Positions 1 through 64,000 of a stretch of DNA of 64,000 nucleotides are shown piece after piece. Below the pieces are notes generated by a model, which saw nothing but the letters and a program-made list of their open reading frames with translations, searched no databases and was not told the DNA's origin. How positions within the stretch are numbered: position 1 is the first letter of the stretch; each line of letters begins with the position of its first letter. The translations under genes were made by a program, and so were the position numbers. This DNA comes from Acinetobacter phage SH-Ab 15599. The stretch lies in the sequence record MH517022.1. One strand, given 5' to 3'.

Positions 1-109
<109 letters not shown>

Positions 110-396
110 CGCAAGGAGTATCAAACCTGCAGGGACTTCGGAGAAGTAGAACAAATTGTGCGGCAAAGCATTTTGTTCATTTAGAGTTCTGTTAGGCTCT
201 AAATCTTCTCAGAACAACAATAACACTCTTAACCAAAATGCTATTGCCTAACGCTCATGAATACTAATATAATGAGTTCAGTATAAAAAGTCTAATTGGA
301 AAAACCGTTCCTAATAATTTATTTTTCCAATGCTGATATTTTTACTGTAACTATTGGATAACATTAAAATAAATTAAATTATTTTTATTTTACCCC

Positions 397-425
397 TTTA
401 CTTCAGAATTGAACTACATTATAAC
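397..425 (+). promoter_or_regulatory. Sigma70-like early promoter (TTTACT-N17-TATAAC) pointing into the ORF-free region
   Basis: tttact at 397-402, 17-nt spacer, tataac at 420-425. Same architecture as seven other promoters in the window. Confidence 0.5.
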
Positions 426-1058
426 TATCGGGCTGGTGCGTCTTTAACCATGTTTGACAAATCCAGTCCGTATGCGGCAACTGATGAAGAATCAGTACAG
501 TATACTGAATCGAAACAGGAAAGTGAAACCTGTTTGTCACGCTCTCCATCTTATGATGCGCAGTGTGATTGGCGCCAAAATTGAATCGAGCCAGATTATA
601 GGAGACACTTGATACAAAGCTTCTTATTGAAGTGATTTCATTGGTACATCTAGGTCTATAGACCCAATCATCAAATCCAATGATCTTATTGTACTTGTGA
701 CTGTGGAACGTTATGAAACCTATTTGATTGATAATATCTTAGAAATCTGTTTCAAGTTGATCATTTAGTTATTCCTTGGCGTTTAAAAATAATGAAGGAA
801 TAAGGTAGCGTTTATTGAATGTTTATTTCAATAAGGGTTCCGACAGATTGAGTTGTTTTCATTCTGTTGGTTGAGGGCTTCTCAATCTAAGATGACAGAT
901 GAAGTTGATTTTGAAACCTAAGAAATTTCAGATTCAAATTAATCTTGAGAGAGCTAACCGTAAGGTTAAAAGAATTGAGTATCAGCATTTCCAGATTGGA
1001 GATGTCCAATTAACAGATTGGGGCTGTTTAAGTTTTGATTCTCTTGTAAATTACAGAT

Positions 1059-1085
1059 ATCAGATTAATTTCTGATTTATTTTTA
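1059..1085 (+). terminator. Rho-independent terminator-like hairpin (atcaga-ttaatt-tctgat plus T run)
   Basis: 6-bp stem with a 6-nt loop followed by ttattttta. Confidence 0.4.
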
Positions 1086-1169
1086 AATGTAATAACGAGA
1101 GATATTGAATGATGAAACGGTTTGAGAAAAATGGGGAGGTATACCCGTAATTCACACCCCCAGGGGTCA

Positions 1170-1191
1170 ATGCGAGGGCGAAGCCCGAGTA
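1170..1191 (+). repeat. Left copy of the atgcgagggcgaagcccgagta motif (inverted copy at 63897-63918)
   Basis: 22-nt match with one mismatch to the reverse complement of 63897-63918. Confidence 0.7.
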
Positions 1192-1386
1192 TTGACACAT
1201 CGCGAGAAGAAAAAGAAAGCAAAGTAAAAACTACCCTGAAAATCAATCTGCTAAATAATAGTGAAGGGTAGAACGTAGTGAAGATCAATAAACTCACTGC
1301 TGAAATCTATTAAAAATGTAAATAAAGAGTGTTGTTTTTAATTCACTACGTTTTACCCTGTCTCCTCCAATACAATAATAAGTGTT

Positions 1387-1405
1387 CCACACGGTAGGCT
1401 GAGAG
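1387..1405 (+). repeat. ccacacggtaggctgagag motif, copy 1
   Basis: Identical 19-mer at 20383-20401. Near-identical at 35414-35431. Inverted variant at 63851-63869. Confidence 0.8.
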
Positions 1406-1617
1406 TCAAAAATAACACCCAAACTCTACTGTAAATTACAAGCCATAAAAACCCAAAATTAAGATATTATTGTTCATGAACAAAGTGCCCTAATAAAAAT
1501 ACAGAATTGATTTCTGACGTCTTGTTTTTCTTCCCTTATGATAGATTCCACTAAGATATATTCAGCCTTTATATTTCACGATAAAGGGTTATAATTGTTT
1601 CACTCGGAGAAAGACAG

Positions 1618-2310
1618 ATGTCTAAATCAATCACGCTATCTGCTAATACATTGGGTATTTTAAAGGTGGCATCTCAAATTAACAATGCAGTATTGTTCCG
1701 CGCTGGTAATGAAATTAAAGCAACAACAGAATCAGGTATCATCATTCTTCAAGCTACAATCGATGAAGAGTGGCCGCGTGACTTTGCCATTCTTGAGCTC
1801 AATCGTTTATTACAGGTACTGAACCAATCTGCTATGACTGGCGCAGCTCTTCATTTTGAAGACGGTAAAGAGTGTGTTGAAATCAAAGCATCTCGTTCAC
1901 GCGTGCGTTATAACTTCTCTGATATGGAAATGGTTACATCTGTAGACCGTACAATTGTAGTTGAACCTAATGACGTTAATCTCTCTTTTGATTTGAATGA
2001 ACAAACATTAAATGACGTTCGCAAAATGGCGGGTGTATTGGCCCATAGTCATTTACGCATCGAGTGTAAAGACAATACAATTAAACTGATCACTTATGAT
2101 CCAAAATTAGATGACCTGTCTAACGAATATACAACTGAAATTGAAGTTCCAGAAGGCGCTAATTTTGCTGATGGTACTTTCAACATCAAACTTGAAAACA
2201 TGATCTTGTTGCCTGGTTCTCATAAGGTTTCAATTTTTAAAGGCGTTGCTGCTGAATTTGCTCATCAAACTGTGAAAGCAAGTATTTTCATGGGTCTTGA
2301 AAAAATGTAA
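1618..2310 (+). CDS. 45: Sliding clamp (T4 gp45-like)
   Basis: 230 aa. N-terminal and C-terminal blocks align to T4 gp45 by eye. Sits immediately upstream of the gp44 homolog, as in T4. Confidence 0.8.
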   Translation: MSKSITLSANTLGILKVASQINNAVLFRAGNEIKATTESGIIILQATIDEEWPRDFAILELNRLLQVLNQSAMTGAALHFEDGKECVEIKASRSRVRYNFSDMEMVTSVDRTIVVEPNDVNLSFDLNEQTLNDVRKMAGVLAHSHLRIECKDNTIKLITYDPKLDDLSNEYTTEIEVPEGANFADGTFNIKLENMILLPGSHKVSIFKGVAAEFAHQTVKASIFMGLEKM

Positions 2311-2399
2311 TAATAGGGGGAGAATATCTCCCCTTGATTTTACCGACTCTTTACCGTAACATATTATCGTATTACTGAATACATTAAGGACAGATCCAA

Positions 2400-3371
2400 A
2401 TGTCAACTGCAACAATTCAAGCAACTGATCCAACTCACTTTTTGTGGGTCGAAAAATTCCGTCCAGACAACATTGAAGACACAATCTTGCCCCAAGATTT
2501 TAAAGCTTCATTAATGAAGGGTATACAAGAAAGCAAATTACCATCTTTCATTTTTTATTCTCCTTCTCCAGGCACTGGTAAAACTACAACTGCTTTAGCT
2601 GTAGCAAAGTCTGTTGGAAGCGTACTTTTCTTAAACGCATCAATTGATAACTCTATTGATACTATCCGTACTCGTATCACCCAATTTGCAACTACATCAT
2701 CTTTGAATTTTGACAAACCATTCAAAGTCGTAGTATTGGATGAGGCAGACCGTCTATCCCCTGCTGCTCAAGACGGTTTGAAAGCTCTTATTGAAGACGT
2801 TTCAAAGAACTGTTCATTCATCTTAACATGTAATAATAAAGCCAAACTGATTGATCCTTTACGTTCTCGTTGTTCTGAAGTGGACTTCATTTATAGTAAA
2901 GCTCAGCAGCTTGAAGTATCTACATTGATGTTAAAGCGTTTGATTGATATCTTGGAAGCAGAAGGCGTTCCATATGACGTGAAAGCATTAGGTGCTCTAA
3001 CAAAAGCTGTGGCCCCAGACAACCGTAAGTTGTTGCATATTTCTCAAGAATATTTTAACCGTCATGGTAAAATTGATGAAGGCATTTTAGCCCTTCAAAA
3101 ATCTCGTGATGTGAAAACGTATATTGATTGTATCCGTAAAAAGAACTTTGACCCTATGGTTCAGTGGTGCGTAGACAACTCTGATTCAATTGGTGAAGAC
3201 ATTTACCGCTACATCTATGACGCATTGAAAGATGACCTTACAGATCAGTCTCGCGCTTCTCTCATCTTGACTTTGAACGATTACCAACGAGTTCATAATA
3301 CAGTTCCAGACCGTTTTGTACACTTCACTGCTATGTCTACTCAGGTTATGATTGATACAGTATTCAAATGA
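2400..3371 (+). CDS. 44: Clamp loader large subunit (T4 gp44-like, RFC or AAA+ family)
   Basis: WVEKFRP, the Walker A motif SPSPGTGKTT, DEAD-like VLDEADR and an SRC motif. Close match to the T4 gp44 N-terminus. Confidence 0.9.
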   Translation: MSTATIQATDPTHFLWVEKFRPDNIEDTILPQDFKASLMKGIQESKLPSFIFYSPSPGTGKTTTALAVAKSVGSVLFLNASIDNSIDTIRTRITQFATTSSLNFDKPFKVVVLDEADRLSPAAQDGLKALIEDVSKNCSFILTCNNKAKLIDPLRSRCSEVDFIYSKAQQLEVSTLMLKRLIDILEAEGVPYDVKALGALTKAVAPDNRKLLHISQEYFNRHGKIDEGILALQKSRDVKTYIDCIRKKNFDPMVQWCVDNSDSIGEDIYRYIYDALKDDLTDQSRASLILTLNDYQRVHNTVPDRFVHFTAMSTQVMIDTVFK

Positions 3372-3485
3372 GTGGGACTTGGTTTAAATGCGACAGTTGC
3401 ACATTGATTGTTGCATATTATCAACTGAAAGAGGAGTTGTGTCCATATTGCAACTCCTCCGTTACTGATATCGATGAGGTACAAG

Positions 3486-3920
3486 ATGACAGAAGCAAAT
3501 CAACAAGCGCCGAAGAAGTACGGGATGTTTGATGTATTGAATAATATCAACAGCACTAAAGACCGTTCTTTGATGAATGAGCATACATATCGTGCAGCTT
3601 GTTCGCCGTTCTCTATAAACAGAGCTTTGATGCAGAACCCTAGAACAATTATGATTGCCCATGTTGCTAATCGCAATTGTCTTATTGATCCAGAAATGTA
3701 TCATGAGTATATGGTTTCAGCAATTCCAAAAAATAATTCCCGCGTGAAATGGAAAAAACGCGAAGATAAATCTGAACATTTACCTCTTATTATGGGTTAT
3801 TACAAGGTAAATGAGAAAGTTGCTTTGGATTATTTGAAAATCTTGACTAATGATCAAATTAAGGTTATAATTAAGAAAACTGAACGAGGCGGCAGAGTAG
3901 GTCGTGGAAAAAATGAATAG
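3486..3920 (+). CDS. 62: Clamp loader small subunit (gp62-like)
   Basis: YMVSAIPKNNSRVKW matches the T4 gp62 block YLMAAVPRGKRYGKW. Position follows gene 44. Start chosen at the ATG preceded by gagg. Confidence 0.6.
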   Translation: MTEANQQAPKKYGMFDVLNNINSTKDRSLMNEHTYRAACSPFSINRALMQNPRTIMIAHVANRNCLIDPEMYHEYMVSAIPKNNSRVKWKKREDKSEHLPLIMGYYKVNEKVALDYLKILTNDQIKVIIKKTERGGRVGRGKNE

Positions 3921-4389
3921 CTTGTCACAAATTTTAACAAAACTTCCGTTGGGCGAATCGATTCTTGATTACTGTATCGAGATCACTCCTGTAGTTGCAG
4001 CTGACGGGCGTTTCAACTCTTTCAATTCAATTCGAGAGACATTGAAGCGTATTGGGGTTGTATCTAAATCTGACGACAAAGTATTGACCCAATCTTGCCA
4101 TATCTTCTTACACAACGGCAAATATTACATCATGCATTTTATGATGATGTTTATGTTTAATGGTTCTCCTTCAAAAATTACTTTGCGGGATATCAAGCGT
4201 ACTGTAATCGTAGCCAAATTACTTCAGAAATGGGGTTTGGCTACGATTAAGAATCTAGATGTCATTGACGTTGAAACGACTGATAATGAATTAGAAGGTT
4301 TACGCGTTATCAAATATAAAGACGCCAACCAATGGTATTTCAAAAGTCTTTATAAGATGAAAAAGGAAACGCCGAATGGAAATGTATGA
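3913..4389 (+). CDS. regA: RegA translational repressor homolog
   Basis: DKVLTQSCHIFLHNGKYYIMHF matches T4 RegA DKVLYQSCHILQKKGLYYIVHF. The order 45-44-62-regA is conserved with T4. Confidence 0.65.
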   Translation: MNSLSQILTKLPLGESILDYCIEITPVVAADGRFNSFNSIRETLKRIGVVSKSDDKVLTQSCHIFLHNGKYYIMHFMMMFMFNGSPSKITLRDIKRTVIVAKLLQKWGLATIKNLDVIDVETTDNELEGLRVIKYKDANQWYFKSLYKMKKETPNGNV

Positions 4390-5251
4390 TCTAACGCTAC
4401 CCCGTTGGTTGAACTATTGTAAAGCAATGGTTGAAGTGAAAGATGTTGATCCAGTATATGACGGTTTGACAGGCGCGAAAGAAGAAATTGGACATGAACA
4501 ACTCTGTAACTTCTTAGTCTCATTCTCATTGTTTTATTCAATGGAAGAAAGTTGTAAAATTGTCTCAAATAAAATTCCAACTGTATTGATGTGGGATTTT
4601 ATGATTGAACATTACAAATATATGAAGCGCGGTAAAGCTAGACGATATTTCCGTGGCCAGGCTGGTTTGGATTGTCTTCATTATTTGAAAACTCATTTTG
4701 TAAGCCCTGTTCAATTCGTAGAATTAATGTATGCCCCTGACTATAAGGGTATCATGAGAAATTTTGAACCAGTACCTGCTTTCGGGGGTTATCACACTTG
4801 GAAGTGGTTAGATTTCTATGAACGCGTATTAGGTAAACCAGTTGAGCTTGATTATGAGTTGGGTGCAAAGGTTCTTCCGTCTGAACCAACCAAAGGCGCA
4901 AGACTCGTTCATTTAGAAATGTGTCCTCACAAACCGTTTGATTTAGAATCTATTCTGCGTTACATGGTTAATGAATGTAGAGAGCTTGGGCTCAAAGCTC
5001 CTCCATATGACGGGCGTTTAGTCGGTATTCAAGAAATTGAAACTATGCTTTGTGGTATTGTTCACATGTATAAAGGTAAGCATGTTGATTATATCGGTAA
5101 AGATGTAGCAGAGAAATATCTTGATGTTGAACGCATTGGGGAAGCTGATAATGATTGGTTATTGAAACATATGCCTCAGCCTATGTCGAAAGAACTAACA
5201 TTCACCGATCCATATTTCAATAATACTTTTTCTTTAATGGATATTTTATAA
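4376..5251 (+). CDS. Hypothetical protein, 291 aa
   Basis: Long ORF with an RBS (aagga) 8 nt upstream of the ATG. No recognisable motif. Confidence 0.5.
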   Translation: MEMYDLTLPRWLNYCKAMVEVKDVDPVYDGLTGAKEEIGHEQLCNFLVSFSLFYSMEESCKIVSNKIPTVLMWDFMIEHYKYMKRGKARRYFRGQAGLDCLHYLKTHFVSPVQFVELMYAPDYKGIMRNFEPVPAFGGYHTWKWLDFYERVLGKPVELDYELGAKVLPSEPTKGARLVHLEMCPHKPFDLESILRYMVNECRELGLKAPPYDGRLVGIQEIETMLCGIVHMYKGKHVDYIGKDVAEKYLDVERIGEADNDWLLKHMPQPMSKELTFTDPYFNNTFSLMDIL

Positions 5252-5313
5252 CCCATTAAAACAATAGCTTAACAAGGGAAGTAAAATATTTTTAAAAATA
5301 TTTTGAAAACCAC

Positions 5314-5342
5314 TTTACTTCCTACGTTAAAAAGTTAATAAT
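5314..5342 (+). promoter_or_regulatory. Early promoter ccacTTTACT-N17-aataat
   Basis: Matches the recurring promoter architecture. Followed by a leader containing ctcatcggagta before the ATG at 5419. Confidence 0.5.
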
Positions 5343-5418
5343 AGCTTTCATACAGGCTGAGATTGAAAATAAAGAAAATCTAGTCTGAACTTTACTAACA
5401 CTCATCGGAGTATCAGAA

Positions 5419-6099
5419 ATGACTACAGTTACAATCAAAAACGTACAAACTAACGCTTCTGTTGAAATCAATGTTGAAGATGTAAAATTAGCGGCTAAAC
5501 AATTACGTGAAGCAGGTCACTCTATCACTGCAGCTACAATCAACCGTATCTTGGAAACTGAAAAATCATCTGCTGGTTGGACAATCATCAAAGATGGTAA
5601 ACAATTCCCTTGGTCTGAGCGTGATGTTAAAAAATTCAAAATTACTGAAGAAGTTCAACCTACATTTGAGAACCTTTCTCATATCGTTGCAGAACAAGCT
5701 CCTGAAGTTGTTACTGAAGCAGTAGCAGAAGTGGCAGAACAAATTATCGAAGCTGAATATAGCAATGACCCAGACGATTTAACAGCTGATAATGTTAAAT
5801 GGTTAAAACGCAACGCGAAAGGTCCACAAGAGCTAGGCAAAGTGCGTAAAAACTCTAAAGTTTGGGAAATCATTGTATTACTCAAGAAAGAGCGTTTGAC
5901 TCTTAAACAAATCCAAGAAAAATTGTATGAAGTTGGTTTGGATGAAGATCAAATTGACGACTACAAAGTGACTCAAGCATTCTATGACGTAATGTGGAAA
6001 GGTTACAACATTGCTAAGATTGCGGTTGAAGGTGGAGAACCTGTATATGCTATCCGTCACCTTGACTTCACTAAAGTTACAGACATCCTTGTATATTAA
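5419..6099 (+). CDS. Hypothetical protein, 226 aa
   Basis: ORF with RBS ggag. An acidic central region. No recognised motif. Confidence 0.5.
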   Translation: MTTVTIKNVQTNASVEINVEDVKLAAKQLREAGHSITAATINRILETEKSSAGWTIIKDGKQFPWSERDVKKFKITEEVQPTFENLSHIVAEQAPEVVTEAVAEVAEQIIEAEYSNDPDDLTADNVKWLKRNAKGPQELGKVRKNSKVWEIIVLLKKERLTLKQIQEKLYEVGLDEDQIDDYKVTQAFYDVMWKGYNIAKIAVEGGEPVYAIRHLDFTKVTDILVY

Positions 6100-6108
6100 T
6101 AAATGAAA

Positions 6109-6131
6109 GGCGGGAATCCCCGCCTATTTCC
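6109..6131 (+). terminator. Rho-independent terminator (ggcggg-aatc-cccgcc plus tatttcc)
   Basis: GC-rich 6-bp hairpin followed by a T-rich tract. Confidence 0.6.
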
Positions 6132-6152
6132 ACAAATCAAGTGAGTATCAAC

Positions 6153-6500
6153 ATGTATACATTGACCCAACCTCAAATTGCTATGTTACTTGTAGCTGTT
6201 ATTGTTATTTGTTTCATCTTAATCGAGATCATGCGTCTCAAAGAAATGAAACAACAGAAGTTACGCGCTGAATATTTCGCATACCGCGCTCTTTTAGACT
6301 ACTTTGCTCCTTTCAACATTCGCATGATTGAAGTCTCGGAAGGGAAGTACAATTGCGTTCAGTTCTCAAAGAATGGAAAGCCAGTGTTTGATATTCTTTC
6401 TCATAAGGGTTCTGTAGTTTGTTCAAAGGTGGAAGACACTAAAAAGAAACAAGCGTTCAGTGCAACTCAATTAGCTGAAATGTATAAGGTTGAATTCTGA
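6153..6500 (+). CDS. Small membrane protein (N-terminal TM helix)
   Basis: Hydrophobic stretch IAMLLVAVIVICFILIEI near the N-terminus. Confidence 0.4.
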   Translation: MYTLTQPQIAMLLVAVIVICFILIEIMRLKEMKQQKLRAEYFAYRALLDYFAPFNIRMIEVSEGKYNCVQFSKNGKPVFDILSHKGSVVCSKVEDTKKKQAFSATQLAEMYKVEF

Positions 6501-6676
6501 TGCCAAATGTAAAATGCCCGCACTGCGATGAAGAAAACGATAGCGTTGACGTTTCTTTGAATGATGGATTCTGCGCGGAATGTGACAATGAGATCGAAGG
6601 GATCGAGTGTTACCAATGCGGTCATCTGAATATCAACGACGAAGCTAATTGCTCTCAATGCGATTATCCTTTATAA
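6500..6676 (+). CDS. 58-aa zinc-ribbon protein with four CxxC motifs (not in the ORF track because it is under 60 aa)
   Basis: Translated by eye as MPNVKCPHCDEENDSVDVSLNDGFCAECDNEIEGIECYQCGHLNINDEANCSQCDYPL. ATGA overlap with the upstream stop. Confidence 0.45.
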   Translation: MPNVKCPHCDEENDSVDVSLNDGFCAECDNEIEGIECYQCGHLNINDEANCSQCDYPL

Positions 6677-6702
6677 TCCCACAATTATTTTCTGATGCCC
6701 AC

Positions 6703-6731
6703 TTTACTTTCTAGTGATTTGGGCATATAAT
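6703..6731 (+). promoter_or_regulatory. Early promoter cccacTTTACT-N17-TATAAT
   Basis: Perfect -10, 17-nt spacer. Leader tcgctcatcggagta sits 10 nt before the ATG at 6772. Confidence 0.55.
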
Positions 6732-6771
6732 TACTTCACTAAATTCATTATCGCTCATCGGAGTAATTAAA

Positions 6772-7821
6772 ATGACAATCCACGCCTTTATCAATTCTGC
6801 TTTATATCGCAATTCTGAAATCTCTGGTCAATATGTTGTTTTTGGTAAAGAACCAAAGGACAAGGAATGTAAACGAGACTTTTATTTGAAATTGCGTCAT
6901 CCAGATACTGGTAAAGAGTTTGGCGTTCACATTTATGCTAAAGATGTCATTTTTAAAGATGAGAATGCCAACATTGTACATTTAGCTAATGGGCGAGTGA
7001 AGTCTTCCTCAGCTTCTGATTCTCAACCATCAACTGTTGTAACTCAAGAACCTGAGTTGACGGATGAAGAGTTGGATCGTATCATTTACAAACGTTTTCA
7101 AATTATGAGCCAATTGAGCGATTCTCTCATTCTAGGTCATACCAAAGCGTTGATTATTTCAGGAGCTCCTGGTATCTCTAAAACATTCACTCTTGAACAA
7201 AAATTGGATGATGCTTTGGAGTCTGGAGTAATTGAATCATTTGAACATCTCAAGGGGCGTGTTACACCTCTTCAGTTGTTTGTGAAACTTTATGAAAATA
7301 AAGACCCAGGCCACATTCTTTTGATTGATGACGTTAATCTATGGGGAGAAGAGAACTCAATTGAATTATTGAAGGCAGCTCTTGATACGGGTTCAAAACG
7401 TAGTGTAACTTGGGCGTCAACCGCGTCTTGGTTAAAGGAACAGAAGATACCAGAATCATTTGAATATGAAGGTTCTGTTTGTTTTATCACAAACGTTGAT
7501 TTTGACCGAGCAATAGCTCGCAATACATCTGCATCTGTTCACTTGAAAGCTCTTATCTCAAGAGCAAACTATCTTGATTTGAAAGTACACTCAAACAAAG
7601 AGATTCTTATCAGAGTGAAACAAATTGTGCGCGACTCATCTATTCTACAGTCAAATGGATTGTCTGAGGCGGACGGTAAAGAAATGTTACAATGGATGGA
7701 AGATAACATCGAGAAACTACGCGAGTTGTCTCTCCGCACGGTATTGAAGATAGCATCGTATATGAATACAAACCGTACAGATTGGACTGAAATTGCCGAA
7801 GTAATGCTGTTGAAAAAGTAA
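6772..7821 (+). CDS. AAA+ or P-loop ATPase
   Basis: Walker A motif GAPGISKT and Walker B motif ILLIDD. N-terminal roughly 110 aa of unknown function. Confidence 0.6.
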   Translation: MTIHAFINSALYRNSEISGQYVVFGKEPKDKECKRDFYLKLRHPDTGKEFGVHIYAKDVIFKDENANIVHLANGRVKSSSASDSQPSTVVTQEPELTDEELDRIIYKRFQIMSQLSDSLILGHTKALIISGAPGISKTFTLEQKLDDALESGVIESFEHLKGRVTPLQLFVKLYENKDPGHILLIDDVNLWGEENSIELLKAALDTGSKRSVTWASTASWLKEQKIPESFEYEGSVCFITNVDFDRAIARNTSASVHLKALISRANYLDLKVHSNKEILIRVKQIVRDSSILQSNGLSEADGKEMLQWMEDNIEKLRELSLRTVLKIASYMNTNRTDWTEIAEVMLLKK

Positions 7822-7884
7822 TAAACTGTAATATGAGGGTATAATATACCCTCTCTAATCAATATCTCCTAATGAGGAATTAAA

Positions 7885-8577
7885 ATGCATACATTTTGTA
7901 AGAACCGCAACGAACAACCAAAAACAACTGCAGTGTCATCTGTAATGAGCGGTTTGTTTGAATTTTGTGAAGCTATGGACAGCCGTAACCCTCCATCTGA
8001 GTTCATTATCAAAGACCGCAATATTGAATTGTTTCATTACAATGCGAAAATTGGTGTTACCAGAACAGCTGCTACTCAACATGAAGAAATTAAGGGAGAT
8101 GTTTTCACTACAACAGACCAATTGATTATTCACGGTACAAACTGTCTAGGGGTAATGGGGGCTGGGTTCGCTAATGTAGTAAAATATCGTTATCCAGATG
8201 TATATGATGAATATCAATTACATTGTCGCAAGAACATGTCTTTTGTTATTTTGGGTACAGTTCAATTTGTGAAATCTGAATGCATGGACAAGAAGATAAT
8301 TGGCAATGTCTTTACTCAAGAGAGTGTAGCAGGTCGAGTTGCTGGTCGCCCTTTCAAGTACAGAGCATTCATGTTAGCTATGGCAGATGTAGTGAAATAT
8401 TGCAAAGCAAATGGTCTCACTTCTTTTTCAATGCCTCGTATTGGATCTGATCTAGGGGGAGGAGACTGGGAGGTCATTAAACATATCCTTTGGTTCATGT
8501 TCCATAATACAGGGATTAAACCAAATGTATATGTTCTAGAGCGCCCTGCATTTGGTATGTTCAAAGGGGATAAATGA
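7885..8577 (+). CDS. Macro-domain protein (ADP-ribose binding or processing)
   Basis: IIHGTNCLGVMGAGFANVV matches the macro signature (VNAAN...GGGGV..AI). A second glycine-rich block FSMPRIGSDLGGGDWEV is present. True start probably at an internal Met. Confidence 0.6.
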   Translation: MHTFCKNRNEQPKTTAVSSVMSGLFEFCEAMDSRNPPSEFIIKDRNIELFHYNAKIGVTRTAATQHEEIKGDVFTTTDQLIIHGTNCLGVMGAGFANVVKYRYPDVYDEYQLHCRKNMSFVILGTVQFVKSECMDKKIIGNVFTQESVAGRVAGRPFKYRAFMLAMADVVKYCKANGLTSFSMPRIGSDLGGGDWEVIKHILWFMFHNTGIKPNVYVLERPAFGMFKGDK

Positions 8578-8924
8578 TGAACGCTGGATTCTATATGATG
8601 TGTCCATCTTTCCCTATGGTTCAGAGTATTGTACCCGAAGACTTTGCTATCGATAGCCAAATCTCTTACGGGATGCTATATGTAAGACAATACAACGGCG
8701 CTAAAATCAGCATGTTCCGGAAGAAAGATACAACCAGAGGTCAATGCGTCTCTGGAGTGAACGTTGATCTTTTCTTCGGGGAAGTGACCTACAACTGGGC
8801 TTTGAAAGATGTAAATGGACATACATATATCAACTCTGGTGAAAAACATAAGACTGATATTAATCTGAAGAATGTTTGGCTTTATGAAGATATAACCCAA
8901 TTACAACGAGACATTCTCAAATAA
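8574..8924 (+). CDS. Hypothetical protein, 116 aa
   Basis: ORF with ATGA overlap to the upstream gene. Confidence 0.4.
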   Translation: MMNAGFYMMCPSFPMVQSIVPEDFAIDSQISYGMLYVRQYNGAKISMFRKKDTTRGQCVSGVNVDLFFGEVTYNWALKDVNGHTYINSGEKHKTDINLKNVWLYEDITQLQRDILK

Positions 8925-8960
8925 AATTGGATAATTATTTCATTTAATGGTTGATATAAA

Positions 8961-9926
8961 ATGGAACAACGAAATATTGAACAAATTGATCATAAGAATG
9001 GAGTTAACAAAATTCTTGTCGGTTGGATCATCTTCTTCATTATTGAACGTCAGAAGATTTTGAAACGCAAACAAGCGGGACAGACTCCATATACTGAAGA
9101 TCCAATTTTCAATGAATATCGATTTTGTAATGTAGACCGCGAAGATGATCGAGTTACAACTTGGATCAGAGATAACATCCGCGTTCCATATGCTGATCAT
9201 AAAGACCTTTGGTTGATGTTAGCGCTTGCTCGTTGGATTAACTGGCCACCTACTCTTGCCGAATTAGTTGAAAGCAAATACTGGTTTGGCAAACCCGACT
9301 TCTCATTACAGGGTTTAGCCGACGTAATGCTAGAGCGTCAAAAACGGGGTGAAAAGATTTACACTGGGTCTTATATGATCCGAGCTGAATCAGACAAAAA
9401 TTCGCCATTTATAGACAAAACTAAACATGAGTTCGTTTGTCTGAAGGTAATCGGACAATTGGTAGAAGACCGAGAACGTATTGAGGCAGTTCTCAATAAA
9501 CCAGATTGCACACTTCAAGAGTTCAACCACTTGATAACAAGTTACGTCAATTGGGGCGGCTTCATGTCATATGAGCTCGTAACTGATCTGAATCATACTC
9601 GTTATCTTGAGAATGCTTCTGATCGTTACACTTGGTTGAATCCGGGCCCTGGGTTTGTACGCGGAGCCAACCGTCTTATGGGTTTACCTCTGAATGGTAA
9701 TCTCAGTGAAAAGGCTTCTAATGAATACGCTCTTCAAGTAATTGAGCATGCTCATAAGCTATACGATGAGGGTGTTATCCCAAATGACCTCATTGATAAA
9801 TCTCAAATTGATATGCGTTGTATTGAGTCTGCTCATTGTGAAATGGACAAATACCTACGCGTGTTAACTGGAGAAGGTAAACCGAGAGCGAAATTTCACT
9901 CTCATGAACAGTATTACAACATTTAA
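8961..9926 (+). CDS. Hypothetical protein, 321 aa (candidate DNA or nucleotide modification enzyme, inferred from context only)
   Basis: Large ORF immediately upstream of the TS-family gene. No motif recognised. Confidence 0.5.
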   Translation: MEQRNIEQIDHKNGVNKILVGWIIFFIIERQKILKRKQAGQTPYTEDPIFNEYRFCNVDREDDRVTTWIRDNIRVPYADHKDLWLMLALARWINWPPTLAELVESKYWFGKPDFSLQGLADVMLERQKRGEKIYTGSYMIRAESDKNSPFIDKTKHEFVCLKVIGQLVEDRERIEAVLNKPDCTLQEFNHLITSYVNWGGFMSYELVTDLNHTRYLENASDRYTWLNPGPGFVRGANRLMGLPLNGNLSEKASNEYALQVIEHAHKLYDEGVIPNDLIDKSQIDMRCIESAHCEMDKYLRVLTGEGKPRAKFHSHEQYYNI

Positions 9927-9957
9927 TTAAAATTAATTTTTGATTAATCATAACGTT

Positions 9958-10005
9958 GTAAAGATGATAGTATAATGTTCTATCGCTCTTTACAGCGTTT
10001 TATTT
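9958..10005 (+). terminator. Rho-independent terminator (12-bp imperfect stem with tataat in the loop, plus T run)
   Basis: gtaaagatgatag / ctatcgctctttac hairpin followed by agcgttttatttt. Confidence 0.55.
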
Positions 10006-10019
10006 TGGAGAAAACTTAA

Positions 10020-11147
10020 ATGCCAGCCGCCTATCCTTTGTTTATTCGAGGTGCAACTATCAATGAAACGGTCTATAATGCTATCAAAGCAATCATGGAA
10101 AACGGGTCAGAAATTGAAACCCGTAATGGTTCAGCTAAGTTCTTAAATGATTTAACTCTTCAAATCGATGATCCACGCCAGCGTCATCTCAGCCTTAAAG
10201 GGCGTACATCTAACATCTTTCAAATGATGGCTGAAACCTTCTGGGTGATGGCTGGTCATAGTCAAGTGTATAATTATCTCAATTTCTTTTTACCACGCGC
10301 TGTTAATTATAGCGATGATGGTAAAACTTGGCACGGCGCATATGGTCCGCGTCTGTATTGTTATAATCAGATGGAAGACTTGAGAGCAACATTTGTTCGA
10401 GAAGGTAAATCAACGCGCCGCGCTATTCTGATGATTGCGGATCCATCTATTGATAATTTGGATTATATCAGAAGCACTTATCAGTCTGAAACTCCTAAAG
10501 ACATACCATGTAACCGAGAAATTCATTTCTACATTACAGACAATGAATTCCACTGTAAAGTGATTCAACGTTCTGGTGATATGATCTTTGGTACGGGTTC
10601 TATCAATCCATTTGAATTTACATTCCTTCAAGAGTGTATCTATACCCGTCTGATTGAATTGCCTGGGTTTGAAGATGTAAAATTGGGTCATTACCGTTGG
10701 CACGTAACAAACGCTCATATCTATTCAGATCATTTCCAACAAGCTGAAAATATCATTACATCTCATCAGGTTCTAGAGGCGAGAGATTCTGAAGTAATGA
10801 GTATGAAGTGCTTATATAATAGAGAGGAGATGCACGAAATCATAACGGAAGTTGAGAATCTTATCTCAATACCTAATCCAGATTTCCTCATTGAAAAAGT
10901 AAAGAACTTATATCCAATGAGCGATTTTGTTGAACCAATTGAACTTTATCGTTTATTAGTTAGAACATATGCTATCGCAAAACGTTTGAAGACTCTAAAA
11001 TCAGACAAGAAATTAGTTCTTCAATTACCAACAATCAATAATGATTTGTATTATGCCATAACTGAAAGTACATTCCTCAATTTTGAAATTGTACATGGCT
11101 CATATACAAAATATATTTTTAAACCAAGTGACTCTATCGGAGCGTAA
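10020..11147 (+). CDS. Thymidylate-synthase-family pyrimidine hydroxymethylase (gp42-like dCMP or dUMP hydroxymethylase) with a roughly 100-aa C-terminal extension
   Basis: TS-fold motifs: RRAILMIAD, catalytic PC in DIPCNREIHFY, VIQRSGD, and HIYSDH aligned to TS GDTHLYSNH. Cys is followed by Asn rather than His, as in T4 gp42. Confidence 0.75.
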   Translation: MPAAYPLFIRGATINETVYNAIKAIMENGSEIETRNGSAKFLNDLTLQIDDPRQRHLSLKGRTSNIFQMMAETFWVMAGHSQVYNYLNFFLPRAVNYSDDGKTWHGAYGPRLYCYNQMEDLRATFVREGKSTRRAILMIADPSIDNLDYIRSTYQSETPKDIPCNREIHFYITDNEFHCKVIQRSGDMIFGTGSINPFEFTFLQECIYTRLIELPGFEDVKLGHYRWHVTNAHIYSDHFQQAENIITSHQVLEARDSEVMSMKCLYNREEMHEIITEVENLISIPNPDFLIEKVKNLYPMSDFVEPIELYRLLVRTYAIAKRLKTLKSDKKLVLQLPTINNDLYYAITESTFLNFEIVHGSYTKYIFKPSDSIGA

Positions 11148-11150
11148 CCA

Positions 11151-12326
11151 GTGTCCAAGCTTATTGTTTTATGCGGAGAACGCAATACAGGAAAGGATTT
11201 CCTAACTCAAGCTGTAACAAATCATATGAAACAATATGGTATACGCGTACACCGTCTTTCTTTCAGCGATGAAGTAAGACGTATTGCATATAACATTTTT
11301 CCGTTTTTGAAAGACGTTCCAGAAGAAAAGAAAAATGACCCAATCTATGGGGAGCCTAACAATCCATATAACTACTCTTGGCGAGATATCATCAAAGCAG
11401 TAGGTCGTATGCTACGTGATGTTGACCCTGCAATCTTTGCTAAGAAGTGGTGGACAAATCAGGGTCAACGTGTAGTGGATGGTACAGACAAAGACATTTT
11501 CTTTGTAACAGATATGCGCACTCAAAATGAATACGATTTGATTGAAGCAGAAGGTACGCTGGACGACGTAACTTTTGTGAAATTGGTATCTGATACTGGT
11601 CTACCTCCAGATGACTTTGAAGCTTGGACTCGAGATTTTCAAGGAGATTTCTTGTTCAAGAATGAAAGAGATGAAGCGTCTGCTAAGTCATTCTGTGAAA
11701 TTGTAGAGGGGTTTATTCAGCGCCCTAACCGTGCAAATTCTACAATGATTGCTGAATTGTTAACAATTCAAGATGAACTCAATAATGTTTATTCAGGCGA
11801 TACAGATTGGTTGAGTCAAGCTAGTCTTTCAAAATATGCAACTGCTGCTGACCGCGAGTTCTCTGAGTTCTTAGATGAGATCAGTACTCATTGGGCATGG
11901 TGGAAACCAGATACAATCTTTGATGTTAACAAAGCAATGGTTGAATTCTGTGACTTCATTTGTTTCCGTCTTTCAACATTCCTTATCAAGTTCTCAACGT
12001 CAGAACACGATCTTGATTATTCAGCTTTGTTTGATTATGTTAAAACGCGTGACTTCTCTCAAGAAGCCCGTATCAAAGTTGACTATGACGGTTGGTATAA
12101 GATCATCAAAACTGAAGGCTTTGATCTGAATAATGATAATTTGGATGAAGCAATCTTAGGTCTTATGACTGAGATCAACGTAACGTTAGATATGTTTGAT
12201 TTAGACCTAGCCCATTTCCATTCCACTATGATTAAGGTGTTCGAACGCAACCGAGAACGCGGCAAAAAGCTTTCAGCAGGTCTTCCTGTGGATAAGCAAA
12301 ACGAACAAGCAATTTTAACTGTTTAA
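11151..12326 (+). CDS. Fusion of dNMP kinase (gp1-like) with a MazG or gp56-like dCTPase-family NTP pyrophosphatase
   Basis: The N-terminus LIVLCGERNTGKDFLT matches T4 gp1 LIFLSGVKRSGKDTT. The C-terminal half (WAWWKPDT, MVEFCDFICFRL) aligns to T4 gp56 dCTPase (WKPWKK, EIKFELIDQFHF). Confidence 0.7.
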   Translation: MSKLIVLCGERNTGKDFLTQAVTNHMKQYGIRVHRLSFSDEVRRIAYNIFPFLKDVPEEKKNDPIYGEPNNPYNYSWRDIIKAVGRMLRDVDPAIFAKKWWTNQGQRVVDGTDKDIFFVTDMRTQNEYDLIEAEGTLDDVTFVKLVSDTGLPPDDFEAWTRDFQGDFLFKNERDEASAKSFCEIVEGFIQRPNRANSTMIAELLTIQDELNNVYSGDTDWLSQASLSKYATAADREFSEFLDEISTHWAWWKPDTIFDVNKAMVEFCDFICFRLSTFLIKFSTSEHDLDYSALFDYVKTRDFSQEARIKVDYDGWYKIIKTEGFDLNNDNLDEAILGLMTEINVTLDMFDLDLAHFHSTMIKVFERNRERGKKLSAGLPVDKQNEQAILTV

Positions 12327-12338
12327 GGAATCATATAA

Positions 12339-13424
12339 ATGTCTTCTCTGGCGCAACGTCTCATTAAAGCAGCTCCAAAGTCTATGGCCACTATGATCAG
12401 CAAGACTGATATTGGGGTAAAATCTAAAATTGCTTCTTTTGTAATCCCATTGATGAACCTGATGTATAGTGGTTCATTCCAGGGTGGTTTATGTGCTGGT
12501 ATCGTTCAGCTCGTGGGCGACTCTCGTACATTTAAAACCAATAAGGCTGTAACAGCGGCCAAGGCTTATCTGGATACAAACGCCAATCCAGATAATCCTC
12601 CCATCTTAGTCATTTTTGACTCTGAGTTCTCAATACGTCCAGTTATTGAAGCTTTCGGTATCTCAGAAGATCAAGTGGTGTATGTTCCATTTGAGAACCT
12701 TGAAGAACTGAAAACAAACTTGGTTCAAATGATTTCTGAAGTGAAACGTGGTGAAAAGGTTTTCTTCTTAATTGACTCTATCAGTCAGGTTGCTTCTCTC
12801 AAAGAAGTTGCTGATGCATTGAAGGGCGAATCTAAAGCAGATATGACCCGTGCTAAAGAAATGAACTCAATGTTCCGTATGATCACACCTATGTTGGCTG
12901 TACGCGATCTGCCTTTGTTTGCAATTAACAGCTTCTATGATGAAATTGGTAATGATTATGCTGAACCAGTCATCAAAGGTGGTAAACAGAACTTCCTTTC
13001 ATCAGACATCATCTGGTTTGTGAGTCGTTCTCAAGATAAAGATGATACATCTAAAGAATTGAAAGGTTGGTTCTTCAACTATCGCGCATTGAAACATCGT
13101 TTTGTTAAAGAGAAGTCTTTATTCAAATTGCATGTAACATATGACGGCGGTATTGATTGGTCATCTGGTCTGATCGAACTCGGCATCGAGAGTGGCATCA
13201 TCAAATCTTCAGGTGGTTGGTTCAAATTAGATCACCCTAATACTCCTGAAGAGTTGAAGAAAAGTTTTCAGCGTCGTCAAGTTGTTGCTAAGGGCGATAC
13301 TGGATTCCTTGAGTTCTTGCTTTCACTTCCAGAGTTTGAAGCATTCTGTCAAAACAAATACCGTTTAGCCGATGAAGATCGAGAGATTATTTCTCAAGAG
13401 CTTACTGAAGAATCAAAACAGTAA
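12339..13424 (+). CDS. uvsX: UvsX recombinase (RecA-like)
   Basis: N-terminal LIKA...MMN..SG..GG and the GDSRTFKTN motif match T4 UvsX. 361 aa. Confidence 0.9.
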   Translation: MSSLAQRLIKAAPKSMATMISKTDIGVKSKIASFVIPLMNLMYSGSFQGGLCAGIVQLVGDSRTFKTNKAVTAAKAYLDTNANPDNPPILVIFDSEFSIRPVIEAFGISEDQVVYVPFENLEELKTNLVQMISEVKRGEKVFFLIDSISQVASLKEVADALKGESKADMTRAKEMNSMFRMITPMLAVRDLPLFAINSFYDEIGNDYAEPVIKGGKQNFLSSDIIWFVSRSQDKDDTSKELKGWFFNYRALKHRFVKEKSLFKLHVTYDGGIDWSSGLIELGIESGIIKSSGGWFKLDHPNTPEELKKSFQRRQVVAKGDTGFLEFLLSLPEFEAFCQNKYRLADEDREIISQELTEESKQ

Positions 13425-13441
13425 AATCGGTTAACATTTAT

Positions 13442-13470
13442 AGAGGCTAGTTCATTCTAGCCTCTTTTTA
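13442..13470 (+). terminator. Rho-independent terminator (agaggctag / ctagcctct plus ttttta)
   Basis: 9-bp perfect stem followed by a T run. Confidence 0.7.
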
Positions 13471-13476
13471 GGGTAT

Positions 13477-14901
13477 TTGGAAATGCAATTTGAAAATCTC
13501 TTATTGAGTACAATGTTGTATAGACAAGACTTCACGTTTCGTCTAATACATTTCATTAAACCAGAATATTTTTCAGACATTGGACAACGCAATACTTTCA
13601 AAATCATAAATGCATTCTATTTGAAATATAAAGCAGCTCCTACAAAGGACGCTCTGCTGATTAATTTGAATAACACTACATTACCTGAAGCAATCTATGA
13701 GCCTACAGCTTTGGCAATTGCTGCGCTGTATAACCCTCATGATGAACTTTCTAATGAAGATTGGATGTTCGATGAGTCTGAAAAGTGGGCTAAGGAGCGC
13801 GCTTTATTCTTAGCAATGTCTCAAGCCTTGGCGGTGATGAATGGAGAAGATAAGACCATTCAAAAGGACGGTTTACCAGAACTTTTACAACAAGCATTAG
13901 CTGTGAGATTCGATCAATCATTGGGTCATGATTATATTGAAGACGCTAAAGCTCAGTGGGACTATTACCAAAACCCAGCGTTCAAGATAGCTTATTCTCA
14001 AGATATTATGAACAAAGTTACTCAAGGCGGTAATACCAGAAAGACCTTATCAATTGTACAAGCTGGTATCAACGTTGGTAAAACAACTTGGATGCTGAAC
14101 ATAGCTTCAGACTATGCAAAACAAGGGTTGAATGGTATCTATTTCACTCTTGAGATTGCTGAAGAGGTATTGCGTGAGCGCGTCGATGTTAAGATGTTCG
14201 GAGAATCTTCTGAACAGATTAGAGCATTAGATTCATTTGCGTATCTCAACAGAACTCAAAAGATCAGCAAAGAAGGCTTTGGTAAACTTGTAATTAAACA
14301 ATTTCCAGCTTCTACTGTACACGTGGGTCATCTGCGTCACTTCTGTAGAGAGTTTGAAATCAAACACGGTAAAAAACCAGACTTCATCGTGGTTGATTAC
14401 CTAACGTTATTGAACTCAGCAGTGTTACATCCTAGTTCTAAGAGTGATTCAAACACATACTACACTCAAGTGGCTGAAGAATTACGCGCTTTGATGGTTG
14501 AGATGGACGCTATTGGTTGGTCCGCGCAACAATTCAACCGTACTGGTCAGGATGAGAAAGATCCAAAACTATCAAATTCTGGATTGTCTATTGGTGTACA
14601 GGCTACTTCGGACTTTACAGTAGCATTTGTGTCTCCAAATGAATTGAAGGCTCAAAACAAGGCTATTGGTATTGTATTGAAGAACCGTTTTGCTAACAAG
14701 CAACATATACCTAAATTTGCTATCGGTCTTAATGACGATCTTCAAATATTCTTTGATCTGCCAGAAGGTGGTGAATATAAGGATATTAGTGATCGCATGG
14801 ATGAAGAGATTAAAGAAGCATTGTCTCAAGTAGTTGCTATAGAAAAGAAACCAACAGCTACACATGATTTGAGTAGTTTGAATTTTGGTCAACCTGTTTA
14901 A
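13477..14901 (+). CDS. 41: Replicative DNA helicase (gp41, DnaB family)
   Basis: 474 aa. Walker A motif GINVGKTT followed by YFTLEIAEE. Size matches T4 gp41. Sits directly after uvsX as in T4. Confidence 0.9.
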   Translation: MEMQFENLLLSTMLYRQDFTFRLIHFIKPEYFSDIGQRNTFKIINAFYLKYKAAPTKDALLINLNNTTLPEAIYEPTALAIAALYNPHDELSNEDWMFDESEKWAKERALFLAMSQALAVMNGEDKTIQKDGLPELLQQALAVRFDQSLGHDYIEDAKAQWDYYQNPAFKIAYSQDIMNKVTQGGNTRKTLSIVQAGINVGKTTWMLNIASDYAKQGLNGIYFTLEIAEEVLRERVDVKMFGESSEQIRALDSFAYLNRTQKISKEGFGKLVIKQFPASTVHVGHLRHFCREFEIKHGKKPDFIVVDYLTLLNSAVLHPSSKSDSNTYYTQVAEELRALMVEMDAIGWSAQQFNRTGQDEKDPKLSNSGLSIGVQATSDFTVAFVSPNELKAQNKAIGIVLKNRFANKQHIPKFAIGLNDDLQIFFDLPEGGEYKDISDRMDEEIKEALSQVVAIEKKPTATHDLSSLNFGQPV

Positions 14902-14925
14902 TCTTCTATAATATAGCGTAACGCC

Positions 14926-14958
14926 ATAAATATATGATAACATGTTATGGCGTTACGC
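14926..14958 (+). promoter_or_regulatory. 14-bp perfect hairpin immediately upstream of the RBS of the 1282-aa gene
   Basis: gcgtaacgccataa, then a 15-nt loop, then ttatggcgttacgc. No T run follows, so this is more likely an operator or processing site than a terminator. Confidence 0.5.
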
Positions 14959-14973
14959 ATAGAGGATTAACCC

Positions 14974-17900
14974 ATGTCTCAAATTTTTCTAGAAGCATTT
15001 AATAGTCAACCATATGATACCGAGAAGGTTGAAAAGAATGGGTTGATGGATATTGTTTATACATTTCAGGATGAATCAAATAATGAATTTCGTTATCATT
15101 TTGAAAAACGCGTAAACTATGGTCGTAATGTATTTGTTTGTACCCTTGGTCAAAAGACTCCAAATCTAAAAACATACAAGCGCATCTTCTCCAATTTTAA
15201 AAATCCAATGCGTGTAATTGCAACGCTGATTAACATTGTTAAAGACGTACATGCCACTCGTAAAGATGTGAAGGGTATTATCTTTGAGATGCCAACTCAA
15301 GCCTTTGGTGCACACGGTAAATTGGTTGATAAAATCCTAGCTCGTGAATTGCGTTCTGTTATTACTGTTGAAGATATGAATTTCTCTATTGAAGAATTTG
15401 AGAAAATGCAACTTCAAGGTACAGTGACAACAGTGAAGCCTAACCGTATGCAAGATGTGTATACTGGTAAGATCATGAATGATATCTTTGCTCAACGCTC
15501 TGCTGGAACGGCAACAACTCCGGCAAAACAGCCTGTTGAAATGAAGAACATTAACCTCAGTACATTCAAAGCAGCTGCACCTCATGTGCCTCAAGCCGCT
15601 GAACAAAATGCCTCTACTGCCCCGAAGGTTGAAGCTGGTAATCTTAGTGGCCAAACCTTTAAAATCTCTGCTTATGACCGCGTAGAAGGCGCTCGTATGG
15701 AGATTGACTTTGCTAAAGATGATTCCGTCACTATTGGTGGGATCAAACGTCCAATGTCAAATTATCTTACATCTGTTGTAGACAAAGTGTTTGGTTCTCA
15801 ACCAGTTGATACAATCAAGAAGGTTGTAAACAAGTTGGTTGTTGATCTTCATCTCGGTACAGTAGAAATTGCTGACCAATTAGTGAATTTGAAGAAGGTA
15901 TTGGAAAAGGAAGGAGCAAAAGTCTCTCTTGAAACTCCATTCCCAGCTGCTGAAACGTCTCCTGAACCGTTTCCAGGCAGCCAAACTACTGACGGCGTGA
16001 AATTCAACTTCTCTTATGAAACTCATGTTCTCACTATGCCATCTGTTAAGGGCTACGATATTGGTTTAGTTTTGAATCAATTGTTAGGTGCATTCTCAGA
16101 ATCTTTTGAGAAGATGTCAAACAATGCGTATAAGATGGTAAAAGAGGAATTTCCAATTGAAAATTTCCTTGGTTTGTTAGCGAAGGTATCATTCAATAAA
16201 TTGATCGCCACGCGCATTTCCCCTAATTGGAGAAAAATTGTAGATGAAGCAGAGAATGTATACAGTCTATCAACTACATTCTATACATTGGTTGATCCAG
16301 ATTCTGAAAAATTTTTGGATGACTACGGTATCCTTGTTACATTCAAGAAAGATGATGCTGGCGTCTATCGTTTCATGAATTTGCAGTCTAAATCTAAATT
16401 GACAGAAGCAGCTATCAAGAAAGTACAATCTGCAGGAGCTTCAGTTGTTGATCAAGGTATTTCAGTAGCAATTACTGAAGATTGTAATCTTGAAAATAGT
16501 AAGGTTATTGTAGAGTTCATCAAAGCAAGTGACGACGCTTATACATTCGCGAGCCAAAGAGCGATCGATTACAAATTCAACGGTTACAAAGCAACCTACA
16601 AACCGAAGTATGCTGAAGTGAGCGTTCGCTTCAATAATACGCATATCTGCGGTCTTGAAGGGACTCCATTAGGTTCTTGGAACTCTGTTGTTACTAGCGA
16701 TAATACCATTGAATTTCTTATGATCAACAGCATTGAGAAGTTCTATCAATTGATGGATGCTCTCAAAGATTTCAACTTCCCTGAATTGTTGCCAACAGCT
16801 ATTAGAAATGGAAGCCAATACATTGCCGATGTATATGCTACTACTGGTTTGGAACAAGGCGAGAAAATATTCCCGCTTAAATCTGGCGGAGAGCTGAAAG
16901 TGGAGATTTACGGTGGTCTTATCTTCGCTACCATCAGTGGAGCTTCTTTCCCAGTAAATCTCAGACATCCAGAAGTGTTCTTCAACAAAGAGCGCACAAG
17001 CTTCCGTCTTTCTACTCAAGAATACAATACTGATGGCATTAAAGATTTCTTTGCTTCATTTGATGCTTTTATTAATACTCAATTGAACTCGGTTATTGGA
17101 AAAACTAATGAGCCTGTTATCTATGAAGCAACTGGTAAGTTTGAGACCACTGGCGTTGAAATTGTATTGACTCCTAGAGATAAAGTGTCAGCTTCAGTCG
17201 CTAAACAGGTGAAAGAAGTTATCAAAACTGTAGATGATACAGTTGCAGAAGCAGTTCAACCAGTGACTATTGATTTTGATAATCAAGGGCTGATTACCAT
17301 CAAAACAAACAGTATCTTAGCAGCGTATGTTGCTTGTGAACAGTTGATCGAGCAAACGAACAAGATCAGTAACTTTGCTATTATCAAAGTAAAAGAGTTG
17401 TTTGATGCTACTGGTTTCAACAAGAAAAGCCTATCTGTTGAATATAATTTTGAAGTTACTGGCAAAAATTCTGCCAATGTCAAGGTTCCAGCTGGCGCTC
17501 AAAAATCAGTTACAATGATTGCTCATTGTTTAGGGTTCTCTTTGAGTAGTGTTGATAACGGGGTACTTTCATTCCAAGGTGGAAATCCATCAGCTTTACA
17601 TTTTAACATTCATGTTCTTGGTAAACAATTGAAGACTCCGGAACTTTCTACTGATAAACCAGATGTAGTTATTCAGGCAACTAAAACTCTGGCTAAAAAG
17701 GCTCCTAAACTGGATAAAGTACGTCTTAATCCAGAAGCGTACTCATTTACAGCTGACGGGCGAGAGATTGCTCGCGCAGTAAAACGTAAAGTCAAGGGTG
17801 TGGATTCATCTGGTTGGGATGTGAGTGAATTTCAATCTGGAATTTCTCTTACTCAGTACAATTCTGTTGTAACGCTATTCAATGAATTTAAAGCGAAGTA

Positions 17901-18822
17901 CATTGCTTGGTTTATGGAAAATGCGGCTAGTGTTCAGATTCCAGAACTTGACCTTGGTCAATTCTCCACAGTGAAACCTGACGTCAAAGCGGCGTTCAAT
18001 ACTCTTTCTGTGGGTCTTCCGTCTCAAGACCGTGACAACAGTAAAACATTTGAATCAAATGGCGTAATTGTTAAGATTTTTGACAAAGGTGTTTCATTTG
18101 AGTCTGTTACTCCTAAGGGAAGCGTATCAAATATTGAGACTCGTCTGAAAGCTCACGGTTTGAAGACTTCTAAACGTATGGTTGGGGATATTGTTCTCAA
18201 GTTCTCCCGTGGAAGAAACGACTATGAAATGCGTATCAATGAAAATCGCATTATGTTCAAAGGTGTGCCGCAAGGTGTTCCTCATTCAGCTTCAAACTTT
18301 GTCAACGTTCCATCTTCTGTAGCTAATGGAACAGAAGCGCAAAACAACTTGATTAGAGACGGCTTGAGAAAGCTCTACACTGAAGAGGCTCCAGCGGCTC
18401 GTTTCTCTCGCTTCTTAGCTTCTATGTCTAGTCTTAATGAAACAACTAATACAGACGATAGACGTAAATCTCAAGTGACAGTTGACATTGATATGACTAA
18501 GCAAGCGAATGTAGACCTCATCAAGTCAATCCTGTCTCCATCCGGTAAGATGAATGAGTCTATCAAAGAAGATTTGACTGGCGTAGCTCCTAAGCGTAAC
18601 AAAGTTGATAAGAAATTGTTTGAAACTACATTACGCGGTCTAGGGTTCTACCAACCTACATTCTCTTATGGCGGCGCAGGGTTCCAGTTGACTTTGAATG
18701 AAGGTGTAGTTGATATCCTACCAACTTATGGTAATATCGTAAATCTTCAGAAGTTATTGAAGGCTCGTTTGGGCGCTGAGATTGTTACTGATGATCGCGG
18801 CGGCTTAACATTCTGCTTTTAA
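14974..18822 (+). CDS. Large hypothetical protein, 1282 aa, orphan
   Basis: Uninterrupted 3.8-kb ORF with RBS agagga. No recognisable catalytic motif. Occupies the position of primase gene 61 in T4. Confidence 0.6.
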   Translation: MSQIFLEAFNSQPYDTEKVEKNGLMDIVYTFQDESNNEFRYHFEKRVNYGRNVFVCTLGQKTPNLKTYKRIFSNFKNPMRVIATLINIVKDVHATRKDVKGIIFEMPTQAFGAHGKLVDKILARELRSVITVEDMNFSIEEFEKMQLQGTVTTVKPNRMQDVYTGKIMNDIFAQRSAGTATTPAKQPVEMKNINLSTFKAAAPHVPQAAEQNASTAPKVEAGNLSGQTFKISAYDRVEGARMEIDFAKDDSVTIGGIKRPMSNYLTSVVDKVFGSQPVDTIKKVVNKLVVDLHLGTVEIADQLVNLKKVLEKEGAKVSLETPFPAAETSPEPFPGSQTTDGVKFNFSYETHVLTMPSVKGYDIGLVLNQLLGAFSESFEKMSNNAYKMVKEEFPIENFLGLLAKVSFNKLIATRISPNWRKIVDEAENVYSLSTTFYTLVDPDSEKFLDDYGILVTFKKDDAGVYRFMNLQSKSKLTEAAIKKVQSAGASVVDQGISVAITEDCNLENSKVIVEFIKASDDAYTFASQRAIDYKFNGYKATYKPKYAEVSVRFNNTHICGLEGTPLGSWNSVVTSDNTIEFLMINSIEKFYQLMDALKDFNFPELLPTAIRNGSQYIADVYATTGLEQGEKIFPLKSGGELKVEIYGGLIFATISGASFPVNLRHPEVFFNKERTSFRLSTQEYNTDGIKDFFASFDAFINTQLNSVIGKTNEPVIYEATGKFETTGVEIVLTPRDKVSASVAKQVKEVIKTVDDTVAEAVQPVTIDFDNQGLITIKTNSILAAYVACEQLIEQTNKISNFAIIKVKELFDATGFNKKSLSVEYNFEVTGKNSANVKVPAGAQKSVTMIAHCLGFSLSSVDNGVLSFQGGNPSALHFNIHVLGKQLKTPELSTDKPDVVIQATKTLAKKAPKLDKVRLNPEAYSFTADGREIARAVKRKVKGVDSSGWDVSEFQSGISLTQYNSVVTLFNEFKAKYIAWFMENAASVQIPELDLGQFSTVKPDVKAAFNTLSVGLPSQDRDNSKTFESNGVIVKIFDKGVSFESVTPKGSVSNIETRLKAHGLKTSKRMVGDIVLKFSRGRNDYEMRINENRIMFKGVPQGVPHSASNFVNVPSSVANGTEAQNNLIRDGLRKLYTEEAPAARFSRFLASMSSLNETTNTDDRRKSQVTVDIDMTKQANVDLIKSILSPSGKMNESIKEDLTGVAPKRNKVDKKLFETTLRGLGFYQPTFSYGGAGFQLTLNEGVVDILPTYGNIVNLQKLLKARLGAEIVTDDRGGLTFCF

Positions 18823-18839
18823 TCCAAACTGAATAAATT

Positions 18840-18868
18840 GAGGGAGCTATATGCTCCCTTGATTTTTT
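18840..18868 (+). terminator. Rho-independent terminator (gggagc-tatat-gctccc plus ttgatttttt)
   Basis: Hairpin followed by a T run after the 1282-aa gene. Confidence 0.7.
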
Positions 18869-18919
18869 ATTATTACACTATTTTATATTATAATTTATTT
18901 GCCCATTTGGAGATACAGA

Positions 18920-20308
18920 ATGAACGTTCATGAAATAATTCAAGCAACAAAGGCTGCTAAAGGTTCAAACAATAAGATTGGATTGTTGAACAATAACAGC
19001 AATAACAAATTGTTGGAAAACTTTTTGGCCACAACATATGATACCCGTGTATCATTTTATGTAAACAAATTTACAATGGGGGAACCCTCTGTTCAAGCCT
19101 ATGACGATATTGAAGTTGAGAATATGCTAGACTTCGTTCAATCATTGTCAGAACGCTTACTCACTGGTAACGCTGCCTTAGAAGCAATTACAGAGTTTAC
19201 TGGTCAATTGTCTGCTGAAGGTCAATCTTTATTCAACATGTTGATCAAACGCGACATTAAAGCAGGTGTTGCTGCAGGTACATTAATCAAAGTCTGGCCA
19301 AAGTCTATTTTTATTGAACCGTATCAACGTTGCTGTCTTGCTAAAGATACCAAAACTGATCTTCGTAACTGGGGCATGTATATCTCTCAGTTGAAGGCTG
19401 ACGGGATGTTCTCTTCTGCTAGTTGTTCAACTGAAATTGGTCATATTGCAAGCCGCGCTGGTACAATCTACCCTAAGAGTGCAGCATTTGATTTGGTGAA
19501 CTCAGAATTACAATCGCACGCTCATTTGGAAGCATTTCCAGGGGTTCTGGTTGGAGATTGTACTGTTGAAGGTGAGTTGATTGTTGTAAAAGATGGTAAA
19601 GAGTTACTCCGCGCTGAATCAAACGGTATGTTGAACTCATTACAACAGTCTGGCGAAGCTCTGCCTGAAGGTTATGACCTTGTTTATCATGTTTGGGATA
19701 TCCTTCCAACTGCGCGACGTACCTATAAGGGTACATTCAATGTAGCTTACAAACAACGCTTTGACGTAATTGAACGTTTGTTCGGTCAGGCTGGTGTCCG
19801 CGTGAAACCAATTGAAACCAAATTCTTCAATACATATGCTGAATGTGTGGCGCACTTCTTGGAAACAATCGGTCTTGGAAAAGAAGGTACAATCATCAAA
19901 CATCCATCAGCAACTTGGATGGACGGCGATAACCCTCTCCAAATCAAGATGAAGATTGAAGCTGAGTGTGAGCTACGTGTGAAAGGTTTCAATCCAGCTG
20001 AAGAAGCCTCGAAGTATGAACATCAATTTGGATCATTACAGTGTGAATCAGAAGATGGTTTGTTGGCAGTAGGCGTTTCATCTGGTTTGACTGACGCAAT
20101 GCGTACTGAACTTCATGCTATGGGAGACTCTCTGATTGAGTGCGTCATTACAGTTAAGTTTAATGACGTCATGCTTCCTAAAGAAGATCAAAACAAACAT
20201 AGTCTATTCCTACCTCGATTCGTTGAGTTGCGCCTAGATAAATCTTCAGCCGACTCGCTTCCACGTATTTTTGACATCTTTGAAGACGCTAAAAAGAATG
20301 CTTCGTGA
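18920..20308 (+). CDS. 30: ATP-dependent DNA ligase
   Basis: Adenylation motif KADG within SQLKADGMF. Size of about 460 aa resembles T4 gp30. Start placed at the ATG after ggag. Confidence 0.8.
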   Translation: MNVHEIIQATKAAKGSNNKIGLLNNNSNNKLLENFLATTYDTRVSFYVNKFTMGEPSVQAYDDIEVENMLDFVQSLSERLLTGNAALEAITEFTGQLSAEGQSLFNMLIKRDIKAGVAAGTLIKVWPKSIFIEPYQRCCLAKDTKTDLRNWGMYISQLKADGMFSSASCSTEIGHIASRAGTIYPKSAAFDLVNSELQSHAHLEAFPGVLVGDCTVEGELIVVKDGKELLRAESNGMLNSLQQSGEALPEGYDLVYHVWDILPTARRTYKGTFNVAYKQRFDVIERLFGQAGVRVKPIETKFFNTYAECVAHFLETIGLGKEGTIIKHPSATWMDGDNPLQIKMKIEAECELRVKGFNPAEEASKYEHQFGSLQCESEDGLLAVGVSSGLTDAMRTELHAMGDSLIECVITVKFNDVMLPKEDQNKHSLFLPRFVELRLDKSSADSLPRIFDIFEDAKKNAS

Positions 20309-20328
20309 GTGAGCAATAATTACTAAAA

Positions 20329-20401
20329 TCCATAAAAATTGCCCTGTTATTAACAGGGCTTTTTAGTGGTATTTTTAATGTTCCACACGGTAGGCTGAGA
20401 G
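20329..20401 (+). repeat. Composite intergenic element: tccataaaaattgc, terminator hairpin, spacer, ccacacggtaggctgagag
   Basis: Hairpin gccctgttattaacagggc plus T run at 20341-20365 (terminator for the ligase gene). Motif at 20383-20401. Same arrangement at 35359-35431 and, degenerate, at 51106-51180. Confidence 0.7.
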
Positions 20402-20461
20402 GTAAGAATTTATATGGGTTAGCAACATAAAAATAAATCTTAATTATTTTTGCCTAACCAC

Positions 20462-20490
20462 TTTACTTAAAACTTGAAAAGCGCTATTAT
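20462..20490 (+). promoter_or_regulatory. Early promoter ccaCTTTACT-N17-TATTAT
   Basis: Leader tcgctcaacggagta 10 nt before the ATG at 20529. Confidence 0.55.
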
Positions 20491-20528
20491 ATCTCTATCA
20501 AATATATTATCGCTCAACGGAGTAGACC

Positions 20529-20831
20529 ATGATTTCACTAGATACATTTCAAGCTCAAGTTCTTTTATCAATCGCACGTTGTTCTGATGTGAACAAGAAG
20601 GGCATAAGAATGGATGACCTTGCGTCTAAAGAAGACATTGAAACTAAAGACTATGGCTCTGCCCGCGTTGCTAAGATGGTTGGTTGTAATTATACCGTTT
20701 TAACTGAAACAATCAATTTTCTTCAACAAGAAGGATATATCAACTCAGTTGAACGCAGAAATGGAAAAGTCCTTATGATGTTTACTGATAAAGGCTACAA
20801 AATGATTAAAGAAATGGTAGCAGCAGCTTAA
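20529..20831 (+). CDS. Small putative winged-helix DNA-binding protein
   Basis: 100 aa. Pattern resembles MarR-like or winged-helix proteins. Weak call. Confidence 0.4.
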   Translation: MISLDTFQAQVLLSIARCSDVNKKGIRMDDLASKEDIETKDYGSARVAKMVGCNYTVLTETINFLQQEGYINSVERRNGKVLMMFTDKGYKMIKEMVAAA

Positions 20832-20928
20832 ACAATAATCCCAAATACAATGGCGTCTAAATGGCGTCATTTTTATTGCTTCTCCATAAATATTCTCAGT
20901 ACAAGAATTTTAACATTGGAAGAAGCCC

Positions 20929-22689
20929 ATGAGCAATCGCCAACCAGATAGTTTTGACTTCAGAGATATTCAAGAGTCATTACAACAGTTCTTATCAACA
21001 GACCCTAGATTCCAAGATGTGAACTGGAAAGGTTCAGTTGCGGCTAGGATGATAGACCTTCATGCATATAACACTTCTATCAACGCATCTTCTGTAGGAT
21101 TCGCCTTTAATGAAGGATCGTTGCATTCAGCTACAATCAGAGAAAATGCAGCTGCTAAGGCCAGCGGAGTTCTTAATTATCTCCCTGCATCCAAGCGCTG
21201 TTCTGAATTGTACGTAAAATTAGAAGTATCTCCTTCAACCGTCAATCCAGATAGTGAAATTGCATTTGACCGAGAAGTAAGATTTGTTGGCGTTAGCAAT
21301 CAGGTTACTCTTAATTTTGTACCAGATACCACTTATAAAGCTCAGCTTGAAGACGGATTGTATACATTCCCTTCAGTGAGACTTATACAAGGTGAACGTG
21401 TAACTAACAGATTTATTGTTAATACCGCACAATCTATTGAAACATATATTATCCCAAATCAAAATATTGATATCAATACTTTGAATGTTATGGTGAAAGA
21501 GGGCGATACCCTCATGCCTTACACTCGGTATAAACATCCTAATCAACTTGGTAAAAACAATCGTTTATTTTATCTCCGCATTAACCCTATGGGACAATAT
21601 ACAATAGAGTTCGGAGATAATGTATTCAGTCGTCAATTGGAATACGCTGAAACTGTTGTTATAGATTACGTTTCAACTAAGGGAGATGAAGGAAACGGAG
21701 CCGCTAAAGTAGCCCCGTCTGGAGCCATTGGAGGTTCAACTAACATTGCGGTGACAATGTTATCTCAATACAGTACTGGAGGCGCTGATGAAGAGTCTAT
21801 TGAATCCATCAAACGTTTAGCTCCACTAGGATTTGGTTCAAACGGGGCTTGTGTTACAGATGCAGACTTCATCTCCGCTACCAAAGAGATCATGGGCGAT
21901 TCAATCTCTGTAAATGCTTGGGGCGGTGAACAAAATGATCCTCCAAAATATGGTTATACATTCATCTCTGTGAGAGGCAAAGATGGTAATGCTATTGACC
22001 AATATACAAAGGATTATTTGAAAGAACAACTACAGCCGCTTTGTGTTGGACAAATTACTCCTGTAATCAGAGATGCTGCTATCACATATCTCTATACAGA
22101 TGTGAAATTTGATTATAATGAAAATAGAACTGTCTTAACCAAATCTCAATTGGAACGTAAGGTTGAAGAAGCCTTGATTGCATATTCCAAGAGAAATCTA
22201 GAACAATTCAGTCAAGATTTTGATAACTCTGTTTTAAACGCATATGTCAAATCTATTGATAATTCTATTACTATTGGACAAACCAATATAGCATTTTATC
22301 AATATAATGATCAAGCTGAAGCCAACTACTATTTCAGTGGAAAACAGTCATTCGATTTTCCTATTGTAGATGGATCTGTAGTTGTGAGTGGATTTAAACC
22401 TCTGGAGACGGATAACAATCTGTACAACTACGAGTTATATGAATCAAACAAACAATTATTGATGAGACGTATCAATATTGCAAATGGCAGCATTTCTTTG
22501 TATCCAGGCAAATACGGAAGTGTTGATCATGCAAATGGCGTAGTCAATATTCAGAATCTCTATATTGATGAATTATCTCCGCGTTTGAAGGTATTTGTTC
22601 AGAAGGATGCTTTGGACAAATCTGCAAAGGCAGAGAAGGATGTGATATTCCAGATTGACGTCGGTACTGTTACGGGGGCTAAACTATGA
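20929..22689 (+). CDS. 6: Baseplate wedge protein (gp6-like)
   Basis: Blocks align to T4 gp6: EFGDNV...VIDYVSTKGDEGNGAA versus YFGEGE...IEYISTNGADANGAV, and EESIESIKRLAPLG...CVTDADF versus PEDIERIRELGTIK...CVTATDYDTF. Confidence 0.7.
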   Translation: MSNRQPDSFDFRDIQESLQQFLSTDPRFQDVNWKGSVAARMIDLHAYNTSINASSVGFAFNEGSLHSATIRENAAAKASGVLNYLPASKRCSELYVKLEVSPSTVNPDSEIAFDREVRFVGVSNQVTLNFVPDTTYKAQLEDGLYTFPSVRLIQGERVTNRFIVNTAQSIETYIIPNQNIDINTLNVMVKEGDTLMPYTRYKHPNQLGKNNRLFYLRINPMGQYTIEFGDNVFSRQLEYAETVVIDYVSTKGDEGNGAAKVAPSGAIGGSTNIAVTMLSQYSTGGADEESIESIKRLAPLGFGSNGACVTDADFISATKEIMGDSISVNAWGGEQNDPPKYGYTFISVRGKDGNAIDQYTKDYLKEQLQPLCVGQITPVIRDAAITYLYTDVKFDYNENRTVLTKSQLERKVEEALIAYSKRNLEQFSQDFDNSVLNAYVKSIDNSITIGQTNIAFYQYNDQAEANYYFSGKQSFDFPIVDGSVVVSGFKPLETDNNLYNYELYESNKQLLMRRINIANGSISLYPGKYGSVDHANGVVNIQNLYIDELSPRLKVFVQKDALDKSAKAEKDVIFQIDVGTVTGAKL

Positions 22690-24488
22690 AGCACTCTACC
22701 CTAGTTGGGAAGCATCTGCCTAGACATTTCAAAAATCAGTATGCAGATTTTGTTTTGTTTATAGAGACGTACTACAAATATATGGAAACCCCAGGCTTCA
22801 TGAATGAAGTCATCAGGGGTCGTATCCAGCGAGGAGACTCTGAACTCGTAAGAGATGATCCAGAGTTGTTTATTCAGACTCAAGATGAACGTTTGTCTGG
22901 CATACGTCAAGACCTTGCAGATATTGATGTCGCCAATTGGAGACCGCCTGAATGGTGGATCAACAATATGGTTGATATCCAAAACATGGAGCGCATCAGA
23001 GAGACATTAAAAACATTTGAGGATCAAACATTTAAAACTTCAGATGGGACTAATTTTGATGCGCAATTTGTACATGATTCAACAGTTTCATCTTGGATGT
23101 CAGATTCTGGATTTCCAGAAGCTACGTTGTTTGGAGGCGATCATGTATTGACAGCTCGTATCCTTCGTTCTTTGTATCAATTGAAAGGAACAACAAAGGC
23201 TTTGGAATTGTTTTTCAATGTCTTCTATGGAGAGGCTGTAAGCATTATTAACCCTAATAATCTGATAGCCGTGTTGGATGACAACTTTGTTTTGGATTCC
23301 AGTGTCGTATTGAAAGATGATATTGTATTCTCTGAATTTGGTATTATCATCAAGGCTAAGCACGATAAATCATATTATGAACCTTTGTTCACAGACGTAT
23401 ACTTGAAGATGTTCCATCCATCTGGGTTCGGCGTCAATTTCATTGAAGGCCAGCCAGATGAAACGCCTATAGTTGTTAGACAATTGGATATTGATTTGTT
23501 TAAACCGTATGCAAACGGTATTTCCAATAACGGAACAATTCAAGTGAAACAACTACAAGGTGGTAATAGTTGGGAATATACAATTGACGGCGGTTCTGTA
23601 TACAGAAAGGGGTATGGAACGACTTTCCAAATATCTGATGGTCATTATCTATCTGGAAAGGTAGGAGCGAGACAAATTACCCCTGCTGGAGAAAAGTCCC
23701 AAACCAAGTTCATGGGGGCTTTCTATGTAGAAACAAAACAACCTTTGGTTACCGTATTCGCCGACTCAGAATATAAGAGAATCAAGGGCAGTACGTTACC
23801 ACGTATCAAAGTTGAACTGTTCAAATATTCTGGAGAACTTCTTCAAACTACCAAATCTGATAATTCTGGCATTTACAGATTTGTATTTCTTGATGGTATT
23901 CCAGTAGGCGAATATGTTATTACAGTTACATCAACTGCTGGAAATCAATCAACAATTACTTTCAATGCAAACTACCAAGACAAGTTGTATCCTGTTCCAA
24001 ATCTGAAATTGGTTAATGATACTGGAGGGAGTGCAACTGATTACATCTCTAAAGACGGGCTTGTTGAAGTCTCTGAAAGTCAGGGTTACGCATGGGAATA
24101 TTCAACAAACGGCGGTTCCACTTGGAATGATGGTTCTGGCACTTCATTTAGATTGAAGCACGGCAAATATCGGTCTGCGACTATCATGGCTAGAACCAAG
24201 AAAGGTATTTTCCATAGCCAATCAGGTTTTATTAACGCCCCTGTAAATATCATTTTGTTGAACCCTAAAATCAATGTATCCAGAGTTGAAGATAAATTGA
24301 TAATCAACTCTACAGACGTACAGACAGTATCTGTTTATAACAACGGTTCTTACGTTGGGACATATGATCTCAAAAACAACAATGTGGAACTGTTTATACA
24401 ACCCGTGGATTGGGATGAATATCGTATAGTTGGAACTGACATGGCGGGTAACACAACCGAAGTCAACTATACTGTTCAAATCCTATAA
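22686..24488 (+). CDS. Baseplate or tail structural protein with tandem Ig-like repeats
   Basis: 600 aa. Internal repeats WEYTIDGGSVYRKGYGTTFQISDGHY and YAWEYSTNGGSTWNDGSGTSFRLKHGKY. Located between gp6 and the sheath. Confidence 0.5.
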   Translation: MKHSTLVGKHLPRHFKNQYADFVLFIETYYKYMETPGFMNEVIRGRIQRGDSELVRDDPELFIQTQDERLSGIRQDLADIDVANWRPPEWWINNMVDIQNMERIRETLKTFEDQTFKTSDGTNFDAQFVHDSTVSSWMSDSGFPEATLFGGDHVLTARILRSLYQLKGTTKALELFFNVFYGEAVSIINPNNLIAVLDDNFVLDSSVVLKDDIVFSEFGIIIKAKHDKSYYEPLFTDVYLKMFHPSGFGVNFIEGQPDETPIVVRQLDIDLFKPYANGISNNGTIQVKQLQGGNSWEYTIDGGSVYRKGYGTTFQISDGHYLSGKVGARQITPAGEKSQTKFMGAFYVETKQPLVTVFADSEYKRIKGSTLPRIKVELFKYSGELLQTTKSDNSGIYRFVFLDGIPVGEYVITVTSTAGNQSTITFNANYQDKLYPVPNLKLVNDTGGSATDYISKDGLVEVSESQGYAWEYSTNGGSTWNDGSGTSFRLKHGKYRSATIMARTKKGIFHSQSGFINAPVNIILLNPKINVSRVEDKLIINSTDVQTVSVYNNGSYVGTYDLKNNNVELFIQPVDWDEYRIVGTDMAGNTTEVNYTVQIL

Positions 24489-24519
24489 TAGCATAAGTAA
24501 TTCAAATGGGAGTTTCACT

Positions 24520-25032
24520 ATGGCTTTTTCTATCTCACCACAGGTGAACATTTACGAGAATGACGCCACGTCCTTATCAGTTCCTTTTGTTGGGGGTGTA
24601 GTAGGGGCTATGGCTGGACTTTCTCAATGGGGATCGGTATCAAAACCGATCCAATTGACTAAAGGATTTGATGAGTATCTTGAAAGATTAAGAGAGCCGA
24701 CTGTTGAATGTTTACAATCATTCTACATCGCTAAGGATTTCCTTCAATACAATGGCGCAATGATGTTTGTTAGAGCCGTTGGCCCAAAAGCAAGAAATGC
24801 TTGTTGGCAACCTGCTGGTGATAACGTAAAACATGATTTTATCAGTATTTCATCTGCTCCTCATCTAAATATTGTTGATACATCTTCTGAGCCGAATGCT
24901 AATGTGGAATTGTCTCTGAATGGAGTCATTGAAGCTAAGCAGATTACAGATCAAAATGGTAAGACGACTTTCCAAATTGAAGTGCCAGAAGGCAAGAAGA
25001 TTGTATACATGAAATTGACGAAAGTCGATTGA
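24520..25032 (+). CDS. Tail-sheath N-terminal-domain paralog with a C-terminal Ig-like extension
   Basis: MAFSISPQVNIYENDA...QWGSVSKPIQL...FYIAKDFLQYNGAMMFVRAVGPKARN aligns to the T4 gp18 N-terminus (FQWGPAFQIKQV...FMSAMNFLQYGNDLRVVRAVDRDTAKN). An extra 75 aa follows. RBS ggga. Confidence 0.6.
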   Translation: MAFSISPQVNIYENDATSLSVPFVGGVVGAMAGLSQWGSVSKPIQLTKGFDEYLERLREPTVECLQSFYIAKDFLQYNGAMMFVRAVGPKARNACWQPAGDNVKHDFISISSAPHLNIVDTSSEPNANVELSLNGVIEAKQITDQNGKTTFQIEVPEGKKIVYMKLTKVD

Positions 25033-25096
25033 GAAGGTGTTAAAACCTAAGTAAACAGAGTTGAATTTAAACAACTAATGGATAAGGAGGAAGCTG

Positions 25097-25402
25097 ATGG
25101 CTTTCAATATTTCTCCTCAAATTAACATCTTTGAAGTCGACAATACAACCTTTGTCGAAACCAAGGGTGATACGATGGGGGCAATGGCGGGTTACTCTCG
25201 CTGGGGAGCAGCAAACAAGGTTGCTCTTATCACTTCTGGCGCTGCTCAGTTCGCTGAACAATTCTTCAAACCAGATACGCAGACTGCTCTGCCATTCTTT
25301 GTTGCAACGGATTTCCTTCGTTATAGCAACAAGATGATGTTTATCCGAGTTGTAGGTGACAAGGCTAGAAACTCTATTGTTGACACTGAATTAGGAGCAT
25401 AA
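25097..25402 (+). CDS. 18: Tail sheath N-terminal fragment (first roughly 100 aa of gp18)
   Basis: MAFNISPQINIFEV...RWGAANKVALI...FFVATDFLRYSNKMMFIRVVGDKARN. Strong RBS aaggagg. Stops with TAA 5 nt before the next ATG. Confidence 0.65.
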   Translation: MAFNISPQINIFEVDNTTFVETKGDTMGAMAGYSRWGAANKVALITSGAAQFAEQFFKPDTQTALPFFVATDFLRYSNKMMFIRVVGDKARNSIVDTELGA

Positions 25403-25407
25403 CAATA

Positions 25408-27015
25408 ATGGCTACAGCATCAAACGTTTTGGTATTAAACGAAGACGAATTGGAGTTTGCTGATTTTGCAGGTTCGCCATTTATTGGTCGCTATCCAGGC
25501 AGTCTAGCAAACGGCATCATGATTTCAATCGCCGATTCAGCTACATTTAGCACTTGGCCATTTGCCTACGCATTTGAGTTTACTCCAGATGCTGGTCAAT
25601 ACGCTATTGCAGTGCTTGATACAACTGGCAAAATTCGCGGTACAGGTTCTGCTTACCAACAGTTCAATGTATACTTTGAACGTATTCGTACAGCTGACCC
25701 AGCGGTAGATTCTACTATCACATTTGGTGGAGCTACTGTTTCTTATAACACAGCCGATACAATGGAAGTGTTCTTGAACAAAGTTGAAACTGCGTTCTTG
25801 GCTGCTGCTTCTAACAATACAAAGTATTCTGTTGTTTCTAAGAAAGTGAGTGGTAACACTGCAGTGATGACTATTAACAACCTAGTGTTGGGAAGTCAGA
25901 CACCTGCATTTACTACTGATGAATACATTCATATCTCTAAAGCGGTCACCAAAGCTGGTGGTTACGGTACGATGATTGAAAAGTATGAATCTGTTTCTAT
26001 GAATCGTGGCGCTAAGAAGGAAGATGGTACAACCAACTATTCTCCTGATATCATCAACCGTCGTTCAGTATGGATTTATCAAAACCCTGCTATCTCAACG
26101 TTGACTCCTGGCGATTACGTTTTAGCTGGTGGCGTGGACGACTATGACACGACTCTTTACAATGCTTTATTGGCATATAAAAATGCTGAAAAGTACAAAT
26201 TCAATTACTTGTTCGGTGCAACTCGTCCACTCGAGAAAAAACTGATTCATGAAATTGTAGAAGGTCGTCGTGACTGTATCGGGTTCGTTGCGCCTGATAT
26301 GAATGACGTTGTAAACAATACTGGACGCGAAATGGAATCAGTAATTGATTTCCGTAATGTGCGTTTCAATATTGCATCAACATACGTCTTCACTACTGAC
26401 AACTGGGCTCAAGTGTACGATCAATACAATGACCGTTATGTTTGGATTCCAACTTGTGGCGGTACTGCAGGTTTGAAAGCTCGTACTACAAACAACGAAA
26501 ACGCGTGGAAATCGCCAGCTGGTTACACTCGTGGTGTTTACTCTGGTTACAACCGTTTAGCTTGGTCTGCAGAAAAGGCTCAGCGCGACGAGTTGTATAA
26601 GATTGGTGTCAACTCTATTGTTGACGCGGGTTCTGACGGTATTATCTTGTTTGGCGATAAGATGACTACCAACAAACCTACTGCATTCAGCCGTATCAAT
26701 GTGCGTTCTGCGTTCATCGTAGCTGAACAGTCAATTGCCAACTATGCGAAATACTACTTGTTTGAGAATAACAACGCTGAAACGCGTTCTCAATTCTTGA
26801 ACGCTGTGAATCCATTCTTCCGTAAGATGGTTACACAAGAGGCGTTTGAACGAGTGGAAACTCAAGTTGACGAAAACAACAACCCGTTGTCTGTTCGTCA
26901 AGAGAACCGCTTTGTTGGTAACTTCCGTATCTGGCCTCAGTATAGCATCAATTACATTGATCTGTACTTCCAAGCTGAAGGAACTAATGCTTCTTTTGAA
27001 GAAAATGAAGCATAA
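25408..27015 (+). CDS. 18: Tail sheath body (gp18 middle and C-terminal domains)
   Basis: C-terminus VWIPTCGGTAGLKARTTNNENAWKSPAGYTRG...FSRINVRSAFIV...NFRIWPQYSINYIDLYFQA aligns to T4 gp18 RWVPLAADIAGLCARTDNVSQTWMSPAGYNRG...FDRINVRRLFNM...TFYIQPARSINYITLNFVA. Confidence 0.85.
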   Translation: MATASNVLVLNEDELEFADFAGSPFIGRYPGSLANGIMISIADSATFSTWPFAYAFEFTPDAGQYAIAVLDTTGKIRGTGSAYQQFNVYFERIRTADPAVDSTITFGGATVSYNTADTMEVFLNKVETAFLAAASNNTKYSVVSKKVSGNTAVMTINNLVLGSQTPAFTTDEYIHISKAVTKAGGYGTMIEKYESVSMNRGAKKEDGTTNYSPDIINRRSVWIYQNPAISTLTPGDYVLAGGVDDYDTTLYNALLAYKNAEKYKFNYLFGATRPLEKKLIHEIVEGRRDCIGFVAPDMNDVVNNTGREMESVIDFRNVRFNIASTYVFTTDNWAQVYDQYNDRYVWIPTCGGTAGLKARTTNNENAWKSPAGYTRGVYSGYNRLAWSAEKAQRDELYKIGVNSIVDAGSDGIILFGDKMTTNKPTAFSRINVRSAFIVAEQSIANYAKYYLFENNNAETRSQFLNAVNPFFRKMVTQEAFERVETQVDENNNPLSVRQENRFVGNFRIWPQYSINYIDLYFQAEGTNASFEENEA

Positions 27016-27067
27016 ATAAATCAAATGAGAGGGAGTTCTACTCCCTCTTCACAGTGAGGAATGATTA

Positions 27068-27595
27068 ATGTCAGTTCAAGACCTAAAGAATGCGGTGAAG
27101 AGTGGTTTGTATCGTAACCACAAATTCCGCATTCTCTTCAACTTTCCTGAGTTCGCAGGTACAGCTGATGTTGTAAAACAAGCAGCTATTTTAGCGCGTT
27201 CTTCAAAGACTCCAGCTTCAACTCTGGGTGTTATTGAAGTACCGTTTGAAGGACGTACAGTTCCGTTGCCAGGTGATCGTCAGTTTGAAGAATTTACTGT
27301 TACCTTGTTAGCGGTAAACGATTTCAAAGTGCGTAATACATTAGAAATTTGGTCTGAAGCAATGAACGGTAGTGAATCAAACACTACTACATCTTTGGAT
27401 TATACTGATTTCTTACGCGACATTACCGTTGAGTTGCTTAATATTAACGATCAAGTTATCAAAACATATACATTGCAAGACGCATGGCCAAACCTTCTAG
27501 AAGGTGTTGACTTAGATCGCGGCGCAATGGATAACTCGTCTGAATTCAATATTTCGTTGCGTTACTTACAATATGTTTCAGACACAACTCGATAA
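27068..27595 (+). CDS. 19: Tail tube protein (gp19-like)
   Basis: 175 aa. GDRQFEEFTVTLL matches T4 gp19 GDRTFDDWTVTVM. Follows the sheath gene. Confidence 0.75.
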   Translation: MSVQDLKNAVKSGLYRNHKFRILFNFPEFAGTADVVKQAAILARSSKTPASTLGVIEVPFEGRTVPLPGDRQFEEFTVTLLAVNDFKVRNTLEIWSEAMNGSESNTTTSLDYTDFLRDITVELLNINDQVIKTYTLQDAWPNLLEGVDLDRGAMDNSSEFNISLRYLQYVSDTTR

Positions 27596-27606
27596 GGTGT
27601 AACAAC

Positions 27607-29154
27607 ATGGCAGGTTCATGGATTGGTTTAACGAGCAAAAAGGCAAAGGACCTTGAAAAGAAGATCGTTCCGTATCAACTACGTGCAACGGATCCACTTG
27701 ATGGTTCCCTTCTCTTTAGCGGATTCCACCATGAATCTGCTAAGTTGGCTCTGGATGGAACGTTTCAAAACAGTTCTGCTCTCATTAATGAATATCGCGA
27801 TATGGCGATGGATCCAGATGTTGACATGGCTGTTGATGATATTATCAACGCTATTGTAACCTGTGAAGAAGATAAGAAAGCCGTTGAACTTGACTTCAGT
27901 AAGGTCGATATCAGCGAGAAAATGATGGACAGATTCAGAGAAGAATTTGACTTCATTTTAGACCTTATGGATTTTAATGAAAATGGATATGAACGTATCA
28001 GACAATGGTACGTCGACGGAAGACAGTATATCCAACCTATTATCAATCCAGCATCTAAGAAACAAGGCTTAGCCAAATTGGTGTTTCTTGATTCTCGTAC
28101 AGTTCAGAAAGTGAAGATGATTGAACGTCGTCACGCTGTAAGAGAAGGGAAACAGGTTGATGAAATTGCTACAATTAAAAGTTGTTTCGTTTTTAACCCG
28201 TATTGGGCTCCCGAATACAACACCTTCTCTAACAGCTTATCAATGCCAGCTGTAACTCGTTTAGACAATCAAGAATTAAACGAGGACAGCCTTATTTACG
28301 TGCATTCTGGCGTAAAAGATCCATTGACTGGGGTAGTGGTATCAGATTTAGAGAAAGCCAAAAAACCACTTAATAACCTTAAAATGCTACGTGATGCTCA
28401 GGTTATCTACCGTCTGACGCGTTCTGTTGAGAAAAGAGTGTTTAAGGTGGATGTAGGTTCACTACCTCCTAAGCAAGCTGAAGAGCAGATGAAAAGGGTC
28501 ATCCGCGAGCATAAAACGAAACTTGAATATGACCCTAAAACTGGTAAAGTTAATGGACGTGGTCATCAACAACATATGTTACAAGACTTCTGGCTACCAG
28601 TACGTGAAGGCGGTAGAGGTTCAGATGTAACAACATTAGCTGGTGCACAAAACCTTTCTGAAATTGATGATATCTTATATTTCCAAAAACTTCTTTACCG
28701 TTCATTGAATACTCCGGAAGGACGTCTGGGCGAACAACAACCTGTGATTTTTGGCAATAGAAACGCTGAAATGACTAGAGATGAATGGAAATTTAACAAA
28801 TTCATCATGCGTAAGCGTAAACGCTATGCTGACGGCGTCTTCATTCCGCTATTGCGTGTTCAATTGATCTCAAAGGGTGTTGTAACAGAAGAACAATGGG
28901 ATGAATTATTCGCTCGCCAACTTCAGTTCAAATGGACTTCAGACTCTTGGGTTGAAGATCAACAAGAGACTGATCAACTCCTTAATAGATTCAACAATAT
29001 ATCAGCAGTTGAAGAACAAGTTGGTAAATACGTTTCAATGGAGTGGGTATACGAGAACATCTTGCGGTTCACACCTGAACAGATTCAACGCGAGAAAGAA
29101 CGTATAGCCAAAGAGCCAAAACCAATCGAGGAGAATCCAAATGACGGATACTAA
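27607..29154 (+). CDS. 20: Portal protein (gp20-like)
   Basis: 515 aa. Position is sheath, tube, portal, then protease, as in T4. Size is similar to T4 gp20. Confidence 0.75.
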   Translation: MAGSWIGLTSKKAKDLEKKIVPYQLRATDPLDGSLLFSGFHHESAKLALDGTFQNSSALINEYRDMAMDPDVDMAVDDIINAIVTCEEDKKAVELDFSKVDISEKMMDRFREEFDFILDLMDFNENGYERIRQWYVDGRQYIQPIINPASKKQGLAKLVFLDSRTVQKVKMIERRHAVREGKQVDEIATIKSCFVFNPYWAPEYNTFSNSLSMPAVTRLDNQELNEDSLIYVHSGVKDPLTGVVVSDLEKAKKPLNNLKMLRDAQVIYRLTRSVEKRVFKVDVGSLPPKQAEEQMKRVIREHKTKLEYDPKTGKVNGRGHQQHMLQDFWLPVREGGRGSDVTTLAGAQNLSEIDDILYFQKLLYRSLNTPEGRLGEQQPVIFGNRNAEMTRDEWKFNKFIMRKRKRYADGVFIPLLRVQLISKGVVTEEQWDELFARQLQFKWTSDSWVEDQQETDQLLNRFNNISAVEEQVGKYVSMEWVYENILRFTPEQIQREKERIAKEPKPIEENPNDGY

Positions 29155-29344
29155 AGAACAACTGGCGGAAGCAATCTTGGCTATCAAAGAAGATGACCAA
29201 GGTGTTCTCGACTCAAATACAACTGCTGCTCTTACGGGCGCAATCACAAATCGTTTGGATGTAGCTTTACAAAAGCGTAAAGATGATATTCGTTGCGATC
29301 AACTTAAAGGCAAATTCCTTGGTACAGATGACATTGAGGGTTAA
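29141..29344 (+). CDS. Small prohead core protein (gp67-like position)
   Basis: 67-aa ORF between the portal and protease genes. Confidence 0.4.
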   Translation: MTDTKEQLAEAILAIKEDDQGVLDSNTTAALTGAITNRLDVALQKRKDDIRCDQLKGKFLGTDDIEG

Positions 29345-29347
29345 TCA

Positions 29348-29626
29348 ATGACTAATATCAATATGGAGGCCATTACTGAAAAGTTCATCTATAAGGTGAA
29401 CTTCAAAGGTAAAAAGCGTAAAAAATTGGAATGTCCTCCTGGATATCATCCAAACGCGGATGGCACTGCTTGTGTACCGATGACTGCTTCTATGAAGACT
29501 CATCTAAAACAAGGCGCTCGTAAGACTAAAATAACCAAGAAAGGTATGGGTATCAACTATATCAAACGGGTTGTTAAAAAGACGCGACGCGCTATGAAAT
29601 TCCGTAAACAAACATACGGTCTGTGA
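29348..29626 (+). CDS. Basic small head or internal protein (gp68-like position)
   Basis: 92 aa, very K/R-rich. Confidence 0.35.
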   Translation: MTNINMEAITEKFIYKVNFKGKKRKKLECPPGYHPNADGTACVPMTASMKTHLKQGARKTKITKKGMGINYIKRVVKKTRRAMKFRKQTYGL

Positions 29627-30300
29627 GAAAGAGTATGGATGGTTTATTATTGTTGCGGGAATCCACTGACCAAGTGGAAATTTTACGTGAAAATACTGCC
29701 ACTGGCTCAGCGATGTACATTGAAGGTCCTTTCATCAGCTGCAACATGAAAAACCGAAATGGGCGCGTTTACCCTCGTTCAATGATGGAAGCTGTAGTTG
29801 ATCAATATCAACGTGAATACATTAATGAACGCAGAGCTATTGGTGAGTTTATTCACCCTGAATACCCATATCCAAACCCAAAAATGGCTGCTCTTCGTAT
29901 TGACTCTTTAACTTGGCAGGGCGATCTTGTTATCGGTAAAGCCAAAGTTTTAGAAGGTATGGAAGATGGTAAAAAATTGAAGACTCTCATCGAAGAGGGT
30001 TTCAAGCTAGGTGTTTCAACTCGCGGCTTAGGTAAACTGGCTCGTGACAAGGTCACCGTTGAACAATATCGAATGAATGCGGTTGATGCTGTTGATTTAC
30101 CGTCTGGTCAACCTTGTTACTTTGATGTTGTTAATGAATCCGCTCTGTGGTACCCTACAGAGACGGGTGGTTGGGTTCAACGTAATGAAGATGGTCATAT
30201 CATTAATGAAGCCGATGATGCTGCGCAAGTAGCAGAATTCAATATGGATTCATTTTTGAAACGACTTGATGAAGCTCTTCATCAAAAGATTTATCGTTGA
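29623..30300 (+). CDS. 21: Prohead core protease (gp21-like)
   Basis: NRNGRVYPRSMMEAVVDQY matches T4 gp21 NRNGRIYPKDLMEKAIEEY. Confidence 0.8.
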   Translation: MRKSMDGLLLLRESTDQVEILRENTATGSAMYIEGPFISCNMKNRNGRVYPRSMMEAVVDQYQREYINERRAIGEFIHPEYPYPNPKMAALRIDSLTWQGDLVIGKAKVLEGMEDGKKLKTLIEEGFKLGVSTRGLGKLARDKVTVEQYRMNAVDAVDLPSGQPCYFDVVNESALWYPTETGGWVQRNEDGHIINEADDAAQVAEFNMDSFLKRLDEALHQKIYR

Positions 30301-30345
30301 CTTAGTAAAATTAACAAGAGTTCAACCCTCTTTGAATAGGAATAA

Positions 30346-31107
30346 ATGACCATGTCACAAGTAATTGTAGCATTGTTAGCCGAGGCCAAGATTGACGAAG
30401 CCCTAGCTGATAAAATTGTAGAAGCTTTTGAACAAAAGCTTGAAGAAGGTATTACCAACGGCGTTGAAACCCGTCTTGTTGAAGAACAACAAAAATGGGC
30501 TTTGACGCAAGCAACTTTAGTTGAAGATGCGATCAATGGTATCGTTGACGGTTGGGCTGCTGCTAATACTTCACTATTGGAAAATAGCGTAAAAGCTGAA
30601 ATTGTAAATGAATCAATTGATGCTATTCGTAATCTTGTTGGTTTCAAACCAGAAGAGTTTAACGAATCTGTTAACCAATATGCTGAAGGTAAAATTAGCA
30701 CCTTAAACGGCACGATTGATACCATTCAATCTCAGTTAGATGAACAAACCAAACTCAATGAAGAAATGACAAAAGAATTGGTTGGTTTCCGTCGCGCTGA
30801 AATCTTTGCAGAAGCAACTGAAGACCTTTCAGAACTTTCTTGTGACAAGATCCAAGAAGCTCTTGAAAAGCAAGAATTTGACGCTGATGAACAGTTCAAA
30901 TCATTTGTTGTTAGTCTAGCAGAAGCTCATCGTCCAGCTAAAACTGTTGAAGGTACTCCTGACACTTCAGTTGACACGGTTGCAACACAAGCTCAGATTA
31001 ATGAACAAACTGATCTAGCAGGTCAGGGCGGTACGCAAACTCAAACCCAAAAGCCAGTGTCACTCGTTGAAGCAACTTTGGCCCAAATGAACGGCGTAAA
31101 ATCTTGA
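30346..31107 (+). CDS. 22: Prohead scaffold protein (gp22-like)
   Basis: Acidic, coiled-coil-rich 253-aa protein between the protease and the major capsid gene. Confidence 0.6.
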   Translation: MTMSQVIVALLAEAKIDEALADKIVEAFEQKLEEGITNGVETRLVEEQQKWALTQATLVEDAINGIVDGWAAANTSLLENSVKAEIVNESIDAIRNLVGFKPEEFNESVNQYAEGKISTLNGTIDTIQSQLDEQTKLNEEMTKELVGFRRAEIFAEATEDLSELSCDKIQEALEKQEFDADEQFKSFVVSLAEAHRPAKTVEGTPDTSVDTVATQAQINEQTDLAGQGGTQTQTQKPVSLVEATLAQMNGVKS

Positions 31108-31176
31108 TCAATTAGATCAAGATTTTGCCTTAACTAAATAATTCCATCAAGTTTATATATCCGAGGAACTAAGGTC

Positions 31177-32520
31177 ATGGATAAAACAAAACAAGCCACT
31201 GAACAATTCAACGAAAGCGTGAAGAAGTGGGAACCGATTATCGAAGGTACAGACAAGTCTGCTGAAACCAACTTCAGCCGCCTTTCGCGTAAAGGTATTA
31301 TGACTCAGCTTCTTGAAAACCAAGAAAACTGGTGTAATAACAACGTTCAAACGTTAATGGAAGCAGCTCCTACTAACACCATTGGTGGCGGCGCAGTTGC
31401 AACTTGGGCTCCTGTTCTTATCCGTATGGCGAAACGTGCTCAACAAGCGCTTATCTCAATGGATTTCTTCGGTACTCAGCCTGCAACAACTCCTGATACG
31501 TTGATCTTTGCTTTACGTTCTCGTTACACTTCACAAACTGGCCCAGAAGCTTTATTTGGTAAACCAAATGCTGCATTCTCTGGTGCGGGTGCTGATGTAG
31601 GTTCTACATCTGGTTTCACTGAAGAGTTCATTACTGGCGCAGGTGCTACAACTCAGCCTACTACTGGTACGGCAATGACAACTGCCAACGCTGAATTGTT
31701 AGGTTCAGATGCGTCTCATAAATGGGGTCGTATGGCGATCAGCATTGAAAAACAAACAGTATCTGTTGGTACTCGCGGTTTATATGCTGACTACACTAAC
31801 GAATTACGCCAAGATTTAATGGCAGTTCATGGTGAAAACGCTGACGAAATCATTTCAAGCTTGCTTGTAAATGAAATCCTAGCTGAAATGAACCGTGAGT
31901 TCATTACAACTATGAACATCTCTGCTAAGCTTGGTGCTAAAACTGGTACTGCCACTCCAGGTAAATACAACCTTACAACTGACTCTGATGGTCGTTGGTT
32001 ACTTGAACGCCTCAAAGCGTTATTGTTCCGCATTGAGTTAGAAAACAACGCAATTGCGATTGATACTCGTCGTGGTCGTGGTAACCGTCTCTTAACTTCA
32101 GCTAACGTTGCATCTGCTCTTGCGATGGCTGGTATGTTAGACTTCTCTCCTGCAATTGCTGCAAACGGTGAGTTGGACATCGACCCTACTGGTCAAACAT
32201 TCTGTGGTGTGTTGGCATCTGGTCAACGTGTATACATCGATCCATTTGCTGACGTGAACTACGTAACTGTTGGTTACAAAGGCGCGACTGAATTGGATGC
32301 TGGTATCTACTACGTTCCTTACACTCCGCTTGAAATGCACCGTGCTCAAGACCCTGAGACTATGCAACCGCGTATGGCATTCAAAACTCGTTATGCAGTA
32401 TCTGCTAACCCGTTCTTTGCTCAAGACGCTACTGGTGCTGCGACTCCAGGCAAAGGTCTTGGTCCTCAGTCAAACGGTTACTACCGGAAATTTTTAGTGA
32501 ACGGCCTCGAGATCGCATAA
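31177..32520 (+). CDS. 23: Major capsid protein (gp23-like)
   Basis: WEPIIEG near the N-terminus and DAGIYYVPYTPLEMHRAQDPETMQPRMAFKTRYAVSANPF, which matches T4 gp23 DAGIYYAPYVALTPLRGSDPKNFQPVMGFKTRYGIGINPF. Confidence 0.9.
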   Translation: MDKTKQATEQFNESVKKWEPIIEGTDKSAETNFSRLSRKGIMTQLLENQENWCNNNVQTLMEAAPTNTIGGGAVATWAPVLIRMAKRAQQALISMDFFGTQPATTPDTLIFALRSRYTSQTGPEALFGKPNAAFSGAGADVGSTSGFTEEFITGAGATTQPTTGTAMTTANAELLGSDASHKWGRMAISIEKQTVSVGTRGLYADYTNELRQDLMAVHGENADEIISSLLVNEILAEMNREFITTMNISAKLGAKTGTATPGKYNLTTDSDGRWLLERLKALLFRIELENNAIAIDTRRGRGNRLLTSANVASALAMAGMLDFSPAIAANGELDIDPTGQTFCGVLASGQRVYIDPFADVNYVTVGYKGATELDAGIYYVPYTPLEMHRAQDPETMQPRMAFKTRYAVSANPFFAQDATGAATPGKGLGPQSNGYYRKFLVNGLEIA

Positions 32521-32550
32521 TATCTCGTCTCCGATTCATAGAAAGAAAAA

Positions 32551-32571
32551 GCCCCGCAAGGGGCTTTTTCT
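32551..32571 (+). terminator. Rho-independent terminator gccccgcaaggggc plus tttttc (copy A)
   Basis: Perfect 5-bp GC stem with a GCAA tetraloop and a T run. An identical 25-mer recurs at 33609-33633. Confidence 0.8.
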
Positions 32572-32622
32572 TTTGTCAATAAAATAGTATAATGAATATT
32601 TTAGCAAATACAACTAATCATT

Positions 32623-33609
32623 ATGTCATTCTATGTTTACAAACTAACAGTTGAAGATCAAGAGTTACCATTTTATATTGGTAAAGGACAAGGCAACAGA
32701 GCGTACTATCATTTCAAGAACGATTGTTTCAACAATGACTCAAATCGCCACAAAGTCAATACGATACTCAAAGCCAAGAAAGAAGGCAAAGAGATATTGG
32801 TTGAGTTTGTGAAGCACAATTTGACGGAACAAGAAGCTCTTCAGTTCGAAATGGAACTCATCTCTCGTTATGGTAGAAGGGATATTGGAACTGGATGTCT
32901 CACAAATATGACAAACGGCGGAGATGGGGTAAGTGGTCTAGTTCACTCTGAAGAAACAAGAAAGAAATTAAGCAATATATCTAAACAACAATTCAGTTCT
33001 CCAGAGGCGAGAGAACAACTGAGATTGTATAGCAGAAAGGCTCAACAGATAATCTGGGGAAGAGATAGACAAAAACACGTAGAAAGGGTCAAGAAGCAAG
33101 CCAAAGAGAATTATGAAAACGGCAATAAAGAAAATCTCTTAAACGGCATTAAAAACTGGGTAGAGACTAATCCAGAACAAGTGTTGGAACGTAATAAAAA
33201 GATTAAGGAAGCCATGAGTTCGGACAAGAATAGACAACTCGTAGGCGAAAGAACTAAACGCCTCTATAATGATCCAAGCTACCGTGCAGCTGTATTCCCG
33301 CCGTTCCATCGTTCACCTCGGTATTTGAAACCATCTGCGCCTGATTTAAGAGAACGTCAAATGTTATGTGCATGCCTCGGTCTGTTTTACAATTTTTGGG
33401 TTGAGAATGGTAAGAGAACATTCAGTTTCTATGAGAACCCTAACAGCGTTGGATTTGCTTTCGATAACAAGATACTGGTTCAACCAATTAAACAATTTCA
33501 AATGGGATACAACCCGTGGGATTGTGAAGAGTATGTGCAGTGGCATACGACTCAACCAGTAGATCAATATTGGAAAGAATTGAATATTACCAATAAGAGG
33601 GTAAAATAA
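32623..33609 (+). CDS. GIY-YIG homing endonuclease (Seg-like) with NUMOD-like repeats
   Basis: N-terminus YVYKLTVEDQELPFYIGKGQGNRAYYH is the GIY-YIG motif. Downstream SEETRKKLSN-type repeats resemble NUMOD modules. Confidence 0.85.
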   Translation: MSFYVYKLTVEDQELPFYIGKGQGNRAYYHFKNDCFNNDSNRHKVNTILKAKKEGKEILVEFVKHNLTEQEALQFEMELISRYGRRDIGTGCLTNMTNGGDGVSGLVHSEETRKKLSNISKQQFSSPEAREQLRLYSRKAQQIIWGRDRQKHVERVKKQAKENYENGNKENLLNGIKNWVETNPEQVLERNKKIKEAMSSDKNRQLVGERTKRLYNDPSYRAAVFPPFHRSPRYLKPSAPDLRERQMLCACLGLFYNFWVENGKRTFSFYENPNSVGFAFDNKILVQPIKQFQMGYNPWDCEEYVQWHTTQPVDQYWKELNITNKRVK

Positions 33610-33611
33610 AA

Positions 33612-33632
33612 GCCCCGCAAGGGGCTTTTTCA
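33612..33632 (+). terminator. Rho-independent terminator gccccgcaaggggc plus tttttc (copy B)
   Basis: Identical to copy A. Flanks the homing endonuclease gene on its other side. Confidence 0.8.
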
Positions 33633-33665
33633 ATTCTTGATTGGAATAAACAATTAAAATATATC

Positions 33666-33694
33666 TTTACTTGAGAATAAAATCATACTATTAT
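33666..33694 (+). promoter_or_regulatory. Early promoter TTTACT-N17-TATTAT
   Basis: Leader cactctttggagta sits 9 nt before the ATG at 33756. Confidence 0.5.
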
Positions 33695-33755
33695 ACGCTT
33701 CATACAGAACAAACTGTATAGAATCTTACATAATATCACTCTTTGGAGTATCAAA

Positions 33756-34127
33756 ATGCTTTTAACAATGGATAACATTTCTAATTTTGTATCTGAAAAT
33801 TCAGAAGTTATGAACCTTCAATCTGTCTTAGAAACATTAGGATTCCGTGGCGCAGGTAACCAAGTTGCTTTTGGTATACTTTCTAAACGAGTTATTTTTG
33901 GCGCTCAATTTTTAAAAATGATGGGCGTTAACCCGAGTAAAGCAAAATCTTTAAACCCTCAATTCAAGTTTGTTGAATGTGAATATATTGAAGAGCCACT
34001 AGATTTCTCTCAATTCCAACCTGTTGGTCGTATGGAGTCAAGCTTTACAGTATATGATATTAGCAAACTGGGTGATGTATTTGTATTGCGGGCGCAGAAC
34101 GGTTGTAAAGCAATAGTAACAATGTAA
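33756..34127 (+). CDS. Hypothetical protein, 123 aa
   Basis: ORF behind a promoter plus RBS, ended by a bidirectional terminator. Confidence 0.45.
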   Translation: MLLTMDNISNFVSENSEVMNLQSVLETLGFRGAGNQVAFGILSKRVIFGAQFLKMMGVNPSKAKSLNPQFKFVECEYIEEPLDFSQFQPVGRMESSFTVYDISKLGDVFVLRAQNGCKAIVTM

Positions 34128-34159
34128 TAAAAAGCCCCTCAGGTGAGGGGCTTTTCTTT
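34126..34159. terminator. Bidirectional terminator at the convergence point of the two arms (gcccctc-aggt-gaggggc)
   Basis: A-tract upstream and a T-tract downstream. A nearly identical hairpin occurs at 40188-40205. Confidence 0.75.
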
Positions 34160-34166
34160 GTCTGGG

Positions 34167-34715
34167 CTAGACGCCGCCATATGCCTTTACGCTTACGAGT
34201 TTCACGCCACTGTTGAGATGCTTCTTCAGAATAGTCTCAATAGGTTTAGCATCAGCCTTTCCAGCCTTCTGTTGTTTACCCGCTTCTTTGAGAAGATCAT
34301 TGATAACTTTTTCATCAAAACAGAGTTCAATGTCAGCTCTCTTACCAACAGGGCGTTTGCTACCTGCATACAACTGTACCTGAACATCGGAGATATACAG
34401 AGCAAAGTCTTCATCTCCTTTTAATACAGCTAAGAACGTTCCTGCTCTCACAGTTGCTTCTGTCAGGCCATCTTCCCCTTCATCATCTTCATCCCCGTCT
34501 TTATCTTCTTGCAACTGATAAGACAACACTGAATCTGTCATCACACCGCCGTCATTGATTGCCTTTTGAATAAGACGCAATGCAGACTTATTTTGAGACT
34601 TGAACGACACAGATGATTCAGATAGATGAACCTGTACGCCGCCGCCAAAGAATTGAAGAGTCGGTTTGTTCCAACCTTTGGATTCAAGAAGGGTTTTCAT
34701 TGCAGAGTATTTCAT
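34167..34715 (-). CDS. Hypothetical protein, 182 aa
   Basis: Last ORF of the minus arm. Acidic DGDEDDEGEDG tract. Confidence 0.45.
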   Translation of the reverse strand: MKYSAMKTLLESKGWNKPTLQFFGGGVQVHLSESSVSFKSQNKSALRLIQKAINDGGVMTDSVLSYQLQEDKDGDEDDEGEDGLTEATVRAGTFLAVLKGDEDFALYISDVQVQLYAGSKRPVGKRADIELCFDEKVINDLLKEAGKQQKAGKADAKPIETILKKHLNSGVKLVSVKAYGGV

Positions 34716-34752
34716 TGCATTTCTCCTTAGAAATAATGATTACTTAAAAGAC

Positions 34753-34781
34753 TTTACTTTCAAATTGAAATATATTATATT
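34753..34781 (+). promoter_or_regulatory. Early promoter CTTTACT-N17-TATATT
   Basis: Leader acgctcaacggagc sits 9 nt before the ATG at 34815. Confidence 0.45.
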
Positions 34782-34814
34782 TAATTCTCTCAATAACGCT
34801 CAACGGAGCTTGAT

Positions 34815-35147
34815 ATGAAAATCTCATTAGAGACTAACCAAAGATTCGATCTATCATTAAAATCGCCTCTTAATATTACAACCGATCTCCTAGAGGCAAT
34901 CAAAGCTGAGAAATGTAAATTCATTGATATAGAAGTAGAAAAGAAAGTCATAGATGTTCAATATCGTACCAAAACTGGTATCTTTCTGGGTGTTATGATT
35001 ATTAAAAAATCAAATGGCGGTATTGAATTGATCATAGATAATGACGGAGAAAAGATTAAGAACCTACACAACCTTACACATGAAGAGCTATTAGCAGAAC
35101 TTGAGACATTGCCTATCGCCAGATATGTTTATCTCGGTACACTATAA
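34815..35147 (+). CDS. Hypothetical protein, 110 aa
   Basis: ORF with the conserved leader and RBS. Confidence 0.4.
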   Translation: MKISLETNQRFDLSLKSPLNITTDLLEAIKAEKCKFIDIEVEKKVIDVQYRTKTGIFLGVMIIKKSNGGIELIIDNDGEKIKNLHNLTHEELLAELETLPIARYVYLGTL

Positions 35148-35158
35148 AAGAAAGGAGC

Positions 35159-35341
35159 TTAATGCTCCTTTTTCTTTCCAACAACTATCATAACAGTGCG
35201 CCGATATCCGGTGGTATAATCTTTAACCGATTTTGGTTTTCCATTCCACTTATACCATCCACCACCTTTGATATCATTCAGATCAGTACCTTTTGCAACT
35301 TCAGTCGTATTCATTTCTTTCTCCGCTTCGTCTTTGTTCAT
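35159..35341 (-). CDS. Hypothetical small protein, 60 aa
   Basis: Short ORF. Weak call. Confidence 0.3.
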   Translation of the reverse strand: MNKDEAEKEMNTTEVAKGTDLNDIKGGGWYKWNGKPKSVKDYTTGYRRTVMIVVGKKKEH

Positions 35342-35358
35342 GATCAGTATATCCTAAA

Positions 35359-35431
35359 TTCCATAAAAATTGCTCTGATATATACAGAGCAATTTGACTG
35401 TATTTTATATGTCCCACACGGTAGGCTGAGA
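35359..35431 (+). repeat. Composite element copy 2 (tccataaaaattgc, hairpin gctctgatatatacagagc, cccacacggtaggctgaga)
   Basis: Same order and orientation on the plus strand as the copy at 20329-20401, although the flanking genes here are on the minus strand. Confidence 0.7.
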
Positions 35432-35436
35432 CATAG

Positions 35437-35994
35437 TTAATTCTCTGTATCTACTGGCTTGCAAAGATATGTATCGGGATACTCTTGCACAGAGTTTATA
35501 TCCATAGCATATTTCGCAGGGCGTTGACCAAGAATTTTGAGTGGAGGCGCATTCCCAGATTCACTAATACACTCTCCAAACTGATTATACATTCGCATTT
35601 GCTCAGTTGGATCTTCAAATACAACAACGTATTCATTTGTACGGAAAGATTGGACTTTCGAAACAATTAAGGTCTTTCTGTTCTTCTGAATGATCTGTTG
35701 TCCATCTTGAAGTTTATCCATGTCAACCATCTTCCAGCCCATATCATATCCTTGTATAGTGAAGATATTCAAGGCAGGTATGTCCATAGCAACTTTACCG
35801 CGTTCATCTACAATGATTCTGAACGAAGTTTGGTCATCTTTGGTATTCTCCCCATTATAGAGAACCAACTTCAAATCATAGAGGGCGTAAGTGTCTTTGA
35901 CATTATTAGTCTTGTTTCTTTCCTTAACAAGATAGATTCCAGCATCTGTGGACACTGTAGTTACATTGGGAACGAAATCAGCTACATTAACCAT
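35437..35994 (-). CDS. Hypothetical protein, 185 aa. Tandem paralog B
   Basis: VADFVPNVTTVSTDAGIYLVKE and EYVVVFEDPTEQMRMYN parallel the upstream paralog EDFVPNLTRVKLKNGHIYLIKE and YYIVFEDENMVIMSYD. Confidence 0.5.
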   Translation of the reverse strand: MVNVADFVPNVTTVSTDAGIYLVKERNKTNNVKDTYALYDLKLVLYNGENTKDDQTSFRIIVDERGKVAMDIPALNIFTIQGYDMGWKMVDMDKLQDGQQIIQKNRKTLIVSKVQSFRTNEYVVVFEDPTEQMRMYNQFGECISESGNAPPLKILGQRPAKYAMDINSVQEYPDTYLCKPVDTEN

Positions 35995-36544
35995 TGTTAT
36001 ACACAGCTCCTATAATAGTGAAAGGGTCAACTGTTCCTGCTGCGGTGCTTCGTAATGTACGAGCATCCTTATCATAAGACATGATGACCATATTTTCATC
36101 TTCAAATACAATATAATACACATAACCCATCTTTTGAGTTAAGTCCTTTTGAATGCGAGCAATTGTATGTTCTTGACCACAATACATTTTGACTGTATCG
36201 CCGATCTGAAGTTTATTGATATTAACTTTACGCCAAGAAGTAATTTCGCTTTCGATGTTATGCGTTTCTGAGAATTCATAAATTGCCGGAATAGAACCGC
36301 CGACGTAGAATGGTAGTTGAATATCAATATCTTGAAAGGATTCGTTTTCCATTCTTACCAAATACAACTTACCTGAAGTCCAGTTGACGCTTATTCCTTC
36401 AACTTCTTTTATTAGGTAGATGTGTCCATTTTTCAATTTGACTCGTGTCAAATTCGGTACAAAATCTTCAACAGAAATCCGTTCACTTGCATCATTCTTC
36501 ATACTATTGTAAATTGGGGTATCAACTTTCATTTCAGTTCTCAA
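35987..36544 (-). CDS. Hypothetical protein, 185 aa. Tandem paralog A
   Basis: See paralog B. Equal length. Overlapping stop and start. Confidence 0.5.
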   Translation of the reverse strand: MRTEMKVDTPIYNSMKNDASERISVEDFVPNLTRVKLKNGHIYLIKEVEGISVNWTSGKLYLVRMENESFQDIDIQLPFYVGGSIPAIYEFSETHNIESEITSWRKVNINKLQIGDTVKMYCGQEHTIARIQKDLTQKMGYVYYIVFEDENMVIMSYDKDARTLRSTAAGTVDPFTIIGAVYNNG

Positions 36545-36822
36545 TATAGGTGTTCAGAATAAAGAGTACCAACACACTTGTCTTGGTCTCGTATGATTTG
36601 ATTTGCTGCTAGAGCTATTGTCCAAGCCTCTTCTCGCTCCACAAACCGCTTTTTGTTAGTGAGGAACCCTTGAGTCCAAAGATGATAATTCTCAACTTCT
36701 GGATCAAAGATTTCATCAGCAATGCGAAAGAATATTTCATCTCCGTGTCTGATAGACGGTATTACGTGACCAGACGGAGATTTGGCCGCAGCCATTACAA
36801 TACGTTCATTCATACTATTCAT
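36541..36822 (-). CDS. Hypothetical protein, 93 aa
   Basis: ORF in the operon. ATGA overlap. Confidence 0.4.
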   Translation of the reverse strand: MNSMNERIVMAAAKSPSGHVIPSIRHGDEIFFRIADEIFDPEVENYHLWTQGFLTNKKRFVEREEAWTIALAANQIIRDQDKCVGTLYSEHLY

Positions 36823-37054
36823 TCACAGTTAATTCACAAGATTCAACTGGGAATATCTTGATAGCATGTTTGGTTCTGATTTCTATGACGCGAACGCTAG
36901 TAAATTCAAAATTACCCTTTGGACCAGTGAATGTATACACTTTACCGTCAACTGGAGACTTACAACGAGCTGTAATTGTAGCCTTGCTATTGTAGACAAA
37001 TGCTGTAGATGACATTGATACAAGCAATAAAGCCGCGATTAAAATTGTTTTCAT
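36815..37054 (-). CDS. Small secreted protein (signal peptide)
   Basis: N-terminus MKTILIAALLLVSMSSTAFVYN looks like a classical signal peptide. Confidence 0.45.
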   Translation of the reverse strand: MKTILIAALLLVSMSSTAFVYNSKATITARCKSPVDGKVYTFTGPKGNFEFTSVRVIEIRTKHAIKIFPVESCELTVNE

Positions 37055-37482
37055 TCTGAATCTTCTCCAGTAATTTGTTTAAATGTGAATTTCATTTCAA
37101 CGTGATCCGTTTCAGCAGTGTATTCACCTCTCGGTTCATAATCGAACCCGTAAGAAAATTCACGGATTCCTTCAAATCCAAAGTGGAATGATTCATGAGG
37201 GAAGTCGTCTGGATTATCAATTTTGTAAACCAGAGATGTATCCATGAAGACTTCTACATCAGCGATCATCTTCTTGTCCGCAAGAGTTAAACCAATTGCC
37301 AAACGGTCTTCAACATCGAGTTTAACGTCTAAAGACTGACGGAACTCTCCTTCGTTTACATTCAGCAGAATGGTACCAGTCTCGAACCAGTATTGGCAAG
37401 AGAATGTTTTCAATTCCAATACCAATTTCTGGTTATGAGTCATAATATGATTCTGGTTTATTTCAATAAAAATTTGTTCCAT
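37051..37482 (-). CDS. Hypothetical protein, 143 aa
   Basis: ORF in the operon. Confidence 0.45.
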   Translation of the reverse strand: MEQIFIEINQNHIMTHNQKLVLELKTFSCQYWFETGTILLNVNEGEFRQSLDVKLDVEDRLAIGLTLADKKMIADVEVFMDTSLVYKIDNPDDFPHESFHFGFEGIREFSYGFDYEPRGEYTAETDHVEMKFTFKQITGEDSE

Positions 37483-37577
37483 GAGACATCTCTCCCTCGC
37501 TGGGATTATACCAATAACAATGGTTGTTTATACAGGATAGAGTTATTATATTATGAAAAGGGAAATTGAATTATTTT

Positions 37578-37988
37578 TCAATTTCCCTTGTTTTGACTAG
37601 AGAAAGATAGGTTTGAAAGGTCTTGGTTTTTATTCCCTATAACTTCCCCATTCAAGGAAAGACCTCCAGAAGCAACTTTTGCCATGGATTCAAAGACCAC
37701 CATTTGAGCTTTGGTTAGCATGGCACTTTGTTCAGAGATATTTCCTTCACAATCCAACTTAATGCCACAAACAACCTTATCCTTTTGTTTTACCAAGAAG
37801 AAATTTGTTTTCATTATGGTTGTATATGTAAATTTCTTATAATGGAATTCCAAAGTACCTGTATCCATATACTCTAGGATTAAATCAGTTGGTACAACTT
37901 CTCCGTCAATAACCATTTGGAGATTTTGGTTGAGAGTTATAACTCTATTTTCAACTACAATAGCTGGTACGCCATAGAAATTAAGCAC
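37578..37988 (-). CDS. Hypothetical protein, 136 aa
   Basis: ORF in the operon. Confidence 0.4.
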   Translation of the reverse strand: MLNFYGVPAIVVENRVITLNQNLQMVIDGEVVPTDLILEYMDTGTLEFHYKKFTYTTIMKTNFFLVKQKDKVVCGIKLDCEGNISEQSAMLTKAQMVVFESMAKVASGGLSLNGEVIGNKNQDLSNLSFSSQNKGN

Positions 37989-38424
37989 TTTGTGCCTCCT
38001 TATATTCTAAAAATTCTTTGAGACGTTTATTACTGTATATGTTGAAATCAATCTCTGAGAAATCAACAGTACACAATAATTCAATGTCTTTAGCTTTTAC
38101 ATTTGAAAGAACGACCTGTACTTGAAAGTCGTCATCGGATTTGATAGACGAGTATTCAGGATCATCCATTGTTTGGTAATCAGAGATATCAACCAACAAG
38201 ATTGCTATCTCATCATATTTGAATATTTCAGGGTATGTGTCAGATATCAATAGTTGAACCCAGTCGTCTGAAACGTAATGACCTAGTGGATCATGGTTAT
38301 CGGATGTATTTGGAACGGCGTGGAGGATAAGTCCAAACTGTAATATACTGTCCAAATTTTCTAACGGGGTTATATGATACCAACTCACATTTATTCTCCC
38401 TTGAAGTATTTCAACATCAAACAA
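37981..38424 (-). CDS. Hypothetical protein, 147 aa
   Basis: ORF in the operon. Confidence 0.4.
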   Translation of the reverse strand: MFDVEILQGRINVSWYHITPLENLDSILQFGLILHAVPNTSDNHDPLGHYVSDDWVQLLISDTYPEIFKYDEIAILLVDISDYQTMDDPEYSSIKSDDDFQVQVVLSNVKAKDIELLCTVDFSEIDFNIYSNKRLKEFLEYKEAQSA

Positions 38425-39185
38425 TATTTGTAAATGTCTGTATAACGATATGGACCATTTACTTCTAATTTGTCAGATAACAAATTAGTCTTCTCCCTCT
38501 TTTGAACAGTTTCGTTTACAAACTTCATGATTGGTTCTATTGTATCTTGACCGTTCAAATCTGTTTCGTCAAGACCCAAGAGCTTATCAATTTTATGATA
38601 ACCAATTTCTGTTGGTTCTTTCTTAGACCCCTTTACAAAGAACAAAATTATGTTGATAACTGTACAAAAGAATACAAGAAACCAAAAGCCATGAACCCAA
38701 GTAGGTTCTTCCGCTGTATTACGCAACATAATAAGAATTGGCCAGACGATAGCCGTGTACCACATCCAGATGTAATTGCGAGAGACGTATTTTTGAGCAT
38801 ATTCAGAATATTCAACCCAGATGTTTGGATCGTTGAATCTCACTTTCAGTTCATCTGTATTTGGATTGGAGTTGACTAGACCTAGGATGAATACAATCAT
38901 TTCTGTCGGATCAGTGGCGTCTTCCAAACTAACAATAGACTTGGAACCCAAGAAATCGTCTATTTCTTGACGCTTTTTCAGAGCTTGTATAACAGAATCT
39001 GGGGCGCAGACAAGACCGTTCAGGAGTATAGTCTTCTCCACTAGCTCTCCTAGAAGCTTAGACATATTACCGTGGTTCATTTCAACGCAACGGCGAAATG
39101 AAGCTGCCGCGCGATTTTGTAAAGCTTTCATATCCGTATTAGTTATGAATATGTTTGGTAAACCAAAAGTTTTATTGTTACTCAT
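38391..39185 (-). CDS. Membrane protein, 264 aa
   Basis: Hydrophobic helices: YIWMWYTAIVWPILIML and FWFLVFFCTVINIILFFV. Confidence 0.45.
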   Translation of the reverse strand: MSNNKTFGLPNIFITNTDMKALQNRAAASFRRCVEMNHGNMSKLLGELVEKTILLNGLVCAPDSVIQALKKRQEIDDFLGSKSIVSLEDATDPTEMIVFILGLVNSNPNTDELKVRFNDPNIWVEYSEYAQKYVSRNYIWMWYTAIVWPILIMLRNTAEEPTWVHGFWFLVFFCTVINIILFFVKGSKKEPTEIGYHKIDKLLGLDETDLNGQDTIEPIMKFVNETVQKREKTNLLSDKLEVNGPYRYTDIYKYCLMLKYFKGE

Positions 39186-39721
39186 GAGCGTCTCACCAAG
39201 AATGCACCTTTGTTACCAACAGTTTCAACGTCATGCGGGTAAATGGTTTTAAACCATTTGTTTTCTGGAATTGGAACGCCGCCTGTAACACAACCTTCAA
39301 CGCGCACATTCTCTACAAATGAACCGTCAGGGAGATATGTAGGTTTATTGGCGAAATAGATTTGTTTACCGTCAGCTTGTACAGCTAGGAATCTGTAACG
39401 CTTACTTGGAGCGTATCTGAACAAGTCTCTATCCCATTCAGGTTCTGGCGGTTGTTCTATTTCAATTTGACAGATATGACTAATAGGAATGATATGATCT
39501 GGAAAATCTTCTTCAGGCTTGTTAGGGGTTGGAGAGTATTTCCAAGCGCCCTTTTCATAAAGCAGATGAAGAACCTGACTACAAGAACCTAGACAGATGT
39601 AATGACCTTCGTCAATTTCATCTTCTGGTGAATATTCTTTGAATAGAAGCATTTTACCCTCGTTAGGAGTTAGCAATTTAATGGAATTATAATGTAATAG
39701 AGGTCTATAGACAAAAATCAA
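39182..39721 (-). CDS. Hypothetical protein, 179 aa
   Basis: ORF with overlapping stop and start. Confidence 0.45.
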   Translation of the reverse strand: MIFVYRPLLHYNSIKLLTPNEGKMLLFKEYSPEDEIDEGHYICLGSCSQVLHLLYEKGAWKYSPTPNKPEEDFPDHIIPISHICQIEIEQPPEPEWDRDLFRYAPSKRYRFLAVQADGKQIYFANKPTYLPDGSFVENVRVEGCVTGGVPIPENKWFKTIYPHDVETVGNKGAFLVRRS

Positions 39722-39732
39722 ATATTGCCCAC

Positions 39733-39761
39733 TTTACTTGTTTGATTTTTACCATTATACT
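39733..39761 (+). promoter_or_regulatory. Early promoter cccacTTTACT-N17-TATACT
   Basis: Leader aactctcaacggagatt sits 10 nt before the ATG at 39811. Confidence 0.5.
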
Positions 39762-39810
39762 ATATCTGTACCAACAACGGTACGTTTGCTAACTCTCAAC
39801 GGAGATTATA

Positions 39811-40182
39811 ATGATTACTTTCAAGTGCGTGCGTCAACCCCAAGTCGTTCTTCATGAACCAGTTGACTCGTTAAATTTATTTGATAAAATTACATTTGAT
39901 TGTTATTTTGTAAATGAATTTCTAAAGAACAATGAATACAATTTAGAAGTATCAATGACTGAGAACCTCAAATATGTATCTTTCTTCGTAAGAAACAAGA
40001 TCAACTTTGATGGTATGTCTATCAAATTAGAAGGAGACAGAGTGATCTGCAAACACGTATATCTGAAAACCAATTACAATTTCTCAAGAGAAGGTTTTTA
40101 TGAATTCATGCAACAAGAAGGTATAAAGAGTGGAGCTGGGTATTTTGAGATTGTCTCTGATCTGATAAGAGCAATCAAATAA
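39811..40182 (+). CDS. Hypothetical protein, 123 aa
   Basis: Plus-strand ORF inside the minus arm, with its own promoter, leader and terminator. Confidence 0.45.
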   Translation: MITFKCVRQPQVVLHEPVDSLNLFDKITFDCYFVNEFLKNNEYNLEVSMTENLKYVSFFVRNKINFDGMSIKLEGDRVICKHVYLKTNYNFSREGFYEFMQQEGIKSGAGYFEIVSDLIRAIK

Positions 40183-40213
40183 AAGAAGCCCCTCAAGTGA
40201 GGGGCTTTTCTTT
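40183..40213. terminator. Bidirectional terminator (gcccctc-aagt-gaggggc), near-identical to the one at 34134
   Basis: Same hairpin with a single loop change. A-tract and T-tract on the two sides. Confidence 0.75.
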
Positions 40214-41249
40214 AGAAGTCTATTCTAAATTTGTTCCGCTGTAATCCACTCTTAATCAGATCACTGTCGACAATACTCAACTGTCTTGCGCCTCTCTCAT
40301 TTGAATACTCAAACGGAGTTCTTGGTAGTTGTCCAACCTTCATTAAAAAGTCCAATACATAAGAATAAGATTCGATATTCAATGTATGAGCCTTTTCATT
40401 AACCAACTTGTGGAATACAGTTGGACACTCTCTCATTACGGCGCATAAAACGGAATGAGACACGACCGTAAGATCATTGCGTTGTCTAGGAGACCAGTTA
40501 ATACTATTCAACCAAGCATTGAAATCTTTGAATAGTTTTGTCTCTTGACGTTTATCTTGAGATTTGAAATCAAATACGTCTTTACGACAGTATGGAGAAT
40601 GGTATAACCATCTGAAGAAATCGGAGTGATTATTGAATGAATTGTCTACATCATAATAAGGTAAATGTTCGAGTTCAAAAATATTCAAGAACTGATACCA
40701 GTTGTTCAGGATGAGAGTTTCATGTTTCTTACCAGCTGTGGTGAATGTATAATATAAGCCGTCTGGTTTCAAAGATAGATTATATTTTTCAACCATACGT
40801 TGAAGAATTTGAGAAGCCATTCCATATGAATAGAAGCAACGAGCAAAGTTAATCTCAGACTCATTGAAGAACTGAGCGTCCACGCTGTACATTCTACCAG
40901 ATTGAGCGTTCATCTTTACTAGCATACACTGCTCATTAATGAATTGAACATATTGATTTTCACGCCCTTGAATTCTGTCATTATCTTTCATGAAGTCTTC
41001 AATTGGACTACGCCATAGAGTCATATCTGGATTATCTGAATGACTATATGCACAGGCCGTTAACAACTTCATTTTATTACGGCCTTTATCTATAATGAAA
41101 CAATCAACGTCGCCGTGGTCTTCCTTCTCTACGAAGTTGCGAGGGAACATGATTTCAGTATAACCAAATAAGTCTTTGAACATACGTTCGACTTTACGAA
41201 GCTCGGCTGTAGAGAGTCTTTCTAGACCAACAAATGCTTTACCGCCCAT
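40212..41249 (-). CDS. Hypothetical protein with a possible nucleotidyltransferase-like acidic motif
   Basis: 345 aa. FPRNFVEKEDHGDVDCFIID could be an NTase DxD-like motif. Speculative. No further motifs recognised. Confidence 0.35.
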   Translation of the reverse strand: MGGKAFVGLERLSTAELRKVERMFKDLFGYTEIMFPRNFVEKEDHGDVDCFIIDKGRNKMKLLTACAYSHSDNPDMTLWRSPIEDFMKDNDRIQGRENQYVQFINEQCMLVKMNAQSGRMYSVDAQFFNESEINFARCFYSYGMASQILQRMVEKYNLSLKPDGLYYTFTTAGKKHETLILNNWYQFLNIFELEHLPYYDVDNSFNNHSDFFRWLYHSPYCRKDVFDFKSQDKRQETKLFKDFNAWLNSINWSPRQRNDLTVVSHSVLCAVMRECPTVFHKLVNEKAHTLNIESYSYVLDFLMKVGQLPRTPFEYSNERGARQLSIVDSDLIKSGLQRNKFRIDF

Positions 41250-41394
41250 TTTGAAAACCTCTTATAACAATTAGCGTTATCATATTGTATTGTCTAAACC
41301 ATATCAAATAATCAATGAATTGTTTTAGCCAATCCAACCCTCAGAATGAGTGATTTTAACAATTAAAATTTTATAGTATTTTTTAATTTGATTA

Positions 41395-41423
41395 TTTACT
41401 TTTCATGAATCATCCATTATAAT
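41395..41423 (+). promoter_or_regulatory. Early promoter TTTACT-N17-TATAAT upstream of the HU-like gene
   Basis: Perfect -10. Leader ends acttttggagaaatgac before the ATG. Confidence 0.55.
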
Positions 41424-41490
41424 GGATTTCCATAACAAGGGAATAATTCTCTGTTTACTTTAAATGTCAAACAACTTTTGGAGAAATGAC

Positions 41491-41766
41491 ATGAACCGTA
41501 CTGACTTAATCGCTGCTGTAGCAAAAGAAACTGGTAACACTCAAGCTGTTGTTGAAGCTGTAATTAAAGCATCTGAAGGTAAAATTGCTGAAGCCCTAAT
41601 TGCTGGCGAAAACGTACAACTTGTTGGCTTTGGTACTTTTAAATCAACGCCTAAAGAAGCAACAACTGCTCGTAACCCTAAAACTGGCGAAGAAGTGGCA
41701 GTTGCAGCTACAAACCGCGTTACATTCAGCGTTTCAGATGCTCTGAAAGAACGTTTGAAAAAATAA
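41491..41766 (+). CDS. HU or IHF-family (DNABII) DNA-binding protein
   Basis: MNRTDLIAAVAKETG...GENVQLVGFGTFKSTPKEATTARNPKTGEEVAVAATNRVTF is the canonical HU signature (GFGTF, R.ARNP.TGE). Confidence 0.8.
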   Translation: MNRTDLIAAVAKETGNTQAVVEAVIKASEGKIAEALIAGENVQLVGFGTFKSTPKEATTARNPKTGEEVAVAATNRVTFSVSDALKERLKK

Positions 41767-41776
41767 TTTGATGCTG

Positions 41777-41816
41777 GGCATTAAAAAAGAGGCTGTTAAG
41801 CCTCTTTTTTAATGCC
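41777..41816. terminator. Very strong bidirectional terminator (18-bp perfect stem ggcattaaaaaagaggct / agcctcttttttaatgcc)
   Basis: Perfect inverted repeat with a 4-nt loop. A-tracts and T-tracts are built into the stem. Sits between the convergent HU gene and the 41862 gene. Confidence 0.8.
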
Positions 41817-41861
41817 TAGAATAAACAGACAAAATAAAAGGAGCCAAAAGGCTCCTTAGTT

Positions 41862-42119
41862 TTAAACAATATGCGGAGGTTCGACTAATGGTTCAGGGTC
41901 GCCCGTTTTACGCTTCGCTAATGTAGTCTGAAGCTCGATGATACGAGTGTTGAGTCTATCATTCTCATCCCGCTCATCCTCCAGTTCAGCTTCTAGAGCA
42001 ATAATATGTAATTGAGATTTTTTAAGCTCGCGTTTCAGGAACTTATTTTCTGACACTAGATGTTCTCCGTAAGCGAGTATGAAGAACGCAATAATGAAAC
42101 CTAAGATATAGACCATCAT
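41862..42119 (-). CDS. Small membrane coiled-coil protein (possible i-spanin or FtsB-like)
   Basis: N-terminal TM segment MMVYILGFIIAFFILA, then a coiled coil, then a Pro-rich tail. Confidence 0.4.
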   Translation of the reverse strand: MMVYILGFIIAFFILAYGEHLVSENKFLKRELKKSQLHIIALEAELEDERDENDRLNTRIIELQTTLAKRKTGDPEPLVEPPHIV

Positions 42120-42445
42120 GTGTTTAATCCTATAACAATAGCGACCAGCACCATAATATGAAGTATTTGATCAGTTTTGAAACTAATCCGTTTGTTGTTC
42201 TTACTGTAATCAATAATGAAGTGCGATACATACATTAACAGAGCAGCAGCTATATTACCCGTAACAACCCAGACCAACAGAGCGTGGATAGCGCAGTGAG
42301 CTGATAGTACGATGTACCATTGAGCAAATTTTTCTTTACTCTTATTGATTGCAATGTAATCATTCTGTAGTGCAAAGTCCCCTAGACAATGAAGACAGTA
42401 CAAAATAAATAACATCCCGAGTGGGTTAAGACTGTAAAAGTCCAT
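42116..42445 (-). CDS. Membrane protein (DUF3307-like)
   Basis: HCLGDFALQ motif, three or four hydrophobic helices. Confidence 0.4.
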   Translation of the reverse strand: MDFYSLNPLGMLFILYCLHCLGDFALQNDYIAINKSKEKFAQWYIVLSAHCAIHALLVWVVTGNIAAALLMYVSHFIIDYSKNNKRISFKTDQILHIMVLVAIVIGLNT

Positions 42446-42454
42446 TTAATTTCC

Positions 42455-42480
42455 CCTTAAAAAGCCCCTCTCGGGGCTTC
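42455..42480 (-). terminator. Terminator hairpin agcccctc-tc-ggggct with a T-tract on the minus strand
   Basis: GC-rich hairpin downstream of the 42490 gene, in minus orientation. Confidence 0.55.
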
Positions 42481-42489
42481 CAATTATTG

Positions 42490-42996
42490 TTAAACAACGT
42501 GTTGATAAACGCCCGTCAAACGCTCCCGCGCTTCTTTGGCAGCTGTGATTTGAGATGTAGCTAATACAACAACCGCGTCTCGTTCAGGGTTGTTAGATTC
42601 TCTGATACGTAACCGCACCTCATCAGTTGGGGTTACAAATACATAAAGGTCCGCGCCTTCAAACCAACCCAAATAGAAATGAGAGTCTTTAATATCATCG
42701 TTTTTAAACATATGTTGTTTAGGAATTACACCAAGAGTCATTTTCAGATTATCTTCATCGACCAATTCCACTTTAGCGCTCTTAATTTCTAGACCGCCGT
42801 ACAATTCAAGAGATTCATACCCTTGAATTTGTTTATTGATATGTTCTTGAAGTTGAGCTACATCGTCTGGATGGAACTTCTCTCCAGCTTCTGTATATTT
42901 GTGTTTCACGTCTGCCAAGAGACGCGTTGCTTGTTCACAAAATACCAAAGTGGTCTCTTGGTTCTTGATTGTTTGTTCTTGTAGATCAGTGGACAT
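42490..42996 (-). CDS. Hypothetical protein, 168 aa
   Basis: ORF in the operon. Confidence 0.45.
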   Translation of the reverse strand: MSTDLQEQTIKNQETTLVFCEQATRLLADVKHKYTEAGEKFHPDDVAQLQEHINKQIQGYESLELYGGLEIKSAKVELVDEDNLKMTLGVIPKQHMFKNDDIKDSHFYLGWFEGADLYVFVTPTDEVRLRIRESNNPERDAVVVLATSQITAAKEARERLTGVYQHVV

Positions 42997-42998
42997 GT

Positions 42999-43958
42999 TT
43001 ACTCCGATTTGTTAACTGTATCCCAACGATACGTTGATAGTGTACAAATATCGCTTCCATTCATAAGGCTGAGTGAAATGATACCATTAGATAAATTGAA
43101 TTTACCAAAACAATAATATTGAGGACCAAATTCTATGTCTGTTAAATCAACATGAACAAAACGGCGATACGGGTTCTCCGGCAGACCACTCAGAATGAAT
43201 TCATCATTCTTTTTCTTAGCCAAAAGACCAGATAGAAACACCAGATTGTTATTATCATTGATAATAGGCATATTGAATGTTGATTTCAATAAAGTGTCCA
43301 GCAATGATGATCTGAAATCAATTCCTTCAATCTGGAATGTTACGTTGCTTCTAGGTCTACTTTCTTTCAATGTAGCAATAAGCTGGCGTATGGAGTTCAA
43401 CACTTCAATGAATATAATGTTATGGGACATATCTGTCGCATTTTTCAATGTAAGTTTATCAGTATTGAAATGGTCACCAATGAAGTGTAATTTGATATCA
43501 GAATCATCTTCATGATTTTGAGATTGTTTATGATTAATTGACCAGATACAACGGTTTATAGAACGTTCCAAAGCTTCTTTCAAGTTGTTTTTAGCAGGAT
43601 CATATGAGATGTTGAAATCTCGAATGATGAAATGCTCAACCTTGTCTTTGAGAGATGGCGTACCAACTACATTGTAAGCTTGTAGATCAATTTTGGGAAA
43701 GTTTTCAACCAATGATGAGACCAACTTGCGTTCAGCCTTATCGGTGGGTCTACGTGTAACAACAGAAGGCGCTTTCTGAGCTACTTTATCCAGAGTATTA
43801 GTTGTATTGCTACTCGACAAAGCGATCTCGTCAGCCCATAGTCTTACTGTAGAAAGCGGCATATCGTATTGTTTTGCTACCGTTCTAGCGTGTAAACCTT
43901 TCTTCAATGCAGCCTTCACTGCATCCTTAAACTCTTCTGTATAGCGTCGTTTTGACAT
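42999..43958 (-). CDS. Protein with an IS3-transposase-like N-terminal HTH fused to a 270-aa unknown domain
   Basis: MSKRRYTEEFKDAVKAALKKGLHARTVAKQYDMPLSTVRLWADE strongly resembles the HTH_Tnp_1 OrfA N-terminus. The rest is unrecognised and has no DDE motif. Confidence 0.5.
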   Translation of the reverse strand: MSKRRYTEEFKDAVKAALKKGLHARTVAKQYDMPLSTVRLWADEIALSSSNTTNTLDKVAQKAPSVVTRRPTDKAERKLVSSLVENFPKIDLQAYNVVGTPSLKDKVEHFIIRDFNISYDPAKNNLKEALERSINRCIWSINHKQSQNHEDDSDIKLHFIGDHFNTDKLTLKNATDMSHNIIFIEVLNSIRQLIATLKESRPRSNVTFQIEGIDFRSSLLDTLLKSTFNMPIINDNNNLVFLSGLLAKKKNDEFILSGLPENPYRRFVHVDLTDIEFGPQYYCFGKFNLSNGIISLSLMNGSDICTLSTYRWDTVNKSE

Positions 43959-44075
43959 GATACGTTTACCTGATAGTATGTATAACAGATATTATAATGT
44001 AAAATATATTGTTTTCATAAAATCAAGAAAGGAGACATCTCTGTCTCCTTTCAAGGTTTGTTGGATCATCTTCGA

Positions 44076-44651
44076 TCAGGTATTCAACAATTGATTGGAA
44101 AGTTCGCTTCTCTCGTGAATCAGCTTATTCCAAGCAAATCCCATTGCAACTGCCGCCACAATAGAACCGCCAATGATAGCTAGTGGGGATAGTTCATAAC
44201 CCAAAACAGCTAGTCCGAATACCAATGTAAGTGCAAGTCCAACAGTTATAAAAAATGCCCAACGCATAATATCAATTTTAACTTCATTTTGTTTCAATTG
44301 AATTAATGTGCCGAGCATTTCTTGAGAGATAACATAAGAACGGAAGTCGCGGATGTCATAAAATTGACGTTTGATCCAAGATACAAATACATTAATGAGA
44401 AGTCTATTTTGGTCTCGCCCAAACCGTAATACTCCTTCATTTAATGCATTGATCACCGCTTTGCTATCAATATCGTCAAAAAAGTTGAAGACAGCTGTGG
44501 CAATTTCCTCAGCTGTCGAAATACTGTTTTTGAACGACGTCTGTAAATCTAAACACATAGAATACAAGTTGATAGCAACTTCGTCTTCTGTTTGGTCAAT
44601 AGGTTTGACCCACTCATATTGTTTAGAGATTTCAGGTATCGTCAGCATCAT
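44076..44651 (-). CDS. Hypothetical protein with a C-terminal double TM anchor
   Basis: C-terminus FFITVGLALTLVFGLAVLGY...IIGGSIVAAVAMGFAW. Confidence 0.45.
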   Translation of the reverse strand: MMLTIPEISKQYEWVKPIDQTEDEVAINLYSMCLDLQTSFKNSISTAEEIATAVFNFFDDIDSKAVINALNEGVLRFGRDQNRLLINVFVSWIKRQFYDIRDFRSYVISQEMLGTLIQLKQNEVKIDIMRWAFFITVGLALTLVFGLAVLGYELSPLAIIGGSIVAAVAMGFAWNKLIHERSELSNQLLNT

Positions 44652-44661
44652 AGTCTAACTC

Positions 44662-46308
44662 CTAGAAAAGGGAGTTAAGGCTGAATGAAGTCGGTGCCTT
44701 AGCCTCCCATTTGATTGCGACTAAAAAGTTTGTAAGTGGATTGATAAAACATTTACTGAATGCAGCATCTTTATCAATGAACTTCTCAAGATTAAACTCC
44801 TTCGGTAGTTGATCATCATACGCAATAACTTCCATACCAAACGGTGAGCCTTTTCTTAAAGGTAACACGTAGTATTTATTGCCGCTACGAAGTGGCATAA
44901 TTTGCGGTGCATCAACCTTAGTTAATAAGGTATTATGATTTATCGCCCCTTTAACATGATATGGGGTTCCTTTAACCGCAACGCCGTTACTGAGATAATC
45001 TTCAATATTGTTGATATTCTGAGCCGCCCCGTATTCATTGATATTACGAGATTTCATGAATTCAACTTCACACTTTGCTACAAAATCATGTAGTTCAGTT
45101 TTCTTCTCTTCAAGAGCCAATTGATAGCCCGTTTTCATCCACTCACGGCAGAACATTGGGTAGTTAGACTTGCGAGCCTCTAAACCAACGATTTTAAGCT
45201 TAGGAGTGGCGTAGCGCACGCCTTCGTTATCAGTTAATAACATAGCGTAACGCTTCTTGGTTGTAAAGATTGCTACCATAGCAATAGCTTCACGTTTGAA
45301 GAACAAAGCGTTGATTGGACAGTTATATGATGAAGCTAGTTCTTCAGCCCATTGAATGTATAGAGGTTCAATGGTTGTAGTCATCAATTCATCAAGCTTA
45401 TCTGTAATCTCAGAATCTGATAATTCGTCCCATCCAGAAGCCTTAACCACACCTTTGAACTCAGTATAGATCGAGTCAGTATCTCCATAGAAGCAATGGT
45501 CACCTTCAAGATTATAAGTTTTGTTGATCCATTCATTCAACTTAAACATAATATGTCGAGTTGAACATTGACCCGCAGTTGTAATAGCTTCAGCAATACG
45601 GATTTCAAAGTGGTCGGCGAAGTTTTCATTTGCAATCGCGCCATAACCCGCGTTTGCAGCAATCTTATGTGCGTGTTGGTTTGAGTCTCCGTTTTGGATT
45701 TTTGTTTCCCAAACATCATATTCTTTGTAATACGCTTCTGTCTTCTCTAATTGCTCATCCAAGTATTTTTTCTTGAAGGATTCAAGAGAACGTTCATCGT
45801 CTTTCATTGCCTTTTTAATGACCTTACGCGTATCATATAGGTCTTTGAATACACGGCGCAACAATGAAGGTTTTTCAGTCTTAAACATTGCAAGGTTTGG
45901 AGCCATACAGACTTTCAAACGTTTGAGAGTTTGGAACTGATATGGGGCTTCAAAGTAGATGTCCCAAATACCTTTACGCTCACGGAAACGTTGAGCATAT
46001 AAACGGGTGTATTGGGTTTGTTCTTCTTCCGGAATATCATCCATCTCTTGAGCCAGAGCGTCAAGAATCTTCTCTGTAATACCCCAAGGTACAAGCGTCT
46101 CAATACCCATGTTGAATTGTTGTGCCATATGCGGATAACCTATGTGTTCAGATGAGTTCGTGATTCTCACCTCGGAATTACATCCAGCTGTATGTCGCCA
46201 TACAGAGCAGACTATATCATCACCCACGTTATACGTTTGGTACGCTGTTGTAAGTAGCGCAGATGAGCTATACTCACCGTGTCTCCCGTTTCCATTTAAG
46301 CCATACAT
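44662..46308 (-). CDS. 43: DNA polymerase gp43, C-terminal fragment (family B palm, fingers and thumb)
   Basis: Motif B KIAANAGYGAIANENF and motif C YGDTDS. The track extends to 46323 through a GTG. The first ATG is at 46308, one nt after the stop of the HNH gene. Confidence 0.85.
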   Translation of the reverse strand: MYGLNGNGRHGEYSSSALLTTAYQTYNVGDDIVCSVWRHTAGCNSEVRITNSSEHIGYPHMAQQFNMGIETLVPWGITEKILDALAQEMDDIPEEEQTQYTRLYAQRFRERKGIWDIYFEAPYQFQTLKRLKVCMAPNLAMFKTEKPSLLRRVFKDLYDTRKVIKKAMKDDERSLESFKKKYLDEQLEKTEAYYKEYDVWETKIQNGDSNQHAHKIAANAGYGAIANENFADHFEIRIAEAITTAGQCSTRHIMFKLNEWINKTYNLEGDHCFYGDTDSIYTEFKGVVKASGWDELSDSEITDKLDELMTTTIEPLYIQWAEELASSYNCPINALFFKREAIAMVAIFTTKKRYAMLLTDNEGVRYATPKLKIVGLEARKSNYPMFCREWMKTGYQLALEEKKTELHDFVAKCEVEFMKSRNINEYGAAQNINNIEDYLSNGVAVKGTPYHVKGAINHNTLLTKVDAPQIMPLRSGNKYYVLPLRKGSPFGMEVIAYDDQLPKEFNLEKFIDKDAAFSKCFINPLTNFLVAIKWEAKAPTSFSLNSLF

Positions 46309-46309
46309 T

Positions 46310-47209
46310 TCAGGCACCCACACTTGGCTGTACTATGTCTTGCGACTGTCTAGTCGTTGAACCTTTCAGAATTTCTTTGATCTTTACAGTATAAACAGAA
46401 ACATCTAATCCTTTGAGATTTAATGGTCTGACGTAATTGGAAGTGAGAGCGCCGCTGTTAGTAAAAATCGCTTTACCATCAACATGAGCCTTTCTATAAA
46501 AATCGAACAATTGTTCTTCTGTCCAATTCTTAATTTCTTCTTTCTTACGTTCAAGACTAGCTTTGAATTTGTTCTTTCCTTCTTCAGATTGCATAGGGTT
46601 GTTTGTAGAGAACCCCTTGCCATCTAAATGATGAACTAATTCTCCAGAAGTATATCTTGGATCATTCTTTTCAGTCATGAATATATTCCCATCTTTGTCT
46701 TTTACAACAACTCGACCAGTCATATATTCTTTACTTTTTTGAACGATAGCTTTAGCAGTCTCTGCATCAGCGCCCATATATTTCTTCCCTTTCATATCAA
46801 GGCGTTGTACACCTTTCTTTGAAAGACTAATCTTTTGCTTCACATCTTCTCTTTTAGAAGGATTGTTTTCTCCGCTGTTTAGTTCTCTAGCTAATTTTCT
46901 TGCCGACTCACAATATTCAGCCCCATCTCTGGTTGTTACCATAAGATGATAGGCATATCCTGTAGATTGAGTCTTTGCACCTAGCATAAGAAGTCTATGT
47001 GCTTCCACGTGTTCTAATATAGATAATTCTACAATATTCCACTTGGCGTTTCTGTACTCATAAAAATCGCAGATTGGTAAAATATGATGGCGCTCAACAA
47101 CATCAGAACCTTTAGCAGATTGAATGTATTCAACGTATTGCTCTAGCAACGCGCTGTCTCCATTCTTATAAGTCTGCTTCAAAGCATCTAACATCTGTTT
47201 ACCGTTCAT
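46310..47209 (-). CDS. HNH homing endonuclease with NUMOD-like modules, inserted inside gene 43
   Basis: HHILPICDFYEYRNAKWNIVELSILEHVEAH is an HNH motif. GENNPSKREDVKQKISLSKKG is a NUMOD3-like repeat. Reading frame differs from both pol fragments. Confidence 0.8.
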   Translation of the reverse strand: MNGKQMLDALKQTYKNGDSALLEQYVEYIQSAKGSDVVERHHILPICDFYEYRNAKWNIVELSILEHVEAHRLLMLGAKTQSTGYAYHLMVTTRDGAEYCESARKLARELNSGENNPSKREDVKQKISLSKKGVQRLDMKGKKYMGADAETAKAIVQKSKEYMTGRVVVKDKDGNIFMTEKNDPRYTSGELVHHLDGKGFSTNNPMQSEEGKNKFKASLERKKEEIKNWTEEQLFDFYRKAHVDGKAIFTNSGALTSNYVRPLNLKGLDVSVYTVKIKEILKGSTTRQSQDIVQPSVGA

Positions 47210-47301
47210 AATCACTAACTCTGACTTGGCTGCTGATTGTCTCAGTGAGATTTCCCAGCAATTAAAGAGATTTTCATTGTGTTATTTCTAACACAAGCCC
47301 C

Positions 47302-48576
47302 CTATATGTTAAGGGCATTTGCATCGCTAGACATTACATTTTCATAACGCCCTGGGGTCACCTCTTTAACATAACCTCCGGCATAGTCTGGTTTTGAGTT
47401 TACGCGTGGACGAATTTCAGAAAACTCATTGTTACGCGCCCCGTAACCATACATGAGATATTGCCAAGGTAACACGGTTGCATTTGTATCATCTGGATTA
47501 CAGTGATACAAGAATGCTAATGTATACGCCAGTTGCAATAGTTTTGTTTTCTGAGCAATACGCAATACCAAGTTTACGTCGTGAATGTTATATCCAATAT
47601 AGTTTTGGTAATCTTTGATATAAAATTCTGTTAAGCTTGAGAACTCGCTATGATCAACCTTTTCTTCTTTGAGATAATGTTGAGCTGCAGTATTCAGCTT
47701 GTTGTTATCCAATTCAATAAAGCCGTGTTTTGCTACACTTTCTTTTAAGTCTAGGTTTGAAATACCTGAGATTGTAAATGTAACCTCTTCACCATATTTG
47801 CCGTTGAAGGTACGTTTGCGACAGTAACCATGAGGTGAAATACGATTCAGAATATCTCGACCCAACAGCTTATCAATGCGGTTACAGAAGTACGCAATAT
47901 CAAACGTATCACTGTTCCAACCTGAGATGTAGTCATATTGGTGGGATTCATACTGATCTACAAAATCATACAGAAGATCAATTTCATTATCATATCCAAC
48001 ATAGACAATGTCTTCTGGCTTGACCGTCTTACGAACTTGCTCAGGTAATTTGTTTACATCAAATGTACCCAAATCATGGCCTTGGAAATGCTCTAGACCT
48101 AACACATAGAACTTTTCAGTGAATGTATCATATGTTGTAATGGCTGTAATAGGGTATAAGGCTAATGCAGGATCAGGGAAGGGGCCAGGCTGAATTTTAC
48201 CGTCAGCAGTAATTGTACCAGATTCAACCTCAATATCGACCAATGCCCCTCTGATATATTTCATATCAAATTTGATTTCTTTTTCAGGGTAATGCTCTGC
48301 TGAGTATTGAGCTAATGGGTTATCAATACCGTAGATTTTGAAGTTGGGGATGTTCTTCATCTGCTCCATCCACTCTTCCATAGCGTAGTTGTTATCAAAC
48401 ACTATGCGTTCAAGAGGGATACCATTCAGAGACTTATAAGGACTATCAGCATTTGTAGATACGGTATACAAAGAAGGCTGAAAACTAATTTCACGCATCT
48501 TTCTCACGCCGTCTTCAACATAGCGCTCAAGAATGCGGTCTTTCTGTTTTGTTAGGTTGGTATAAAAGCGTTGCAT
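47302..48576 (-). CDS. 43: DNA polymerase gp43, N-terminal fragment (exonuclease domain up to motif A)
   Basis: MQRFYTNLTKQKDRILERYVEDGVRKMREISFQPSLYT parallels the T4 gp43 N-terminus. The fragment ends ...VMSSDANALNI at a TAG inside the motif-A (DxxSLYPS) position. Confidence 0.85.
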   Translation of the reverse strand: MQRFYTNLTKQKDRILERYVEDGVRKMREISFQPSLYTVSTNADSPYKSLNGIPLERIVFDNNYAMEEWMEQMKNIPNFKIYGIDNPLAQYSAEHYPEKEIKFDMKYIRGALVDIEVESGTITADGKIQPGPFPDPALALYPITAITTYDTFTEKFYVLGLEHFQGHDLGTFDVNKLPEQVRKTVKPEDIVYVGYDNEIDLLYDFVDQYESHQYDYISGWNSDTFDIAYFCNRIDKLLGRDILNRISPHGYCRKRTFNGKYGEEVTFTISGISNLDLKESVAKHGFIELDNNKLNTAAQHYLKEEKVDHSEFSSLTEFYIKDYQNYIGYNIHDVNLVLRIAQKTKLLQLAYTLAFLYHCNPDDTNATVLPWQYLMYGYGARNNEFSEIRPRVNSKPDYAGGYVKEVTPGRYENVMSSDANALNI

Positions 48577-48654
48577 TTACATGCTCCTTAGGTAATCAGA
48601 AATATTATAGCTTGTTTTTAGTGGTTAATAGATATATCAAAAAGGAATATCATT

Positions 48655-49164
48655 ATGAAGCCGCCTGTTTATTCAAATGCTCAATCTAATAATGCTATGT
48701 GTATTATAGAGACCATGGAAAATGTTCAGTTCAAGCTTTATGACTTTCAACTCCCGATGCTATCTTTCAACTCAACAATTTTGGGCACTGATAGTAAGGT
48801 ACAAATCAGAGTACCAGGCACTCATGTAGAGTTTGATTTCCTCCAAATCAACTTCTTTGTAGATGAATTATGGGAAAACTACTTTGAATGTTACGATTGG
48901 TCTATGTTAACAATCGGTAGCCCTGACCCATTTGAACATACAAAAACCATTTCTATTGTTCCCCTAGATAGTAATAAGAACCCAGTTGGACGCGTCTTCG
49001 TCTTTTTAGATGCTCATATTATGAATATGGCACCTGTTCAATTAGACGGAGAAGGAGAAACAACTGATATCGTTATGGGATTAACAATTTCCTTCTCTGA
49101 AATGAAAGTTGAAAAATGGTTTGATGCAGATGGATCAACCAATGTAGTTATCTCCAAGGACTAA
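48655..49164 (+). CDS. Hypothetical protein, 169 aa
   Basis: Plus-strand ORF with RBS aaggaa. Confidence 0.4.
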   Translation: MKPPVYSNAQSNNAMCIIETMENVQFKLYDFQLPMLSFNSTILGTDSKVQIRVPGTHVEFDFLQINFFVDELWENYFECYDWSMLTIGSPDPFEHTKTISIVPLDSNKNPVGRVFVFLDAHIMNMAPVQLDGEGETTDIVMGLTISFSEMKVEKWFDADGSTNVVISKD

Positions 49165-49194
49165 AGTGGCGGCATACCACTTTAGTCCTCTTTT

Positions 49195-49974
49195 TTACAA
49201 CAAGAATAACGGCGGGATATCATACCAATCTGCATGTTGACGGTGAAATCTGAAGACCTTATCCAATGTCTCGTCTCTTAATGAATCCACTGATTGAACG
49301 AATACATGAGCTGTAGTACGTTTTTTATCTTCTTCAGAAGAGATAATCACTACATCATCAATCTTTTCGCCGTAGCGTTCTTCATGCATCAAAGCATATA
49401 GACAGCCCTGAATGAAATAGTCTCTCATATCAGAACGTCCAAACACGTAGTTTTTGTTTTTGTAGTCAATGATCGCCTTACGATTTCTGAAAACGCCCAT
49501 CAAGTCGCAACGTCCTGCCACTTTCATCTTCTCGGAATACAATGCGTGTTCGACGTATGACCAACTGTTGAGTTCCATTAATGAGAGACGAATCTGCTCA
49601 TACATGAAAGTGAATTCGCCTACTCCAGCTTGAACGTCATAAGGTATACCCTGAATATAATGTTCAAGGGCCTCATGAATAGCCGTTCCACGATCTGTAG
49701 AACGCTTACAGATTCTATCGGCCTCAGCTTTGCCTACTCGGTTACGCCAAGCGATGATCTGGGAATCGTCTTCAAAAGCCCCTAATAGTGTGGTTACAGA
49801 CGGGTAGACGCCGCCATTTGGAGGTCTGTAATACCGTCTATCATTAAAATGAAATGTCTCGCCCCATTGATTGTCCGGAACCAGATTTGGAATAACTCTT
49901 AAATCAAATTTCTTATCAGGGGTGCGCCCTACGCCCTCAAGTTTTATTCGCTTCAGGTCTGCTAATGAAGCCAT
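49195..49974 (-). CDS. PD-(D/E)xK-family nuclease (Cas4 or YqaJ-like exonuclease fold)
   Basis: Ordered motifs YPSVTTLL, GTAIHEALE, AGRCDLMG and IIDYK fit a D...D/E-x-K nuclease core. Confidence 0.5.
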   Translation of the reverse strand: MASLADLKRIKLEGVGRTPDKKFDLRVIPNLVPDNQWGETFHFNDRRYYRPPNGGVYPSVTTLLGAFEDDSQIIAWRNRVGKAEADRICKRSTDRGTAIHEALEHYIQGIPYDVQAGVGEFTFMYEQIRLSLMELNSWSYVEHALYSEKMKVAGRCDLMGVFRNRKAIIDYKNKNYVFGRSDMRDYFIQGCLYALMHEERYGEKIDDVVIISSEEDKKRTTAHVFVQSVDSLRDETLDKVFRFHRQHADWYDIPPLFLL

Positions 49975-49977
49975 TGT

Positions 49978-50325
49978 TTACTCCAATGGTAATGTTTGAT
50001 CTATTTCTAAAAAGTCGTCATACCCGTATATGGTACCGCCCATGTCTCTCATATCCTCAGATGTAAGATGAAGAGTCCAATCCCAACATTTATGATAATG
50101 CGAATAAAAGATATAGAGGAGATTCAACCCAAGACAATAGCGGTTGTCAAAGGATGCATTTCTCTGTTTGATATGTTCTTGTACTGTCTTTGAAAAACGG
50201 TATCTGGGTTTAACAGATACACCTATTTCTTCCATTTTAGCAACAACTTTCTCAATCTGTTCATCTGTTAGCTCATAAACATTAATCGCGACAAATGTAT
50301 TGATCTTGAATACAGTTTTGAACAT
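49978..50325 (-). CDS. Hypothetical protein, 115 aa
   Basis: ORF in the operon. Confidence 0.35.
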   Translation of the reverse strand: MFKTVFKINTFVAINVYELTDEQIEKVVAKMEEIGVSVKPRYRFSKTVQEHIKQRNASFDNRYCLGLNLLYIFYSHYHKCWDWTLHLTSEDMRDMGGTIYGYDDFLEIDQTLPLE

Positions 50326-50328
50326 ATT

Positions 50329-50511
50329 TCACCCCTTAACCAGATCAAGAAAACATTCAACAATCTTAAATGGCATGAATACAACAATCAAGAAGAAAAG
50401 GAACATGTTGACATGTTTACCGTACCAACCCTTTGACCAAGCATATTCATTTAGAGCCGCTACCAGTATCAGGGTTGTAACAGAGAGTAGGGCAACCGCA
50501 GCATATTCCAT
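50329..50511 (-). CDS. Small two-TM membrane protein
   Basis: 60 aa with two hydrophobic segments. Confidence 0.3.
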   Translation of the reverse strand: MEYAAVALLSVTTLILVAALNEYAWSKGWYGKHVNMFLFFLIVVFMPFKIVECFLDLVKG

Positions 50512-50522
50512 ATCTATAATCC

Positions 50523-51020
50523 TTATGTACCGCTCATCATACGCTTGAAGTCAATAGCATATTTGATGGCATATAGACGTTCAGACATCATTTTCTTAGA
50601 GTCTTCAAGATACTTCACAATGCGTTCTTGAACTTGAAGTTCCATTTTAGCAAGAATAAGGTCTTCATCGACCTTCATATATTCATCAACCTCTGTTTTC
50701 ATAACAGATACGCGGAGAGGTTTTTGAGCATACTCTTCCTCACTAGACTTGCCCAAATAATACTTCTTGGCCTTGTTCTTTGCAAGATCAAAACGAATAA
50801 TTTGTTTTTCCAAAGCCTTATATTCTCTTGTATAATGGCGTTGAATCATGGTATGGATCTTGACGTGGCGCAAGGCTTCAGAATCCAACATTTCTGAATT
50901 AACTTCAAGAACTTCTTCAATTTCCTTTTGAATCTGTTCAAAACGAGCTTCATTCTCAGCAATACGTTGAGAAGTTGCTTCACGGGCAGTTTGTAACGGC
51001 GTTTTTTCAGTTGACATCAC
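50523..51020 (-). CDS. uvsY: UvsY recombination mediator
   Basis: YLGKSSEEEY, MKTEV and the C-terminus IKYAIDFKRMMSG align with T4 UvsY (YSGRGDGDEF, MKTVL, IKHIQDMRAFEAG). Near uvsW, as in T4. Confidence 0.65.
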   Translation of the reverse strand: MMSTEKTPLQTAREATSQRIAENEARFEQIQKEIEEVLEVNSEMLDSEALRHVKIHTMIQRHYTREYKALEKQIIRFDLAKNKAKKYYLGKSSEEEYAQKPLRVSVMKTEVDEYMKVDEDLILAKMELQVQERIVKYLEDSKKMMSERLYAIKYAIDFKRMMSGT

Positions 51021-51105
51021 TAATCTCCAATGGAATGACGTATTATAATAGAAAAATAATCACTATTATAAAAACAACTTTGTGAGTGGACAAAATTTTT
51101 CTAAA

Positions 51106-51180
51106 TCCATAAAAAATGCCCTGTAGGAATCAGGGCGAAAGGTGTGTTATTTTAACAAGACACACGGTAGTGCGGTACAG
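51106..51180 (+). repeat. Degenerate composite element copy 3 (tccataaaaaat, hairpin gccctgtaggaatcagggc, cacacggtag)
   Basis: Same plus-strand orientation. The hairpin with an upstream A-tract acts as the minus-strand terminator for the 51181 gene. Confidence 0.55.
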
Positions 51181-51891
51181 TTAATAACTCGATGTTAAAT
51201 TCATCTGAGAATTGATAATACTACTGATTGCTACAATATCATTTAAATCAATTAATGTTTCTAGATTAATTTTAATATTATAGTAATCCCCCATATCTTG
51301 AAAAGAGTGAGTCAATGATAAATCGTCTTTGACAAGCTCTTTGATATCAATATATGGGTTACCAGTTGAATCAATACCAAGACCGCAAAATGCATGATAC
51401 ATTCCATATAGGTCTTGTTTTCCTCTCAAATGACCAGTGATCATAAAAGAACCATGAACGGTTTGACCAATAAGAGGTTTATCAATGTTCAATTCATAGG
51501 CTGTATGAACTTGGTTGATAGAAGTCCTTTGAATATCCGTTGTTACAGGGAAGAAGTCAAACAGCTCATAACCATCCATCTTACGGAGATTGGCTGTAGC
51601 CGTTACTTCATAGAACCCGTTTAAACGTTTATCAAGAGAGTTGTGAACCTTAATCACATGTCCTTCTTTCAGGAAACTACCTTGTTGTGCATCTGTTAAA
51701 GCCTGATTGATGTCACTATAGTCTTTTACAACCTGAATGAAATTTCTCTGTTGAATGGATGCATCAATTCCAGCCATGGTTCTGATCTTACGACCATCTT
51801 CAAGCTCAACTGTGTCCTTCACACCCCCATTTACAAATCTGTTTAATTTGAAAATAAGAGTTTTTAATGCAGAAATAGATACTTCCATCAT
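51181..51891 (-). CDS. Hypothetical protein, 236 aa
   Basis: ORF with ATGA overlap to the upstream gene. Confidence 0.45.
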   Translation of the reverse strand: MMEVSISALKTLIFKLNRFVNGGVKDTVELEDGRKIRTMAGIDASIQQRNFIQVVKDYSDINQALTDAQQGSFLKEGHVIKVHNSLDKRLNGFYEVTATANLRKMDGYELFDFFPVTTDIQRTSINQVHTAYELNIDKPLIGQTVHGSFMITGHLRGKQDLYGMYHAFCGLGIDSTGNPYIDIKELVKDDLSLTHSFQDMGDYYNIKINLETLIDLNDIVAISSIINSQMNLTSSY

Positions 51892-52637
51892 TACATCTCC
51901 GCTAATTTGTAAACAGTGATTGTAGTTCCGGAACCAATTGTAACTTCGACCTTCACAGTATCGCCTTCAACATACATACGGTTGACTTTAACAAGATCAA
52001 AGTTGTTACCAATATAACCTTGAGTTGTCCAATATGTATTAGCGCCTTTAACGCAACCAGTGAACTCTACATTACAGATGTCATTAGAGGTTTCAGCGCG
52101 AATCAAAAGCTTAACGGTGTTGTATTCAAAACGGTTGAATGAATAAACCATTTTGTTGCCGCCTGTTAATTCAGCGATATCTGCCTGCTTAGCATCCTTT
52201 GTCCATTTACAAGGGATCCATTGTTTCAAAACGCCATCATAGTATTCAAGAGATTGAACACCACCTTTGTTTTTCAACAAAGAGACTTCATTGCCTTTCA
52301 AACCAGCGCTTGGAACATTTGAAGAACGTTCTGTGGTATCTTGGAAAGTACCAACAAACCCTCTCTTGAGTTTATCGAGAGCGATTTTGTCATCTTCAGA
52401 AAATATAACAGAACCGTCAATGGTTTCAAATAGAGTTTTCAACCATTCTGGATCGTCAAATTTCAATTTCCAGTCATAGAGATACTTCACAGAGTCAGCT
52501 GAAGCGACTTTATCAGCGCCCCCACCAAGACCGTCTGCTACAATATCATCTAATGAAATTTTTCCAGCAACAGAAGCCAAGATTTTATCAATCTCGGCCC
52601 CTGTATAACGACTTAAAAAACTATTAGCCATTATCAT
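51891..52637 (-). CDS. Hypothetical protein (possible virion or fibre-associated), start uncertain
   Basis: Likely start MIMANSFLSRYTGAEIDKIL after RBS agagga. Beta-rich C-terminus. Confidence 0.4.
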   Translation of the reverse strand: MIMANSFLSRYTGAEIDKILASVAGKISLDDIVADGLGGGADKVASADSVKYLYDWKLKFDDPEWLKTLFETIDGSVIFSEDDKIALDKLKRGFVGTFQDTTERSSNVPSAGLKGNEVSLLKNKGGVQSLEYYDGVLKQWIPCKWTKDAKQADIAELTGGNKMVYSFNRFEYNTVKLLIRAETSNDICNVEFTGCVKGANTYWTTQGYIGNNFDLVKVNRMYVEGDTVKVEVTIGSGTTITVYKLAEM

Positions 52638-52962
52638 TGTCCTCTTTTGATGAGCCCAACTTATTGGCGCCAGGCACAATGCTCTTCAACCAGCTCATAC
52701 CGTCCTTCTCAAGTAAGGCTAAAATTGGGTATGAAAGGAACCCCAAAATCATAAACAGACCATCTCTGTAATATAAATCTTTAGGGACAAATGACCCAGC
52801 TACGTTACCAACGAAGAATGCGATAACAATGGAAGCAAGAAGCAACCAACCGTTAAATGGTTCTTTGGATTGAGTCAATCTGTAGATGTAGGAAGCTATA
52901 CCGCCAAAAATGCCAACTCCACCTGCGATCAACAGTTCATAAAAACGCTCAAATAAGTTCAC
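52624..52962 (-). CDS. Small membrane protein (three or four TM)
   Basis: Hydrophobic segments throughout. Could be holin or immunity-like. Confidence 0.4.
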   Translation of the reverse strand: MNLFERFYELLIAGGVGIFGGIASYIYRLTQSKEPFNGWLLLASIVIAFFVGNVAGSFVPKDLYYRDGLFMILGFLSYPILALLEKDGMSWLKSIVPGANKLGSSKEDNDNG

Positions 52963-53067
52963 AGGATATATCCCCTTGTGTTCAGGGAGTATCTCCCTGC
53001 CGCAGACATCTAGTGCCCTTTAAAAAGGGCGTCTGTAGAACGCCCTTTGATTCATGAAGGTATTTAA

Positions 53068-54462
53068 TCAAACTTTCACAGATTCAATATCGGCAGCTAA
53101 AAGGAACTCTGGCGTTTTCTTTTCCAATTCATTGTATTCAGATTGAGCCTTTTGAAGTAACTTTTGAACTCTCTCAATACGTTCATCAGTTAATGCTAAA
53201 ATGTCTGATTCTAAGAATCGTTTAATGAGAGCATCATTATCAACAATATTTCTCAGCTCTGATTCAATTTCTGGACGCTTCTTTTTCAACAGTTCTGGAT
53301 TTGCTAACCAGAATTTAATATACTTGATGAGAGATTCATACCAGTGTACGTGATACTCTAACAACTCAAGCTTGTAATTCTTACGCACTTGAATCCACCA
53401 AAGGCGTTCTTCAATCCAATATTTCAATAGATCAGTAGCAGAATCAAAAGACTTGATACAGTTGTCAAAACCCCATACATTGATATTTTCAGTAAATGAG
53501 CTGTTCAATTTGAAGATGGAATGCAACTTATCAATTGTTTGTTTACCAAATTCTCTGCTGTGACGTATAATGATTTTCCAATTGCCTTCTGTAGATTCAT
53601 CATCAAATGATACAATCTTCTTGGAAGTTAACAAAGGTAATAATACGCGCTGTTTGTACTTCTCATATTGGAACGGCGAGAACGGAGGCAAGTCTGTAAT
53701 TGTAGTTGTAGTCTGATTGTTACGTTCAATGACACCAGTAATGATAAATTGTTTTGGGTCTTTAGCTTGAACAACCGTACCTTTGAAACCATTGAAACTT
53801 GGAATCATGAATTTTTCAGGTATCTCTTTTTCAGGAGATGTGAGATAGGCAGCAATTGCCTTTTTAATGTTAAGAATGTTTCGAGGTAAAATGTTGGACG
53901 AATAGCCAAACCCAATACCGAATCCACCGTTAATAAGAATTAAGGGCAATTTAGGAAGGAAAAAGTCTGGCTCGATCTCATCCCCGTCTGTTTCTTTATA
54001 ATTGATAATGGACAGGTCATCTTCATCAAACATTTCATCAATGGCTGTAGTACGTCGTACAAAAATGTAACGACCATCAGTTGCTCTGTTATCAATAGCT
54101 GTACCAAACTGACCTTCTTTTTGTAATAATGGATAGTTATTAGCTCCAGCAAAATCTTGAGCCAACCCGATTACAGACTCAATAAGAGAGCTTTCCCCGT
54201 GTTGATAATGCGTCTTGCTTGAGGTAAATGAAGCAAGGTTGTTAACCTTAACACTTTCTCCCTCTTTGATTTCTTTCATTACGGTGTAGATGACCTTGCG
54301 CTGAGACATCTTCAAACCATCTACAGCAGACGGGATAGAACGTTCATTATCATATTGAACGTATGGTTTAAAATCATTTTCAATGAATTCATTAATTGGA
54401 ACTATTTGAACGTCAAACATGTTTCTGGTACTCTGAAATGAAATAGGGATATCATAAGACAT
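53068..54462 (-). CDS. 52: Topoisomerase II medium subunit (gp52, GyrA-like)
   Basis: IPSAVDGLKMSQRKV and NNYPLLQKEGQFGTAIDNRATDGRYIFVR align with T4 gp52 (IPNMIDGFKPVQRFV, NNFPLLDGQGNFGSRTVQKAAASRYIFAR). Confidence 0.85.
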   Translation of the reverse strand: MSYDIPISFQSTRNMFDVQIVPINEFIENDFKPYVQYDNERSIPSAVDGLKMSQRKVIYTVMKEIKEGESVKVNNLASFTSSKTHYQHGESSLIESVIGLAQDFAGANNYPLLQKEGQFGTAIDNRATDGRYIFVRRTTAIDEMFDEDDLSIINYKETDGDEIEPDFFLPKLPLILINGGFGIGFGYSSNILPRNILNIKKAIAAYLTSPEKEIPEKFMIPSFNGFKGTVVQAKDPKQFIITGVIERNNQTTTTITDLPPFSPFQYEKYKQRVLLPLLTSKKIVSFDDESTEGNWKIIIRHSREFGKQTIDKLHSIFKLNSSFTENINVWGFDNCIKSFDSATDLLKYWIEERLWWIQVRKNYKLELLEYHVHWYESLIKYIKFWLANPELLKKKRPEIESELRNIVDNDALIKRFLESDILALTDERIERVQKLLQKAQSEYNELEKKTPEFLLAADIESVKV

Positions 54463-54483
54463 CCCTGTAGATAAGTTTAATTA

Positions 54484-54849
54484 TCAATAATTAAAGGCGC
54501 GGAAGGAAACTGTATTATATTTGTCAGTCTGAGCGCTCAAGTGTTGACACTGTTGATAACCGCAATATTGATCTAAAGTGTCATCGCTCAATAGAGCAAA
54601 TTGGATAGCTTTGAAAATCTTATTGGTGGCAGTATCTGGGAATTGAACATTCTTCACCAAAACATCGCAAATGTTTCTTTGAAGATTCAAGTCCATGAGA
54701 CTAGAGTCAACTTCAACCAAATACGCAGAAATGGTGTTTCCGCTGGCCTTCATTGCAATAGCTTGAGGGCCAGTTTCATCTATGATAGTATAGTCATAGA
54801 AAGCCTGGAGTGTTACATTATAGATAGCCATTAGTGAGATGTCTCGCAA
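54484..54849 (-). CDS. Hypothetical protein, 121 aa
   Basis: ORF in the operon. Confidence 0.35.
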   Translation of the reverse strand: MRDISLMAIYNVTLQAFYDYTIIDETGPQAIAMKASGNTISAYLVEVDSSLMDLNLQRNICDVLVKNVQFPDTATNKIFKAIQFALLSDDTLDQYCGYQQCQHLSAQTDKYNTVSFRAFNY

Positions 54850-55178
54850 TTTGGGATAAATTTATGACGTAGTGGTTCTGGAACTGTTCCTGCGCTCCAC
54901 ACATTGTTTGATTCAAATGTCGTTCCATCTTTCAATTTGAATTTAAACAAACGACCAGCATGTCCCAAAAATGAACGATCTCGCTCAGTGACGTTAGGTT
55001 TATGACCTCCATCAGACAGTGTTACATACCATTGGTTTACCAATAGCTTTCCATTCTGGTACTTGATATACGCTTCATCCCAGAAATTACAATAGAAACA
55101 TGTAGAATGATCTGGGCAATTATAGTCGCATTTTTCAGTTGACATTTTAGGTTTATCAGTCATATTGAATCTCCGCAA
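54831..55178 (-). CDS. Hypothetical Cys-rich protein, 115 aa
   Basis: ORF in the operon. CDYNCPDHSTCFYC cluster. Confidence 0.35.
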   Translation of the reverse strand: MRRFNMTDKPKMSTEKCDYNCPDHSTCFYCNFWDEAYIKYQNGKLLVNQWYVTLSDGGHKPNVTERDRSFLGHAGRLFKFKLKDGTTFESNNVWSAGTVPEPLRHKFIPNCETSH

Positions 55179-55554
55179 ACCAGTGAGCTTTGTTTTGAGG
55201 CTTCATACGAGCGGCAAAGTATGAAATTGGACGAGCGTAAGCCTCTCCCTTTGAATTAACATATGAGACCATTACAGGCCAGTTCTCTGTTGTAGAGTTA
55301 AGAACAGCCAACACCTTATACGGTTCCCCTTTGCCCTTATGGATGCATTCGTCCCCTTCTTCAATATTGTAACGCCCGTGATAAGTTGGATAACCGTATT
55401 CATTCATATGACCGCCGCCACAACCTTCACAACCCTGAGGCCAAGATTTAAATTCCCATTGGAAATCATCAGCTTGTTCTCCCATAGTCAAATCATTTTC
55501 ATCCGCGTCAACGCCCATTACGAGCTGAGTGCATTGTGCACAGAAATCAGCCAT
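55156..55554 (-). CDS. DUF1653-like protein with an N-terminal Cys cluster
   Basis: KGEPYKVLAVLNSTTENWPVMVSYVNSKGEAYARPISYFAARM resembles the DUF1653 core. Confidence 0.4.
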   Translation of the reverse strand: MADFCAQCTQLVMGVDADENDLTMGEQADDFQWEFKSWPQGCEGCGGGHMNEYGYPTYHGRYNIEEGDECIHKGKGEPYKVLAVLNSTTENWPVMVSYVNSKGEAYARPISYFAARMKPQNKAHWFAEIQYD

Positions 55555-55747
55555 TTATTCTCTCCAATTAAAAACTATTATTGCCAATATAAAACAAAGG
55601 ACTGCTAAAAATCCAAACAGAAAAATAAGTAACTTCATAGCAGTCGAATAATCCATTACTATTCTCCTTTACAAAATAAACAAGCTATACAGACAGCAAA
55701 TGAAGTTGCGAGTATAGAGAACGCTCCCGAAAATATAGCAACCCCAA

Positions 55748-56494
55748 TCATTGGTTAATTTCCAAAATAAACTGAAGATTACCAAAGCCTTGTTTCTTGA
55801 ACAAAGCGATTTCTCCAATCTTTATCCCAGGATATTCAGCGTCCATCAATGGGCCGTATTCTGAACAGTTGACTTTGATATCTTTGCCTAGTTTAAATCC
55901 AGAATGAATAGCCTCGATAACAGCTTCAGGAGTTTTCAAATAACGTTTGTATTGAATAGGAGACGTTTTGATTGAACCTTTGTTAACAACAACTGCGTTC
56001 TTATCAGTGAAAACATTATGCATAGGGATATAAGAATCTCCCCAGAAAGATTCCTTTCGGTGAGGTTGAATCCACATCTTGGCACCAATACAACCCTCAG
56101 CATCTACTACAAATTTGTAAGTTATATTGTCAATCATCAAACGGAAATCTTCCAAATCAACTTCTTCAAAATGTTTAGCTGCATAAGCCATATCAATAGC
56201 AGTCGCTTGTTTTGATGCCACTTTGAAAGCAACGTAGTGTTTACCTGCTTCGACAACTGTTTTGTTACCATTGATGATAATAGCATCAATGTTTTCTTTG
56301 AATGTTGGTTTAGGAATTACAGAACCAAAATGAAAATCTATGAGCTTTTGAGAAGCTGGAGCAAGAGTTGAGATGAAAGTTGGAATATAATTTTGACCCG
56401 TATGGTTGAACGGCGTTACAATGTAAAAATCATCTTTGTCGTATTTGTTAACAAGAATTTTTTGAAAACCAGAAATATAGAAGCCTTCAGACAT
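55748..56494 (-). CDS. Hypothetical protein, 248 aa
   Basis: ORF with an RBS. No motif recognised. Confidence 0.5.
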   Translation of the reverse strand: MSEGFYISGFQKILVNKYDKDDFYIVTPFNHTGQNYIPTFISTLAPASQKLIDFHFGSVIPKPTFKENIDAIIINGNKTVVEAGKHYVAFKVASKQATAIDMAYAAKHFEEVDLEDFRLMIDNITYKFVVDAEGCIGAKMWIQPHRKESFWGDSYIPMHNVFTDKNAVVVNKGSIKTSPIQYKRYLKTPEAVIEAIHSGFKLGKDIKVNCSEYGPLMDAEYPGIKIGEIALFKKQGFGNLQFILEINQ

Positions 56495-56593
56495 TTTGAT
56501 ACTCCAATGAGCGATAGTAATTAAAAACCCTTAGATGGGTTACATCTAAGGGCTATTATAATGAACATTTTGTTCTGGTTTTAAAATCAAGTT

Positions 56594-56806
56594 TTATTCT
56601 AAAACCAACAATGTTTCAAAACGAGGAGTTGTATCCTTCAAATAGGAACCAACTCTGAATGACTTGTAATCAACGCCTTTTAGTGTTTGTTTCCCCTTGG
56701 GTCGTATAAAAAGACCTCTATGTTTCAAGAACTTCTTCAAATCATGAATGGTCTTGAAATGACGTTCTACCATACGTTTCCGTTCATCAATAGTGATTAC
56801 AAGCAT
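56594..56806 (-). CDS. Hypothetical small protein, 70 aa
   Basis: Short ORF. Confidence 0.3.
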   Translation of the reverse strand: MLVITIDERKRMVERHFKTIHDLKKFLKHRGLFIRPKGKQTLKGVDYKSFRVGSYLKDTTPRFETLLVLE

Positions 56807-56817
56807 GAATCAATTCC

Positions 56818-57021
56818 TTAGAATGGAGAGTCTGCAACAATATTTACGATAATATCTGTCATGTTGTGTTTAGAGACTTCATGGCTGACGCCTTTCACAA
56901 TATAACGTTTTTGATTAATGAAAACGTCTTCATTCTTACGAGGAACCACTTGGGCATTATTATCAACGTAAATCAGTTGAGTTTTGTCTCTGTATTTAAT
57001 AATCATGTTAAAGCTACCCAC
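56818..57021 (-). CDS. Hypothetical small protein, 67 aa
   Basis: Short ORF overlapping the start region of the topoisomerase gene. Confidence 0.3.
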   Translation of the reverse strand: MGSFNMIIKYRDKTQLIYVDNNAQVVPRKNEDVFINQKRYIVKGVSHEVSKHNMTDIIVNIVADSPF

Positions 57022-58856
57022 TCTTTGCGGTCATCTGCGCGGTCTGGGTCAAATGATAAAGACAGAAGTGGATCATCTCGTTCTTCATCATATTCAACTT
57101 GAACGTAACAGTCTGGATTTGAAAGGAATGAAAGGAATTTTACAGAATCATGTGAACCTAGACCTTTACAGTATTTGGTTACTGCTTTAGGTTTATCTTC
57201 AATGAACTCTTTATAACTTCTTTCGTCATAAAAATCATATTCTTTGTTCTTATATTTCACCAAGAAAATAGGTGTGTTCAAGAACATGATACGACCTTGT
57301 TTCAACAATTCAGGGAAGAAATTTTTGAAGAACAAAACTAACAACCCACGAATATGCATACCGTCTAGGTCGGCATCTGATGCGATCACAACTTTTTTGT
57401 AGCGCATCTTATCGTAATTGGTATCACCCAACTTCAAATTCAAAATGCTAAGCACATAAAGAATCTCTTGTGTGAATACCGACTTCACATCTTTGTCATA
57501 ACTGTTTTCGGGTTTACCGCGTAAGGGGAATAAACCGTGGATTTTAGGGTCAGAAGCAGCCTTGAATGGGTTTAGGGCTGAGTCCCCCTCTGCCAAGAAC
57601 AAAATACACTGATCTCGGTTTGTAGATGTAGCTGGTCGATATTTTGGAATATCGTGGTAACCAGCTTTGCGAATAGCTTCAACCTCAGCTTCCATCTCTT
57701 TGAGGCCATTCAACAATTGACGGCGTTTAGCCCACTCAACAATAGAGGCAACAGTTGGTGACGCCAACAATTGTTTAATGAATTTCTCTGATAACTTCAG
57801 TTGACTTCCATAGTCTTTTACAGAAGTGATCAACTTCTCTTTGGTCTGAGAGTTATAACGGGGGTTGTTAATCTTACAATCAATGAACAAACGCAAATTG
57901 TTTTTGATGTCTGATGGTGGCACTTTCTGTTTTGTTTTCTTTTCAATGTGAGATCGAACTGCCTCTACAATTTTTTCAGAAACATAATCAACATGAGTAC
58001 CGCCGTCAAAAGAAGGGGTAGAGTTTACAAATGATACATGCTTGAAACCATCTTTTGAAAGACTAACGCCAATGATCCAACGGTCTTGAGATTGAATTGT
58101 ACATTCTGGCTCGTAAGCCTTGATGAAGTCTTCAAATGTATTGATATTGATCTTCTTTCCGTTATAGAAAACTTCAAGATTAGGGTTGGTGAACGCAATT
58201 TCATAACAACGGCGTTCAATTAAACGTAACGTATCAATATCAAAACTAGCATTAAGAATTGATAAATCGGGTTTATATGAAATTGTTGTACCATTACCAC
58301 AAGGCATCATCTCTGAAACATCTGGTTCGGTACGGGTTTTCATATGATCAGTAAAGACCTGATTGAACATCATACCTTTATAAACAGTTTGTACTCTGAA
58401 CTCTTTTGAGAAGATGTTAACCAGAGAAGCCCCTTCACCGTTTTGTCCAGTTGTAAGAGAGTCTGCATCATCGCTGAAGTTGGAGCCTGAGCGCAACTCA
58501 CCAAAGATCATCTCAGGGATGTATTGGTTATATTCAGGGTGTTTGACAACTGGAATACCGCCATTATCTCTTACAACAATACGACCTTCAACTGGATCAA
58601 CATCAACAGTGATTTTGTTTAGGTTTTTACCTTCTTTGGTGCGAGCGTGGTCAGCAGAGTTTGAAATAATTTCATCAAACAGTTTATGGAAAGCTGGAGA
58701 TGATACCAAAGTACCCTCTACAATCTTTCCATCTTCAATATACCAAGTCTTCAACTCAACTGGGTTGATAGAGCCAACATAACGGGCTGGACGTAACAAG
58801 ACGTGATCAATCTCGTCAAGTTTTTTATACTTTGCCCATTCTTGATTTTCACTCAT
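57003..58856 (-). CDS. 39: Topoisomerase II large subunit (gp39 with the gp60 portion contiguous, GyrB-like)
   Basis: 617 aa. EIDHVLLRPARYVGS is the GyrB N-terminal signature. The length equals fused 39+60, so there is no bypass element or split. Confidence 0.85.
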   Translation of the reverse strand: MSENQEWAKYKKLDEIDHVLLRPARYVGSINPVELKTWYIEDGKIVEGTLVSSPAFHKLFDEIISNSADHARTKEGKNLNKITVDVDPVEGRIVVRDNGGIPVVKHPEYNQYIPEMIFGELRSGSNFSDDADSLTTGQNGEGASLVNIFSKEFRVQTVYKGMMFNQVFTDHMKTRTEPDVSEMMPCGNGTTISYKPDLSILNASFDIDTLRLIERRCYEIAFTNPNLEVFYNGKKININTFEDFIKAYEPECTIQSQDRWIIGVSLSKDGFKHVSFVNSTPSFDGGTHVDYVSEKIVEAVRSHIEKKTKQKVPPSDIKNNLRLFIDCKINNPRYNSQTKEKLITSVKDYGSQLKLSEKFIKQLLASPTVASIVEWAKRRQLLNGLKEMEAEVEAIRKAGYHDIPKYRPATSTNRDQCILFLAEGDSALNPFKAASDPKIHGLFPLRGKPENSYDKDVKSVFTQEILYVLSILNLKLGDTNYDKMRYKKVVIASDADLDGMHIRGLLVLFFKNFFPELLKQGRIMFLNTPIFLVKYKNKEYDFYDERSYKEFIEDKPKAVTKYCKGLGSHDSVKFLSFLSNPDCYVQVEYDEERDDPLLSLSFDPDRADDRKEWVALT

Positions 58857-59050
58857 TTGGGTAAATCTCCAAAATCAAATACTTTAACACTTAGGTGACT
58901 TGGTACACCTTGGTTGTCACGGTTCTTCAGAATTTTACATTCAACGGGTTGACCATTTTGATTTTCTATGATATTGCGTTTAGCAACTTGTCTATCAGCA
59001 AACACAGAAATGAACATTTGTTCTAAATCAGCAGGCATTTGAACGCTCAT
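58853..59050 (-). CDS. Hypothetical small protein, 65 aa
   Basis: Short ORF. Confidence 0.3.
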   Translation of the reverse strand: MSVQMPADLEQMFISVFADRQVAKRNIIENQNGQPVECKILKNRDNQGVPSHLSVKVFDFGDLPK

Positions 59051-59448
59051 GATTGTTTATCCACAAATTCAATGAAGTCAGCTGGAGTTTCAATTTCAAC
59101 GACATCCAACTCATCTAAAATAGATAGGTCGCAGTCTCGGCTGATGTTCATGTAATCATCTTTCTTGCGAACAATATGTTTTCCATGACCAAATAGAGCT
59201 ACGTGACCAATACCATATTGCTGAACAATACTTGAGTCATGACGTGTTAACATCACTGGCGCAAACGTTCCATTACCGCGCTTATAGTTGTCTTTTAGAA
59301 TGTCTTTAGCAGCCTGAGTAATACAAGAGTGTTTAGTTGAAACAACTATGCCTAAAGGAGAATTGGCGATAAGGTCTTTGCTTTCTAAATCAGAATGAGC
59401 AGCAACCATTCCCTTGTATTCAAAGATATGTAATGTATATTTTTTCAT
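59047..59448 (-). CDS. Hypothetical protein, 133 aa
   Basis: ORF in the operon. Confidence 0.4.
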   Translation of the reverse strand: MKKYTLHIFEYKGMVAAHSDLESKDLIANSPLGIVVSTKHSCITQAAKDILKDNYKRGNGTFAPVMLTRHDSSIVQQYGIGHVALFGHGKHIVRKKDDYMNISRDCDLSILDELDVVEIETPADFIEFVDKQS

Positions 59449-59514
59449 TTATAAAGCCCCAAGGCTGATTAGCATTGGGGCTATTATATTCTCAGATATG
59501 TTAGAGATAGAAAA

Positions 59515-60996
59515 TCAAATTTGCATCATTATAGAATTAATTGGATGCCCTTCTTCAACATAGATGCTCAGACGTTCTCCGGCAAATTCCATTGACTTGT
59601 TCTTCTTGCCACTGAATTGCATAATATCAAAGATATCATAGATATAAGCAATATCTTTTGAATCATGCAGACGCAATAGACGACCAATGGATTGTTGAAT
59701 TGAAATGTTAGTCTTTCTAGGGTGAGCATATACCAAGTTATGAAGCTTCTTGATACTGATACCAGTTGAGGTTGTACCATAGGTTGCTAACAGAACAATA
59801 TCATCTCCGCGTTCAATGATAGCTTTGATATCATCCCGTTCTTCAACTTTGATATCTCCATGAATAACAAAATGGTAAACGCCCTTCTCAGTAAGCTTAG
59901 CACTGATTATTTCAATATGCTCAATGTTATTGAATAAGAATAGGCTATTTCCTTTCAGTCTTGATGCAAGGCGTACAATAACATCATTACGAGGTTCATA
60001 CTCAATAAGAAAGTCCATCTCGTCTCTATAGTTTGGATTATTACGCCACTTTCTTCTCACTTCTGTCGGATATTCCAATCCAATCATGTTAACAACGGTT
60101 TTAGTGGCTAATCCTCTGTCTTGAAGTTCTTTTGTTGAGATGAGACGTAATGAGTCACCAAAATGTTTAGCAACCTTCATTCTATGATCTTCACTGTTAC
60201 GTCTTAATGTAGCAGTTAGACCTAGACGTTGCCAACAGTTGATACAGTTATTAGCAATATTATCAAGAGTGTCAGAACCGAAAGTGTGAGCTTCATCTCC
60301 CATAAGGAAATTGAACCCATAAAAATACTCTCTTTCTTGCTTCCCAAGAGTTTGCCAAGTGCAGATGATAATCTGTTTTCTTGAATAAGGAGATACGCCG
60401 TCACCAGCCTTATGACAATTCATATCTACTGACCAATTAGAGTCATGAGATGAATAATCTCCAAAGTCAGCGTATGTCTGATTCACTAATTGTAAAGTTG
60501 GGACAACAATAAGAATCTTGCCTTCCTCTCCCATCATCTCTTGCCAAAATCTACAACATAGATATTGTAATAGAGTCTTACCAGCAGATGTAGCAGCCAA
60601 AGCCAAATATCTTGAATACTTGATACTGTTGTATAGACCTTCTACTTGGTAGTCATAAGGAGTTATTTTGTTACCGCCGCTTCTAATATCAAGATTGTCA
60701 ACCCATTCTTGAATATCTTTGCGCTCGATTGGTCTGATGATTTCTTTAATACATTCCTGGATGTCTGCTTTTTCTTCGTATAATTTACAATAACTGAGAA
60801 CCATGGATAACATACCAGATGGAAATGTTCCATTTTTTCTATTGAACAGGCGCTTCTTTCCATCCCATTTTGAGAATTGATTTTGTTGGAACTCTGGTTC
60901 CTTATATCTCATTTCTTCGTACAAGCTCTGAATCAGACTCTCATTATCGGTCTCAATAAAGAATGTACTTGCATTTACAGCGCCGATATAAGCCAT
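59515..60996 (-). CDS. uvsW: UvsW-like SF2 helicase
   Basis: Walker A motif ATSAGKT and the DEAH box LMGDEAHTF. 493 aa, like T4 UvsW. Confidence 0.8.
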   Translation of the reverse strand: MAYIGAVNASTFFIETDNESLIQSLYEEMRYKEPEFQQNQFSKWDGKKRLFNRKNGTFPSGMLSMVLSYCKLYEEKADIQECIKEIIRPIERKDIQEWVDNLDIRSGGNKITPYDYQVEGLYNSIKYSRYLALAATSAGKTLLQYLCCRFWQEMMGEEGKILIVVPTLQLVNQTYADFGDYSSHDSNWSVDMNCHKAGDGVSPYSRKQIIICTWQTLGKQEREYFYGFNFLMGDEAHTFGSDTLDNIANNCINCWQRLGLTATLRRNSEDHRMKVAKHFGDSLRLISTKELQDRGLATKTVVNMIGLEYPTEVRRKWRNNPNYRDEMDFLIEYEPRNDVIVRLASRLKGNSLFLFNNIEHIEIISAKLTEKGVYHFVIHGDIKVEERDDIKAIIERGDDIVLLATYGTTSTGISIKKLHNLVYAHPRKTNISIQQSIGRLLRLHDSKDIAYIYDIFDIMQFSGKKNKSMEFAGERLSIYVEEGHPINSIMMQI

Positions 60997-61040
60997 TGTT
61001 GGTCACTCTGTGGAAATTCATATTACTTATGAATATTAAG

Positions 61041-61370
61041 TCAGAATTGCCAAGACTCTATTGCTTCTTTGATTATCTCAGCGTGACAAGGTCTAGGAGC
61101 ACACCAACACTCTAATTTCAATGTCCCTTGTTTTGAGAGGTCTCTGAGTCTTCTCAATTCTTGTATTATGACTTGGTCTTGTTCAAAGTATACCTTAGCC
61201 CAGAGCCAGTCTTTATATTTCAATATAGCTTGTTCAACAGTTCTTGCTTTGAACCGAGCTATGGTATCATTGGAATGAGAAAATGGATTACCCAATAAAG
61301 ATGGGCGACCAACATACACTGTCTCGCCCGTTCTGTAATCCATATTGCGTTTATTGGTTACCAGAATCAT
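61041..61370 (-). CDS. DUF4326-like small protein
   Basis: GNPF ... CWCAPRPCHA pattern. Confidence 0.4.
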   Translation of the reverse strand: MILVTNKRNMDYRTGETVYVGRPSLLGNPFSHSNDTIARFKARTVEQAILKYKDWLWAKVYFEQDQVIIQELRRLRDLSKQGTLKLECWCAPRPCHAEIIKEAIESWQF

Positions 61371-61767
61371 AGATATATCTGTAATCCTTGATTGCTTGCT
61401 CTAGTGCTGGTTTCTCGAATAGAGTAGCATATTTGTTACTCCCTTGATTGATACTGTATAGAATATCAATCGCTTCTGCTAGACCTCTTTCAAATGCTTT
61501 GATTTGAGAAATTGAATCAGTTATACGTTTGAGGACAGAGAGGTTCATGAGTTCTTGAGCTTCATCAATGGCTCGATAGATTTCTTGCTCTGCCTTTACC
61601 CAAACCTTCCAATTGAAACGCCAATATTCTCCATCAACTATCTTTACAAAGGTTGGGATATTATGCATGGAATTGATATATAGCAGTTCAGATTCATCTG
61701 GGGCTGTTTCCAAAGTATCTTTAACGTCTTCAATTCTGCGGGATATAATGAACTCTTTTAATTTCAA
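61351..61767 (-). CDS. Hypothetical protein, 138 aa
   Basis: ORF in the operon. Confidence 0.4.
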   Translation of the reverse strand: MKLKEFIISRRIEDVKDTLETAPDESELLYINSMHNIPTFVKIVDGEYWRFNWKVWVKAEQEIYRAIDEAQELMNLSVLKRITDSISQIKAFERGLAEAIDILYSINQGSNKYATLFEKPALEQAIKDYRYIYDSGNQ

Positions 61768-61991
61768 GATAGTTCTACCTTACGTTTGTTCAACTTCTTC
61801 AATCGTTTATTTTTACGGCGGTTGAAGTCTGCTATTTGTTTAGCAACGCGATCTGAAGATGAAGGAGAAGGTGGCAATTTACTATCAACTACCTTCTCCC
61901 ATGGACCAAAGAATGATAACCCATCTGACATATGAGACAGATGGTATTTGAGTATCATTCCAGTTGAGTTATCTTTACTGTAGCCCATCAT
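61764..61991 (-). CDS. Hypothetical basic protein, 75 aa
   Basis: K/R-rich C-terminus. Confidence 0.3.
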   Translation of the reverse strand: MMGYSKDNSTGMILKYHLSHMSDGLSFFGPWEKVVDSKLPPSPSSSDRVAKQIADFNRRKNKRLKKLNKRKVELS

Positions 61992-61996
61992 ACCAA

Positions 61997-62326
61997 TTAC
62001 TCCAGATTTTCAATTTGCTCATCTGTCATAGCAGATAGTTGAGCTTGTTGACTCTTCGGTTTTGAACGCATTGCCTGGTTGATTTTATTTTGCTTATCAA
62101 CAGCGTGACGGAACTTACGGCGCTGATCTTTAGCAGCTTGTTTGGCTGCGCGTTTTTCCAACTGACGTTGAGAACGTCCAGTGGTATTCCGAGGGGTAGG
62201 AGTGAAGACATATTCAGCTTCATCTTCAAAGATTTGTCGCTTTTCTTCAGCAACCATTGGTATCTCTGATGCCGCTATAGAGGCAAATTGAGAACCAACA
62301 AGACCAATACGTCGTAAACTCATCAT
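61997..62326 (-). CDS. Hypothetical basic protein, 109 aa
   Basis: K/R/Q-rich. Confidence 0.35.
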   Translation of the reverse strand: MMSLRRIGLVGSQFASIAASEIPMVAEEKRQIFEDEAEYVFTPTPRNTTGRSQRQLEKRAAKQAAKDQRRKFRHAVDKQNKINQAMRSKPKSQQAQLSAMTDEQIENLE

Positions 62327-62327
62327 T

Positions 62328-62846
62328 TCAATTACTCCAAAGTGATTCGCTATAAGAAGCTCTCACATTCATTAAACAAATACCAAGATTATTATTTCCA
62401 AAGCCGTTCATACTAGTCCCCCAATATGAATCATGCCACCAATTGACTTCAATCAATGTCTTTGAACCCGTACTCAATAACAACTCTTTCAAGTCTGGGT
62501 TGTTATCAAATTTCTTTTGATTTAACAGTTGCATACAACGCAATCTGTTCTTCATGAAATCCATATCAACTGGATGTTCAAGTAAAAATTCTTTTGTCTC
62601 TGGAGAAGACATATGTTTCAAAGGAGCTGAAAACTTCTTGCTTTCTTGAGGGCTCATACCAGAAATAAGACGTTTAGTTTCATCTCTTCTGAACTTGAGA
62701 GCTTGATAAGCGGCTTCAGTTGAATGATAAGGAATATGTTTCCATTCTACAGGTATGTTGAGTACAAACATATTACTCAAGAACCGATATTCCTTAAAGA
62801 AGCCTCTAACTTCAATATCAGGATTAACAAACCATGGCTTAAACAT
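62328..62846 (-). CDS. NADAR (YbiA or DUF1768) domain protein
   Basis: FLSNMF, then STEAAYQALKF, then LLLSTGSKTLIEVNWWHDSYWGTSMNGFGNNNLGICLMNVRA. This matches the YbiA or NADAR consensus (F.SNF, SE.Y.QA.KF, LL.TG..LVE...D.YWG.G.G.N.LG.LLM.VR). Confidence 0.75.
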   Translation of the reverse strand: MFKPWFVNPDIEVRGFFKEYRFLSNMFVLNIPVEWKHIPYHSTEAAYQALKFRRDETKRLISGMSPQESKKFSAPLKHMSSPETKEFLLEHPVDMDFMKNRLRCMQLLNQKKFDNNPDLKELLLSTGSKTLIEVNWWHDSYWGTSMNGFGNNNLGICLMNVRASYSESLWSN

Positions 62847-63066
62847 TAGAGACTTCCTTGATCAATTTATCAACTTCATGAATTGCTTCTGTTATTGTAT
62901 TCTTGAAGATTGCTTTACCGCCTTTTACATTTTGAATTCTGAACGATTCAAGTGTAGTTGGATAATAAGAGTTATCAACATGGTTTGAAATAACATAGTC
63001 GCCTTTCTTGAAAGAACCCTTATGCGTAATTCTCCAACCATCTAATGAGATTTCTTTAATTTTCAT
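62839..63066 (-). CDS. Hypothetical protein, 75 aa
   Basis: ORF overlapping the start of the downstream gene. Confidence 0.35.
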   Translation of the reverse strand: MKIKEISLDGWRITHKGSFKKGDYVISNHVDNSYYPTTLESFRIQNVKGGKAIFKNTITEAIHEVDKLIKEVSNV

Positions 63067-63417
63067 AATAAAGTTCCGTAACGTTCATCAACCATTCTCT
63101 ATCACTACTCTCATTGACTGGCCATATTCAACTACCATCGTTCAAGAGAATGTTTTCAACTGAAGGGTTATTACTATTGTTCTCAGTCTGGTCTTGAACG
63201 GTAATAACCGCAGCCCCTTCTCGGCAACTGTTAATCTACAAACCTGAACCACCTCACTTTTCATGTCTACACAATATAATTTCATTGATAGACCCCAGCT
63301 ATTGGATAGTAACCTTACTTCAGCCTCTGTTGATGAATCTAAGATATAGCACCTATCATAGTATCATATCTCGACCGTATATAAAATCAAATAAAAAAGA
63401 GGCTTGCGCCTCTTTCT

Positions 63418-63699
63418 TTACTTCTTACAGTCTTTCTTTGTTGACCGTTCTTTACATTTGTCCGATGTAGTAGACCTATAAGGGATTGGAACAGTCGTAG
63501 GAGCTTTATACACTGTAGGTTTATAAGGGGCAGCAGCTTTGGGTGCAGGTACACTGGCTCGTACACTAGGGCTTGGAGCAATCACTACTCTTGCAGAAGC
63601 TCCGGCAAACCCAACTGCGTGAGCTACAGTTGAGAATGCAATAGCGCACATTACTGATACGGCTGGAAATACAATTCTTAAAAATTTTGGAACGTACAT
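63418..63699 (-). CDS. Small secreted Pro/Ala-rich protein (signal peptide)
   Basis: MYVPKFLRIVFPAVSVMCAIAFSTVAHA signal-like N-terminus. RBS aggag. Hairpin terminator at 63396-63416. Confidence 0.4.
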   Translation of the reverse strand: MYVPKFLRIVFPAVSVMCAIAFSTVAHAVGFAGASARVVIAPSPSVRASVPAPKAAAPYKPTVYKAPTTVPIPYRSTTSDKCKERSTKKDCKK

Positions 63700-63850
63700 G
63701 ATTGACTCCTATAAAGAACTTCTATAATAAGGCTGGAAACGTTCATTTATTATAAATCAATAATTCGTTGGCTTTGTTCATGAACAAAAATATTTAAAAT
63801 TGTCTTTTTATTGTCTGGAATTAACAAAGGAGTTTGATTGTTATTTTTGT

Positions 63851-63869
63851 CTCTCAGCCTACCCTGTGG
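63851..63869 (-). repeat. Inverted variant of the ccacacggtaggctgagag motif (ccacagggtaggctgagag on the minus strand)
   Basis: The reverse complement of 63845-63875 reads cgccacagggtaggctgagagacaaaaataaca, compared with tccacacggtaggctgagagtcaaaaataaca at 1386-1417. Confidence 0.7.
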
Positions 63870-63896
63870 CGAGAGTCATTTTGCTGTACTCGGTAA

Positions 63897-63918
63897 TACT
63901 CGGGCTGCGCCCTCGCAT
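63897..63918 (-). repeat. Inverted copy of the atgcgagggcg(a/c)agcccgagta motif
   Basis: The reverse complement gives atgcgagggcgcagcccgagta, compared with atgcgagggcgaagcccgagta at 1170-1191. Confidence 0.7.
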
Positions 63919-64000
63919 CACCTCAAAACCTGTTGCGGTGAGCAATCGGGAATAGGAACCACCCTTTCTCAGATTCTTCTCTTGAATACATAACCGACCA

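Follow-up and report, generated by a model that had tools for sequence, protein, structure and literature searches.

The DNA of Acinetobacter phage SH-Ab 15599 is reported to contain alpha-1,3-diaminopropanylthymine (dapT), a base derived from 5-hydroxymethyl-dU (Li et al., Nucleic Acids Res 2026; August 2026; PMC13458397). According to that account of the 143-kb genome, LC-MS of virion DNA placed dapT at approximately 23% of T, with 77% of T unmodified, a dC/dG ratio of 0.98, and dapT as the sole modified nucleoside found. For reconstitution in E. coli, DctD, the hydroxymethylase (HMase), gp18, 5-HMUDK (the 15599 enzyme was also purified) and Pplase2 were combined; dapT was detected in the DNA of these cells only if gp17 was expressed together with the other four proteins and 1,3-diaminopropane was supplied. 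In the same work gp17 is named 'dUMP HMase' and gp18 (AXF41387.1) 'bifunctional dTTPase/dUTPase'; purified gp18 hydrolysed dTTP and dUTP with release of PPi, while no activity was detectable on other dNTPs, including dCTP, on NTPs, or on 5hmdUTP. The phosphorylation of 5hmdUMP is credited to host dNMP/dNDP kinases, and the main text of PMC13458397 mentions neither an N-terminal kinase domain in gp18 nor gp16.

Three other described systems are close enough for comparison. In the Delftia phage PhiW-14, which makes alpha-putrescinylthymine rather than diaminopropanylthymine, the genes for a dUMP hydroxymethylase (gp230), a dNMP kinase (gp231), a dUTPase (gp232), a short hypothetical protein (gp233) and UvsX (gp234) stand in the same order as at the locus described here. 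PhiW-14 encodes the kinase and the dUTPase in two genes with a 4-nt overlap at their ends, and in the ViI-like phages these enzymes likewise have separate, adjacent genes, whereas in SH-Ab 15599 both functions fall within a single 391-aa protein. Phage T4 shares with gp17-gp18 the three protein families of gp42, gp1 and gp56, as well as the logic of making a hydroxymethyl-pyrimidine dNMP, phosphorylating it, and destroying the competing canonical dNTP. However, the T4 base is cytosine instead of uracil/thymine, T4 gp56 is a dCTPase/dUTPase while gp18 acts on dTTP and dUTP and not on dCTP, the T4 kinase and pyrophosphatase are separate, gp42 lacks the extra C-terminal domain of gp17, and later modification is carried out by glucosyltransferases in T4 but by a DNA kinase and a Pplase transferase in SH-Ab 15599. 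The closest solved structure to gp17 is MilA, a CMP hydroxymethylase from Streptomyces (PDB 5JNH, 5B6D; Foldseek E ~3e-19), which carries an extra five-helix C-terminal domain located away from the active site (PMC5175136).

The stretch of SH-Ab 15599 DNA analysed in this study (64,000 nucleotides of record MH517022.1, hereafter the window) has a GC content of 38.1%, in agreement with the 62% AT given in PMC13458397. Within it, gp17 and gp18 very probably constitute the pre-replicative nucleotide-pool half of the phage's thymine-hypermodification pathway. The modified-base toolkit that the sequence-only reading picked out at 10020-12326 is already known, having been published for SH-Ab 15599 itself, and the published pathway belongs to the same DNA with no sequence difference; finding the locus therefore adds little. 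Both open reading frames were confirmed in the sequence, the first encoding 375 aa and the second, which begins with GTG, 391 aa. The identities of the genes were established by this analysis, as was the synteny with PhiW-14 described above (Table 1). Scans for promoters and terminators around the genes gave no signal above shuffled background, and a megablast search of the locus against a phage collection from which MH517022.1 is absent returned no match.

Table 1. Features of the gp17-gp18 locus and of neighbouring pathway genes, in window coordinates.
Feature	Position	Strand	Evidence
gp17 (AXF41386.1), predicted dUMP hydroxymethylase, TS superfamily	10020..11147	+	exact protein identity, Pfam, PHROG
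gp17 TS-fold core, ~residues 1-250	10020-10769	+	
gp17 nucleophile Cys164	10509-10511	+	
gp17 specificity residue Asn196	10605-10607	+	
gp17 other key residues: Asn165, Arg184-Ser185-Gly186-Asp187, Glu199, His233, Tyr235			
gp17 C-terminal extension, ~residues 251-375, mostly helical	10770..11144	+	AlphaFold2, Foldseek
gp18 (AXF41387.1), 391 aa	11151-12326	+	exact protein identity
gp18 N-terminal domain, ~residues 1-190, T4 gp1-like dNMP kinase (predicted)	11151..11720	+	phrog_139, 1DEK, hhalign, Foldseek
gp18 P-loop G9-ERNT-G14-K15-D16 (GxxxxGKD)	11175-11198	+	
gp18 C-terminal domain, ~residues 195-391, dimeric all-alpha dUTPase-family pyrophosphatase	11733..12326	+	PF08761, 1W2Y, hhalign
gp16 (AXF41385.1), aGPT-Pplase clade 1 paralogue	8961..9926	+	PF18723 'HMUDK_hel' E 6e-40
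aGPT-Pplase clade 2, amino-acid/diamine:DNA transferase (most likely)	4376..5251	+	PF18724, tblastn, nACB2_005

The thymidylate synthase (TS) fold that had been read from the sequence of gp17 was borne out by profile and structure comparisons. The protein matched the Pfam family Thymidylat_synt (PF00303) with 45.3 bits (cut-off 24.3) and, over residues 20-359, phrog_3676 (7e-89), and its AlphaFold2 model (mean pLDDT 93.8) matched MilA and many TS structures with Foldseek E values of 1e-14 to 1e-19. The motifs P163-C164, Q183-R-S-G-D187 and H233-I-Y-S-D-H238 are all present; across 111 homologues C164, R133, R184, D187, H233 and Y235 are invariant and R134 is nearly so, and these residues line up with C146, R126/R127, R166, D169, H207 and Y209 of E. 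coli TS (hhalign, MAFFT). The residue after the catalytic Cys is indeed not the His of TS but Asn165, which together with Glu199 is an invariant residue peculiar to the family; the accompanying statement that this resembles T4 was inexact, as gp42 has Cys-Thr-Asn. The top phage relatives of gp17 are found in nACB2 and in PhiW-14, with gp230 of the latter 41.6% identical over 94% of the length, C-terminal extension included, while the best solved relatives, MilA (E 6e-15) and T4 gp42 (3e-5), are both cytosine-specific hydroxymethylases. From co-expression and homology, we infer that gp17, taken by itself, has dUMP hydroxymethylase activity.

The C-terminal extension, put at about 100 residues in the sequence-only reading, comprises ~125 residues beyond the TS core and is confidently folded in the AlphaFold2 model. 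Foldseek aligned gp17 with MilA chains (316-319 residues) over ~366 columns, with TM scores of 0.68 (query) and 0.79 (target), but with classical TS over only ~250 columns. As judged from these model-based alignments, the extension corresponds to the extra domain seen after the TS core of MilA. It is also present in homologues from PhiW-14, Serratia, Vibrio and metagenomes, whose median length is 368 aa.

The specificity position of gp17, within the stretch NPFE, had been considered ambiguous by eye; alignment assigns it to Asn196, a uracil-type residue that is invariant in 111/111 homologues. Asn196 corresponds to Asn177 of E. coli TS by hhalign (probability 98.3) and by MAFFT, and to Asp186 of MilA in a HMMER alignment. 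MilA Asp186 has in turn been treated as the counterpart of Asp179 in T4 and of an Asn in both TS and dUMP hydroxymethylase (PMC5175136), and the Asn/Asp specificity rule is cited in PMC8670742. The occurrence of Asn at this position thus points to dUMP as the substrate of gp17, which does not have the Asp characteristic of a T4 gp42-type dCMP hydroxymethylase. Two weaker comparisons placed other residues here, namely Glu199 in a single-sequence phmmer alignment with TS 7TA9 and Ile195 in ungapped alignments with T4 gp42. In addition, Ser185 and Arg133 of gp17 are of the deoxyribose type, whereas their counterparts in the CMP-using MilA, Ala176 and Lys133', serve ribose.

The second gene encodes the fusion of a gp1-like kinase to a MazG/gp56-like domain that had been proposed from the sequence, and homology searches support both halves. 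Residues 1-200 of gp18 matched phrog_139, a dNMP kinase family (1e-22); a profile of 76 N-domain homologues matched the T4 deoxynucleotide kinase Dnk (1DEK) with an E value of 7.1e-22; hhalign aligned the domain with T4 gp1 at a probability of 98.6 (residues 2-228 of 241); and Foldseek matches to the gp18 model included 3CH4 and 1DEK. The family profile was required for this relationship, with single-sequence PDB searches missing T4 Dnk and the Pfam family DNMK scoring 16-18 bits, under its threshold of 27.1. Arg78 and Glu127 are kept in all 76 homologues, with Asp121 and Arg123 almost as constant, and the domain is 36% identical to, and collinear with, the kinase gp231 of PhiW-14. Phages with hmU reportedly carry a dNMP kinase gene of their own for 5hmdUMP (PMC8989533), and the N-terminal domain is predicted to be a 5hmdUMP kinase.

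The C-terminal domain of gp18 matched Pfam dUTPase_2 (PF08761) over residues 200-288 with 27.8 bits (cut-off 22.9), a family to which T4 gp56 itself belongs (25.4 bits). Its profile matched the Campylobacter jejuni dUTPase 1W2Y (E 3.1e-24), hhalign aligned it with T4 gp56 (probability 97), and identity to the PhiW-14 dUTPase is ~34%. The acidic metal-binding residues Glu236, Glu239, Glu265 and Asp268 are invariant in 49 homologues, and the base-contacting residues numbered Q13, N17, Y35 and W56 in PMC13458397 are Gln207, Asn211, Tyr229 and Trp250 of gp18. By the published enzymology the domain is a dTTPase/dUTPase, and the expectation of a dCTPase was wrong. A sequencing error does not account for the fusion, since an identical 391-aa protein has been deposited (AXF41387.1) and fused homologues with 38-54% identity occur in nACB2 and in metagenomes. 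The model of gp18 (pLDDT 83, pTM 0.58) rests on a shallow alignment, the word-index homologue search having given 6 to 11 relatives, and its arrangement of the two domains carries no weight here.

The genomic context agrees with a role in thymine modification. Two aGPT-Pplase paralogues lie upstream of gp17-gp18 in the window. The nearer one, gp16, is a marker gene of thymidine hypermodification and is 43% identical to M6 gp55, which is dispensable in vitro (PMC8989533), and 67% identical to nACB2_010. The more distant one matched PF18724 (ADDT) with an E value of 2.7e-5 and 24.5 bits, slightly below the cut-off of 26.2; it was also found with M6 gp51 in a tblastn search (8e-12), and its identity to nACB2_005 is 48.8%, compared to the 49% stated in PMC13458397. 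This gene most likely corresponds to the '15599 Pplase2 / DADT' of PMC13458397, the enzyme that transfers 1,3-diaminopropane onto phosphorylated 5hmdU within DNA. The glycosyl or arabinosyl transferases for which a search had been proposed did not appear among the window ORFs scanned, and the DNA transferases found in the window are instead of the aGPT-Pplase type. Searches of the 64-kb window by tblastn and phmmer, with a two-sequence HMM and with a Walker-A regular expression revealed no 5-hmdU DNA kinase of the M6 gp54 / PhiW-14 gp37 type; given that the 15599 5-HMUDK was purified (PMC13458397), its gene is presumably located in the 79 kb of the genome outside the window. A dCMP deaminase was likewise not found in the 64-kb window (tblastn with M6 gp65; HAE...PCxxC motif). 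Two candidates were rejected: the P-loop ORF at 6772-7821 (phrog_1250) as a DNA kinase, for its lack of similarity to known 5-HMUDKs, and PhiW-14 gp229 as the homologue of Pplase1, a place that belongs to PhiW-14 gp72.

Taken together with the published chemistry, the most likely pathway is one in which Cys164 of gp17 would attack C6 of dUMP, with the carbon coming from methylene-tetrahydrofolate, and the exocyclic methylene would be hydrated rather than reduced, yielding 5hmdUMP. The C-terminal domain of gp18 converts dTTP and dUTP to monophosphates and pyrophosphate, thereby clearing the competitor dTTP and returning dUMP to gp17, while the N-terminal domain would most probably phosphorylate 5hmdUMP to 5hmdUDP and a host NDP kinase would complete 5hmdUTP. 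After incorporation of 5hmdU into DNA by the phage polymerase, a 5-hmdU DNA kinase phosphorylates the hydroxymethyl group post-replicatively, and Pplase2/DADT exchanges the phosphate for 1,3-diaminopropane, giving the alpha-dapT that protects the DNA from restriction enzymes.

There are several potential alternatives to this interpretation, two of which concern the role of the locus as a whole. It is hardly credible that the locus makes hmC as in T4, with gp17 as a dCMP hydroxymethylase, the C-terminal domain of gp18 as a dCTPase, the kinase acting on hmdCMP, and hmC or glycosylated hmC in the DNA. The loss of the TS His after the catalytic Cys, the cytosine specificity of the closest solved relatives of gp17, the Pfam family common to the gp18 C-terminal domain and gp56, and the homology of the kinase domain to gp1 are all compatible with such a pathway. 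The specificity residue, however, is Asn196 and not Asp, the orthologue of gp17 is the PhiW-14 dUMP hydroxymethylase, the neighbouring aGPT-Pplases act on 5hmdU in DNA, and a glycosyltransferase is missing from the ORFs scanned; the hmC pathway has moreover already been refuted by the reported LC-MS results, with dapT on thymine and dC/dG at 0.98, and by the failure of gp18 to hydrolyse dCTP. The sequence-only reading was accordingly right to expect a further-modified base derived from a hydroxymethyl-pyrimidine, but its leaning towards hmC did not hold. That gp17 is an ordinary thymidylate synthase making dTMP, with gp18 as a housekeeping dUTPase and thymidylate-type kinase and with no role in base modification, is very improbable, even though many homologues are annotated 'thymidylate synthase' in GenBank and PHROG, all TS catalytic residues are kept, the specificity position holds Asn as in TS, and most of the virion T is unmodified. 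In the gp17 family the invariant Asn165 replaces His147 of TS. The C-terminal residues with which E. coli TS partly closes over its active site on folate binding have no equivalent in this family, the MilA-type domain standing where they would be. An enzyme that destroys dTTP would also be senseless beside one that produces dTMP, the PhiW-14 orthologue is annotated as a dUMP hydroxymethylase, and dapT formation in E. coli required the gene set that includes gp17. Furthermore, 5hmdU needs a source, and no TET/JBP-type oxygenase was present among the window ORFs scanned.

A narrower alternative accepts the published pathway but regards the N-terminal domain of gp18 as an inactive or structural remnant, such as a scaffold for a dNTP complex or a regulator of the dTTPase, with host kinases phosphorylating 5hmdUMP as invoked in PMC13458397. 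We consider this unlikely, although it deserves more weight than either reading above: the Pfam matches of the domain fall below gathering scores, and in the E. coli reconstitution the contributions of a host kinase and of the gp18 domain cannot be told apart. Against it, the GxxxxGKD P-loop and the residues common to T4 Dnk are intact, and four residues of the domain (Arg78, Asp121, Arg123 and Glu127) are invariant or nearly so across the 76 homologues. The same kinase is a separate gene beside the hydroxymethylase in PhiW-14, ViI-like phages and Vibrio phages, and its retention in that form argues for selection on enzymatic function. The reports of hmU phages with a 5hmdUMP kinase of their own (PMC8989533) point in the same direction. 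On balance, it is probable that gp18 carries three activities, the N-terminal domain being a phage 5hmdUMP kinase selective against dTMP and dUMP; such selectivity would prevent it from working against the fused dTTPase/dUTPase in a futile cycle.

With the pathway itself already described, the remaining use of this analysis lies in three points: Asn196 may provide a sequence-level reason for the dUMP specificity of gp17, the extension of gp17 can be recognised as a MilA-type domain, and a putative kinase domain in gp18 and the clade 1 Pplase paralogue gp16 are flagged within the published pathway. The locus underlies alpha-diaminopropanylthymine, a DNA hypermodification by which an Acinetobacter baumannii phage is protected against restriction by its host, and the dapT locus is of relevance to phage therapy and to enzymatic DNA labelling. 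If gp18 does act as a 5hmdUMP kinase, the published 'host dNMP kinase' step would require correction, and a single polypeptide would clear away the canonical nucleotide while also moving the modified one forward.

The gene pair encoding gp17 (a thymidylate-synthase-fold protein) and gp18 (a two-domain fusion) is the published modification locus of SH-Ab 15599 and is already known. Both reading frames were recovered where the sequence-only reading had placed them. Li et al. (Nucleic Acids Res, August 2026; PMC13458397) reported that approximately 23% of thymines in the virion DNA are replaced by alpha-1,3-diaminopropanylthymine (dapT), with a dC/dG ratio of 0.98, and that the modification blocks several restriction enzymes. 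According to the same paper, dapT is formed post-replication from 5-hydroxymethyl-dU by a 5-hmdU DNA kinase (5-HMUDK) and the diamine:DNA transferase "Pplase2", while the pre-replicative components named are dCMP deaminase, a "dUMP HMase" (hydroxymethylase) and DNA polymerase. E. coli DNA gained dapT only with DctD, the HMase, gp18, 5-HMUDK, Pplase2 and supplied diaminopropane; without added diaminopropane, the same enzymes yielded putrescinyl-thymine instead (PMC13458397). The published base is thus a thymine derivative rather than the hydroxymethylcytosine towards which the sequence-only reading had leaned, and a check for glycosyltransferases found none among the window ORFs scanned. The GC content of the window (38.1%) is consistent with the 62% AT stated for the genome, and a DNA-level search of the GenBank phage collection with the locus returned no close phage. 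Two further ORFs checked upstream of the pair likewise matched SH-Ab 15599 by exact sequence.

Coordinates of the features discussed, in window positions
Feature	Position	Strand	Size	Evidence
Clade-2 Pplase	4376-5251	+		PF18724; 48.8% identical to nACB2_005
gp12	6772-7821	+	349 aa	AAA-like P-loop GAPGISKT; phrog_1250 (family of unassigned role), 1e-100; 72% identical in nACB2
Macro-domain protein	7885-8577	+		Pfam Macro, 1e-5; phrog_335 "phosphatase", 1e-33
gp16, clade-1 aGPT-Pplase paralogue	8961-9926	+	321 aa	PF18723, E 6e-40; 43% identical to M6 gp55
gp17	10020-11147	+	375 aa	ORF scan; exact sequence match to AXF41386.1, "deoxyuridylate hydroxymethyltransferase"
gp17 Asn165 codon	10512-10514
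gp17 Glu199 codon	10614-10616
gp18	11151-12326	+	391 aa, GTG start	Exact match to AXF41387.1, "hypothetical protein SHAb15599_00018"
Large ORF	14974-18822	+	1282 aa	No Pfam match
Homing-endonuclease-like ORF	32623-33609	+		phrog_314, 1e-14; directly after major head protein gene
Family-B (T4 gp43-like) DNA polymerase, two ORFs	44662-48576	-
Polymerase C-part	44662-46323	-
HNH/homing-endonuclease ORF	46310-47215			Between the polymerase halves
Polymerase N-part	47302-48576	-

The Pfam thymidylate-synthase (TS) model matched gp17 at 45.3 bits (cut-off 24.3), and phrog_3676, a phage "thymidylate synthase" family, covered nearly its full length (residues 20-359, 7e-89). The motifs picked out by eye, Pro-Cys (163-164), QRSGD (183-187) and HIYSDH (233-238), are all present; the remark that T4 likewise has Asn after the catalytic Cys was inexact, as T4 reads Cys-Thr-Asn. 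Across the gp17 family (111 homologues aligned), Cys164, Asn165, Arg184, Ser185, Gly186, Asp187, Gly191, Ile195, Asn196, Glu199, His233 and Tyr235 are invariant.

The choice between dCMP and dUMP as substrate, which had been left open at the motif NPFE, turns on a single position. The Asn/Asp specificity rule derives from 1992 work (as cited in PMC8670742), and the MilA study (PMC5175136) treats Asp186 of MilA, the CMP hydroxymethylase of Streptomyces, as the equivalent of T4 Asp179 and of the Asn that TS and dUMP hydroxymethylase have there. Profile-to-sequence alignment with hhalign (probability 98.3) paired gp17 Asn196 with E. coli ThyA Asn177, the loop before it holding one extra residue, and the same pairing was obtained in a MAFFT alignment of E. 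coli ThyA, T4 gp42, M6 gp58, PhiW-14 gp230 and nACB2, in which M6 gp58, a TS homologue from a further phage with thymidine hypermodification, also has Asn. In HMMER, the MilA residue opposite Asn196 was the Asp of "VSDVF", which is Asp186 when counted from Cys155. Two weaker alignments disagreed: single-sequence phmmer against TS 7TA9 placed Glu199 rather than Asn196 opposite the Asn, and ungapped alignments to T4 gp42 placed Ile195 opposite Asp179. We attribute these discrepancies to the one-residue loop insertion and regard both pairings as probable alignment artefacts. Because the specificity position holds Asn and not Asp, gp17 lacks the defining feature of a dCMP hydroxymethylase. In addition, Ser185 and Arg133 are of the deoxyribose type, where MilA has Ala176 and Lys133' (PMC5175136 for MilA).

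Two further positions set the family apart from its relatives. Asn165 and Glu199, invariant in 111/111 members, correspond to His147 and Ser180 in E. coli TS, and T4 gp42 and MilA also lack them; of the two, M6 gp58 has only Asn165, with His at the Glu199 position. These are candidate family-specific catalytic residues, which perhaps serve the addition of water, the step by which hydroxymethylases differ from methylases.

The AlphaFold2 model of gp17 (mean pLDDT 93.8, pTM 0.92) found its best solved-structure matches in MilA chains, with approximately 366 aligned columns and TM-scores of 0.68 (query) and 0.79 (target), compared to only approximately 250 columns for classical TS structures. MilA carries an additional five-helix C-terminal domain remote from the active site, the truncation of which yields insoluble protein (PMC5175136). 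Since the extension is kept in PhiW-14, Serratia, Vibrio and many metagenomic homologues (median length 368 aa), it is a family trait and not peculiar to gp17.

The GTG start of gp18 lies 3 nt past the gp17 stop codon, with GGAG a few bases upstream, and translation of the pair is probably coupled. The proposed kinase-pyrophosphatase fusion was borne out in both halves. Residues 1-200 matched a dNMP-kinase PHROG (1e-22) and residues 200-288 matched Pfam dUTPase_2 (27.8 bits, cut-off 22.9), and Foldseek with the gp18 model (pLDDT 83) linked one half to phosphomevalonate kinase and 1DEK and the other to dimeric dUTPases. The C-domain profile (49 homologues) matched dimeric dUTPases of Campylobacter, Leishmania, Trypanosoma and S. 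aureus phages (1W2Y, E 3.1e-24); its invariant acidic residues are Glu236, Glu239, Glu265 and Asp268, and residues Q13, N17, Y35 and W56 of the published C-domain model (PMC13458397) correspond to gp18 Gln207, Asn211, Tyr229 and Trp250. The designation "gp56-like dCTPase" was correct as to family, as T4 gp56 scores in the same Pfam family (alignment probability 97), but not as to substrate: purified gp18 converted dTTP and dUTP to monophosphates and pyrophosphate, with activity undetectable on 5hmdUTP, other dNTPs (which argues against a dCTPase) and NTPs (PMC13458397). Of 138 matches from an exhaustive search covering 1.84 billion representative proteins, approximately 10 were fused (370-435 aa) and the remainder single-domain; the fusion is therefore a recurrent yet minority form. 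In PhiW-14, by contrast, the collinear gp231 and gp232 are separate genes overlapping by 4 nt.

For the phosphorylation of 5hmdUMP, PMC13458397 invokes host enzymes, and the account of gp18 in its main text is confined to the C-terminal domain; an earlier pathway review holds that hmU phages carry their own dNMP kinase for 5hmdUMP (PMC8989533). The profile of the gp18 N-terminal domain (76 homologues) matched T4 deoxynucleoside monophosphate kinase (PDB 1DEK, E 7.1e-22), and hhalign aligned it to residues 2-228 of the 241 in T4 gp1 (probability 98.6). Its P-loop, G9-ERNTGKD16, is a gp1-type motif (T4 has GVKRSGKD); Arg78 and Glu127 are invariant in the gp18 family, Asp121 and Arg123 nearly so, and all four pair with T4 residues. 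Given this conservation of catalytic residues and of position beside the hydroxymethylase, we lean towards an active kinase as the likelier reading. A T4-like dTMP kinase activity fused to a dTTPase would create a futile cycle, and the domain is therefore predicted to discriminate against dTMP.

The nearest cultured relative is Acinetobacter phage nACB2 (hydroxymethylase 56.7% and fusion 50% identical; first 16 genes collinear), followed by the Delftia phage PhiW-14, the classical alpha-putrescinylthymine phage, whose gp230 (annotated dUMP hydroxymethylase) is 41.6% identical over 94% of its length. The PhiW-14 order of gp230, gp231 (dNMP kinase), gp232 (dUTPase), the short hypothetical gp233 and gp234 (UvsX) matches the window, as does that of a metagenomic contig (Macro, PF18723 protein, TS homologue, fused kinase-dUTPase, UvsX, DnaB). 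The identity of the clade-2 Pplase to nACB2_005 equals that between the two Pplase2 enzymes in PMC13458397. Directly upstream of the hydroxymethylase gene lies gp16, which is absent from the main text of that paper. Its homologue M6 gp55 is dispensable for the in vitro reaction, and we found no later paper resolving the function of this type of clade-1 Pplase; one possibility is that gp16 is a putative handler of 5hmdU left unconverted to dapT. A search of the 64-kb window for 5-hmdU DNA kinase and dCMP deaminase found neither, so both are presumably encoded elsewhere in the genome (143,204 bp).

The Macro-domain protein, two genes upstream of the hydroxymethylase, keeps its position in the metagenomic contig L007 (3907-4575) and in nACB2 (34% identity). 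Within the modification and replication gene block, gp12 was considered as the 5-hmdU DNA kinase and rejected, having no similarity to known enzymes of that type. Proteins close in size to the product of the large ORF occupy the same place, between DnaB and ligase, in nACB2 (1093 aa) and contig L007 (1267 aa). The polymerase gene looks as if it has been split by a mobile element, and a second homing-endonuclease-like ORF lies in the head gene region.

Taken in order, gp17 would convert dUMP to 5hmdUMP, while the gp18 C-domain removes dTTP and returns dUTP to dUMP, as published experiments show (PMC13458397). The gp18 N-domain would most probably phosphorylate 5hmdUMP, after which 5hmdU would enter the DNA by way of NDP kinase from the host and the polymerase of the phage. 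In the DNA, the DNA kinase and Pplase2 convert part of it to dapT, a step also shown by published experiment (PMC13458397). The working logic is that of the T4 gp42/gp1/gp56 triad, here on the uracil/thymine side, and the gp17-gp18 system belongs with the thymidine-hypermodification systems for which PhiW-14 is the archetype.

Follow-up and report, generated by a model that had tools for sequence, protein, structure and literature searches.

Behind the ligase gene of Acinetobacter phage SH-Ab 15599 there is an intergenic element in which a GC-rich hairpin is joined to a conserved 19-nt motif, and which recurs at dispersed positions of the genome, with the composite copies on the same strand regardless of the direction of the neighboring genes. 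The question raised by this locus is what such an element could be for, since a first, sequence-only reading left room for a binding site of a phage regulator, an unusual late or middle promoter, a signal for replication or packaging, or what is left of a small mobile element. The analysis presented here leads to a lineage-specific cassette in which a terminator would be followed by a promoter or regulator site, a reading that we favor at a little under an even chance of its being right, and against which several others have to be weighed.

Genomic context

The window, that is, the whole stretch of DNA analyzed, comprises the first 64 kb of SH-Ab 15599 (MH517022.1; genome of 143,204 bp), which, judged by its sequence, is a distant T4-superfamily myovirus. 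The Pfam and PHROG matches found in the window include a T4-type portal, baseplate wedge, sheath and split topoisomerase II, together with a family-B polymerase, a sliding clamp, UvsY and RegA. Genes are transcribed rightward to ~35.1 kb, and leftward from ~63.7 kb back to ~35.2 kb. The DNA of this phage carries a diaminopropane-modified thymine, and time-resolved RNA-seq reads of it exist (PMC13458397). The only sequenced relative is Acinetobacter phage nACB2, with a collinear genome of 136,560 bp, a portal 80% identical and a ligase about 68% identical to those of SH-Ab 15599; the motif is not mentioned in the nACB2 genome paper.

Other features of the window can be recorded here. Its first 105 positions (1-105) are a run of A residues, probably a contig-end or library artefact of the record and not phage sequence. 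Between the helicase-primase and ligase genes lies an ORF of 1282 aa (14974-18822), assigned only to a PHROG of unknown function and with no match in Pfam or PDB, that is kept in nACB2 and in distant relatives (1093-1431 aa). The phage encodes its own HU/IHF-family DNA-binding protein (likely 41464-41766; Pfam Bac_DNA_binding, E about 1e-26), with a counterpart in nACB2_042; in a phage with hydroxymethyl-uracil-derived DNA, this recalls the TF1 protein of SPO1.

The repeat family

The 19-mer CCACACGGTAGGCTGAGAG has four matches at up to 3 mismatches on the two strands of the window, at 1387-1405 (+), 20383-20401 (+), 35414-35432 (+, 1 mismatch) and 63851-63869 (-, 1 mismatch), where the expectation by chance is 0 (none in 100 shuffles). 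The 10-nt core CACACGGTAG is also found exactly at 51161. A direct-repeat family of 100 nt has three members, 20301-20400, which serves as its reference, 35332-35431 (76% identical) and 51078-51177 (64%), and these composites, at 20.3, 35.4 and 51.1 kb, are all on the plus strand; an inverted repeat of 76-99 nt, 82% identical by blastn, links 1387-1485 to 63772-63869. In the nhmmer census, members (E ≤ 0.1) were divided from noise (E > 1) by a clean gap, and the profile search yielded no further copy of the family in the window. All five copies fall within the non-coding 9.5% of the window (P about 8e-6), and none forms part of coding sequence.

The match and repeat searches bear out the 19-mer and the composites that the sequence-only reading had described, with small corrections. 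The second composite, which it placed one base too early, runs from 35360 to 35432, and the 9-mer AGGCTGAGA that it had noticed in a 5′ leader is present, at 5354 and not at 5355. This 9-mer has a second stray occurrence inside a gene at 10187 (-), and the leader occurrence was treated as chance, given two strays against 0.55 expected; the nACB2 orthologue of that leader is devoid of AGGCTGAGA. As for the single absolute orientation, it holds for every composite copy, and not for the solo copy at 63851, which is inverted.

The first composite (c1, 20301-20409, +; nhmmer E=1.3e-25) stands directly after the ligase stop codon (20306-20308). It contains a left motif, TACTAAAATCCATAAAAATTGC (20321-20342, +), the A-tract of which, read on the other strand, provides the minus-strand terminator with its T-tract; the hairpin GCCCTGTTATTAACAGGGC (20341-20359), a bidirectional intrinsic terminator with a T-run on both strands and with covariation; a T-tract and AT-rich spacer (20360-20382, +; TATTTT at 20370-20375), conserved in length and free in sequence, that is a possible UP-like element; the box formed by the 19-mer (20383-20401, +); and, 2 nt past the box, the -10-like hexamer AAGAAT (20404-20409, +), in the geometry TCCACA-N16-AAGAAT. 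The second composite (c2, 35332-35432, +; hairpin 35367-35395, box 35414-35432) lies between the minus-strand ORFs 35437-35994 and 35159-35341, and the third (c3, 51078-51178, +; hairpin 51118-51136, core 51161-51170, with the 3′ half of the box degenerate) between a minus-strand gene of 236 aa and uvsY. The two solo copies are L (1387-1413, +; box 1387-1405, AAAAAT 1408-1413), located in a non-coding region of 1.5 kb (106-1617) upstream of the sliding-clamp gene, and R (63843-63869, -; box 63869-63851 with 1 mismatch, AAAAAT 63848-63843), which heads the minus arm.

Structure of the element

Along the plus strand, the parts of a composite follow one another in a constant order: a flank related to the palindrome CTTTGTTCATGAACAAAG, the motif CTAAAATCCATAAAAAT, the GC-stemmed hairpin, the T-tract, the AT-rich spacer and the box. 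As in c1, the A-tract of CTAAAATCCATAAAAAT doubles as the T-tract of the minus-strand terminator, and the hairpin was scored as a terminator on one or both strands, in agreement with the earlier suggestion that it could serve on either; the T-tract of the composites is strong only at the ends of plus-strand genes. Pairing in the stem is preserved by covariation, with 79.8% of cells pairing versus 24-54% with slid partners, and five pairs carry double changes, for example, from C-G to T-A in c2. The distance from hairpin to core is 23-25 nt in every copy, in a spacer whose sequence identity is only 9-61%, whereas the box, at 63-95%, is the best-conserved segment.

The box is made up of the core CCACACGGTAGG and a 3′ half specific to each genome, GCTGAGAG in SH-Ab 15599 and GYTGGA in nACB2. 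Among the 12 sites of the two genomes, six positions of the 10-nt core are invariant and the other four nearly so, and the profile comprises an all-A/T patch at -14 to -9, a conserved C-CACACGGTAG-GcTGg, and a second A/T patch at +20 to +27. From these comparisons, the cis element is real, selected and specific to the lineage, and the earlier proposal of a regulator site is upheld insofar as the element, which is asymmetric and lies between genes, is a selected recognition site of the kind that proteins bind.

The surroundings of the copies contain further repeated sequences. The perfect 18-nt palindrome CTTTGTTCATGAACAAAG (a TGTTCATGAACA palindrome) is found at 1468-1485, ~80 nt downstream of L, and again at 63772-63789, ~80 nt downstream of R, with variants of the form TGTTCATGATCA on the left flank of c1-c3, including one at 35335, and another at nACB2 113080; its form resembles that of an operator bound by a dimeric regulator. 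The gene arms are headed by non-coding regions (106-1617 and 63700-64000 in the window; 1-1115 and 60533-61760 in nACB2), which may be origin or regulatory hubs, to judge by their sequence. Within them, a GC-rich element of 24 nt, ATGCGAGGGCGAAGCCCGAGTATT, occurs at 1170-1193 and as an inverted copy, 96% identical, at 63895-63918; it holds a GCGAAGC/GCGCAGC mini-hairpin, and its nACB2 version is shortened symmetrically in the stem. A small-RNA gene in the 100 nt common to L and R was rejected, since in nACB2 this stretch is not conserved beyond the core and the palindrome and it has no terminator.

Conservation in nACB2 and in metagenomic contigs

The nACB2 genome holds four full composites, all on the plus strand, at 18790 (n18, after the ligase gene), 34416 (n34), 47856 (n47, upstream of uvsY) and 84118 (n84, downstream of terL), a further composite at 113080 (+) in which the core has decayed and the hairpin is kept, and solo cores at 61094 (-; n61a, at the head of the minus arm), 61434 (+; n61b) and 71698 (+; n71). 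The hairpin-less boxes are thus L, R, n61a, n61b and n71, and among them L, R, n61a and n61b each point into the gene block that they head, with n61a and n61b forming a divergent pair 340 nt apart. Copies are retained at orthologous positions between flanking proteins only 44-68% identical (44% for the gene flanking the copy on the uvsY side). Together with the absence of terminal inverted repeats, this speaks against the remnant of a mobile element that had been proposed; a MITE was likewise rejected, as the two ends of the similarity, CTTTGT... and ...GAGAG, do not form an inverted repeat, and no duplicated flanks are seen in the alignments.

The copies of one genome are, however, closer to each other than to their orthologues (c1-c2 73% vs c1-n18 60%; n47-n84 87%), and for this reason the sequences indicate that they undergo concerted evolution within a genome. 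This is also what would be expected if the box were a functionless passenger of a duplicated terminator cassette, kept alike by gene conversion, and the near-identity of n47 and n84 and the copy at 113080, which lost its core and kept the hairpin, could be read in the same way. But a passenger should not be so much better conserved than the adjoining spacer, nor exist without the hairpin at five sites, nor be retained at orthologous sites across such divergent proteins, and we regard this explanation as very improbable.

In metagenomic material the element is associated with mosaic junctions. Two nACB2-like contigs, L004 and L015, lose their homology to nACB2 at the hairpin's left edge. In L004, 95-100% identical to nACB2, gene 017 (nACB2 18892-19281) is missing, and in nACB2 this gene is bounded by duplicated promoter cassettes, as in PeSL-style indels; what has been replaced in L015 is the segment to the left of the composite on the terL side. 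Two other nACB2-like assemblies, L010 and L011 (Logan/ENA), end within the composite, 22-67 nt past the ligase stop, where a break would be expected if those genomes, too, contained the element in repeated form. Beyond this group, the ligase relatives at 45-54% identity (L007-L009) have another gene order and no motif after the ligase. Among phage records, megablast of the locus gave no match and distant blastn of the composite only nACB2; in IMG/VR, the exact 19-mer had 0 matches and a 15-mer had 33, of which the real ones were two nACB2-like contigs only, and searches of IMG/VR and metagenomes for the locus by portal or ligase returned only nACB2-like or tiny contigs. The independent genomes that carry the motif are therefore two only.

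Flanking hexamers and the direction of the box

A -10-like hexamer is found 7-11 nt past the core in 10 of the 12 copies, for a background of 0.029 per position, and this hexamer and the AT patch at -14 to -9 (T in 9/12 and A in 10/12 copies) count in favor of the cassette; on the opposite side of the core, such hexamers are about equally enriched (8 of 12), so that the sequence alone leaves the direction unfixed. The gene-facing copies L, c1 and R share TCCACA-N16-AARAAT at identical spacing, with the box filling the spacer, although TCCACA is weak as a -35-like element. The antisense copies c2 and c3 are without this AARAAT hexamer, and c2 has no good -10-like hexamer at the spacing found in L, c1 and R.

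If the left-hand hexamers were the functional ones, the box would be the conserved 5′ end of a transcript in the same direction (+1 to about +19), with TG-n-TAWWWT at -16 to -9 as its promoter, and would act as an RNA leader or as a signal of the initially transcribed region. What keeps this variant alive is the presence of -10-like hexamers on both sides, a sigma70-like promoter at L (TTTACC-16-AATAAT, ending 7 nt before the box), and the nACB2 box at 71698, followed by GGAG-N7-ATG, which would make a leader of 23 nt. To these can be added the fixed register of the left AT patch (the first two positions of the hexamer being T in 9/12 and A in 10/12 copies), the TGn extended -10 forms at c1, c3 and n47/n84, and the late-type CTAAATWAT 4-5 nt before the core at nACB2 L and R. 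Nonetheless, the -35 position would fall inside the hairpin in the composites, the discriminator would be long (8-9 nt), the 19 nt are predicted to be unstructured and have no Rfam match, and the right-hand hexamer and the identically placed AARAAT of L, c1 and R would be left unexplained; on balance, this reading appears distinctly unlikely.

The hexamers to the left also admit a function of the minus strand, in which the reverse-complemented box and a TAAAAT-like -10 would drive a tiny RNA ending at the hairpin, or in which the box, 5-14 nt past the stop codon of minus-strand genes, would be a 3′-UTR element. In its favor are TAAAAT, TATTAT or TATAAT, 5-8 nt past the reverse-complemented core in 8 of the 12 copies, the T-run ATTTTTATGG present in every SH-Ab 15599 composite, even in the plus arm, and in most of those of nACB2 (it is degenerate in n34 and in the weak n71), and the closeness of the box behind the upstream stop codon in c2, c3, n47 and n84. 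However, every solo copy would fire away from its own gene block, the product would be an RNA of 30-45 nt terminating at once and without a known role, there is no minus-strand gene at c1 and n18, and in L004 the minus-strand T-run has decayed, the hairpin, spacer and box being kept; we therefore hold little belief in this alternative, which we consider very unlikely.

Strand bias and possible nick sites

The orientation of the copies poses a different problem, as a single strand carries 11 of the 12 boxes and every one of the 8-9 composites, regardless of gene direction, with copies at intervals of 10-19 kb. Localized nick sites of phages offer a precedent. As described for those of T5, phiKMV-like and tf/LUZ24-like phages (PMC3517423), the sites have dispersed asymmetric consensus sequences of 9-20 bp, defined by sequence and strand alone and lying essentially on one strand despite convergent transcription, with positions conserved among relatives and small changes of the consensus; phage tf, with convergent gene sets, has 14 sites, all on the top strand and at positions common to its relatives. 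The boxes share with them the single strand (with one copy inverted) and the conserved positions. The differences are that the sites described here, known from their sequence, are strictly intergenic, tied to a terminator, flanked by -10-like hexamers and in one case inverted.

It could be that the box is a strand-specific site acting at the level of DNA: a programmed single-strand nick, a signal for an origin or for priming, or a polar roadblock in aid of the neighboring terminator. Such a site would account for positions conserved between relatives while the recognition sequence drifts, a behavior reported for the tf, phiKMV and T5 nick sites (PMC3517423). With a spacing of 23-25 nt, a polymerase sitting on the T-tract would have the bound protein at its front edge, and L and R are located in large origin-like non-coding regions, with the mini-hairpin mentioned above and an AT-rich stretch conserved between L and R. 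On the other hand, a nick requires neither a strictly intergenic location, nor a fixed link to a hairpin, nor -10-like flanks; one copy (R/n61a) is inverted, and no nickase gene was identified. This possibility is unlikely, yet it retains an appreciable share of plausibility. Its most specific version, in which a phage of the T4 superfamily would have strand-specific sites programmed for nicking or priming, is highly improbable. With a late-transcription machinery of the T4 type (sliding clamp, gp33-like co-activator, nTAAATA), fixed nicks at the boundaries of transcription units could be built-in clamp-loading “enhancers” of late transcription or fixed starting points of replication.

Comparison with known promoters and terminators

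The closest likeness of the element is to the PeSL/PmSL cassettes of T4-like phages, composites of terminator and promoter (Arbiol 2010; Comeau 2014, PMC4122927). In both, an AT-rich stretch, a conserved promoter-type box and a -10-like hexamer come directly after a stem-loop terminator; each genome has several copies, dispersed and with a sequence specific to each phage pair; and copies border the indels or replacements by which close relatives differ. The stem-loop immediately upstream is present here, with terminators on both strands, covariation and the constant 23-25 nt, and so is the association with indels or replacements, in two cases only (L004 and L015). As to a sigma70-like -35 and -10 at proper spacing, the picture is divided: an AT patch and hexamers past the core are present, but the -35-like TCCACA is weak and the hexamers are as enriched on the opposite side. 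In contrast, the box is neither a sigma70 -35 (TTGACA/TTTACW) nor a TGCTT Mot box, the copies are few and located in part between core genes, outside hyperplastic regions, about half of them are antisense with all composites in one absolute orientation, and most are without an SD and start codon next to them; of all the copies, only nACB2 71698 has both close to the 3′ end, and c1 is separated by 125 nt from the gene that follows, for which there is a separate promoter, TTTACT-17-TATTAT. The earlier statement that the element was not simply a terminator plus promoter is not supported by this comparison, as stem-loop, AT-rich stretch, box and -10-like hexamer follow in the order described for the PeSL/PmSL architecture (PMC4122927).

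A plain bidirectional rho-independent terminator has the same GC-rich stem, upstream A-tract, downstream T-tract and compensatory stem changes, but would leave unexplained the box at a fixed distance and the hairpin-less copies. T4 middle promoters of the MotA/AsiA type, including ori(uvsY) and ori(34), resemble the element in that a box replaces a proper -35 at about -30, with the -10 ~10 bp downstream, and in that one copy adjoins uvsY and another stands at the head of the genes for clamp and clamp loader. In T4, an origin promoter does not have to serve the expression of genes. The middle promoters differ in an unrelated box sequence, in its length (16-19 bp here vs 9), and in that the copy adjoining uvsY faces away from it. 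The MotA box, (a/t)(a/t)(a/t)TGCTT(t/c)A centered at -30, was rejected, the box being CCACACGGTAGG, and MotA_activ, MotCF and AsiA had no match in the small ORFs searched, 50 from the window and 59 from nACB2. Domain matches in these 109 small ORFs included a gp33-like co-activator, RegA, the HU-like protein and a weak winged-helix protein.

A late promoter, as proposed in the sequence-only reading, had to be abandoned: the late genes of both phages are preceded by nTAAATA and not by the box, to which it is unrelated. This appears to be the late promoter of the lineage (CATAAATA, TGTAAATA and ACTAAATA, at 20890-20900, 27025-27035 and 31135-31145, and before nACB2 late genes too), and the T4 late consensus TATAAATA is absent from the whole 64-kb window. 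Two other candidates were rejected: a promoter for a T7-like single-subunit RNA polymerase, as no domain of such a polymerase was found (the only large orphan ORF in this check being 14974-18822) and there are only 4-5 copies, and a known RNA family, as an Rfam scan of the whole window gave 0 matches at the gathering threshold.

The SH-Ab 15599 genome also contains ordinary cassettes of hairpin plus TTTACY-N17-TATWAT. The main promoter family has the form AATTATTTTT..CCACTTTACTT-N17-TATAAT (377-403, 5294-5320, 6683-6709 and 20442-20468), and downstream of it, immediately ahead of the start codon, comes a leader that is conserved, ATCGCTCAaCGGAGTA (5388-5423, 6726-6776, 20485-20524, 33726-33758 and 56492-56524). 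GC-rich terminator hairpins of two more families, GCCCCGCAAGGGGC and GCCCCTCAnGTGAGGGGC, also recur almost unchanged at separate loci (32545-32573 and 33603-33631; 34129-34159 and 40183-40213).

The cassette as a proposed terminator-promoter unit

The element would then be a lineage-specific terminator-promoter cassette of the PeSL/PmSL kind, and its box a rightward-facing promoter or regulator element. The order of parts shared with PeSL/PmSL, the TCCACA-N16-AARAAT of L, c1 and R, and the solo copies facing their own blocks are the reasons for which a rightward box is favored. Accordingly conceived, the GC-stemmed hairpin between A-tract and T-tract would stop transcription arriving from either side, and the asymmetric box to its right would be the recognition core of a rightward promoter. 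The terminator T-tract and the AT patch would act as a UP-like element and would fall at about -57 to -41, in UP-element territory, which could be why the spacing between hairpin and core is fixed. TCCACA would occupy the -35 position, the rest of the box would fill the conserved 16-nt spacer and be bound there by a phage-encoded factor, and AARAAT or TAnnnT would serve as the -10. The hairpin-less solo boxes head both gene arms; gene conversion would homogenize the copies within a genome, and the copies would be crossover points between relatives. Of this scheme, the sequences show the repeat family, the structure of the terminator, the constant spacing, the retention at orthologous positions, the concerted evolution and the mosaic junctions; that the box is active as a promoter, which way it faces and what factor binds it are the parts that we infer.

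A candidate for the factor is a protein of 100 aa with a weak winged-helix match, encoded right after c1 (20529-20831, +), which by inference only could bind the box. It is 24% identical to its nACB2 counterpart, versus 68-80% for ligase and portal, and the coexistence of a genome-specific 3′ half of the box with an unusually divergent winged-helix gene beside it was counted, as a matter of sequence, for the cassette. Its predicted structure is of low confidence (mean pLDDT 50.7), and a homologue search returned only the protein itself.

Some observations go against a promoter in the cassette. The copies c2, c3, n47 and n84 face antisense, and the site groups c2/n34, c3/n47 and n84, antisense into minus-strand genes, the latter into terL, count against it. 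In n18 there is no good -10 at the expected place; and at nACB2 71698, 13 nt separate the core from a start codon that has a good SD, so that a -10 downstream of the box would start the RNA inside that gene. With ~8 copies per genome, the family is too small for a general temporal class of promoters.

Implications

Should the box prove to be a promoter or a site for a regulator, it would constitute a new regulatory signal and probably imply a new DNA-binding factor, in a lineage of A. baumannii therapy phages with diaminopropane-modified thymine and without the MotA/AsiA system of T4, and PeSL-type cassettes, in which regulation is mixed with recombination, would extend far outside the classical T4-likes. 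If, instead, the nick reading were true, the localized nicks would gain the function that has been missing since their discovery in T5. The unusual part is the near-uniform strand orientation, and should transcription mapping be unable to explain it, a directional DNA process would be implied.

Follow-up and report, generated by a model that had tools for sequence, protein, structure and literature searches.

The sheath region of Acinetobacter phage SH-Ab 15599 was analysed within a stretch of 64,000 nucleotides of record MH517022.1, here called the window. The list of open reading frames and direct reading of the sequence placed three consecutive ORFs on the plus strand: ORF1 (24520..25032, 170 aa, SHAb15599_00026), ORF2 (25097..25402, 101 aa, SHAb15599_00027) and ORF3 (25408..27015, 535 aa), the first two annotated as hypothetical and the third as tail sheath protein. 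Each of them matched PHROG 23 'tail sheath', with profile coverage of 25-114 for ORF1 (E 1.9e-9), 26-111 for ORF2 (E 6.5e-12) and 99-473 for ORF3 (E 1e-67), which bears out the first-pass annotation that had read sheath sequence in all three. The locus belongs to a phage morphogenesis module with baseplate wedge genes, tail tube, T4-type portal and prohead protease; two baseplate-wedge genes lie directly 5' of ORF1, and the tail tube and portal genes adjoin the sheath genes. Only one sheath body was found in the window by tblastn, together with two copies of the N-terminal module (N-module), and the complete genome of phage nACB2 also has the sheath body at one place only. Both SH-Ab 15599 and nACB2 are myoviruses that form plaques (PMC10057805, PMC8878043), and the former has been studied as a therapy candidate against carbapenem-resistant A. 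baumannii. The first-pass annotation had placed the DNA with the T4-like phages; SH-Ab 15599 is instead a distant relative of Ackermannviridae and strictly not T4-like. The literature on SH-Ab 15599 and nACB2 yielded no virion proteomics or structure, and the sheath is never discussed there.

ORF3 is the candidate large subunit and covers the outer domains, domain III in its C-terminal part, and a C-terminal domain that bears a handshake arm. It scored above the Pfam gathering scores for PF04984 (Phage_sheath_1, 46.6 vs 31.4 bits) and PF17482 (Phage_sheath_1C, 39.9 vs 26.9), and its residues 278-532 aligned with residues 391-653 of T4 gp18 (E 2e-46). ORF2 is the putative small subunit, composed of the N-terminal arm, the N-terminal portion of domain III and, in addition, a short linker strand; its residues 5-93 aligned with T4 gp18 residues 4-92 (E about 1e-5 to 1e-6), and its match to the Pfam family PF22671 (21.3) stayed under the cut-off of 27, the PHROG 23 and gp18 alignments being significant. 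Residues 1 to about 100 of single-chain sheaths are collinear with ORF2, and over its full length ORF2 plus ORF3 (636 aa) aligned with such sheaths of 618-637 aa; the break falls in a loop that is unconserved in the sheath alignment. The domains and their order are the same as in the sheaths of T4 (gp18), Ackermannviridae and PhiW-14-like phages, and by sequence the nearest single-chain relatives are Ackermannviridae and the PhiW-14 group. An artificial ORF2+ORF3 fusion was modelled by AF2 with pLDDT 84.9 and pTM 0.79, less confidently at both arms and at residues 100-103; this model tracks the single-chain homologue alignment and thus speaks for the compatibility of the two pieces, not for the association of separate chains. 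Its best PDB matches were T4 gp18 and the sheath of Klebsiella phage KP1 (TM-score 0.67-0.69, E 1e-34), with a TM-score of 0.69 to T4 gp18. The pLDDT below 50 at the junction residues 100-103 indicates a flexible linker in the model.

At the fission junction (25393..25410, plus strand), an AGGAG at 25393-25397, inside the 3' end of ORF2 and 10 nt upstream of the ORF3 ATG, is followed by the ORF2 stop TAA (25400-25402), a 5-nt spacer and the ATG of ORF3 at 25408, which opens in another frame than ORF2. With a gap of only 5 nt and two pieces that sum to one normal sheath protein, the split could be taken for a sequencing indel near 25400, or for a frameshift or readthrough giving one continuous gp18-like polypeptide; the first-pass annotation, which described the split gene, had named an assembly error and a programmed frameshift as the alternatives. 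However, the same stop and restart recurs in the independently sequenced nACB2 and in the independent assemblies of about eight further metagenomic lineages, and an indel at 25400 is therefore excluded and the split is real. Across the split lineages the junction is every time a stop, 2-29 nt and an ATG with a frame offset of 0 or 2, and every ORF3 starts at an ATG of its own, served by a ribosome-binding site of GGAG type. Consecutive stops occur at some in-frame junctions (TAA TGA in nACB2), the ORF2 frame of the window reads TAA CAA TAA, a TGA closes the ORF3 frame at seven codons upstream of the ATG, and no slippery heptamer (X XXY YYZ) was found at the ORF2-ORF3 junction. Because the offset varies, some stops are consecutive and the ORF3 frame is closed without such a heptamer, programmed frameshifting is excluded as well. 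The artefact and recoding readings are already refuted by the comparative sequence data, and we give them practically no weight. The spacer reaches 29 nt in two basal lineages, so tight translational coupling is not universal.

The layout of 170, 98-101 and 535 aa was found in nACB2 and in the metagenomic loci L004-L008, L011-L014, L017 and L021, and the two-piece layout also in L015, L016 and L025-L027, with ORF3 identity of 47-64%. In nACB2 (GenBank OQ032512), the genes nACB2_021, nACB2_022 and nACB2_023 are true orthologues in the same three-gene layout, and all are labelled 'tail sheath'; these labels are database annotation only, whereas ORF1 and ORF2 of SH-Ab 15599 are labelled hypothetical. 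Since SH-Ab 15599 and nACB2 form plaques, the split sheath works. ORF2 orthologues of 98-106 aa stand 5' of the body in all split lineages with a readable position except L020, with the reservation that the L016 contig ends inside the ORF and that the L019 contig covers only its first 32 residues. No clade member has all domains and the two handshake arms in a single polypeptide. Purifying selection acts on each of the three ORFs, with dN/dS of 0.07-0.15 for ORF3, 0.11-0.19 for ORF2 and 0.12-0.33 for ORF1 where dS was estimable, ORF1 evolving somewhat faster than ORF2. All clade members were drawn from the protein-cluster database and its contigs; scans of IMG/VR and the JGI metagenomes for further members gave only distant single-chain relatives.

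In a neighbour-joining tree of the sheath body, all split lineages formed one clade, and every relative examined outside it was single-chain; in the N-module tree, built on only about 95 positions and, as a neighbour-joining tree like the former, carrying no support values, the ORF1 and ORF2 clades were sisters with matching topology. Because the two clades are sisters of the same topology, both N-module copies have been kept since a single duplication. The most basal lineage, L025, has the two sheath pieces without ORF1; hence fission came first and duplication later, and ORF1 is accessory. The extension of the small subunit differs completely between lineages. In L019 the N-module copy has a different extension and is 77% identical to P0132, an ORF2-type protein of a related lineage, vs 43% to ORF1 of the window. 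In L020 a 207-aa small subunit bearing an extension is directly followed by the body, without a plain ORF2, an architecture seen on one 3.7-kb metagenomic contig and as a singleton protein cluster.

ORF1 is a paralog of the sheath small subunit, in which an N-module (aa 1-95, 24520..24804, plus strand) that unites the N-terminal handshake arm with the N-terminal portion of gp18 domain III precedes a C-terminal domain (aa 96-170, 24805..25029, plus strand). Its residues 1-95 are 45% identical to ORF2 residues 1-94 (BLASTP E 2e-29), and its residues 5-106 aligned with T4 gp18 4-102 (E 1e-4), which upholds the earlier description of an upstream N-terminal paralog with a beta-rich extension. All consensus residues of the sheath N-module are kept in ORF1. 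The arm is the best-conserved segment between the two paralogs, aa 1-16 of ORF1 being 73% identical to the ORF2 clade and the core 46%, and residues 30-95 were modelled by AF2 with pLDDT 82-87 and the same secondary structure as ORF2. The C-terminal domain was predicted by AF2 as seven beta strands, with pLDDT of only about 50. Weak matches were obtained to the Ig-like domain of Peptidase_C25_C (19 bits, E 1.3e-3, below the cut-off of 25), to a repeat of a Big_3_5 protein (hhalign probability 47%) and, by Foldseek, to Ig-like and CBM folds (E only 0.08-0.8), and a PDB profile search with the extension gave nothing significant. The 'Ig-like tail' of the first-pass annotation is thus beta-rich as claimed, and the Ig-like label, with its sub-threshold matches, is weakly supported; the domain is probably an all-beta, Ig-like sandwich. 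The extensions of ORF1, L019 and L020 received no significant Pfam or PDB name. It was also considered whether the ORF1 C-terminal domain had been copied from the neighbouring wedge protein of 600 aa or the outer domains of ORF3, and this was rejected, no significant similarity being found.

ORF1 could be a functionless, decaying remnant of a partial tandem duplication, which would agree with its merely hypothetical annotation in SH-Ab 15599 and with its lack in the basal lineage. But ORF1 orthologues of 170-176 aa lie at the same position in six lineages and are intact at saturated synonymous divergence (pS 0.7-0.86), with pN/pS of 0.3-0.4; the C-terminal domain is conserved, 18 of its positions being invariant across seven sequences, and the Shine-Dalgarno site of ORF1 is conserved. 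The remnant reading is strongly disfavoured, and we regard it as very improbable.

The Shine-Dalgarno-like GGGAG of ORF1 (24508..24512, plus strand), identified by sequence reading 7 nt upstream of the ATG, corresponds to AGGAG or CAGGAG in relatives and is weaker than that of ORF2, a strong AAGGAGG (25084..25090, plus strand) 6 nt upstream of its ATG. At this ORF2 site TAAGGAGGAAG is kept in nACB2, L004, L011 and L017. The spacer between ORF1 and ORF2 contains a small palindrome, AGTTG-N8-CAACT (25059..25076, no strand assigned), which also occurs in the spacers of nACB2, L011 and L017, L021 having a different palindrome there; three copies are present in the window vs 0.5 expected. A regulatory RNA hairpin between ORF1 and ORF2 was considered and dropped, the stability being no better than that of shuffled sequences (z -0.2 to -1.6). 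Likewise, a T4-type late promoter TATAAATA separating the transcription of ORF1 from that of ORF2 was rejected, with 0 copies in the whole window, and a scan for sigma-70 promoters performed no better than chance. Codon adaptation was 0.53 for ORF1, 0.57 for ORF2 and 0.50-0.52 for the wedge proteins, which as an abundance proxy was too noisy to give a clear hint on relative amounts.

We propose that ORF2 and ORF3 form a sheath protomer resembling TssB/TssC of type VI secretion systems (T6SS), and that ORF1 is an alternative small subunit pairing with the same ORF3, a reading to which we assign a probability of about 60% and of which the ORF2-ORF3 half is well supported. An ancestral single-chain gp18-type sheath gene of about 630 codons was cleanly split in the loop (T4 gp18 residues about 92-98) between the outer domains and the N-terminal part of domain III. 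From the alignments and the fusion model, we infer a two-chain protomer, a non-covalent heterodimer in which ORF2 would provide the handshake arm of the N-terminus plus those strands and helices by which domain III is completed, and ORF3 would provide the outer domains, what remains of domain III, and a C-terminal domain that carries the C-terminal handshake arm. Both would be translated from one mRNA, and restart from the AGGAG within ORF2 would favour roughly equal amounts. The small-subunit gene was duplicated later in one sub-clade, and the upstream copy, ORF1, gained, where the chain otherwise enters the outer domains, a domain of about 75 aa that is beta-rich and probably Ig-like. With its consensus residues kept, its arm best conserved and one body available, ORF1 looks by sequence like an alternative small subunit. 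It would most likely compete with ORF2 for the same site on ORF3, and a second kind of protomer, ORF1+ORF3, would then be built into the sheath lattice and show the extra surface domain; we infer both this pairing and the location of ORF1 in the virion. Tentatively, and with somewhat less than even odds, the clade may have reached the two-chain T6SS design independently, with swappable small subunits that provide distinct protomers, decorated or ring-specific, in one tail.

Afp4 and Pvc4 sit in a special layer of extracellular contractile injection systems, and ORF1 might similarly be end-specific, forming together with ORF3 only the baseplate-proximal (initiator-type) or neck-proximal ring. 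A possible initiator arrangement had also been raised by the first-pass annotation. The position of ORF1, which directly follows the two wedge genes and precedes the strongly translated pair of ORF2 and ORF3, its weaker Shine-Dalgarno, the conserved small palindrome between ORF1 and ORF2 and the kept handshake arm are in line with such a role. Nothing in the sequence specifies a location, however, and the basal L025 builds a tail without ORF1, so ORF1 is not required for the start or end of the sheath. In L020, moreover, the extension-bearing small subunit seems to be the sole one, which implies use along the whole sheath, and a lineage-variable extension is more typical of surface decoration than of a fixed docking adaptor. 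We therefore consider an end-specific ORF1 unlikely. Sheath proteins are described as tending to self-polymerise into polysheaths (PMC6357053). A non-structural ORF1, not present in the virion, might bind free ORF3 or the growing sheath through its N-module and so block polymerisation or set its timing; a mimic of the small subunit, given its bulky appendage, could cap competitively, and the somewhat faster evolution of ORF1 than of ORF2 would fit. But the high conservation of the arm between the two paralogs points to its incorporation into the lattice, and the beta-rich appendages, with their variability, have the look of exposed decoration domains. To our knowledge there is no precedent for a small-subunit mimic acting as a non-structural assembly factor of a sheath, and we think this role improbable.

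Single-chain subunits make up the contractile sheaths known from phages, pyocins and extracellular injection systems, and the T6SS sheath is the known two-chain exception. Compared to the single-chain sheaths of IME250 (631 aa) and PhiW-14 (827 aa), the sheath described here is encoded as two polypeptides plus an extra N-module paralog. Among known systems, the closer analogue is the two-chain TssB/TssC sheath. The N-terminal strand of TssB and the C-terminal strand of TssC make the handshake, and strands of both proteins interlace in domain 2 (PMC5807055). In TssB/TssC (VipA/VipB, IglA/IglB) the small chain likewise has the N-terminal arm, with the C-terminal arm on the large chain, a division that in our case is read from gene architecture and homology only, and the break lies where an outer lineage-specific domain inserts, as in ORF2/ORF3. 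In contrast to TssB and TssC, ORF2 and ORF3 are of gp18 type and about 40% identical to single-chain phage sheaths, and a Pfam scan of ORF1-3 returned phage sheath families only, with no TssB or TssC family; the fission therefore occurred independently inside the phage lineage. The phage sheath also differs from that of T6SS in having neither the outer domain for ClpV recycling nor a T6SS gene context. We know of no T6SS small-subunit paralog that carries an appended beta-sandwich.

The first-pass annotation had also drawn a comparison with Afp2-4. Afp2/3/4, Pvc2/3/4 and phages PaBG, CP220 and CPt10 likewise have more than one sheath-family gene product per particle, which here is known from genes alone, and both sheath paralogs were found in the virions of Pseudomonas phage PaBG and Campylobacter phage CP220 (PMC7412058, PMC2853527). 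The parallel holds for the presence of several paralogs and fails for their completeness: the paralogs in those systems are complete sheath proteins, whereas here the duplication is confined to the N-module of roughly 95 aa and the sheath body is single, and the likeness is therefore loose. No literature on a fission-type phage sheath was found, the cases retrieved being those of full-length paralogs only, and a two-piece sheath with a paralog of its small piece is an arrangement not described for phage in the literature searched.

The gp18-type fold tolerates fission in a working virus, at the point topologically equivalent to that of TssB/TssC, and the clade may serve as a tractable model of how the TssB/TssC arrangement could have evolved; if our reading is correct, it would offer an example from nature of the way in which sheaths of TssB/TssC type could have arisen from single-chain phage sheaths. 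The duplicated small subunit with lineage-specific domains suggests a cheap diversification of the tail surface that leaves the contraction machinery untouched, which is of relevance for the engineering of decorated sheaths or tailocins. ORF1 and ORF2 of SH-Ab 15599, now hypothetical, are due for re-annotation as sheath subunits.

Three consecutive plus-strand ORFs carry tail-sheath sequence in the window, as the first-pass annotation had claimed, and each of them matched the PHROG 23 'tail sheath' profile. ORF1 (24520-25032, 170 aa) and ORF2 (25097-25402, 101 aa, stop TAA) span profile positions of about 25-112, and ORF3 (25408-27015, 535 aa, in a frame other than that of ORF2) spans 99-473 and scored above the Pfam cut-offs of the two sheath domains. 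By exact protein matches, ORF1 and ORF2 are hypothetical proteins 00026 and 00027 in the SH-Ab 15599 record, and ORF3 is the tail sheath. The restart proposed for ORF3 was also found, with its ATG 5 nt past the ORF2 stop and AGGAG (25393-25397) 10 nt 5' of this ATG. Upstream of the locus, two genes encode baseplate wedge proteins, one gp6-like (20929-22689) and one of 600 aa (22686-24488); downstream lie genes for a tail tube of gp19 type (27068-27595) and for a T4-type portal (27607-29154).

The comparison with solved structures showed that ORF2 residues 5-93 correspond to T4 gp18 4-92, ORF1 residues 5-106 to gp18 4-102 and ORF3 residues 278-532 to gp18 391-653. Single-chain sheaths (618-637 aa) could be aligned end to end with ORF2 plus ORF3 (636 aa), and the break point falls in a short unconserved loop just past the motif VGxxA(K/R)NA. 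ORF1 had been described as carrying a second copy of the sheath N-terminal segment that makes up ORF2, which is borne out by 45% identity between ORF1 1-95 and ORF2 1-94 (E 2e-29). ORF2 and ORF3 were linked into one artificial chain and modelled with AlphaFold2 from an alignment of 33 single-chain homologues; the model reached a pLDDT of 84.9 and a pTM of 0.79, and low confidence was limited to the N-terminal arm (1-20), the exact fission point (100-103) and the C-terminal end. The best PDB matches of this model were T4 gp18 and the sheath of Klebsiella phage KP1, with TM-scores of 0.67-0.69. Sequence and predicted fold place this sheath in the gp18-type family, from which it departs in having two ORFs instead of a single polypeptide. 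The fission of the sheath gene and the presence of a paralog of its N-terminal module (the N-module, about 95 aa) are established.

The same layout is present in relatives. The closest sequenced phage, nACB2 (GenBank OQ032512), whose ORF3 is 77% identical, shares the three-gene set (170/98/535 aa), and its record gives each gene the label 'tail sheath'. Among metagenomic contigs, ORF1/ORF2/ORF3 measure 170/99/535 aa in L004-L008, 170/98/535 aa in L011-L014, 171/99/534 aa in L017 and 176/98/538 aa in L021 and L022; the small ORF and the body measure 88+/534 aa in L016, where the upstream part is cut off, and 100-106/533 aa in L015 and L025-L027. The N-module ORF is closed by a stop codon in every lineage (TAA at all junctions whose sequence was read), followed in all split lineages by a spacer of 2-29 nt and an ATG with a GGAG-type site upstream. 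The frame offset from ORF2 to ORF3 is 0 or 2 depending on the lineage, nACB2 has an in-frame TAA TGA at the junction, and in the window a TGA closes the ORF3 frame seven codons 5' of its ATG. The first-pass annotation had put forward two alternatives, an assembly indel at 25400 and a programmed frameshift. The former is excluded because the same stop/restart break recurs in nACB2 and the metagenomic lineages, and the latter by the varying offset, the double stop, the closed frame and the lack of a slippery heptamer at the window ORF2-ORF3 junction; neither assembly error nor recoding therefore accounts for the split. Nei-Gojobori estimates between four lineages, with synonymous sites near saturation (pS 0.55-0.86), gave low ratios for all three genes: dN/dS was 0.07-0.15 for ORF3, 0.11-0.19 for ORF2 and 0.12-0.33 for ORF1 where dS could be estimated (pN/pS 0.3-0.4), with constraint on both halves of ORF1. 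The split sheath and its paralog are real, and both are conserved and under functional constraint. Since SH-Ab 15599 and nACB2 are myoviruses that form plaques, the arrangement is functional.

Homology places the N-terminal handshake arm in ORF2, along with the strands and helices of the N-terminal part of gp18 domain III. The outer domains fall to ORF3, as do the rest of domain III and the C-terminal domain, which bears the C-terminal arm. Because the sheath parts are shared out in this way, we strongly infer that the protomer is a non-covalent heterodimer of ORF2 (about 11 kDa) and ORF3 (about 59 kDa). With its internal ribosome-binding site, the stop/restart junction would favour production of both chains in similar amounts. 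In the type VI secretion sheath TssB/TssC, the handshake is formed by the N-terminal strand of TssB and the C-terminal strand of TssC, and in domain 2 strands of TssB interlace with those of TssC (PMC5807055). ORF2-ORF3 would represent the same two-chain arrangement, here judged from homology, but the window ORFs are not members of the TssB and TssC families. The multi-paralog sheaths of eCIS, PaBG and CP220-type phages differ from the window in that complete sheath proteins are duplicated. No description of a fission-type phage sheath was found in full-text literature searches, and publications on nACB2 or SH-Ab 15599 say nothing of the sheath; the sole earlier trace of this layout is the 'tail sheath' label that automated annotation gave to three nACB2 genes. 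The split sheath is notable for the specialist in tail structure, yet it is a variation on well understood machinery.

ORF1 keeps the whole N-module consensus, its handshake arm is the segment best conserved with ORF2 (73% vs 46% in the core), only one sheath body is present in the window and in the nACB2 genome, and extended small subunits recur elsewhere. For these reasons ORF1 may be an alternative small subunit of the virion sheath, a hypothesis to which we give about even odds. It would sit with ORF3 in the sheath lattice and expose its extra domain at the usual exit of the outer domains, and such protomers might be scattered, limited to one ring, or regulatory. In this model ORF3 would depend on a small subunit for folding or assembly, with ORF1 (about 19 kDa) and ORF2 as competitors for it. 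When ORF1 was modelled alone, N-module residues 30-95 had a pLDDT of 82-87 and the same secondary structure as in ORF2, and the structural neighbours were sheath proteins, matched via this module. The beta-rich Ig-like tail claimed for ORF1 held in part: seven beta strands were predicted past the N-module at low confidence, and matches of the model to Ig-like or CBM-like folds were not significant, and sequence-level matches were weak, so the domain is at most probably Ig-like.

In a neighbour-joining tree of sheath bodies, which lacks support values and is indicative, the split lineages formed one clade apart from single-chain sheaths, and all relatives examined outside this clade (IME250, PhiW-14, two IMG/VR contigs and five JGI contigs) are single-chain. 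The most basal split lineage, L025-L027 (ORF3 47% identity), has a wedge gene, a 100-aa small ORF and a 533-aa body, without ORF1. Within the sub-clade of the window, ORF1 and ORF2 were sister groups with identical internal branching, again in a tree without support values, which indicates one duplication older than six lineages. Two N-module matches in a single record were seen in nACB2 only, out of the 1,577 phage records that had any. On the contig L019, the N-module is present in a copy (1196-1843) that bears 120 aa of unrelated extension; this copy is 77% identical to P0132, an ORF2-type protein from a related lineage, vs 43% to the window ORF1, which points to an independent duplication or gene conversion. 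L020 encodes a 207-aa small subunit (1755-2378) with yet another extension; the body comes directly next without a plain ORF2, so the extended protein seems to be the sole small subunit on this one contig. The unrelated extensions of L019 and L020 measure 110-120 aa and matched no Pfam family.

In the 600-aa wedge protein, a Baseplate_wedge region is conserved at the N-terminus and is followed by weak SdrD_B, CarboxypepD_reg and Big-type beta-sandwich matches; the homologue in L025 has 211 aa only, so the same sub-clade shows putative beta-sandwich additions in both the wedge protein and ORF1. A hairpin with a perfect 9-bp stem (AGAGGGAGT...ACTCCCTCT) lies between the sheath and tube genes (27028-27048), and a terminator-like hairpin with a T-run (20849-20871) lies just 5' of the gp6-like gene; the pair may delimit the baseplate-sheath transcription unit. 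The T4 late-promoter octamer TATAAATA had 0 copies on both strands of all 64 kb (4.6 expected), despite the T4-like structural genes. The palindrome AGTTG-N(4-9)-CAACT occurs three times in the window (25059-25076, 18708-18726 and 44567-44580; 0.5 expected), and its predicted RNA hairpin had no stability beyond that of shuffled sequence. nACB2, L011 and L017 keep the copy that lies in the ORF1-ORF2 spacer, where the palindrome of L021 is a different one.

An ORF of 1282 aa among the replication genes (14974-18822) had no Pfam match at E <= 1e-3; its nACB2 counterpart is gene 015 (1093 aa, annotated hypothetical). In this phage group a second gene is split as well, that of the family B DNA polymerase, which is encoded on the minus strand (44662-48576) by an exonuclease-domain ORF (47302-48576, 424 aa) and a polymerase-domain ORF (44662-46323, 553 aa), with a 301-aa ORF of no Pfam family between them (46310-47215). 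The nACB2 layout is identical, with genes 049 and 051 labelled 'DNA polymerase' and gene 050 hypothetical. Embedded among the minus-strand replication genes is a plus-strand ORF of 169 aa (48655-49164) without a Pfam match; the corresponding nACB2 gene, 052, carries the label 'tail tube', and if this label holds, the ORF would encode a second tube-like protein distant from the tail module.
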